This document shows, piece after piece, positions 1-31,088 of a stretch of DNA of 31,088 nucleotides. The DNA is from a virus (Duplodnaviria; Caudoviricetes). Both the position numbers and the translations under genes were made by a program. The DNA is taken from positions 1 through 31,088 of IMG/VR virus record IMGVR_UViG_3300021082_000477, one strand, 5' to 3'. Numbering within the stretch: the first letter of the stretch is position 1; every line of letters starts with the position of its first letter. The notes below the pieces were generated by a model. That model had not been told where the DNA came from and ran no database searches. It saw only the letters and a list, made by a program, of their open reading frames with translations.

Positions 1-1
1 A

Positions 2-706
2 CGAGGTCATTTCAAGGATGCTGTCCCTGATAATGCAATGGGCGGAGGATTTGTCGCTAGAACATTCATTATCCACGCGGACAAGAAAGCGGGTGTTAAT
101 TCTCTCACATCACGTCCCGACCACATACCAGACGTTAATCTATTGTCTGAGCACCTTTTCAAGATTTCAAAAGTTAAAGGTCAGTTCGTTTGGAGTCATG
201 ACGGAAAGGAACTCTACGACCGTTGGTATACACAGTTCTCGGCGGGTGAGTATAGTGACACCACAGGGACTATCGAGCGACTTCATGATCATATCCTTAA
301 GACAGCCATGCTCCTCTCACTGGCAAGGGGGCTTGACCTTCGACTCGAAATTGGAGACATAAAAGAAGCGATCATCGCCTGTCAGGATTTCGTTCCTGGC
401 GCTCGTAAGGTTGCGATGACTTCCGGTGGTAAGTCGGCAGCGGCACCTGGAACTGCGGTGTTTATTAGGGAGTTGCTTAGTCGGAAGGAAAGTGACTACG
501 GCATGACCCGGATCGCGATGGGTCAGAAGCACTGGCAGTATTTTGATATGTTTGAGCTCGACAAGATTGCGGAGAGTTTAAAAGCACAGAAGGCAATCAG
601 AGAGGAAGCGAAACGAGTCGAGGGTAAGATGGAGGTCTGGTGGTATCTGGAACCAATCGTCATTCAGCGGTATGAAAAAACTATCGCGGAGAAAAAAGAA
701 TCATGA
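2..706 (+). CDS. 5'-truncated DUF3987/YfjI-like phage replication (primase/helicase-associated) protein, C-terminal part
   Basis: Frame is open from base 2 (RGHFKDAVPDNAMGGGFVARTFII...); the P..A.GGGF..R motif and 'ERLHDHILKTAMLLS' helix resemble phage DUF3987-type proteins; family call from recall. Confidence 0.55.
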   Translation, partial: RGHFKDAVPDNAMGGGFVARTFIIHADKKAGVNSLTSRPDHIPDVNLLSEHLFKISKVKGQFVWSHDGKELYDRWYTQFSAGEYSDTTGTIERLHDHILKTAMLLSLARGLDLRLEIGDIKEAIIACQDFVPGARKVAMTSGGKSAAAPGTAVFIRELLSRKESDYGMTRIAMGQKHWQYFDMFELDKIAESLKAQKAIREEAKRVEGKMEVWWYLEPIVIQRYEKTIAEKKES

Positions 707-882
707 CTAAAGAAGAGAAAATCAAAGCACTTCGAGCTGCTGCTGATCGGATGGAGGAGAGTGTAAGTGCTACAGATGGTCCTTCATCAGAGAACTGGGT
801 GTCACCTGAACGCCGCGCTCACTACCATCAGATGGCTTGCGAGAAGCGAGAGGAAGCCAACAAACTGGAGAAGGAGAACTAA
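703..882 (+). CDS. Small hypothetical protein (59 aa, MTKEEKIKALRAAADRMEES...)
   Basis: ATGA overlap with upstream stop and TAATG overlap with downstream start; below the ORF-track cut-off, translated by hand. Confidence 0.7.
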   Translation: MTKEEKIKALRAAADRMEESVSATDGPSSENWVSPERRAHYHQMACEKREEANKLEKEN

Positions 883-1070
883 TGGGATTCAAATTCACGA
901 TTGCGATGGAGGTCGATGATAGGGAATCGGAAGTAGCAAAGGACCGTGCTAACAGATTGGTCCTAGCACTTCTAGATTGTGAAGGCGTCACTGCCTGTCA
1001 TCTAGCGTCTGGTCCTTCCGTCGAGATTGAGGTGGTCAGTAATGTGGCTGACCTGCCGCCACTAGAGTGA
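882..1070 (+). CDS. Small hypothetical protein (62 aa, MGFKFTIAMEVDD...)
   Basis: AAGGAG ribosome-binding site before ATG at 882; coupled to the previous stop. Confidence 0.7.
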   Translation: MGFKFTIAMEVDDRESEVAKDRANRLVLALLDCEGVTACHLASGPSVEIEVVSNVADLPPLE

Positions 1071-1138
1071 CAATGACGAGGCTTTGGATTTTACTCCTTG
1101 TCCTCGTCATGATTTGGGGAACGACTAGGGGATGCTAA
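1067..1138 (+). CDS. Possible 23-aa hydrophobic micropeptide (MTMTRLWILLLVLVMIWGTTRGC)
   Basis: GTGA overlap with upstream stop; single hydrophobic helix; very short, so uncertain. Confidence 0.3.
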   Translation: MTMTRLWILLLVLVMIWGTTRGC

Positions 1139-1316
1139 GGGGAGGTGGTCCTTTAATGACATAGAGGACCGCCAATCCTGCAATACAAACCTTCAGAATC
1201 GTCATCACGTCGCTTGATACGCCAAACCCAATGATCCGAGAGAACGGTGGGATCAGGGTGTAAACGATGATCACGCAAATGACAGCGATGATAATTCTCC
1301 AAAGCATTGCACTCAT
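1125..1316 (-). CDS. Small two-TM membrane protein (possible holin)
   Basis: 63 aa, two hydrophobic helices, AAGGAG ribosome-binding site, last gene of the late operon. Confidence 0.7.
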   Translation of the reverse strand: MSAMLWRIIIAVICVIIVYTLIPPFSRIIGFGVSSDVMTILKVCIAGLAVLYVIKGPPPLSIP

Positions 1317-1326
1317 TTCAACTCCT

Positions 1327-4300
1327 TTAACGTTGACGTGACCTTACCCTGCTTCTAGTCCTACCCTCTTTCTTCGGTGGTTTTGCATAGCGGAGTGGGC
1401 TTTCAGCGGTTCCCGCAATTGCCTGCTCCGCATTCTGACGACCAGTTGCATACAAAGCAGGATTCCTGACATACTGAGGAGTGAATGGTCCCACTACCTC
1501 GTTCGCTACGCCTGCGACCTGTTGCTGCATTGGGATCTTCCTACCGTAGACATCTCGACCAGTAATTGGCTTGCCGAAATCATCTACGTTGAGCAGGAGA
1601 TTTGCTGCTGAGCTAATGGGCATGGACAGTCTGTTCTTTGCGATCCTAGCTCCCTGCCCAATGTCTTTGTCCTTTATCGCCGCGACCATCGTATCCAGTG
1701 GCAACCTGAGAAAATCAGCTGCCGTTCCGAATGGACGGAGGTAGCGGTTTCTATCCCCTGACATTCCGAGCTGCACGTCAAGCGTGTGTCCTGGAGGGTT
1801 CTCCCACATGGGATGACCAGAGGAAGCGACATTTGCCACGTTGGCCGCGACATAGGCGATGAGGATATTCTTGGCAACTCGTCCAAACTGTTTCCCCTGT
1901 GGTGTATTCGGGTCGATCATAGCTTGCGCCATTCCCTGACCCATCCTCGCATTAGTCTCGAACCAATCGGGGGCGAGGAAGATGGTGCGCCAGAGGTTCT
2001 GCACGTCTCTGTTGCGTCCCATTGCCTCCCAATTGATTCCTCCGTAGAGGGTATTGGTCGCTTCTGCTGCTGCTCTACCAGCCTCGGTTGGACTCATCCC
2101 TTTGGCTAGGAGCTCCTTACTAAACTGATTGTAATACTTCAACTTGAGAGCCGGGATGATCTCATGAAACAGAGGCTTCTCGAAATACTTGGTATGGAAG
2201 TCGAGGATTCGATTGTCAGTGATTTTGCCTTTCCCTCCCAGACTCGATACCAATTCCTTGAGATTGTTCTGCCCCAGCTCGAACCCTTCCGTTGTGAGAG
2301 TTAAGCCATTTTTCATGGCAGCCGGAGCAGTCTGCATCAACCCCTCAAGGTCTCGGGCTGCTGATTTGGGGTTGACCATGTAACCGGCCATTTCGGTTCC
2401 CCCCTTGAGCAGACCCTTACCCATAATGTTACGGGCAAGAATGTTGAAACCGTGAGCGTTGATACCCGTCCCTGGGACTCCGGCGGACATGGCGTAGTTC
2501 TTAGAAAGCGATGCTGCGTCCGACGTCCAATCGAGAACTCTATTCTGGGGCTCACGAAGGTAGTTATTGATATTCCCTGCAATTTCCTTAGGAGCCATAA
2601 GGACTCCCTGAAATTCCTTCCCCTTAGCCTGAAATTTCTGGATAGGGAAATGATCTGGATCGAGAGCTTCCCAAGTTCCATTTGCAGGAGCCTTACTCTT
2701 GGGTTGTATGAGATTGTTTTGCTTGAGATAGTCGAAGAACTGACGATCGACCATAGCCTTGTTAGCTGTTTTCTCATACCAACCAACGAGATCTGAGATG
2801 CTCTTGAACTTCGGTTTGAGTCCGACATTGATACCTGCCTGATAATTCTCAAGAACAGACTGAAGAGTGAATCGGGGTTTGAGTCCCAGCTTTCTGGCGG
2901 CGGCAAAGACTTCATCGGCAGAGTTCTCCCAGAGTTGTGGAAGGTAATTCTCCTTGAAGCCTAAGCGGATACCAGACTGCTCAACCTGAACATGCTTCTC
3001 ATCGAAATACTTCTGAACATCTGCATACTTCCCTGTCCTGATACCTGCCTGGAACTGCTTGATTCCCTCGATTCCCTGTGCATCCAGGTCTTTGAATTCC
3101 TTAGCCTTGAGCATCCCCTCCGCTCTCGTCGCTCTTCTTCCATTGACCCAATCGCCAAACTTCCCAGCGAATCCCGGAGTGTGCGCATCTGCTCGCTTCA
3201 GGCTCCGGGACATGGGCTTACTGAAGCGGTCGCTGAAAGGGCGTGATTTGTTCGTGCGCTGAACATTGTTTGAGGCTGGTAGATTTGTCCTAGCTCCAGC
3301 TACATCTCCTGCCGCACCCATTTCATCCACTGCCAGATGCATGAGAGATGATCGGCCTGCTCTTCCAGTTGGAGCCTGACCTGACCTACTGATATGGTCG
3401 TTCAATTCATACAGATTATCGAATCTTGCAGGTGAAACCCCAGAGCGGAATGCTTTCCTTGTAGCGGAATCAATCTCAGCTCCTGATGCACCCATGTCAT
3501 ACATTCGGTCGCGCCAAGAGACGAGATCATCGAGTAGAGGTGGCTTTTCCCCAGCCTCTCCAAGTTCACCGTCCTTACCCCACTCCTTGAGGTAAGAATT
3601 ATAAGCCTTAGTGCGTCCGACGTTGACTCCGGCTTCTCCTGTTTCATCCATTACTCCTGACGAGCGTCCAACCTTCCGGAGATCAATTTCAGAGATCGCT
3701 CGGGTATCTCCTTGAGAAGCGAGAAATTCGAGATCTTTTGCAGGAGCGGATGCATATGGCCTTGCTGGATCGTCAACATCTGGAATCGGCGATACTCCAG
3801 AAGTTCTTTGAGCCTTTGGAGGAGCAGATGCCGCTGGAGTCTCTGATACTGGAGGGGCGAAAGGTCGTTGAGGCGCACTACTTTTCCCACTTCTCTTTGC
3901 TCCCTTCATCTTTACTGGTCTAGTTGCTGAGGATCGCATCGGCTTGACAGGAGCATTACTTGGACTGAAGTATGTGCCCCCACCAAACTCATCCACTCCC
4001 TCAAGGCGAGCCCTAGTTCCAACGTGACCGGTTACTCCCGGATCTCGTTCTGGAATAGTCTCTTCTCTTGGGGAGGACTTGAGACGATCTCCTACAACAC
4101 CACGACCCGGTTCATCTGGTCGAAATTGGCTAACCTTTGCGTCTGAAAATTTCCTGTAGATTTCCTCGGCAAGCTCCATAGCATTCGGAGCACCCGACTG
4201 ATGGAGATTATCTGCAAGAGCCTGAGCACGTTGAGCATCGAAAGACTGTGGATTACGACGCCACTCTCGAAGCTCAGGACCAACTGCCCTCCTTACATTG

Positions 4301-4848
4301 TCGAGATCCTCCGGTGAAGACCTCATAGCAGTTGGCTTCCTGGTGAATGGCTCGACTGGTTCTAATGGAATGTCAGCTGGCGGAGGAATGGTCTTGGCCC
4401 TCGACATTGCACGAGCACCAATTGCTCCACCGACTCCACCACCTGCTGCTCCACCCATCGCTGCCGGGAGGGTTTCGTTGGAGAGTTCCATTGCATCAGG
4501 AATGTGGAGACCTCGGTCCGTCTGTGAGAATGCTTGCTGAGAACCGACACCCATCACTCCACCCTTGAGCATCCCACGCCCAAAGGATGCAGTCTTGCCG
4601 AATGGGATGAATCCTAGAGCGGTAGCTGTTCCAATCCTAGCAGGGCTGTATCCCTTGCCTTCTAGATATTGAGCACCAGTCTCAGCAAGTCCACCAGCCA
4701 CAGCACCCCACGGACCTCCAGGCACAAACCCACTAGCGCCCCTAAGCCCCATAGCAGAATAATCTCGAAGACTCTGATTGCTCCCAGTATCTTGGGAGGC
4801 AGCTGCCAGTCTCCTTTGCCGACGCTGTTCTCTTGTTTCGGAGGGCAT
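1327..4848 (-). CDS. Large DNA ejection / internal virion protein (1173 aa)
   Basis: Last large gene of a podovirus-type tail module; Gly/Ala-rich hydrophobic N-terminus, low-complexity middle, helical C-terminal half like large polyvalent virion proteins. Confidence 0.7.
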   Translation of the reverse strand: MPSETREQRRQRRLAAASQDTGSNQSLRDYSAMGLRGASGFVPGGPWGAVAGGLAETGAQYLEGKGYSPARIGTATALGFIPFGKTASFGRGMLKGGVMGVGSQQAFSQTDRGLHIPDAMELSNETLPAAMGGAAGGGVGGAIGARAMSRAKTIPPPADIPLEPVEPFTRKPTAMRSSPEDLDNVRRAVGPELREWRRNPQSFDAQRAQALADNLHQSGAPNAMELAEEIYRKFSDAKVSQFRPDEPGRGVVGDRLKSSPREETIPERDPGVTGHVGTRARLEGVDEFGGGTYFSPSNAPVKPMRSSATRPVKMKGAKRSGKSSAPQRPFAPPVSETPAASAPPKAQRTSGVSPIPDVDDPARPYASAPAKDLEFLASQGDTRAISEIDLRKVGRSSGVMDETGEAGVNVGRTKAYNSYLKEWGKDGELGEAGEKPPLLDDLVSWRDRMYDMGASGAEIDSATRKAFRSGVSPARFDNLYELNDHISRSGQAPTGRAGRSSLMHLAVDEMGAAGDVAGARTNLPASNNVQRTNKSRPFSDRFSKPMSRSLKRADAHTPGFAGKFGDWVNGRRATRAEGMLKAKEFKDLDAQGIEGIKQFQAGIRTGKYADVQKYFDEKHVQVEQSGIRLGFKENYLPQLWENSADEVFAAARKLGLKPRFTLQSVLENYQAGINVGLKPKFKSISDLVGWYEKTANKAMVDRQFFDYLKQNNLIQPKSKAPANGTWEALDPDHFPIQKFQAKGKEFQGVLMAPKEIAGNINNYLREPQNRVLDWTSDAASLSKNYAMSAGVPGTGINAHGFNILARNIMGKGLLKGGTEMAGYMVNPKSAARDLEGLMQTAPAAMKNGLTLTTEGFELGQNNLKELVSSLGGKGKITDNRILDFHTKYFEKPLFHEIIPALKLKYYNQFSKELLAKGMSPTEAGRAAAEATNTLYGGINWEAMGRNRDVQNLWRTIFLAPDWFETNARMGQGMAQAMIDPNTPQGKQFGRVAKNILIAYVAANVANVASSGHPMWENPPGHTLDVQLGMSGDRNRYLRPFGTAADFLRLPLDTMVAAIKDKDIGQGARIAKNRLSMPISSAANLLLNVDDFGKPITGRDVYGRKIPMQQQVAGVANEVVGPFTPQYVRNPALYATGRQNAEQAIAGTAESPLRYAKPPKKEGRTRSRVRSRQR
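3249..3265. promoter_or_regulatory. Palindromic site TGTTC-N7-GAACA, copy 1 (inside the large ejection gene)
   Basis: TGTTCGTGCGCTGAACA. Confidence 0.6.
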
Positions 4849-5985
4849 CTAGAATTCCTCCATGTCATTGTCGTCATCAGATTGGCCTGACCCCGGTTTG
4901 AGGATCTCTGCCATTCGATCCTCGAGTTCCTTGATGGCATCATCGAATTCTGCTGGCTCGAGATCCCCCTTGAGGTCAGGGAAGTCGCCGGTTTGGATAG
5001 TATCTCTGTAAGCTGGATCGGCAGCCATATTCCTCAGTGCGGTCTGCCTTGCCGACGCGACCTGAGTAGCATTGGCGCCTGTGATTTTCGCAACTCTCTG
5101 CTCGGCTACGCGGACCTGTCTTTGACGAAGAGCCAAGTTCTCGCGATCCATCTGAACGTCATTCGTAGCACGGAGCGCATTAGTGTCTGCATTTCGGGCT
5201 GCTGTCCCGGCATTCCTCTGACCTACTCCAAGGAATCCCTTTTGTGTTTGGGCGTTGACGGAAGCGATGGTTTCGCCGGGGATGAATCGAGTATCGGTCG
5301 GGTTGTTCTTATTGACGAACAGAACTCCCGTAGGCTTCTGGACCTGATCATATACTGATTTATCGACGTAGCGATCATAGGCATCAGCCCTCTGAGCATC
5401 CACATCGACGCGACGACCAGCGGTGTCAGCATTCTGCTCGTCAATGTCCTTCTTGTGCAAGAACTGTTGATATGTGAGACCAAGCCGATACGCGTTATTG
5501 ATTGCGTCTGTCTCATTGTCCACGTCTCTTTGTTCCAAGCCAGCCCCACGTTCAAGAGTGGCGAGCTTAGTTGAATAGTCTGTCATGGCATTACGATAGG
5601 GAGAGTTGTTGATGTTTGAAGCGAGTTCGACCCCACCTCTTGCATCTCCAGACATTCCCATCGCCCCACCTGCGGCTGCCGATGCGAGCTTCCTCCAGCC
5701 TGAGGGTTTGTAGTCTTCTCTGACTGGTGTCTGTCCTAGCTCTGTTTTGTATTGTGATGTGATAGGCATATTTCCACGAGCACGGAGAACAGCATCGTAG
5801 AATTCAGCTCCAGGCTGTTGGCCCTGCTGAGTCTGCCGAGTAACAGGAGGAGTCATTCCAGGATCAGCGTTTGGCCGTGGAACTTCATCCATCGGTTGCT
5901 CTCTCCCCATCTGACCTTCACTCATAGGGGGACGACGACCGAAGATGCTTCTGAGTCGGGTTTGGGCGATTGGGGATGTGATCAT
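4849..5985 (-). CDS. Putative DNA ejection / internal virion protein (378 aa)
   Basis: Q/A/N-rich helical sequence with an 'SAAAGGAMGMSG' segment; lies between two other ejection-type genes. Confidence 0.65.
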   Translation of the reverse strand: MITSPIAQTRLRSIFGRRPPMSEGQMGREQPMDEVPRPNADPGMTPPVTRQTQQGQQPGAEFYDAVLRARGNMPITSQYKTELGQTPVREDYKPSGWRKLASAAAGGAMGMSGDARGGVELASNINNSPYRNAMTDYSTKLATLERGAGLEQRDVDNETDAINNAYRLGLTYQQFLHKKDIDEQNADTAGRRVDVDAQRADAYDRYVDKSVYDQVQKPTGVLFVNKNNPTDTRFIPGETIASVNAQTQKGFLGVGQRNAGTAARNADTNALRATNDVQMDRENLALRQRQVRVAEQRVAKITGANATQVASARQTALRNMAADPAYRDTIQTGDFPDLKGDLEPAEFDDAIKELEDRMAEILKPGSGQSDDDNDMEEF

Positions 5986-6960
5986 TTAGATACCTGCAAT
6001 CCCACCGATGATCGGACCAGCACCACCCATGATAGTGCCGAACCAATCGCGTTTCGGGTTGTTACCCATTCGATTCTGGATAAGCGCAGCCTGTCCTGCA
6101 TTGTAGCTATTACGCTCGTCCAAGCCCAGACCTTCCAGACCCATGCTGTAATCTCGGTCTGAATCGTAGAGGGCACCTTCAGCGGCAAGAGCAGTCTTGT
6201 CCCTGTCGCTTGTGACGCCGCTATTGAATCTCGCTTGCCCGAAGTCCTGACCAGCATTGAACATGGACTGATTGGAGAGGATGTTATTTGTGTCACTTTC
6301 AATCCCCTTGATACCCTCAGCGCCAAACATCTTACCACGCTGGAGGGCACCCTGAAGATCAGACTCGGAACGACTCATCCCTTCCGTTCCCCACATCCTA
6401 CCCTTATTGATCGTATCGGAAAGTCCTAGCTCTGTGTCCCGAACGGCATCGGCAGAGGCAGCTGCTCCTTCTCTGGCGAGCTTGGCCTTGAGCGCGAGAC
6501 CACCCGGACCCATCCTTCCACCGACCAGTGCAGCCCTGTCGACGTCTCGGTTGACTGCATCATAATAGGCAGGAATAACTGATGCGCCTCGTGATCGGAT
6601 GTTGGTTTTGTCTCCCTCTGAAACTCCTCCGGTCTTGGAGAATTCATCGTAGACTCCCCCACCACGCCATCGATCGAAGGTTGCTGGATCTACCCCACCT
6701 GTCTCGGCGAAGTTCTCCATATACTTCCTGGTGAAGTTTGGATTGTAATCGCTGTGATAACTTCCACCAAGAGAGTAGTCGCGAGTCTTGAAGTCCGCCA
6801 GATTATCCTCGAAGCCTTTCCGAGATTCAGCGGATGTAGTATCGGCCTCAGTCTGTTTCTGTTGAATTGCGCCACGATCCTCAGTATGTTCCCTGTTCTG
6901 GGTCGCAGCACTCGTATCCAACATCTGATTGGTCTTCTTTTGCTCTTTGCCCCCACCCAT
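5986..6960 (-). CDS. Putative DNA ejection (pilot) protein (324 aa)
   Basis: MGGGK start, G/A-rich helices, C-terminal 'WFGTIMGGAGPIIGGIAGI' glycine-zipper typical of podovirus pilot proteins; follows the GNAT-like gene. Confidence 0.65.
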   Translation of the reverse strand: MGGGKEQKKTNQMLDTSAATQNREHTEDRGAIQQKQTEADTTSAESRKGFEDNLADFKTRDYSLGGSYHSDYNPNFTRKYMENFAETGGVDPATFDRWRGGGVYDEFSKTGGVSEGDKTNIRSRGASVIPAYYDAVNRDVDRAALVGGRMGPGGLALKAKLAREGAAASADAVRDTELGLSDTINKGRMWGTEGMSRSESDLQGALQRGKMFGAEGIKGIESDTNNILSNQSMFNAGQDFGQARFNSGVTSDRDKTALAAEGALYDSDRDYSMGLEGLGLDERNSYNAGQAALIQNRMGNNPKRDWFGTIMGGAGPIIGGIAGI

Positions 6961-7349
6961 TAGTCAAGTCTCCTGAGAAGAAGCTCACCAGGATACGCAG
7001 TCCTCTGAAAACCGAAATGCCGCTCTATCAAATCAGCGAATGCAGGGTCTTTGATGAAAGCATAGATATCTTTCAATCTAAACTCTCTCGTGCCCCTGAA
7101 CGCCTCTTGCATGAGTAGCTTGATGGCCTCGCCTTGTGCTAATTTCGACGAATCAAAATCGAGGAATAGCATGGCCTCTGCAAACAGTTTGACCTGTCCA
7201 TAGGCTACGATGTTTCCAGCGTCATCCTCTACCACAGCATCAACTATGGAGTTTTGACGATCTGGTAGAGAATGGTCCGTCGAATGATGCTTCTCCCAGA
7301 TAGCACTGATACGAGGGATGTCTGAATCTTGAAACTCCCTAAGTCTCAC
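6960..7349 (-). CDS. GNAT-fold-like virion assembly protein (position analogous to P22 gp14 / T7 gp13)
   Basis: 'MRLREFQDSDIPRI' start, 'AVVEDDAGNIVAYG' strands and 'LIERHFGF' end fit an acetyltransferase fold; immediately upstream of the ejection genes. Confidence 0.6.
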   Translation of the reverse strand: MRLREFQDSDIPRISAIWEKHHSTDHSLPDRQNSIVDAVVEDDAGNIVAYGQVKLFAEAMLFLDFDSSKLAQGEAIKLLMQEAFRGTREFRLKDIYAFIKDPAFADLIERHFGFQRTAYPGELLLRRLD

Positions 7350-7671
7350 GGCTTCTACCTCTACTTGACGAAATTCCTGCTAGATTGATTAGGACCTGAT
7401 TAACTAAGACTGTGCAGGCTTTCACGTCAACAACTATCTCTTTCTGACTCTCAGCCAGATTCTCCTGCATTTCTCTAATACTATCCAACTCAACCTGGAT
7501 GGTATCTTTCCTAGCATATGTCCGCTCGAGATCTGCTTCGAGCATATCAACCTTCTTACCTAAATCTTCTATGTCTTTTACTGCTCTTTGAATGACCGCT
7601 TTGTGATAACCGACCGTGATAAGGATGCTAACGGACGCTCCAATCAGGAGTAGGAGTATGTCTTGCCCCAT
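7339..7671 (-). CDS. Single-TM plus coiled-coil membrane protein (holin/antiholin-like)
   Basis: N-terminal hydrophobic helix ILLLLIGASVSILITVGY followed by a heptad-rich region. Confidence 0.55.
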   Translation of the reverse strand: MGQDILLLLIGASVSILITVGYHKAVIQRAVKDIEDLGKKVDMLEADLERTYARKDTIQVELDSIREMQENLAESQKEIVVDVKACTVLVNQVLINLAGISSSRGRSRET

Positions 7672-8714
7672 TACGACACACCGTCATGCCAGAACGCCGT
7701 GAAATAATGAGCGGATGCGAGAGGGGCAGTTCCAGTTCCACCACCCTTTGTCTTGTAGAATCGAATGACAGTAGTGCTGATCCATTCGTAACCGACAAAC
7801 CAGCTTGCGTTTCCGTTTCCATCCGACGCCGCAGGTCCCCCGAAGTTAACAGAGATTTCATCGATTGACGCGGGCGTTCCACCCTCCCAGGTGACTGTTG
7901 AATCATGAGTCAAGTCACCAGTGCCGAATGAGACATCGCCATGGAATATGTCTCGCACAGAGCCTCCTCCTGATTTACCAATGATAAACCAATCGGTGCC
8001 ATTGGTCTGCACCATAATAGTTTCGAAATCTCTACGTAGTGTATAAGTGCTGACCCCATCAATAGTCGCACCGCCTGAACAGTTCACGACTATATCACTT
8101 GCGGACCACCTCTTAACTACGTAGATTGCGCCCGCTCTACCTGATGGACTAGGGAGAGTAGCTGGAGTGTGAAATGCAACCATCACGAAGTCAGTATCGA
8201 CTAGAGATGCAGGACTTCCCACACTTCCAACGATACTGGCTCCAAATCCTGCAACTGAGAATCTATGCCCCGGAACGACTAGATTACTTGTGAGGGTAGC
8301 CCATGATCCACCGACTGGCATCCTCTGAGGATTGAAATTTCCTGTAGCTACATTGGGTGCAGCTAGATTAGTAAGGCCAGCACCATCACCAGCGAGAGTT
8401 CCACCACTAATACTGACAGCAGAGCTATTCTGGATGGCCATCGTGCCAAGGCCCAGAGCCGTGCGAGCATCAGAGGAAGTAGTAGAACCTGTCCCACCGC
8501 CAGCAACAGAAAGAATTCGATCGCTCCACGCTCCACTAGCTCTCTCTTGGAATTTTACGTTTGGCGAACGGACGAGCTTGATCATCCCGTCCACCATATT
8601 CGTCGGGTCGGCTAGACAGAGGGATATCGCGTCCAGGTCCTTCAGGTGGAGATTCTGTAAGACCTCGGTATTGTATAAGGAGCTCGTTGTGGGCTTGTTC
8701 CAGTCTCCGGGCAT
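7671..8714 (-). CDS. Tail fibre protein (347 aa)
   Basis: Fibre motif GGTGSTTSSDARTALGLGTMAIQNSSAVSISGG, and a 'TLPSP..GAIYVVKR...TIDG....TL....ETI.V..NGTDWFII' knob-type domain. Confidence 0.8.
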   Translation of the reverse strand: MPGDWNKPTTSSLYNTEVLQNLHLKDLDAISLCLADPTNMVDGMIKLVRSPNVKFQERASGAWSDRILSVAGGGTGSTTSSDARTALGLGTMAIQNSSAVSISGGTLAGDGAGLTNLAAPNVATGNFNPQRMPVGGSWATLTSNLVVPGHRFSVAGFGASIVGSVGSPASLVDTDFVMVAFHTPATLPSPSGRAGAIYVVKRWSASDIVVNCSGGATIDGVSTYTLRRDFETIMVQTNGTDWFIIGKSGGGSVRDIFHGDVSFGTGDLTHDSTVTWEGGTPASIDEISVNFGGPAASDGNGNASWFVGYEWISTTVIRFYKTKGGGTGTAPLASAHYFTAFWHDGVS

Positions 8715-8814
8715 TTTCCTCTAGCTCCTCAATACGTTTCTGTTGTCGATAAATCGTAAACTCACGACTACCGATAAGCATGAACAGTTCGTCAGGGCTT
8801 GTTGCCAGGTCCAT
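8536..8814 (-). CDS. Possible small coiled-coil protein (fibre chaperone-like), overlapping the fibre gene
   Basis: Fills the 8715-8791 gap; N-terminal 50 aa form a convincing coiled coil (ELFMLIGSREFTIYRQQKRIEELEENARRLEQ); 179 nt overlap with 7671..8714. Confidence 0.5.
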   Translation of the reverse strand: MDLATSPDELFMLIGSREFTIYRQQKRIEELEENARRLEQAHNELLIQYRGLTESPPEGPGRDIPLSSRPDEYGGRDDQARPFAKRKIPRES

Positions 8815-9046
8815 ATGCTGCCTTTATCTCATTTAGCTGATCAGTTGAGAGGCCACTGACAAGTTTCGTGACCTCATTGGACCTGGACATTCGGTCCTTA
8901 GTGACCGCGTGCCGTGCCCACTGACCAAGTAGATAAGATATGAACTCATCAAGAGTAAGGCTAGCACCTTTGTCCTGATTATGCTTATCCAGCTTTATCG
9001 TGAGGCCTGGAACGAACTCGTCTGGAATGTCTAGGCTAATCTTCAT
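8792..9046 (-). CDS. Small hypothetical tail-region protein (84 aa, MKISLDIPDEF...)
   Basis: GGGGAG ribosome-binding site and ATGA overlap with the upstream stop, so the start was moved from 9067 to 9046. Confidence 0.7.
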   Translation of the reverse strand: MKISLDIPDEFVPGLTIKLDKHNQDKGASLTLDEFISYLLGQWARHAVTKDRMSRSNEVTKLVSGLSTDQLNEIKAAYGPGNKP

Positions 9047-10476
9047 ACGACTCCCCTTGCGTGCCACTCAACAGTTTTGGAGACTCTAGTTCCTGCCGTA
9101 TTGAAAACGTAGACTGAGAAACCTGTTGGGTCTGGCACATCGACGAAATCTACGACTACGATATACTGCACGATATCTTTCACTGTAGCAGTAACCGTTT
9201 CGATATCCTTGAAGTCCTTAGTGAAAGCTACTGATGTTCCACCTACATCCGTTGAGAGTGCATCTACTTCGCCGCCATCATTCTCACGTTTGGTTTGGAT
9301 GGTAACGACAAAGTTGAAGACTTCAATCAACGCATGATCATCTGCCGGATTGAACTCTAGCCTCACCTTCAAATAGCGCATGTTCGTCACAAACTGAACC
9401 GCGCCAGATGTGAAGGAGGTATAAGTTATGTCATCATCCGACCAGGCCATCTTGACAACGATTGTAACGTCATGGCCGACATGGACCTGATTGAAATTGA
9501 AGGTCGCCGTCGCAATCGTAGCCGAGAAGATGGTTCCAAAATCAATCTTCTCCTCATAGTAACCTGGAGGAGTTCCTGTTGTTTTCGAGGGTTGCCCATA
9601 ATAGGGATAGCCCGCATCAATCTGATCTTGAATAGTGGTCCAGCTATTGTCCGTAAAGTGGTCAGACCAGGTCTTGGATGTATCGACCGGACCTACCAAT
9701 TTATCGGGGATACCTGTTCCTGTCTCCAAGATTACATTGTTGAGGGTCCCGTCAAAAATACTAAGATGGGTAGCTTCAAGGATGAAGTCTGGCGGCTGGT
9801 TAACTGTTACTGATACTTCTGAGTTAGCGCTCTCATTCCCTGCGATATCAACTGCGATGATCTTGTAGGTGTAGACTCCTGCGGTTGACTCAAAGACTGA
9901 TGCGAATGTCCCTCGAGAATTTCCAATCTTTGTCCCGTTCTTATAGATGTCATAATGGTCGATGATGAATGTAGATGGCGGCTCAGTCCAATAGAGAAGG
10001 ACGTTGTTGTCAATTACCTGTGGCGAAATGGGGACGCCAGAGATAAGAGGAACTGTGAATCCTACAGCGATCGCAGATTCAGAATAGTTATTGTCTAAGT
10101 CTATCGATTTGAGAAGGAAGATATAAGTCCCGTATAGGAGAGGGTCTATGTCAGCTTGAGTGTTAACCGTCTTGAATTTGAATGATGCAGAATCCCAAGA
10201 TGACCCTTGTCTTACCTCGTAAAATGTAGCCCCGACTGTAGCCACCCAATTGAAACGAACTGCCCTCCCAGTAGAGAAAGCAGTGAAACCTGTAGGAGTA
10301 TCCGGTGGTTCCTCTCCACCTGTCGGGTCCAGGCTAGTCGAAGCATCCAAACCTTCTACGTCAATTGTAAGGCTAAGGACCTGCTTATTGAGCAACTCCA
10401 AAGCATTATAGAGACGCGGATCTTCACGCCTAATAGGAGCAATTTCGCCTAATACTTTGGCACTAATATCAGGCAT
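9043..10476 (-). CDS. Tail/receptor-binding-associated protein with fibronectin-III-like repeats (477 aa)
   Basis: Two Fn3-like units (PDTPTGF...VRFNW...YEVR; VLLYWTEP...YDIYK...YKIIAVDIAGNES) and a C-terminal H-lectin-like 'GFSVYVFN...VEWHARG'. Confidence 0.65.
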   Translation of the reverse strand: MPDISAKVLGEIAPIRREDPRLYNALELLNKQVLSLTIDVEGLDASTSLDPTGGEEPPDTPTGFTAFSTGRAVRFNWVATVGATFYEVRQGSSWDSASFKFKTVNTQADIDPLLYGTYIFLLKSIDLDNNYSESAIAVGFTVPLISGVPISPQVIDNNVLLYWTEPPSTFIIDHYDIYKNGTKIGNSRGTFASVFESTAGVYTYKIIAVDIAGNESANSEVSVTVNQPPDFILEATHLSIFDGTLNNVILETGTGIPDKLVGPVDTSKTWSDHFTDNSWTTIQDQIDAGYPYYGQPSKTTGTPPGYYEEKIDFGTIFSATIATATFNFNQVHVGHDVTIVVKMAWSDDDITYTSFTSGAVQFVTNMRYLKVRLEFNPADDHALIEVFNFVVTIQTKRENDGGEVDALSTDVGGTSVAFTKDFKDIETVTATVKDIVQYIVVVDFVDVPDPTGFSVYVFNTAGTRVSKTVEWHARGVV

Positions 10477-12325
10477 GGTCCGCCCAGAGCCAAGTGGTCA
10501 GGAGTCCGAACTTACTAACTATCATGTATTCATTGATTGAAGCCATGCGGATGAGTATAGAACATTTCTGTCCTGTAAAATCGAATAATCTTGCCTCGTC
10601 TATTCCTTTGACGATTGATAATGTAATCGGAGTGGCAGTAAATAAGGAGGCTGCATTCTGATTCCTACCACTAATGAGAAGATCCCCTGCTCCATTGATG
10701 TTTAGTATGACACCAGCGAAATGATATATTCCTTCCTCTGTATCTTCTGCTAGGTCACTCGGGATTAAAGCAAACTGATAGAAGTTATCAATTGCATACC
10801 CAAAGTCTGAAGTAGCAGTCGGATCCATCTTGTAGATATTCCCAGTATAGGCTCCAATCTTCAATACTGGTTCTTCTGTGGCGAAGGTCTCATCGACTAC
10901 GATAGTCTGAGCCGAGATTGGAAATGACCAAGGACACCACTTTATGTTCTCACTGTCTAGGCCTTCCTTAAAATCGCCAACTAAGACGACACTAGGAGAG
11001 GTCTGCCCATCAATTGGAGCATTCACATAGATCATAGAATGCTCAGAATCGACAGCTACCTCTACAGTGTGGAAGTATTTCTTATTGATTCTGCTCCACA
11101 GATCGTCAATGTTGACTGTGAGGGGAATCGTTGCGTATGTGCCATTGAATAGACGAAGACCAGAGCGAGTCGCTACAATGGTCTTGTCCTCAATGGTCTC
11201 ACCAAAGTCCAGAATCTTTCCTACACCATGACACTCAGAACCGTGGGAAGCATCAAGATTATCTGGCTTCCAAAACACTGCATTCTGGTCATTGTCAACA
11301 GTGTAGTAAGTTCGCTGACTCTTGTTGATAATTAGCTGAGTTCTGTAGGTATACATATTCCTGACGCCAGCTCCCGCATCACCAGGATTGACTTCAAGGA
11401 ATCCTTCTGCTGCATCTACAGACTCAGGATCACCCTTCTTAGAAATCCAAACAGTTGATTGCTCAGCGTCTGATCCGCCCACGCAAAGCCGACTATTATA
11501 GTTCGTGATACAAACTCCAGCAGGGATCTCTTCCAATTGCTCAAGGAGGAAGGAGGCATCCTGAACTAGGTCCGCATCGTAGTAATCGACAGTGAGGGTA
11601 GTTGAGACGTTATTGTCTATTTGTCCGCCAGGGATGAGATAGTAAGTCTGGTTAATGAAGTCTCCATTAAAGCTTGCAACGATTTTAGTAGATACAAGCA
11701 CTCTAGCAACGACATAAGCCGGTCCGGTTCCGATGTTACTAATGTCAAGCTTCCTGGCCCCAATATTTGTAATAGAAACAAATCCTGAGGGCTTTGTAAT
11801 AAATCCCGTATTGGTAATATAGGATACCCCAATGAGATGAATTCCAGCCTCAACCTTTCCAGAGTTAGGAGAGTTCGCAGCTGTAAGAGTAAAGCCTGTC
11901 GGAGAAGTTCCTGCTGCGGGTCTGGCGGTTCCTGCCCCAGTGTAAACATAGACTATCTCTCCAGGCAATCCGACTTTACCATCATGGGGGGTGATATAAG
12001 CACGACCATACATCACTACCACTGAGAAGTCGGTCATTGCGCCGATGGTCAGGATAGGCACGCCAAGGTTTGTCGAGTCGAATAGTTCTCCTACGCTATT
12101 GAGGATAAGAAGTCTCTGTGCCTGTCCTGGGATACGGAAGATTGCAGCTCTACGAACACTGGCAATCGAATAGTCGAGGGTGCTACCTATCCTTGTCCTG
12201 AATCCTCTTTTAGTAAACTCCAGATTAGAACAGGAGAGGGAGAAGTCTAACGGACAGACCTCTTCCTCCCCATTGAGATGGAGACCACGAAACCGAGTTA
12301 TCCGCTTGACCTCATGATCTCTCAT
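10469..12325 (-). CDS. Tail nozzle / DNA-stabilisation protein (P22 gp10 / T7 gp12-like beta-propeller)
   Basis: 618 aa, beta-rich; 'FRGL....' N-terminus with 'NLEF....FRTR.G' and 'YNSRLCVGG....TVWISK.GDPES' motifs; follows the connector gene. Confidence 0.7.
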   Translation of the reverse strand: MRDHEVKRITRFRGLHLNGEEEVCPLDFSLSCSNLEFTKRGFRTRIGSTLDYSIASVRRAAIFRIPGQAQRLLILNSVGELFDSTNLGVPILTIGAMTDFSVVVMYGRAYITPHDGKVGLPGEIVYVYTGAGTARPAAGTSPTGFTLTAANSPNSGKVEAGIHLIGVSYITNTGFITKPSGFVSITNIGARKLDISNIGTGPAYVVARVLVSTKIVASFNGDFINQTYYLIPGGQIDNNVSTTLTVDYYDADLVQDASFLLEQLEEIPAGVCITNYNSRLCVGGSDAEQSTVWISKKGDPESVDAAEGFLEVNPGDAGAGVRNMYTYRTQLIINKSQRTYYTVDNDQNAVFWKPDNLDASHGSECHGVGKILDFGETIEDKTIVATRSGLRLFNGTYATIPLTVNIDDLWSRINKKYFHTVEVAVDSEHSMIYVNAPIDGQTSPSVVLVGDFKEGLDSENIKWCPWSFPISAQTIVVDETFATEEPVLKIGAYTGNIYKMDPTATSDFGYAIDNFYQFALIPSDLAEDTEEGIYHFAGVILNINGAGDLLISGRNQNAASLFTATPITLSIVKGIDEARLFDFTGQKCSILIRMASINEYMIVSKFGLLTTWLWADHA

Positions 12326-12328
12326 GGT

Positions 12329-12976
12329 TTACAGTCCGGTAGCAACCTGACGATAGAGCGTGATGAATCGGAAGACTCCAACCGCCGTGCCAGGATTGGT
12401 CGGAGCTGATGCCGTCACCAGATTGATCCCAGTGTTCTCGGTGATTGTAAGGAAGGTCGCTGCGAGAGGCACGAACTTGATGATCTTGTCCGCAGCTGCC
12501 TGGATGAAGTTGGCATTGCTGACCAGACCAGATAGAGCCGCGCCACCGCCGCCGATGTTGATGGTCGTGTTGCCACCGCCCGTGTATGCCGCGACGCCGA
12601 AGTCGTTGATCAGGATGGTTGAGATCCAGTCATTGACGATGTGAGCACCCGCAGCGGCGACCATCTCGTAACCGTTTGCGTGGCCGAGCTGTCCTGCCGA
12701 CGTGCCGGTGATGAAGGCAGAACTGATCGTCCCAGATACGACTCTGGTCTGACCTGCCTCCCTCTGAAGCCAGATTGGAGCAGCTTTTGTTCCGACGTTG
12801 TAGTAGGAGAACCCAGTAACGATGTCGATGTATTCGGAGCCAGGACCAGCATACCCAGCTCCATCCGTTCCATCGACAGGAGCGCCACTCCCGGTGATTG
12901 ACCTCAGTGCATTGCGAATGCGAGCAGTAAGGTCGGCCTGATAGCTTGCAGCAGTGAGTTTCGTGAGAACAGACAT
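12329..12976 (-). CDS. Virion structural protein (spike/decoration-like, 215 aa)
   Basis: 'GSGAPVDG...GPGSEYID...YYNVGT..AP.W' motif common in phage fibre/spike bases; G/A/T-rich. Confidence 0.6.
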   Translation of the reverse strand: MSVLTKLTAASYQADLTARIRNALRSITGSGAPVDGTDGAGYAGPGSEYIDIVTGFSYYNVGTKAAPIWLQREAGQTRVVSGTISSAFITGTSAGQLGHANGYEMVAAAGAHIVNDWISTILINDFGVAAYTGGGNTTINIGGGGAALSGLVSNANFIQAAADKIIKFVPLAATFLTITENTGINLVTASAPTNPGTAVGVFRFITLYRQVATGL

Positions 12977-13016
12977 TTGGTTCCTTCCAGGGCAATCGCC
13001 CAGTCAAACAGAAAGG

Positions 13017-13664
13017 TCACTGACGGTAACGATTAACTCTCCTTCGGACCGGCATAGATTGTCTGCCCTTTACTCTGATCCCTTTGAGATCCTCCCAGAG
13101 AAGCTGTGCGTCCTGATTGAGCGCCGTAGCCCTTGTAGGATTCTCACCAAGAACCAGAGCGGCAATGGCAGCAGTTCTAGAAGCAAGATAGATGTCACTA
13201 TCAGCAATTTCAAGTGGAGTTGTGTCCGCAGTAATTGGCGTCAGTGACTTCCAATACTTCATGTAGAGGAGTCGATCTGTGGTAGCCCCGACGAAATGAA
13301 TCTGTTCCTCCCTAAAAGAGTAATAACGGAGAGTCGTAGCTCGCTCGAAGTCCGGCTCCCAGTTATACTCTGTCATCGTCGACCATTGCTCCGACGTGTT
13401 TCCCCTCTCCTTCAACTCGACAGGATAAAGGAAATTATTTGGAAGGCCAGCACCGTCAGTCAAAGCGACGACATTGGCTAACACAGTCTGGGAAGTCGAC
13501 GCTTCACGGGCAGTCGATATCCCAGCTTTCGTCAGCTTAACCTGGAGCTCCCGATACGCCTTCGCAAGCAGTGGGAGGAGTTTCGCTGTTGTGTAGCTGA
13601 TACCCGCAGAGTCGTGAAGTAATGACTGGGCGAGTGTTATCGCTGCTGCCGCTGTTGTCGCCAT
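13017..13664 (-). CDS. Head-tail connector/adaptor (P22 gp4 / T7 gp11-like)
   Basis: Helix-beta-helix architecture (ITLAQSLL...LLAKAYREL...LPNNF...YLASRTAAIAA); position after the capsid genes. Confidence 0.6.
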   Translation of the reverse strand: MATTAAAAITLAQSLLHDSAGISYTTAKLLPLLAKAYRELQVKLTKAGISTAREASTSQTVLANVVALTDGAGLPNNFLYPVELKERGNTSEQWSTMTEYNWEPDFERATTLRYYSFREEQIHFVGATTDRLLYMKYWKSLTPITADTTPLEIADSDIYLASRTAAIAALVLGENPTRATALNQDAQLLWEDLKGIRVKGRQSMPVRRRVNRYRQ

Positions 13665-13679
13665 TATGCGCCTTCCTAA

Positions 13680-13696
13680 TGTTCATCCGGCGAACT
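13680..13696. promoter_or_regulatory. Palindromic site, near copy (1 mismatch, intergenic, opposite orientation)
   Basis: TGTTCATCCGGCGAACT. Confidence 0.55.
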
Positions 13697-14373
13697 TATT
13701 TCGTTACTGTCTGAGCCGCCGGAGAGGTCACGTTCGAGTATTTCTCTTTGGTCAGATCACCGTGGCAGCCAGCACACACAACTGCCCGAGGATCAACCAT
13801 CGTGAAACAGAACTTGCACCGACTCTGGGCTTCCTTGATCTCCTGCTCGATGAGCCATTCCTTGCTGGTCAATCCCATCGACATCGCAGCGTAGCGTTGA
13901 GTCGGGGTGATCAGAGAATGGCGTCGATACTTTGCCCAGTCATCGTCGGCGGCGAACACGAGGGTCTCGAACCACTTCATCTGGAGGCGTTCCATCTCCA
14001 GGAGGACCGCTGCGTGCTGTGCCTTGAAGAGTGCTTTGCCCTCGGGAGTATTCGGGAACTCTCCGTAAACCCATGAGAGGCCCGGCTCGGCGACCCCGGA
14101 AACGAATCCATGATTGGAATACTTGAAGTCGTTGACGATGGATGCCGCCACCGTATCCGACGGGTCAGGCACGATCAGCCGTGGCCTTGACTCATCCAGG
14201 TATACGGCGTGCTGGCACCTCTCGATAACGAGAAGCTGAAAGTCACCAGCCTTGACCTTGTCCATCTTGAACTCTCCCGGAATGAGACCGGGCTTGCTCT
14301 CGTTGATAGAAAAGGGAAGGATGGATACAACTGTTGAAACGTCTCTCACTCTGGGCCGTGATGCTGTTGACAT
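13696..14373 (-). CDS. Hypothetical protein with C-terminal zinc ribbon (CKFC-x10-CAGC)
   Basis: 225 aa; two CxxC pairs near the C-terminus; TAATG-coupled to the upstream gene. Confidence 0.75.
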   Translation of the reverse strand: MSTASRPRVRDVSTVVSILPFSINESKPGLIPGEFKMDKVKAGDFQLLVIERCQHAVYLDESRPRLIVPDPSDTVAASIVNDFKYSNHGFVSGVAEPGLSWVYGEFPNTPEGKALFKAQHAAVLLEMERLQMKWFETLVFAADDDWAKYRRHSLITPTQRYAAMSMGLTSKEWLIEQEIKEAQSRCKFCFTMVDPRAVVCAGCHGDLTKEKYSNVTSPAAQTVTK

Positions 14374-14957
14374 TATCTACTCCACATCTGCTGTTTGTGA
14401 GACTCTTGGAAGGCAAAGTTCTCAAATGACGTAAGAGGAGATCTTCCAATCTCTCCTAGATAAGCTTCTACTTCCTTATCCTCGTTCTCCTCGAATTTCT
14501 TTCTGAGGTCTTCCCGTTCATTCCCACGGGTGTATCCTGGCCCCTGCTGCAAACAGACCATGATGAGATCAACTGCCCACCAGACAACAGGAAGTGCATT
14601 CCCCTGCGGATCTTGGAAAAGATAAATGAGCTCGTAGGTTCCATTTCTGGCGCCTTCAATCTCCATCTCCATGATCTTGTTATCGCCGAGAAACGTCAAA
14701 CGCTCCAGTGCCCACCGATGCATACAGTAGGAATATTTGAGACAGTCTTTCATCCCAAACCACTTCCTGATAAAGATGTTACCTGACGGGCTATACTCCT
14801 CATGCCATCCAATTCTCTTTTCGTGCTGATCGCTAGTCCATGCGATTCGAAAGAGTGGACGCCCATCAAGAGTAGAGCCAAACTCAGCTAACTTCTTGTT
14901 GATGCCCTCGATTACTATGAGGTCTGTGATATTGTGTCCGGTCCGTGATTCGTTCAT
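14373..14957 (-). CDS. Hypothetical phage protein (194 aa, MNESRTG...)
   Basis: GAGGG ribosome-binding site before ATG 14957; the ORF-track start at 15005 lies inside a terminator hairpin. Confidence 0.75.
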   Translation of the reverse strand: MNESRTGHNITDLIVIEGINKKLAEFGSTLDGRPLFRIAWTSDQHEKRIGWHEEYSPSGNIFIRKWFGMKDCLKYSYCMHRWALERLTFLGDNKIMEMEIEGARNGTYELIYLFQDPQGNALPVVWWAVDLIMVCLQQGPGYTRGNEREDLRKKFEENEDKEVEAYLGEIGRSPLTSFENFAFQESHKQQMWSR

Positions 14958-14966
14958 AATCCCTCT

Positions 14967-15006
14967 AAAAGATGGCAGGAGGGGCAACCACTCCCCTCCC
15001 ACCACC
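14967..15006 (-). terminator. Rho-independent terminator after the capsid/decoration genes
   Basis: Minus strand GGTGGTGGGAGGGG-agtggttg-CCCCTCCTGCCATC followed by TTTT. Confidence 0.75.
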
Positions 15007-15028
15007 TATCACGCATCCCAGTTTTCGA

Positions 15029-15373
15029 CTAGGACACGTAACTTGGATACCAGAGGCCGGAGTTCTTGTCGTAGGTCATGAAGAGGATTTTCCCCACAAC
15101 CGCCGTGAACGCCAGACCAATTGCTTTCGCCGTCGCCGTGCCAGTTCCACCAGTCGCACCGGTGAAAGCGCCAGTTGGACGAAGCGCGATAGTTCCCTCG
15201 AATCCCTCGTAAGGGAGGCCGAAGGTTGTGATCGCGTTCGTGCCGGAGACGACCGTCAACCATCCAGTCACCGCAGGCTGGAGACCGGCGACGGAAGCAA
15301 CAGTGCCTCCGTGAATGCCGAGTTCCTTTGTCCCGAGGTGCTGGAAGTTGGGCCAGAGAGCAGGTGATGCCAT
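15029..15373 (-). CDS. Capsid decoration/cement-like protein (114 aa, MASPALWPNF...)
   Basis: GAGGAG ribosome-binding site; directly after the capsid gene and before the terminator; G/T/A-rich beta protein ending 'MTYD..SGLWYPSY'. Confidence 0.65.
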   Translation of the reverse strand: MASPALWPNFQHLGTKELGIHGGTVASVAGLQPAVTGWLTVVSGTNAITTFGLPYEGFEGTIALRPTGAFTGATGGTGTATAKAIGLAFTAVVGKILFMTYDKNSGLWYPSYVS

Positions 15374-15386
15374 GTTCGCAGTCTCC

Positions 15387-16670
15387 TCAGTAGCCCGACG
15401 GCACTTCCAGCGAATCGATGTAACCGCAAATCGCTGGATTGTCGACGAAGGTGTTGAATGATACAACGATGTAAAAGAGAGAAGCGGCAGCGACGCCACC
15501 GGATGCACCACGGACGGGGAACAGCTTCACGCCGTCCTCCTCGTAGTATCCAGGTGCGTTCATCTCGGCTCGACCCCAGGTTTCGTTCACGACCCAGTCG
15601 ATACGGGTCCGATCCCAGGAGTTCGATTCCTTGATGGGCGTGCCGGCGATGGAATTGACTGAGAAATACAGATCGAGGTTCGGGCTCTTCTCGGTCGTCC
15701 GGTTGATGACCTGAACGGACTGTCCGAGTTCCTCTAACCCCTGCACCTGCGCCGGATGCGTCCACGCCTGCATCTTGACGCCGTTCTCGAGGCCGACGCG
15801 ATCGCGAATCTTGTTGACCAAGAGGCGAGCATACGTCAGCTTGAGCGGGCCAGAATTGGCGTTGACGCGATTGGCGCGAATCTCGGGAGTCACATCCCTT
15901 GCGAACCCGAGCCACGTTCCCGTCGATGCATCGCTGTGATGGTATTTGACCCCGAGAAGACCCACAGGGTTGGCGCCGGACAGTCCAGCAACCACCACCT
16001 TGTCGCCTGCCGTGATCGAGGTGTAAGTCCCCGAGACGCGGAACTTGTGGTTCGACATGTCGATGAGGTCGATACGGAGAGCCGTCCCTTCCGAGTCACC
16101 AGGCGACACGGGAGTGATGGCGCGAGCGGCGGCGATCGTCGAATCATACACCGACACATACTGCCCGAAGCGGAGAAGGCGGATCCGATAGCCGTCCGTC
16201 GTGCAGGTGATCGTGTCCTTGCCGCCAGACGTAGCGACAGAGGTCACGGTAGCGACGACGCCATCACCGGCAGTCATCAGCTGTGAATCGAGCTGTCGAC
16301 GGAACTCACCCATCGACTTTGCAAGAAGGTGACGGAAGGAGTTGACCACCGACTTGCGCGTGTCGTCGGTTGCCCACTGAGCCTTCTTCTGCCACTCGAC
16401 TGCGAACTTCAGATGCACCGTGGAGACAGTCGCCTTGTCGAAGGTTGGACCATCGCCACGTCCGAGGTCTCCGCCAGCGGGGTCGAAATAGCCGAACCGA
16501 CCGCCAGGACGAAGTTCCAAGGGCACCCGCATATCGCGAGCCGAGACCTTATCCACGGGACGCTTCTCGATGTTCCCGTAGAAATACGCGTCGCGGTCGA
16601 AGAGCACGGGGACCTTTGTCTTGGTCTTCTCGAGCTCAGCACCGACGACCTGGGCCTCTGTTTGAGCCAT
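15387..16670 (-). CDS. Major capsid protein (HK97 fold, 427 aa)
   Basis: Follows the acidic scaffold; size, spine-helix-like 'FRHLLAKSMGEFRRQLDSQL' and C-terminal 'NPAICGYIDSL'; GC-rich optimised codons. Confidence 0.85.
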   Translation of the reverse strand: MAQTEAQVVGAELEKTKTKVPVLFDRDAYFYGNIEKRPVDKVSARDMRVPLELRPGGRFGYFDPAGGDLGRGDGPTFDKATVSTVHLKFAVEWQKKAQWATDDTRKSVVNSFRHLLAKSMGEFRRQLDSQLMTAGDGVVATVTSVATSGGKDTITCTTDGYRIRLLRFGQYVSVYDSTIAAARAITPVSPGDSEGTALRIDLIDMSNHKFRVSGTYTSITAGDKVVVAGLSGANPVGLLGVKYHHSDASTGTWLGFARDVTPEIRANRVNANSGPLKLTYARLLVNKIRDRVGLENGVKMQAWTHPAQVQGLEELGQSVQVINRTTEKSPNLDLYFSVNSIAGTPIKESNSWDRTRIDWVVNETWGRAEMNAPGYYEEDGVKLFPVRGASGGVAAASLFYIVVSFNTFVDNPAICGYIDSLEVPSGY

Positions 16671-16685
16671 TGTCGCGTTCCTTGT

Positions 16686-18089
16686 TTAGTTACGGCCCTT
16701 CAGCTTGACCTTATCTCCACCTTCGTCGCTGAGGATGTCCAAGTCAGACGTCTTTCTCCAATCGATTTTACGGGAATCGAGAACCGTAGAGCGACGTCCT
16801 GAACCGCCACCGCGACCCGATGAATCAAATGTCCGCTTCTTGACCTTCTTTTGATTCGTCTGTTCCTCTCCTGTTGCATCGATGGGCTTCTTCTTTCCCT
16901 TCAACGCCTCACGAGTAAGCCTGTCTCTGATCTCTCTCACGAGCGGGTTGGCGCGGGCGACGAGCGCTTGGTATATCGCCACTTTACTCTGCTCGGAGTA
17001 TTCGGACGTTCGGGCTTTACGCCACAATTGCCGAAATCTTGTGCCGAATTGGGGGTCTTTGTTAATCTGGGTCATCGTCTCGTCGAGCGTCTTGTTCACA
17101 ATGAACTCACGCTCAATCGCCGACAACCGATTACTCATGCCCTGCCCAATCGCAATCTTCAGTGTCCGGTCAATACGACCATTCACATCGCCGGAGGCCC
17201 TTGCGAGTTCCCGCTTGGCAGCTTTCTCTCGTTCTTCCTCGAGTGCCACCTCCGCAGGATGTTTCCCACCGACCTTTGTAATGTCCTGGATCTCCCCACC
17301 ATCGGCAAATACATAGTTGGAGATCCACTTGGCAGAGCGGATAAGATTTTCACCCTCTTTGCCACCAATCTTCTTGCCATGTGCCGTCGCGTGAAAGACC
17401 ATCTCGCGGATGATAGGCTCGACAGCATTCTGGAAATATGCGTCGCCATCCATCTCACGAATCGTAGGAAGCAGCCCGGACACAAACTTCTTGTATCCTT
17501 CAGCGCTCCCCTCCTTGACAGTCTCGAGGAAACCCTTGACGTTTCCGCCGAGGACTTGCTCTTCAATTTCGTCATAGTGAGCCGCTTTCGTCACCACAAC
17601 TTGAGCGTCTTCAGGAGTCGCAAACTGCTCCTGGAATTTCGGGTAGTTGAAATACATCTCCCGGAGAGCAGGGAACTGTTTGAAGACTCCAGCGTCCTTG
17701 AGTTGCTTGGCGGTGGGGCGGCCTACAACGACAGGCTTTGCATCCTCATCACCAGGCTTCTCTCCCTTTTTCTCTGGATCTTCTTCCTCTTCCTCGTCCT
17801 CGTCGTCTGACGTTTCCTCGTCGTCTTCGTCAGCATCAGGATCTTCCTCGTCCCCCTCTTCGTCTTCCTCTCCATCATCCTTCGCCCGTTCCTTGGGCTT
17901 CCGAGTAGGGGTCTCGTCATCTTCTTCGAGCTCCTCATCTTCCTCGCCTGATTCTTCTTCACCTGATTCAAGAGCTGCAAGATCCTGATTGAGATCATCG
18001 ACCCCTTCAAGATTCCCATCGCCAGCCGCACCACCACCCTCTCCCTCAAAAAAGAGAGGATGCTTTTGAAGAAAATCGAGAAATCTCAT
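16686..18089 (-). CDS. Capsid scaffolding protein (467 aa)
   Basis: 'PLFFEGEGGG' start, extremely D/E-rich N-terminus, helical core, basic C-terminus; immediately upstream of the capsid gene. Confidence 0.75.
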   Translation of the reverse strand: MRFLDFLQKHPLFFEGEGGGAAGDGNLEGVDDLNQDLAALESGEEESGEEDEELEEDDETPTRKPKERAKDDGEEDEEGDEEDPDADEDDEETSDDEDEEEEEDPEKKGEKPGDEDAKPVVVGRPTAKQLKDAGVFKQFPALREMYFNYPKFQEQFATPEDAQVVVTKAAHYDEIEEQVLGGNVKGFLETVKEGSAEGYKKFVSGLLPTIREMDGDAYFQNAVEPIIREMVFHATAHGKKIGGKEGENLIRSAKWISNYVFADGGEIQDITKVGGKHPAEVALEEEREKAAKRELARASGDVNGRIDRTLKIAIGQGMSNRLSAIEREFIVNKTLDETMTQINKDPQFGTRFRQLWRKARTSEYSEQSKVAIYQALVARANPLVREIRDRLTREALKGKKKPIDATGEEQTNQKKVKKRTFDSSGRGGGSGRRSTVLDSRKIDWRKTSDLDILSDEGGDKVKLKGRN

Positions 18090-18101
18090 TATGTTCTCCT
18101 G

Positions 18102-18395
18102 TTACTTGCAGATCGGAATTGGTTGTGGTTGATTGATGAATCCCTTATAGGATGCACCCTCTTTTTTGCACGCATCCCTCATCTGTTGGACAAGCTCTTT
18201 GCCTGTCTTCTTATTCTGCTCCAGAGCCATGACCTGTCGCAGCTGAGCAATCTGATCCTGAAGCTGCTTGTTCTGCGCTACGACTTGAGCTATCTGTGAG
18301 GCCAGAGCATCGACCTCCTGCTTCGAAGCCTCCTGAGCATTAACAGTCGCACTCAGGAGGAGCGCAATGATAACGGAACTGATAAACTTGGTCAT
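18102..18395 (-). CDS. Secreted coiled-coil protein with Sec signal peptide (97 aa)
   Basis: MTKFISSVIIALLLSATVNA|QE; Q-rich heptads; 2 Cys in the C-terminal part. Confidence 0.8.
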   Translation of the reverse strand: MTKFISSVIIALLLSATVNAQEASKQEVDALASQIAQVVAQNKQLQDQIAQLRQVMALEQNKKTGKELVQQMRDACKKEGASYKGFINQPQPIPICK

Positions 18396-18396
18396 T

Positions 18397-21381
18397 CTAT
18401 CTCCCTCTATTCGGAACTCTCAGCGAACTCATGTTGAGTATAGACGAAGCGTAACTGCTATCGCCTTGGACACAACGGAATTCGACAGGAACAATATCAC
18501 CAACGTTCTTTGGAATCGGAATAGGTTGAATGGTCACCCAGGCTGTGGTCCCACTAACAAATGCAGAACTAGCTGGAGTTCCACTTGGGTCAATCAAAAC
18601 CCCTGCGACAAGAATCTCTACATGGTCCGTTCCCATAGAACAGGCCCCACGGAAATTCGTCTGGTCGCCTCTGAAGAAGTAAGGTTCAGTTCTCGCCGGT
18701 CCAGGATCACTAACCAAAATCGTCCCTGAAGATGCAGCGGAGTAATTCAATGTAACATCGTATGGAACAGAGCAATTCGTTGCTGCATCACAAGCTTGGA
18801 ATCTGATGATGTTGGTTCCTGTCAATGTAACACTTGCCACACTCCAGGGACCTAATCCAGTAACCGTGCAGGATGTTGAGGTAGTAACATTCAAACAAGT
18901 AATCGATGTTACTCCTACATTATCGACTGCTGTTCCAGCTAAGAGATTGTATGTTGAGTCGTTAGTATCGGCTGGGTTATTGACAGGAACAGTAACACCT
19001 AGCGTTGGGGGAGTTGTATCTGCACCAGGACCACCAACAATAGATGTAGCTACGAAACCATCGAAAGTAGCCCCACCCCATCCACCAGCAAAAGCCTCTC
19101 CTGAGGTATATCTACCAGCAGTAGAATCCGTAGCACTCACGATAAGAACGTTATTCTGATCGTAAGCTCTAAGGATAACACTACTTCCTGTATCTTCGCA
19201 TTCTAATGTCCCTGTTTCTCCAGCTATCCAATTTCCGTCTGCGACCTGAGTATTCGGCGCAAGACTAACTCGTTGGCCAGCATCGTATCTAGCAAGGTTA
19301 GTCCCAAGTCCCTGCATCGACATTACGTAGCCGTTGTAAATGCCGGCAGAGGTATAAGAGCTGAAACATCCAAACAGAAGGAAAGATACCTCGGTTACGT
19401 TTGATGTAGATGTAACTTGAACCTTGTAATCGTCCGGCGCTCCACCAGACCAAGGCATGTAAGCAAGATGTCTGGCCAATGCACTAGATATCTGGGCATA
19501 TCCTTGAACACCAATATTCATGGTATTGGTAGTCATCGGCAGCCAACACGGACCCAGTGAACTTGACCATCCACCATTCACGTCGAAAGTATCTGCTGGA
19601 GTAGCAGGACAAGTCCTACGAAGGATATTCGCTAGGACAGCTGTAGAGGTTCCCCCCGAGTTATCTGTAGCTATAAAAGAGAAGGCATTATTAGCCGCGC
19701 CCGTCAAAGTCAAGCCAGAGCAGGTTGCGGTTCCAGCAACTAGTGAGCAAGAACCTGACGCCGAGGTAGGTGCAGTCCTCGTCCAAGCCACACTAGATAC
19801 AGTTCCATCGCTATCTGCATAGGATAGAGTAACGGTTCCAGTTGTAGATGTAGTCTCCTGAGATACAGCCGAGATAATGTTTAAGGTAGGATTGACATTG
19901 GTTGGAGGTGTCCCACCACTTGGCGGCGTAATATCCTTGTAAGTCTGCCAGAAATCTCTCTGCCAGTCTCTGATTGTATTCGTATCGAAATTTGCCTCGG
20001 AGTAAGAGGCTGGCATATACCGCTGCTCATAATATTCGAATAACTGAGGTAGATTTACTGCTAACTTCATCCCCATCATCTTCATTGCGAGGACTTCAGA
20101 GTTAGTAGCCTGACCTACCTGATCTCGATAGCAAGCATGATAAGTAAAACTGTGATTATCCTGTTGAGGAGAAGTCTTGTGGTCACTCCCCCACTCAGGC
20201 TCGTTCAATGAGGACTGAGGATATTGCTCGGCCGGAGTGCAATTCGTTGCTGAGCTTGCTCCAGTCTTACAGCTTGCACAGATGTCAGATTGAGCTACGT
20301 AGAAATACTGATTCGATTCATTGGTTACCGGATGTTGGGCATGATCTCCCCATGCAGCAAGGTCCGCATTACCTAACATCCATCCTGCGAATGCCATCAC
20401 GAATATCTTAGCAGGAGTATGAGAACCCCCCGCAAGCATTCTGATTCCCTGCTGAGGAGTGCCAGTAGCCTTGTCCAACGCATACCTCAGATCGATACCG
20501 TGTTGGATAAGTCTGATAACCCAAGGCGCTTTCTGACCATTAGTATAGTTACTGTTGACTGCCATCGATAAAACACCGATAGCCATGCCAATATTCTGTC
20601 CATACCCATAGTCAGTAGAAAAACCTACCTTTGGACTGTAATTATCCCCTGCATGGAGGTAACGACCTTTCGTCGACATCTCCAATTCAATCTGCGGCTC
20701 GACCATGATAGTATCAAGAAAAGCGACACTATAGGTATTAGTAAAGGTTGTAGGAGGAACAACTGAATGTAACTTACCGTAGTCGATAGAGCTCACATTC
20801 GCCGGCGATGCTTTGCTCACCGTAGCGATATATGAAGGTCTGAAGTCTCCTACGTTGGCATTGGCAGTTACGACCGTCAAGACCTGGATCTGCTTGATGT
20901 AAGATTGATGAGATCCACCGGGACGAGTATCCCCATAGGATTCCGAGGAGAGTAGCGACGACCCCTCAGTAATCACAAGTGGCATCGTAATCCCGACGTT
21001 ATTTCCTGCGGTATAACCTAAGCCTCCTGTGGAATGTCCAATAGTCCGAGAGTCGAATCCGTTCGACCCATACCCCGCCATCGAGGAGCCAGGATTCAAC
21101 ATCGAACCATTACGCGCCGAACCGTCCGCAGCGATAGTGTATGCCGGACTAATACTCTTAATGGAGACAGTCGAGCCACCGGAATTCGTGACCCAGAAAT
21201 CTCCTGTGGCGTATCGACCGCACGTATAGGTCGTCGTAAAAACCCAAGTGATGGTTCCAAGTGCAATGGACGTGCAGGCTTGTGCCGTCGCACTTGAGGC
21301 CGAAGTGAGCGCCTGGGCCTCGACCTTGACAGGGATACCCAGAAGCGTGAGAGAAAGCAGTGCGAGTCCAAGTTTTTTCAT
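18397..21381 (-). CDS. Large secreted multidomain protein (994 aa): signal peptide, ~450-aa globular domain, Ig-like and lectin-like domains
   Basis: MKKLGLALLSLTLLGIPVKVEA|QA; Ig-type motifs 'ADSDGTVSSVAW' and 'DTTPPT...GTAVDNVGVTSI'; 18 Cys, mostly in local pairs. Confidence 0.85.
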   Translation of the reverse strand: MKKLGLALLSLTLLGIPVKVEAQALTSASSATAQACTSIALGTITWVFTTTYTCGRYATGDFWVTNSGGSTVSIKSISPAYTIAADGSARNGSMLNPGSSMAGYGSNGFDSRTIGHSTGGLGYTAGNNVGITMPLVITEGSSLLSSESYGDTRPGGSHQSYIKQIQVLTVVTANANVGDFRPSYIATVSKASPANVSSIDYGKLHSVVPPTTFTNTYSVAFLDTIMVEPQIELEMSTKGRYLHAGDNYSPKVGFSTDYGYGQNIGMAIGVLSMAVNSNYTNGQKAPWVIRLIQHGIDLRYALDKATGTPQQGIRMLAGGSHTPAKIFVMAFAGWMLGNADLAAWGDHAQHPVTNESNQYFYVAQSDICASCKTGASSATNCTPAEQYPQSSLNEPEWGSDHKTSPQQDNHSFTYHACYRDQVGQATNSEVLAMKMMGMKLAVNLPQLFEYYEQRYMPASYSEANFDTNTIRDWQRDFWQTYKDITPPSGGTPPTNVNPTLNIISAVSQETTSTTGTVTLSYADSDGTVSSVAWTRTAPTSASGSCSLVAGTATCSGLTLTGAANNAFSFIATDNSGGTSTAVLANILRRTCPATPADTFDVNGGWSSSLGPCWLPMTTNTMNIGVQGYAQISSALARHLAYMPWSGGAPDDYKVQVTSTSNVTEVSFLLFGCFSSYTSAGIYNGYVMSMQGLGTNLARYDAGQRVSLAPNTQVADGNWIAGETGTLECEDTGSSVILRAYDQNNVLIVSATDSTAGRYTSGEAFAGGWGGATFDGFVATSIVGGPGADTTPPTLGVTVPVNNPADTNDSTYNLLAGTAVDNVGVTSITCLNVTTSTSCTVTGLGPWSVASVTLTGTNIIRFQACDAATNCSVPYDVTLNYSAASSGTILVSDPGPARTEPYFFRGDQTNFRGACSMGTDHVEILVAGVLIDPSGTPASSAFVSGTTAWVTIQPIPIPKNVGDIVPVEFRCVQGDSSYASSILNMSSLRVPNRGR

Positions 21382-22187
21382 CGTCTAACTCCAGGAAATC
21401 CCATCATGCCACCGACATTACGAGTTGCTCCACCAGCTAGAGTTTCCTCTAATGCGGCTACCAGATCATTCCAAACACGAGAAACACTGATGGATCCTGC
21501 GAAATCGTCACCTGTAGCTGTCTGAACAAGATAACCAGTATTTAAAATTTGAGAAGTCAAAGCTGTCCCTGTATTAGCTAATCGGGACGAACCACAAGTG
21601 AATGTTGCATCACAAGTAATACTGCCTGATGAATGGCTCATGCTAATTGCGCCAAGCCATAATCTCTCTATATTAGATAAACTCGCAATACCACCTGTAG
21701 AATAACTTGTGCTTGTTCCTGAACCTTGTGCAGTAGTTCCTGCTGGTGCTACAGTCGAACCAGCTGAAACAGAGAATATCCAAAGATTGACTACTTTTCC
21801 TTCTGATGAACCATTACCTGTATTGCAAGTAACTGTATCAGTGGTCTCAAGGATATTTGTAAGCTGACTATAAAAAAGACCAGCTATTTGGTCGGTCGTA
21901 GCATTATTGACTGTGCGCTCAACTAACCGAGTATATACATTGATTCCATCATTATCTGATACTGACATTACTGTCGTAGCACCAGATGACCCTGCTCCTG
22001 TATAATGAGCAGAACAATGGACAATAGCAACTCTACCTATCGGTGCATCTGCGCCTAGTCCTGTTACTCCTACTGTTGCTCCTGCTGCTGTGGCAGTCCC
22101 AAATGCACCATTCTCAATCAAAGACCAAGTAGCCTCAGCAGGAGAAGCTACAAGACAAATGAGTAGAATGACTAGAAACTTTCTCAT
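21378..22187 (-). CDS. Secreted beta-rich protein with Sec signal peptide (269 aa)
   Basis: MRKFLVILLICLVASPAEA|TW; T/S/G-rich beta sequence; 4 Cys in the mature chain; lower GC than neighbours. Confidence 0.8.
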   Translation of the reverse strand: MRKFLVILLICLVASPAEATWSLIENGAFGTATAAGATVGVTGLGADAPIGRVAIVHCSAHYTGAGSSGATTVMSVSDNDGINVYTRLVERTVNNATTDQIAGLFYSQLTNILETTDTVTCNTGNGSSEGKVVNLWIFSVSAGSTVAPAGTTAQGSGTSTSYSTGGIASLSNIERLWLGAISMSHSSGSITCDATFTCGSSRLANTGTALTSQILNTGYLVQTATGDDFAGSISVSRVWNDLVAALEETLAGGATRNVGGMMGFPGVRR

Positions 22188-23359
22188 TACCGATACCTCA
22201 CCATGACAACGACATCATCCAACCCAGGATCAGTTGCATCTGTCACTGCTTTGCCGGTTGCGAGGTAGCAGGTTAGAGCAGTAGCGAAAGGAACGTCAAC
22301 TTTTGTATCGATCATCCCTGAACTGAAGGGAATAATCTCGTCGTAGATAACTGCTGTCGATCCCGGTGTCGTGCTCGCCGCCACAGCATTCGTGCATCTC
22401 ACATACGCATTGGTTGAGGCATGAGCATTCCAACCAGTTATCCCACAGATGACTCCAGCCGTTGACTTGATCTCAGTCTCATCATCGTTGTTCGTATTGT
22501 CCGAACGAATGATGGTCTGGGAACAAGGAGCATATCCTGGCCACCGATCCCACGTTCCCGCTGGATCAAGGTAGTGAGGATAGGTAGCAATCTTTGTCAG
22601 TGTAGGGTTGGCCGTATTGTCAGCCAGAGCAGCCGCAGCCCCAAACAGTGCTGTCCCATTTACTGCAGGAACGACAAATTGGTCTCCCTTATCGTTACAA
22701 TGGAGCCAACTCAAATTGGTATCAAAGCTCAGGGCCGTCGGAACCCCAGGGTCTGACTTGCATAACGTAACAACACCATCCTGACTAACCAGTGCGGCAT
22801 TGTTATGATAATTGAGTGTCCCGAATTGTGCCACAGTCCCATCTTCGTTGTAAGCGATTGTGGGCATCAGATAAGGAATAGTGGAATCTCCTGTCGCATG
22901 TAGCTTCAACGTATTACCATCGAAGGTAACATTGACAGTTCCAGTAACGACCCCACCACCGCCACCACCACCAGAGCCACTACCTCCACCCGTTGCCGTA
23001 GCGTGCATCCTGACAGTAGCAGTGCCAGCGTCGATGCAGGACCGCATGAACCGATATCCGGCAACTCCCGCAGCCCACGCACCAGTCGTTGTCGTAGTAG
23101 AGGCCGGAACACCAGCCGTGCTCGTTCCCGCAATCGTCTGGTAGAGAGCAGTTGTATCGAGCGTGGAAACCGAGAACGTCATGGTAGCGCCAGCGATCGC
23201 CGTCACCTGCCAGACGCCAGTTCCCATGTTCGGAAGTTCGAGAGTCTGACAGAGCTGCGATGTGCTCAAGCTGTAGGTTTGACCCTTCCAGTCCTGGGCA
23301 TAGGCTCTGCTAGTGAGAGCTACAAAACAAACGAGAACAAGCAGAAGCCTTTTCATCAT
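22187..23359 (-). CDS. Secreted spike/fibre-like protein with Sec signal peptide (390 aa)
   Basis: MMKRLLLVLVCFVALTSRAYA|QD; N- and C-terminal beta-sandwich-like domains joined by a poly-Gly linker; 8 Cys in the mature chain. Confidence 0.8.
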   Translation of the reverse strand: MMKRLLLVLVCFVALTSRAYAQDWKGQTYSLSTSQLCQTLELPNMGTGVWQVTAIAGATMTFSVSTLDTTALYQTIAGTSTAGVPASTTTTTGAWAAGVAGYRFMRSCIDAGTATVRMHATATGGGSGSGGGGGGGVVTGTVNVTFDGNTLKLHATGDSTIPYLMPTIAYNEDGTVAQFGTLNYHNNAALVSQDGVVTLCKSDPGVPTALSFDTNLSWLHCNDKGDQFVVPAVNGTALFGAAAALADNTANPTLTKIATYPHYLDPAGTWDRWPGYAPCSQTIIRSDNTNNDDETEIKSTAGVICGITGWNAHASTNAYVRCTNAVAASTTPGSTAVIYDEIIPFSSGMIDTKVDVPFATALTCYLATGKAVTDATDPGLDDVVVMVRYR

Positions 23360-25794
23360 GCCCCTATCTCCTCAACTTCACTTTCGTCAGATGTTTCTTC
23401 ACCTGATTCTTCTGGAGCAGGAGCGAGCATTGCTTCGGCTTCTCTGTGCATCTTGAAATGAGAATAGACGTTCAACCACGCACCGGGCTTGTTTATCTTG
23501 TAGTCCAGCCCGATATCTGACTTGAGCCAGTATGCGCAGGTATCGCCTTCGATCTTATGGTCATCGAGAAGTGGATCGATTTGGATGGAGGGCATAACAT
23601 CTGACCCCTCCTCGCCCATTGCTGTCGGAACCCCATTCGGGATCTCGATTGGCTCCTCGGCGATAAGCTTCGAGATTTCCCAGAGCTGCTTGACTCTATC
23701 CTGATCGCCGGGGATGTGCATCTCGGGAAGCCCAACAAGTCGAGCAACCAGAGAGGAGTTCTGTGGGTCTGACATCACCGACTCGATCATCGGGTTCTGC
23801 ATCTGTATGAGACCGAGAATCGCAGAACGCTTTTCATTCCACGAGACTGGGAGCGACTCAGATCCTTCCGCGTAGGCGTCACCAATCTTGCCAGTGAGCT
23901 TCGCATGCTCCACCCATACATTGACGAACGTGTTGCCAGACTGGGTCGTCCACCGCTCATCCTGCCCTGACTCCATCAAATAGTCCGAGTGGGCATTGAC
24001 AGCTTTTCCGATAACTTGCACCCAGAAAGTCGTGACCATCTTCCAGGTCGTCGATAGCCGCTGGAGAGCTTGTGTCCGGGACATCTCGTATTCTTTGGCG
24101 GTGTTAGATCCGCCGTCAATTTGTCCACCAAACACCGAGGGGAGGGAGCCAACAACAAACTGCGCAAACTTCTCCAAGCGGTCTGCGAATGACTCGACTT
24201 CCTTCGAGAGGGTGCCACCTTTAACCTCATGGAAATTATTGCCCATCGGCTCACCCGGCATTTTGGTCGCCGGATAGTTCATGCCAGGACGGGCTTCTGA
24301 CTTTTCGTAGTTGTCCCAATCGATGGTATCGGAATTGATGTAGACCTCAGGAATTGCGTGCTCGATATTCTCCAGAGTCAGGTTGCCCAACTCATTCGTC
24401 ATGTCCTGCACTGGCATAACCGGCGCACCGATTGGCTCAGCGTGGAGAACGTCTGAGAGAGGATGAACTGTGCAAGTCCAATGGTCGTCCAGCTTGTCGT
24501 CAACGGCCTCTGCAATAATGCCATCGTTGATGATGACGACGTAACAACCTTTCGGGAACTTGTCTTTGAGAACCTGAACCCGAGCTTTGTTATCTTCTGT
24601 CTTTACTCCAAGCGTATTGAACGCCCAGGGTCTGAGCCAGCAGCGACGAACTGTGACCAGATCTCGCGGGAAGTCCCCAGAATACGCCGGCGTCGCACGA
24701 TGGGTTCGATCGGAATACTCTGGATTGCCTGAAGGTTCGATGTGTTCCTGAATCTCCTCATAGATACTCTGCATCTTGGCGTAGTGCTCTTCAGTCTCCA
24801 AGATGAGATAAGGCGAATCATTGAGACGACGAATCCACGCAGGGAGTTTGACATTGAGCGGACCCCAGAAGGTGAGGATTTGACGACACTTATTTTCCTT
24901 CTCCCAGCCTGTGGTCTCGGATGCTAGCTCGTCGTAGTCCTCAAACTCCAGAGGGACTCTAACTTCAGTTCCTGATTTGCCGGAACAGTTAGGACAAATT
25001 CCTTCTTGTATGGGAATGTTCGCTGGCTGAACAATTTGTGGGGAGGATTCGAGTTCCTCTCCACCTTCAGGCACAATCGTCTCTTCAGGATCTTCTTCCT
25101 GATTATCCCCAACCATCCCAGTCTCAGGGTCCGGTGGAAGATTAGAGTCCAACTGCTCAGATCCAAGCGCCATTCCACAATCTGGACAGAAGTAGTCACG
25201 TCTTGTCTTTGGAACTTCCTCGGTGATTTCTCGATCGATGGTTCCATATTCCTCTGACTCCATTGTCTCGTTATACGCACAGACGAGACCTTGGTTATAG
25301 AGTAGGAACAACGCTTTCGTCATGAGTAGGTCAGCGTAATTGTGTCGCTGGATCAACTCAGCAAGCTTCGTCTTACTCTTAGCACAGAGGATATCGTCTG
25401 GATTGTCGGCGTCGTCTGGCGGAAACTGAATCTTAGGAGTGGAACTACTCATCGCGGCAATGATGATCTCACCGTGCGCGCGATAGATATTGATGACCTT
25501 GGCGTAGAGAGCGGGGTCGATGGAAACTCGGTCATCGCCCGTCAGGTCAGTTCGGGCCTGGTCTGGAGTTCTCCAATCGTAGACGGTATCGTTCCACCAG
25601 AGATACTGGAGATGATCCCAATAGAACATCTGCTTGCGGTATTTGCGAATGAGGCGATCCCTCGCAGATTTGTCCGCTAGCTCGAGATTCTTTACGATTG
25701 TCCAGAGGTCCTGCGCCCAATCCTCATCCTTCAGGAGCTTTTCGCTACTCTGTTGGGCGGGCGCTTTCCTCTGCAGTTCCGGAGTTTCCAGCAT
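23356..25794 (-). CDS. Portal protein (812 aa) with an internal CxxC...CxxC insertion
   Basis: Large gene after terL; 'VINIYRAHGE', 'P.D....D...A....L', 'QD..N.L' and 'G......TA.E....R.QA' features typical of podovirus portals. Confidence 0.8.
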   Translation of the reverse strand: MLETPELQRKAPAQQSSEKLLKDEDWAQDLWTIVKNLELADKSARDRLIRKYRKQMFYWDHLQYLWWNDTVYDWRTPDQARTDLTGDDRVSIDPALYAKVINIYRAHGEIIIAAMSSSTPKIQFPPDDADNPDDILCAKSKTKLAELIQRHNYADLLMTKALFLLYNQGLVCAYNETMESEEYGTIDREITEEVPKTRRDYFCPDCGMALGSEQLDSNLPPDPETGMVGDNQEEDPEETIVPEGGEELESSPQIVQPANIPIQEGICPNCSGKSGTEVRVPLEFEDYDELASETTGWEKENKCRQILTFWGPLNVKLPAWIRRLNDSPYLILETEEHYAKMQSIYEEIQEHIEPSGNPEYSDRTHRATPAYSGDFPRDLVTVRRCWLRPWAFNTLGVKTEDNKARVQVLKDKFPKGCYVVIINDGIIAEAVDDKLDDHWTCTVHPLSDVLHAEPIGAPVMPVQDMTNELGNLTLENIEHAIPEVYINSDTIDWDNYEKSEARPGMNYPATKMPGEPMGNNFHEVKGGTLSKEVESFADRLEKFAQFVVGSLPSVFGGQIDGGSNTAKEYEMSRTQALQRLSTTWKMVTTFWVQVIGKAVNAHSDYLMESGQDERWTTQSGNTFVNVWVEHAKLTGKIGDAYAEGSESLPVSWNEKRSAILGLIQMQNPMIESVMSDPQNSSLVARLVGLPEMHIPGDQDRVKQLWEISKLIAEEPIEIPNGVPTAMGEEGSDVMPSIQIDPLLDDHKIEGDTCAYWLKSDIGLDYKINKPGAWLNVYSHFKMHREAEAMLAPAPEESGEETSDESEVEEIGA
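25017..25033. promoter_or_regulatory. Palindromic site TGTTC-N7-GAACA, copy 2 (inside the portal insertion)
   Basis: TGTTCGCTGGCTGAACA. Confidence 0.6.
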
Positions 25795-26617
25795 CTTTCG
25801 CCTCTGCTTCTTCGATCTTCTTCTTCCAGATGGCTTCCTTGGCGTCGTTCGTTATCTTCTGTGCTGCTCTCTCCAAATTGACTGCCTGCTGATTCCAGGT
25901 CGGTGGCCGAGAACTTACTGGTTTGTGATTCACCGGTGTCTGAGAAGTGTCACGAGGAGAAAGACCCAATCGGTCCCTCAATCCCGCAGTGACTTCCCTC
26001 TCGTGAACAATCGACGAATCGAATCTTTGCCGTTCAAGTTCGAGAGCTGCCTGGAGATCGCTAAGCCTAGCTTCCGCAGCTTGCTTAGCGTCAATGGCTT
26101 GATCTCGTTGTGTGAGCAGGAGCTCATTTGTAGCTCCATAATCTCGGATGACTTTTTTGAGCGCATTCCGCTCGATTGTCCCTGTCTCAATAACATGAGA
26201 CTGGTCTGCGATTGTCTGTTTGTGTTCATGTTGTGTGCTCTGATATCCCTGAATCTCTTTGTTCTGTCGGGCGATTGTATCAGCGAGGAGATCAATCTGC
26301 GCCTGCTTCTGTAACTGGATTGCTTGATATCCTGATATTACCTTCGCATGACCTGAAGCTTCTTCCTCTGCCCTGTTATACATCTTCTCGAAATCATTGA
26401 GAGACTGTATTGCATACCTGAGTCTCTTATGACTGGGAATCAGCTTTATCTTCGACGCAACTCCCTCAGTGGGCCACGTAACCAACGCCTCTGGATCTTC
26501 CACGATAGACCGGACGAGGCCCGTGAGACGCTCCTTCAAACGCGTGCATCTGTCGATAATAACGAGTCCAATCTTGTGTGCGCTCCAAGTTCTCGATGAT
26601 CTCGGCAAGTTTGTCAT
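25745..26617 (-). CDS. Coiled-coil hypothetical protein between terminase and portal
   Basis: Long heptad-rich helix; start uncertain (ATG 26617 has an AAGGAAAGG site but overlaps the terL 3' end; a later start is possible). Confidence 0.6.
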   Translation of the reverse strand: MTNLPRSSRTWSAHKIGLVIIDRCTRLKERLTGLVRSIVEDPEALVTWPTEGVASKIKLIPSHKRLRYAIQSLNDFEKMYNRAEEEASGHAKVISGYQAIQLQKQAQIDLLADTIARQNKEIQGYQSTQHEHKQTIADQSHVIETGTIERNALKKVIRDYGATNELLLTQRDQAIDAKQAAEARLSDLQAALELERQRFDSSIVHEREVTAGLRDRLGLSPRDTSQTPVNHKPVSSRPPTWNQQAVNLERAAQKITNDAKEAIWKKKIEEAEAKDAGNSGTAEESARPTE

Positions 26618-28121
26618 GTGCCTTTCCTTTTCTCTTGGATTCATTGATAAGTCTGTGGAACGCTTTGATTAGATAGCGTCCCCCGTCATACGGATCGTCT
26701 CCGTTAAACTCTGCAACATCCTCGATAACCTGCCCGTCCTTGTCCTCGTAAACACAAGCAGGGATGGTCTTTCGGAAGTTGACACATCGTCGACATACCT
26801 GGAGTTTCGGGATGTTTGTTTCCGAGGGCTCCGGTTGGAAGAGCTCGTAATATTCAGTCGCGGCATTTGGACCACTTCGGCGGAGGACCTCTTGAAAAGT
26901 CTCGACATTGAACCCCTCCTGTGGAATGTATGAGGGAGGCTTCTGCTTCCACCTCAACATCTCATGCATCAACATCTTGCCGCCGAGTCTGTCGTTATCT
27001 GCCTTCTCCCAGATCATGCCCGTTGCATCCATGATCTGTTCTGCGATTGAACGCTGTTCCCCTCTCTTGGCCCACGCCGATGGGTCTAGAACCTTGACAC
27101 GAATGGAATCGATCTCATGCTCAGAGATTCGCTGAACATCAGCTCCCCAATCTGCAATGTCAGCTCGCTCGGCGACGTATTCTCGATACAGGAAACATCT
27201 GGAGTCGGGAGAGACTGCACCCCATCCAACCCAAGTCTGAGCGGCATATCCCCAGTCTGCAGCGATGACGCGTGGCCACCAGAGGGGAGGCTCGAAGTCC
27301 GGGATGACGTGTGATGCATTTGATGGCTCGTCCTGAAAGTTGACCCCAGTGAAAAGGTCTCGCCACTCCGAGAATACCTGACCCGCGAAAACCCACCAAT
27401 CTCCGAGAACCTTGGCTCTGCGCTCAGCCTCTGGGAGGAGATTCAATCTCTTGATGTAACCAGGGTCCGACTTCATCAGATAAGGATTGTCAGTCAACTT
27501 AGCGGGAATGAACATCCGCTTTGTCTCTGACGCCTTATCGTAGATGATTACCCGTCCGTTTGGATTTGGCCCAACGAATCGGTCCCTGACCCAGATGTGT
27601 CCGATATTGCCGGGATTAGTTGCTCCTCGAACAATTGCAGGAACGCCTGGGATACTCGAGCGGCACCGCGATGTGATATAGATATATCTGTTGAAGTGAG
27701 GGGAATGCGGTAACGACGTGAGCTCATCAAATCCAGCGTATTGATATTCAGCTGTATCGTGATCTCTGGCATCCTGGTCAGTTTCGAGATAGGAGAATCT
27801 AATGGTTGCGCCAGACGGGAAAGTCCACACATGCTTGGTGTCGTTATAGCGTCCAGCAAGGTGCTTATAGAAACCGTGAGAGCGTGGGATAAGAGACTCT
27901 TCGAGTTGCGGGAAAGTCTTCCTGAAGATAATGCCCTGGAATCCCGGGACGTCATGCCAACCGTAAAGGATTGGGAGCATAAGGAGAAGTTCACTCTTAC
28001 CTCCCCCCGCAGCACCACCGTAAAGGGCTTCGAAGATTGAGAACGGGAGCTTAACGAACTCCGCCTGGATGTCGTGTGGCTTCCAGATTTTCTCATATCG
28101 TCCTACGACCTCTACAGGCAT
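26466..28121 (-). CDS. terL: Terminase large subunit
   Basis: Walker A YGGAAGGGKS, Walker B GFDELT, coupling motif ATNPG, RNase H-like nuclease motifs AADWGY and DDPYDGGRY. Confidence 0.95.
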   Translation of the reverse strand: MPVEVVGRYEKIWKPHDIQAEFVKLPFSIFEALYGGAAGGGKSELLLMLPILYGWHDVPGFQGIIFRKTFPQLEESLIPRSHGFYKHLAGRYNDTKHVWTFPSGATIRFSYLETDQDARDHDTAEYQYAGFDELTSLPHSPHFNRYIYITSRCRSSIPGVPAIVRGATNPGNIGHIWVRDRFVGPNPNGRVIIYDKASETKRMFIPAKLTDNPYLMKSDPGYIKRLNLLPEAERRAKVLGDWWVFAGQVFSEWRDLFTGVNFQDEPSNASHVIPDFEPPLWWPRVIAADWGYAAQTWVGWGAVSPDSRCFLYREYVAERADIADWGADVQRISEHEIDSIRVKVLDPSAWAKRGEQRSIAEQIMDATGMIWEKADNDRLGGKMLMHEMLRWKQKPPSYIPQEGFNVETFQEVLRRSGPNAATEYYELFQPEPSETNIPKLQVCRRCVNFRKTIPACVYEDKDGQVIEDVAEFNGDDPYDGGRYLIKAFHRLINESKRKGKAHDKLAEIIENLERTQDWTRYYRQMHAFEGASHGPRPVYRGRSRGVGYVAH

Positions 28122-28127
28122 TGGGTC

Positions 28128-28430
28128 CTATTCGTCCAGGTAAACAATCTCGATCGCTCTCGGCCCGACTTTCCGGTCGTCTTGCGGCGGCGGAATGATT
28201 GGACTGAACTCGATCCTATCCCCAATCGATAGGTCCTTCAATTGTTTCGTCGTCGACTTCTTGAAGGTTGAGTGATGGAAGAAGTAATCAACTCCGTCAT
28301 CCCCCGCGACGAAACCAAATCCCTTGTCAGCTCGCACCTTACGAACTCGACCACGAAGACGGGAAAGGGTATCGAGCATGGAACCTTTGATCCCAACGAG
28401 AACCGGATGGTCAGCTAATAGTGGATCCAT
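28128..28430 (-). CDS. Cold-shock domain (CspA-family OB-fold) nucleic-acid-binding protein
   Basis: RNP1 KGFGFV, RNP2 DYFFH, 'L..GDRIEF' and 'GPRA' motifs; alternative start at 28379. Confidence 0.9.
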   Translation of the reverse strand: MDPLLADHPVLVGIKGSMLDTLSRLRGRVRKVRADKGFGFVAGDDGVDYFFHHSTFKKSTTKQLKDLSIGDRIEFSPIIPPPQDDRKVGPRAIEIVYLDE

Positions 28431-29154
28431 TTGCCCCTACTTCTATGACGTCGTATGTGGATTCGTCGTTCTGCTCAGGCCGATAGATATGGAAATGAAC
28501 CCCGCCGTCGTTAAGGTTCCCATCCTTTGGCGTGACATCTTTGATGATTCCTGAAAGACTCTTGGCGACTGAGACCAGCTTGCCCACGTCCTTGATCTCG
28601 CCCAGCTTATCCTCAGTTACAAGGTCGAGAGAGCGAATCAGTTTCGAGAACGCTCGCTTCGAAACCTCCTGCCCTTGCGAGTAAATCTCATCCAGGAGGT
28701 CGTCTTTGCGATTGCCCTTCTTTTTCTCGATGGGGCCTGTGTAACCTTGAGTGAGATGAGAGAGGACTGGCTGGCTGACTCCGAACATCTGCTCGGTTGC
28801 AGTCCCGCCCAGAAGGAGCCGGGAAAGACCCAGGGAAGCATTCTCCTCAAGCGAGCGGTTTGGGATATTCTTCTTTCTCCCGGCCCGCGAGAATCCACCC
28901 GACTCGATGATCTTGTCCAGTTGAAGGAGGTCGGTGGGAGATAAAGGACTGTCTTGCTCTCTCCGAACCCCAGGTCCATTCCCACTCGATACGTCGTCCA
29001 ATCCGGAAAGAGATTCATTTGGTGCCTCAAAGACCGGAACAACAGGAGCGGGAACTGCTACAGGTTCAAGAGGAACTTCCCGATCAACTCTCGAGAGAAC
29101 GTTCCTTGGATCTTGCAGCCGCCGCTCCGATTCTTCCGGTGTCATAAAGGACAT
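28411..29154 (-). CDS. Putative terminase small subunit (247 aa)
   Basis: First gene of the late operon, two genes upstream of terL; HTH-like 'TATEQMFGVSQPVLSHL', oligomerisation helices and C-terminal beta strand 'VHFHIYRP'. Confidence 0.55.
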   Translation of the reverse strand: MSFMTPEESERRLQDPRNVLSRVDREVPLEPVAVPAPVVPVFEAPNESLSGLDDVSSGNGPGVRREQDSPLSPTDLLQLDKIIESGGFSRAGRKKNIPNRSLEENASLGLSRLLLGGTATEQMFGVSQPVLSHLTQGYTGPIEKKKGNRKDDLLDEIYSQGQEVSKRAFSKLIRSLDLVTEDKLGEIKDVGKLVSVAKSLSGIIKDVTPKDGNLNDGGVHFHIYRPEQNDESTYDVIEVGANGSTIS

Positions 29155-29238
29155 GATTACACCTATTACTAGATACGGAGATACACTTCGTCTCGTCTTG
29201 CTACTTATCGATGGACTAGCCTGAGGGCGATCTAGAAC

Positions 29239-29267
29239 AGTATACTCTCAAGGCTGATCAATTGCAA
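29239..29267 (-). promoter_or_regulatory. Sigma70-type promoter of the late operon
   Basis: Minus strand TTGCAA-17 nt-TATACT, about 85 nt upstream of ATG 29154. Confidence 0.7.
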
Positions 29268-29302
29268 GTGCCGAATTGATTAGGGATTTTGCGATTTTGA
29301 AT

Positions 29303-29319
29303 TGTTCGCGTGATGAACA
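29303..29319. promoter_or_regulatory. Palindromic site TGTTC-N7-GAACA, copy 3 (upstream of the late promoter)
   Basis: TGTTCGCGTGATGAACA. Confidence 0.65.
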
Positions 29320-29375
29320 TTAAATCCCTTCCTCATCAATACTCTAGTCGAGGGACCCATAGACCACAACCTTAT

Positions 29376-29444
29376 GATATGGGACCCTATTTCTGGGCAC
29401 ACATACTCGTTCGATAGTAATCCCCTACCCAGGATATGGGACCC
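29376..29444 (+). repeat. 12-bp direct repeat GATATGGGACCC (29376 and 29433), with a further GGGACCC at 29352
   Basis: Read directly from the sequence upstream of the late promoter. Confidence 0.6.
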
Positions 29445-29581
29445 GTGCGGAGGGGACGGGGGGAGTCTGCTGTCGGTGGGCTGGACCGTCAAACAATTGG
29501 CTGTCGGTTGGGCCTGTGGATCTGCCAAGCTAATTGTGGGGCATGTGACCTATCATGCGGCCTGGCTACGCTGGCATCATG

Positions 29582-29623
29582 GAAAGGAAAAGGCCCTGAT
29601 CACCACTTGGCAATCAGGGCCTT
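29582..29623 (-). terminator. Rho-independent terminator of the 29644..30183 gene
   Basis: 11-bp stem AAGGCCCTGAT...ATCAGGGCCTT followed by TTCCTTT on the minus strand. Confidence 0.75.
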
Positions 29624-29643
29624 CGTATTACCCGCGTGGCGAT

Positions 29644-30183
29644 CTACTTCAATTCGCCATTGAACACGTAATCGGCGGCCAGCTTGTTCTGGGCCTTCAT
29701 GCGACCAACCACGAATTCGAGTGCCTCTTGATTGGTATCGAACGTGCCGCCATCGACAAGGGCCTTCACCTGTTTGGCGATTGCCTTCTCCGGGCCTTCC
29801 AGATCCGATTCCAGCGCCGTCCGCACGTTCTGGCGCACGTTCAAGATACGACCGTAGTTGAAGTGATCGCAGGCACCCAGTTTCGCCTTCGCCTTTGCGA
29901 CCTCGACCGTGTCGTCCTTCTCCGCTTCCGATGCCGCCTCGATCTTGCCGCCCATCAAAAGGCCCATGCCGAGCGCGTCCAGAGCGTAGAGCGCGTCGAA
30001 CTCGCGTGTTTCGTCCTTCTTCGTAGGGGACACTTTGGCGCTGATCTTGATCGACTCGATCCGATGACCGAGGTGCTTGTCCACGATTGCAGCGATGACC
30101 GCTTCCGGAAGGGCCTTCACGGTTTTCTCGGGGGCCTTGCCGGTGACGATGCTTGCCGCTTGTTCCTTCTGTTCGTCTGCCAT
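29644..30183 (-). CDS. Stand-alone hypothetical protein (179 aa, MADEQKEQ...)
   Basis: GGAG ribosome-binding site before ATG 30183, own promoter and terminator, GC-rich third codon positions. Confidence 0.85.
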   Translation of the reverse strand: MADEQKEQAASIVTGKAPEKTVKALPEAVIAAIVDKHLGHRIESIKISAKVSPTKKDETREFDALYALDALGMGLLMGGKIEAASEAEKDDTVEVAKAKAKLGACDHFNYGRILNVRQNVRTALESDLEGPEKAIAKQVKALVDGGTFDTNQEALEFVVGRMKAQNKLAADYVFNGELK

Positions 30184-30237
30184 TGTGTATCTCCGTATCG
30201 TCAGAATCAAGTAGCTCAATTGCTACTTACAAGGGGA

Positions 30238-30266
30238 ATGATACGCCCATTCAATACCGTTGTCAA
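30238..30266 (-). promoter_or_regulatory. Near-consensus sigma70 promoter
   Basis: Minus strand TTGACA-17 nt-TATCAT upstream of ATG 30183. Confidence 0.8.
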
Positions 30267-30309
30267 GGCCCAAGTGCAGGATCGCCCAAAATATTTTTCA
30301 GTGTAAAAT

Positions 30310-30423
30310 TTACCCACTCCCGATACTGCTGAGCTTGATGCCGTCGGCCTCGATACCGACTGTGGCCAGCGCCAGGACCAGGAACTTGAACGTCTGGGTA
30401 TGGAAATGTCTGGGTGTGGTCAT
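30310..30423 (-). CDS. Possible 37-aa peptide (MTTPRHFHTQTFKFLVLALATVGIEADGIKLSSIGSG)
   Basis: AGGA before the ATG; GC-rich third positions in an otherwise AT-richer non-coding region. Confidence 0.4.
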   Translation of the reverse strand: MTTPRHFHTQTFKFLVLALATVGIEADGIKLSSIGSG

Positions 30424-30727
30424 ATATCCTAGTATTTTATCGATCACCGTGCGTATAGTATAGTGTGCGACATAGGCCCTAGAACAAATTGTAAGGCCCA
30501 TAGATCAATTCGATACCCTACCACTTGCAAGCTAGTATAGGCCAAACGATCGCCCCGTAGATCATTTTTAAACGCGCTGAACATTTATAGGACATTCTAG
30601 CCTTGGTTGACTGGAAAGAGCTCTATTTGTCCTGTCTGGGTCTGTAGTCTATGAACTACTATCGAAAAAAACCTGTGGAAAACTCGCTGAACATTATTCT
30701 AGACACGATCCATGCCAGATTTCCTAA

Positions 30728-30744
30728 TGTTCGCGCGATGAACA
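30728..30744. promoter_or_regulatory. Palindromic site TGTTC-N7-GAACA, copy 4 (terminal non-coding region)
   Basis: TGTTCGCGCGATGAACA. Confidence 0.65.
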
Positions 30745-31088
30745 ATAGGCTAAAACCCCAATGACGCAATTCCTGGTCCAAGTCTCCTCGACATTTACTA
30801 TTCGATTACATATCGCCTACCTATCTTCTACTGATCTATCTCTTTTCGTTCTCTGATTCATACCCTGATCGTTTCACATAGACCTAGATCCGCAAGATCA
30901 TTAGCATTTTCGCAAATAATGCCCAGATCAGAATCAAAACCTATCCCCTTATAGACCAGGATCCCCCCCCCTCCCCACCTCCCGTTGAACATTAGGTAAG
31001 GATAGTATAGGGTTGATAGGTCTTGTTGTTCTTTATTGATTTTTTTTTTTAACAATCAGAAGAGACACGAAAACCACAACTATCCTAG

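Follow-up and report, generated by a model that had tools for sequence, protein, structure and literature searches.

The window, by which we mean the whole stretch of DNA analysed here (31,088 nucleotides), is present identically in a 45.4-kb IMG/VR record that is 97% complete. Its late genes run along the minus strand in the order cold-shock protein, terminase, portal, a four-gene cassette, scaffold, major capsid protein (MCP), SU10-type adaptor, nozzle-like protein, host-specificity protein and tail spike. The terminase is identified by a PHROG match (E 2e-42) and the adaptor by PF24175 (SU10-type). Neither the portal (23356..25794, minus strand) nor the MCP (15387..16670, minus) has a direct Pfam or PHROG match; both labels are indirect, combining position and conservation with profile links, from the portal family to a PHROG-labelled portal (E 1.5e-8) and from the MCP family to a major head protein (E 1e-7). 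Relatives of the MCP match phrog_14242. The putative scaffold (16686..18089, minus) is named solely for its position and its acidic N terminus and composition.

The record carries genes for a DNA polymerase A, a helicase and nucleases of its own, and searches of this 97%-complete sequence for tyrosine integrase and resolvase (PF00589 and PF00239) gave 0 matches, so a podophage with a genome of ~45 kb and a lytic lifestyle is likely. Its host is likely to belong to the Acidobacteriota, judging from the capsid: the MCP has at least 2,254 relatives, and prophages in Acidobacteriota metagenome-assembled genomes (MAGs) make up most of its best 80 genome matches, at 36–42% identity. All five Acidobacteriota MAGs with related prophages that were searched contain DsbA-like (PF13462) matches. 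Freshwater-sediment and soil metagenomes are the best DNA holders, with no RNA holder among those listed. A further run (X3) covers 30/30 bins of positions 15000–27000; in four runs no contig joined across the cassette, and no cultured phage was found to match A, B, MCP or portal.

The first-pass annotation had described four coupled open reading frames between portal and scaffold. They are located there, all on the minus strand: gene A (390 aa, 22187–23359), gene B (269 aa, 21378–22187), gene C (994 aa, 18397–21381) and gene D (97 aa, 18102–18395). Junction spacings are −4 for portal/A (ATGA), −1 for A/B (TAATG), −4 for B/C (ATGA), +1 for C/D and +12 for D/scaffold. Using a rule-based scan of our own making in place of SignalP, we recover the Sec/signal peptidase I-type leaders that had been read on all four products, with predicted cuts at AYA↓Q (A, residues 1–21), AEA↓T (B, 1–19), VEA↓Q (C, 1–22) and VNA↓Q (D, 1–20). 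Each has a basic n-region, a hydrophobic h-region and an A-x-A type site, with Gln at +1 in three. Of the 34 minus-strand ORFs called, only A–D score at least 4.6; none of 1,450 internal starts reaches 5, and the rule flags 1 of 852 proteins in conserved core families of related loci. A–D contain no lipobox or TAT motif, and their mature chains have no 19-residue stretch with hydropathy above 1.67. Mature A, B, C and D carry 8, 4, 18 and 2 cysteines, the even counts originally noted. That these pair mostly locally holds for C and partly for B, and fails for A, where C322/C364 are 42 residues apart and C37/C108 71 apart.

Cleavage is here a prediction of our own rule, and the N termini could instead be uncleaved anchors, SAR-like tethers or relics of gene capture, with assembly either cytoplasmic or at the inner membrane, and with disulfides forming after lysis. 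Virion disulfide networks known without export would fit such a scheme, as would the codon use of B, whose GC3 of 0.22 is aberrant beside the 0.42–0.73 of the other 17 tabulated genes and suggests recent acquisition. The basic n-regions and A-x-A type sites in 4/4 leaders, with the recurrent Gln at +1, speak against it. Leaders are also kept across diverged homologues of A (9 of 13), and a variant of B on one X3 contig departs after codon 5, then enters another hydrophobic leader-like run. We regard this explanation as unlikely.

Promoter- and terminator-like sites across 15000–31088 number 11 (13.1 ± 3.6 by chance) and 16 (12.8 ± 3.1 by chance); at this chance level, they neither refute nor establish the earlier statement that no promoter was seen. 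The cassette was found to have neither flanking repeats nor RNA families. In lambdoid phages, the morons lom and bor are late-operon genes with exported products that serve lysogens, and they have their own promoter and terminator. A lysogenic-conversion moron of this kind, or a passenger host adhesin cassette with its own promoter, might be suspected here from the variable slot, the mosaic codon use and the prophages found among farther capsid relatives. The window phage differs in having no integrase match, in its own replication and nuclease genes and in the tight translational coupling of the cassette to the portal, and promoter and terminator signals are not in excess. With no integrase or resolvase match in the 97%-complete record, we consider lysogenic conversion very improbable.

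Gene A encodes the predicted signal peptide (23297..23359, minus, by our leader rule) and a jelly roll at each end of the model, joined by a Gly linker and a β-rich stalk. The model was built from a 15-row alignment and has a mean pLDDT of 55. Its N-terminal jelly roll (residues ~22–125; 22985..23296, minus) is modelled at pLDDT ~45–50, and its C-terminal jelly roll (~275–390; 22190..22537, minus) at 75–92. C322 and C364 of the latter are invariant in 15/15 A sequences aligned. Tied as top fold matches for the C-terminal domain are XepA, nucleoplasmin-family domains and the KHP40 cement protein (Z 7.4–8.0); all matches to A lie at Z ≤8.5, in the range of generic jelly rolls, and the base protein of the RcGTA head spike is absent from the fold matches listed. 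The N-terminal domain is common to other A-type proteins and has weak pairwise links to leaderless proteins of the portal–scaffold interval (E 8e-4 to family f123, E 0.003 to one member of family f13). Pfam, PHROGs and NCBIfam hold nothing informative for A, B or D, and a PDB sequence search with A, the C family, f13, f21/f123 and MCP returned no meaningful match. A is likely to be a spike base and stalk.

Gene B comprises its leader, a β-rich domain and a hydrophobic, Gly-containing C-terminal tail, VGGMMGFPG (21381..21434, minus), a candidate docking peptide of loose LLG[VAI]G type; the pattern was widened so as to take in this tail. Atlas neighbours of the β-rich domain are unnamed clusters, mostly viral and alike in size. 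B looks similar by eye to proteins in the same position elsewhere and to the leaderless family f172 (loci L025/L026), a resemblance that is not significant. A complex prediction of four A C-terminal domains with the B tail scored 0.00, which counts neither for nor against docking.

Gene C is the largest, with an unnamed β+α domain of 460 residues behind its leader (residues 30–488; 19918..21294, minus; pLDDT mostly 75–98), β-sandwich repeats and a galectin/ConA-like, CBM66-like β-sandwich (residues 635–760; 19102..19479, minus). The latter, which sits in a low-confidence region of the model, reaches Z ≤7.0 in fold searches and CBM66 in Foldseek (E 0.007). The N-terminal domain belongs to a family of 1,284 representative clusters, a count made for the whole protein; C keeps its conserved His, Glu, Tyr, Arg and Trp residues and has changed several family Gly, Phe and Arg positions. 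Fold searches found no PDB match for this domain, weak evidence since the query was a whole-protein model dominated by the galectin-like part. The Atlas gave nothing beyond its own family (TM <0.3) and no named match, and across Pfam, PHROGs and NCBIfam C matches only phrog_34846, of unknown function. Clusters from Verrucomicrobiota, Acidobacteriota and Planctomycetota include secreted proteins with this domain, and 56 of the 149 matches listed pass the leader rule as secreted-looking bacterial proteins. In cluster-J mycobacteriophages it is leaderless, fused to a lectin-like N-terminal part and encoded in the tail module; the Halley protein with a C-type domain is annotated as a minor tail protein. 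The conserved His, Tyr, Arg and Glu are no more than suggestive of a polysaccharide lyase or glycoside hydrolase, and C is likely to be glycan-binding or glycan-cutting cargo.

Gene D encodes a coiled coil between its leader and a terminal Cys pair. No homologue was found, and D shows no detectable relation to the family in D position at loci L252/L255/L257 or to the leaderless coiled-coil families f22/f85. We also considered a spanin; D has no lipobox, no mature transmembrane segment and no spanin PHROG match, and its leader is of cleavable type. D is possibly an exported assembly chaperone.

To place the cassette among its relatives, we collected 240 loci anchored on the MCP, taking the best 80 from each of three sets (281 viral, at least 478 metagenome and at least 267 genome matches); ORFs were called on the strand of the MCP, and duplicates were dropped. 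The slot count takes in the 84 distinct viral and metagenome loci in which both portal and scaffold are visible, MAG prophages being excluded; of these, 50 have an empty portal–scaffold interval, 26 have leaderless ORFs only and 8 encode leader-bearing soluble proteins. The leaderless genes are mostly β-proteins of 75–125 aa, and some of the 26 may be spurious calls. The interval is a swap site. Of the 78 loci in a FastTree MCP tree, 9 (window included) show the exported state, which requires 6 changes, against a shuffle mean of 8.7, and does not have a single origin. L004, the nearest relative in this tree, has an exported fusion of a small domain and a fibre in the slot, and the sister clade carries the leaderless f13 (75–85 aa) in 5 of 6 loci. 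The idea that exported cassettes replace a cytoplasmic tail fibre proved inconsistent across loci.

Exported and leaderless proteins can be homologous. The N-terminal domain of the exported L004 and L134 proteins matches the leaderless family f21 (hhalign 94%), and three pairs with and without a leader were verified by BLAST, with leader absence checked against upstream frames. L141/L021 (38%, E 8e-12) share the same slot; in L027/L257 (30%, E 2e-14) and L060/L049 (29%, E 8e-12) the leaderless copies lie in the tail module. In two of the three (L141/L021 and L027/L257), a Cys pair is present in the exported copy, and the leaderless copy has one Cys, placed elsewhere, or none; in the third, L060/L049, neither copy has a Cys. 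Across the loci, Cys counts are even in 40/50 Cys-containing exported proteins versus 203/503 core proteins (Fisher p 6e-8, for proteins that are related and not independent). Predicted export and oxidative folding of A–D are thus well supported by comparison: leaders recur in homologues, Cys counts are even, and leader and Cys pair co-occur. This much of the original interpretation, in which exported subunits fold oxidatively in the periplasm and then dock on virions, stands. Docking at lysis is an extrapolation from where the genes lie and from the resemblance of their products to known head spikes.

Scanning with the A family identified 14 loci, reduced to 12 distinct ones after dropping the window's own record and one duplicate. 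The A-type gene has a leader as called in 10 of 12, the remaining two having unresolved starts. A PHROG-labelled head or packaging gene lies in the 10-kb flank of 10/12, and the cassettes neighbour at least six PHROG major-capsid families, at varying positions and in both podo- and sipho-type layouts. The genes downstream (3′) of the A-type gene follow, by type, the same order as in the window: an exported protein of ~240–270 aa comes first, then a large Cys-rich exported protein. In L247 the large protein is a full-length C homologue (27%, E 1e-41); in other A-type loci it has β-helix or LamG domains, and L252, L255 and L257 also encode an exported helical protein of ~95–110 aa. An LLG[VAI]G-type peptide occurs in a nearby protein in 9/12 loci, at the C terminus in eight of them and immediately behind the leader in L251. 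What the module conserves is its layout more than its sequence, as B-position proteins mostly show no detectable homology and the B tail is looser. The first-pass annotation had treated the cassette as singular; it is instead one occupant of a swap slot found across the clade, and one version of a module that unrelated capsid lineages also carry.

We propose that A–D form a modular head spike that folds in the periplasm and docks on capsids at lysis, and give this reading a probability of about 0.5. The products of the four late genes would be exported by Sec to the host periplasm, where they would fold with disulfides formed by Dsb enzymes. A would oligomerise into a base and stalk, probably with five-fold symmetry; B, and possibly C, would clip by terminal peptides onto its distal jelly roll in the fashion of the RcGTA fibre, and D would serve as an exported assembly helper. 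Lysis would then mix the compartments, letting the spike dock on finished capsids, and C would bind or cut capsule or exopolysaccharide (EPS) at first attachment. The podophage tail spike of the same phage (347 aa) is leaderless, which marks the exported kit as an accessory. More tentatively, and somewhat short of an even chance, we extend the scheme to a plug-and-play, Sec-exported spike shared by tailed phages of Acidobacteriota and of other soil and sediment bacteria, built from a jelly-roll base and stalk, interchangeable peptide-tagged heads that bind or cut glycans and a small exported chaperone, folded in the periplasm by host Dsb enzymes and clipped to capsids only at lysis.

The observations that favour a head spike are the leaderless homologues in the slot and tail module, the coupling to the head operon, Cys parity, the peptide in 9/12 loci, the head or packaging genes near most A-type genes, the C-type domain in mycobacteriophage tail modules, the DsbA-like matches in MAGs with related prophages and the leader-bearing late genes of the cultured phage Tunturi_2. 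Set against it are fold matches to generic jelly rolls only, with a tied top match, XepA, that is absent from PBSX particles; the weak links of the A N-terminal domain to leaderless slot proteins; and a B tail that fits the motif loosely in a protein not detectably homologous to others in its position. The six or more capsid families beside A-type cassettes, and the varying positions of these cassettes, are hard to square with a fixed capsid interface, and the C N-terminal domain is common in secreted bacterial proteins.

Several of these points would suit an exported kit that never joins virions, in line with the alternative of a role outside virions raised in the first-pass annotation, forming an assembly in the periplasm or at the cell surface, or a free glycan-binding or glycan-cutting complex released at lysis. 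Roles proposed for such a kit are clearing capsule or EPS for progeny, blocking superinfection or acting as a decoy. Leaders and Cys parity fit it equally well. It is also favoured by the many unrelated capsid types beside the cassette and by the secreted Verrucomicrobiota, Acidobacteriota and Planctomycetota proteins that share the C domain. XepA, reported to be an exported double-jelly-roll pentamer that is not found in particles (PMC6834076), offers a precedent. Leaderless homologues of exported proteins in the slot, however, can act only in the cytoplasm or on particles; in 10/12 loci the A-type genes lie within morphogenesis operons, and the leaders in Tunturi_2 are on large fibre-annotated genes. 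We consider a kit outside the virion the main alternative, possible though less likely than the head spike.

Tailed-phage particles are held to be finished in the cytoplasm from leaderless proteins. In the full-text literature searched, subscription papers and supplements aside, we came across no tailed phage described as having virion parts exported by Sec, and a two-compartment assembly route would, if confirmed, be new in kind. With a head spike of this sort, one step of assembly would take place outside the cytoplasm and virions would be built in two compartments. Phages could then take up disulfide-dependent domains of secreted host proteins as receptor-binding modules, and many signal-peptide genes of soil viromes that are at present set aside as morons or auxiliary genes would be explained. 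Peptide-tag docking would amount to a natural display platform, and C carries a domain of more than 1,000 clusters without a solved fold. Even were the kit to stay off the virion, the literature searched contains no account of a lytic phage with a multi-part, exported complex that targets glycans.

Among the closest known systems is the RcGTA head spike, with a jelly-roll base pentamer, Rcc01079, on which a fibre, Rcc01080, docks by the peptide IALGLGLGL; the spike is proposed to bind capsule polysaccharide (PMC7296036). The cassette resembles it in having, as modelled, a small jelly-roll unit and a partner whose terminus carries a short hydrophobic-Gly peptide. It differs in that the base-like domain of A is fused to a stalk and second jelly roll, that A–D all have predicted leaders and paired Cys, and that the peptide is mostly C-terminal in A-type loci. 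We found no sequence link between the two.

PBSX XepA and SPβ YomS (PDB 6I56) resemble A, as modelled, in their two linker-joined jelly rolls, and XepA is an exported phage protein reported to be missing from mature PBSX particles (PMC6834076). The A C-terminal domain matches XepA at Z 7.9–8.0 and rmsd 3.4–3.7 over ~98 aligned residues, tied with nucleoplasmins and the cement protein and with no sequence match. XepA belongs to the lysis cassette of a monoderm-host phage; A is set apart by its long stalk, its leader of Sec type and its invariant Cys.

The HFTV1 turrets, with a gp30 base hexamer and a gp31 head trimer bearing carbohydrate-binding and deacetylase-like domains, resemble the proposed spike as a two-tier capsid ornament with glycan-binding and enzyme domains for first attachment; HFTV1 is an archaeal virus, and the terms signal peptide and disulfide have 0 occurrences in the portion of the paper available (PMC12494034). 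Cys-rich structural proteins in tailed phages are known from the disulfide-crosslinked virions of Milano (PMC10811340/PMC10491603) and Jabs (PMC13419713). There the Cys lie in core capsid and tail proteins and export is unreported in the available parts of these papers, whereas Cys pairs in the cassettes track leaders in accessory genes. Paired Cys alone therefore do not imply an export route.

A cultured parallel is Tunturi_2 (PP885685), an Acidobacteriota podophage that infects Tunturiibacter. Among its 26 late genes examined, gp12, gp14, gp16 and gp17 have leaders and gp13 is borderline, with one weak, false-looking call on gp35. This block resembles the cassette as a run of leader-bearing, Cys-rich late genes, with 10–34 mature Cys and annotations of tail fibre, pectin lyase and virion structural protein. 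It differs in coming after the adaptor, in its tail-fibre annotation and in having no sequence match to A–D. The main text of its description, as far as available, mentions neither signal peptides nor mass spectrometry (PMC11924767). The cultured Tunturi phages offer a system in which the idea of an exported spike can be tested.

The interval between the portal and putative scaffold genes is filled differently among related loci. A leaderless, enzyme-like family of 400–427 residues (f70) recurs there in L074, L082, L117 and L142, adjoining a small β-protein. L246, L247 and L252 carry cassettes whose other products are predicted to be exported, with a leaderless protein of ~140 residues placed after gene A, a candidate for an adaptor made in the cytoplasm; the window's cassette contains no such protein. 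Additional genes with predicted leaders lie immediately 3′ of the major capsid gene or within tail modules in other phages (L253, 7941–8768; L248, 7865–8329; L246, 17903–19497; L257, 16363–16683). Variation may extend to gene B of the window's cassette: one contig from run X3, a sequencing run covering this region, matches gene A and B as far as codon 5 of the latter, then goes over at window position ~22173 to unrelated sequence that encodes another hydrophobic run. Judged from this contig, a co-occurring variant appears to have had gene B swapped.

Genes around the cassette have features shared with relatives. The portal (23356–25794, minus strand) possesses two CxxC pairs, C203/C206 and C267/C270, on either side of an acidic insert, a pattern likely to form a Zn-ribbon and present also in the L002 portal. 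Immediately 5′ of the terminase gene terL is a cold-shock domain gene (28128–28430, minus strand; PF00313, E = 1e-9), a position kept in many relatives (19/113 loci). The major capsid gene is followed by a member of a conserved family of ~100–120 residues (15029–15367, minus strand, start provisional); relatives have as many as three copies in tandem.

In the fuller, 45.4-kb record of this phage (L259), the family-A DNA polymerase carries a fused uracil-DNA glycosylase domain (2129–4783, minus strand), and a ParB–methylase fusion is encoded as well. Another member of the clade, the 44.5-kb L163, was binned in a Saccharibacteria MAG, and is probably a mis-binned phage contig.

The N-domain of gene C has leaderless homologues in 21 cluster-J mycobacteriophage records, among them Mycobacterium phage Halley gp45 (L243, 5266–7386). 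The Redno2 homologue is labelled 'lysin A'; in Halley, a separate lysin A comes after gp45. Halley offers a cultured source for study of this domain.
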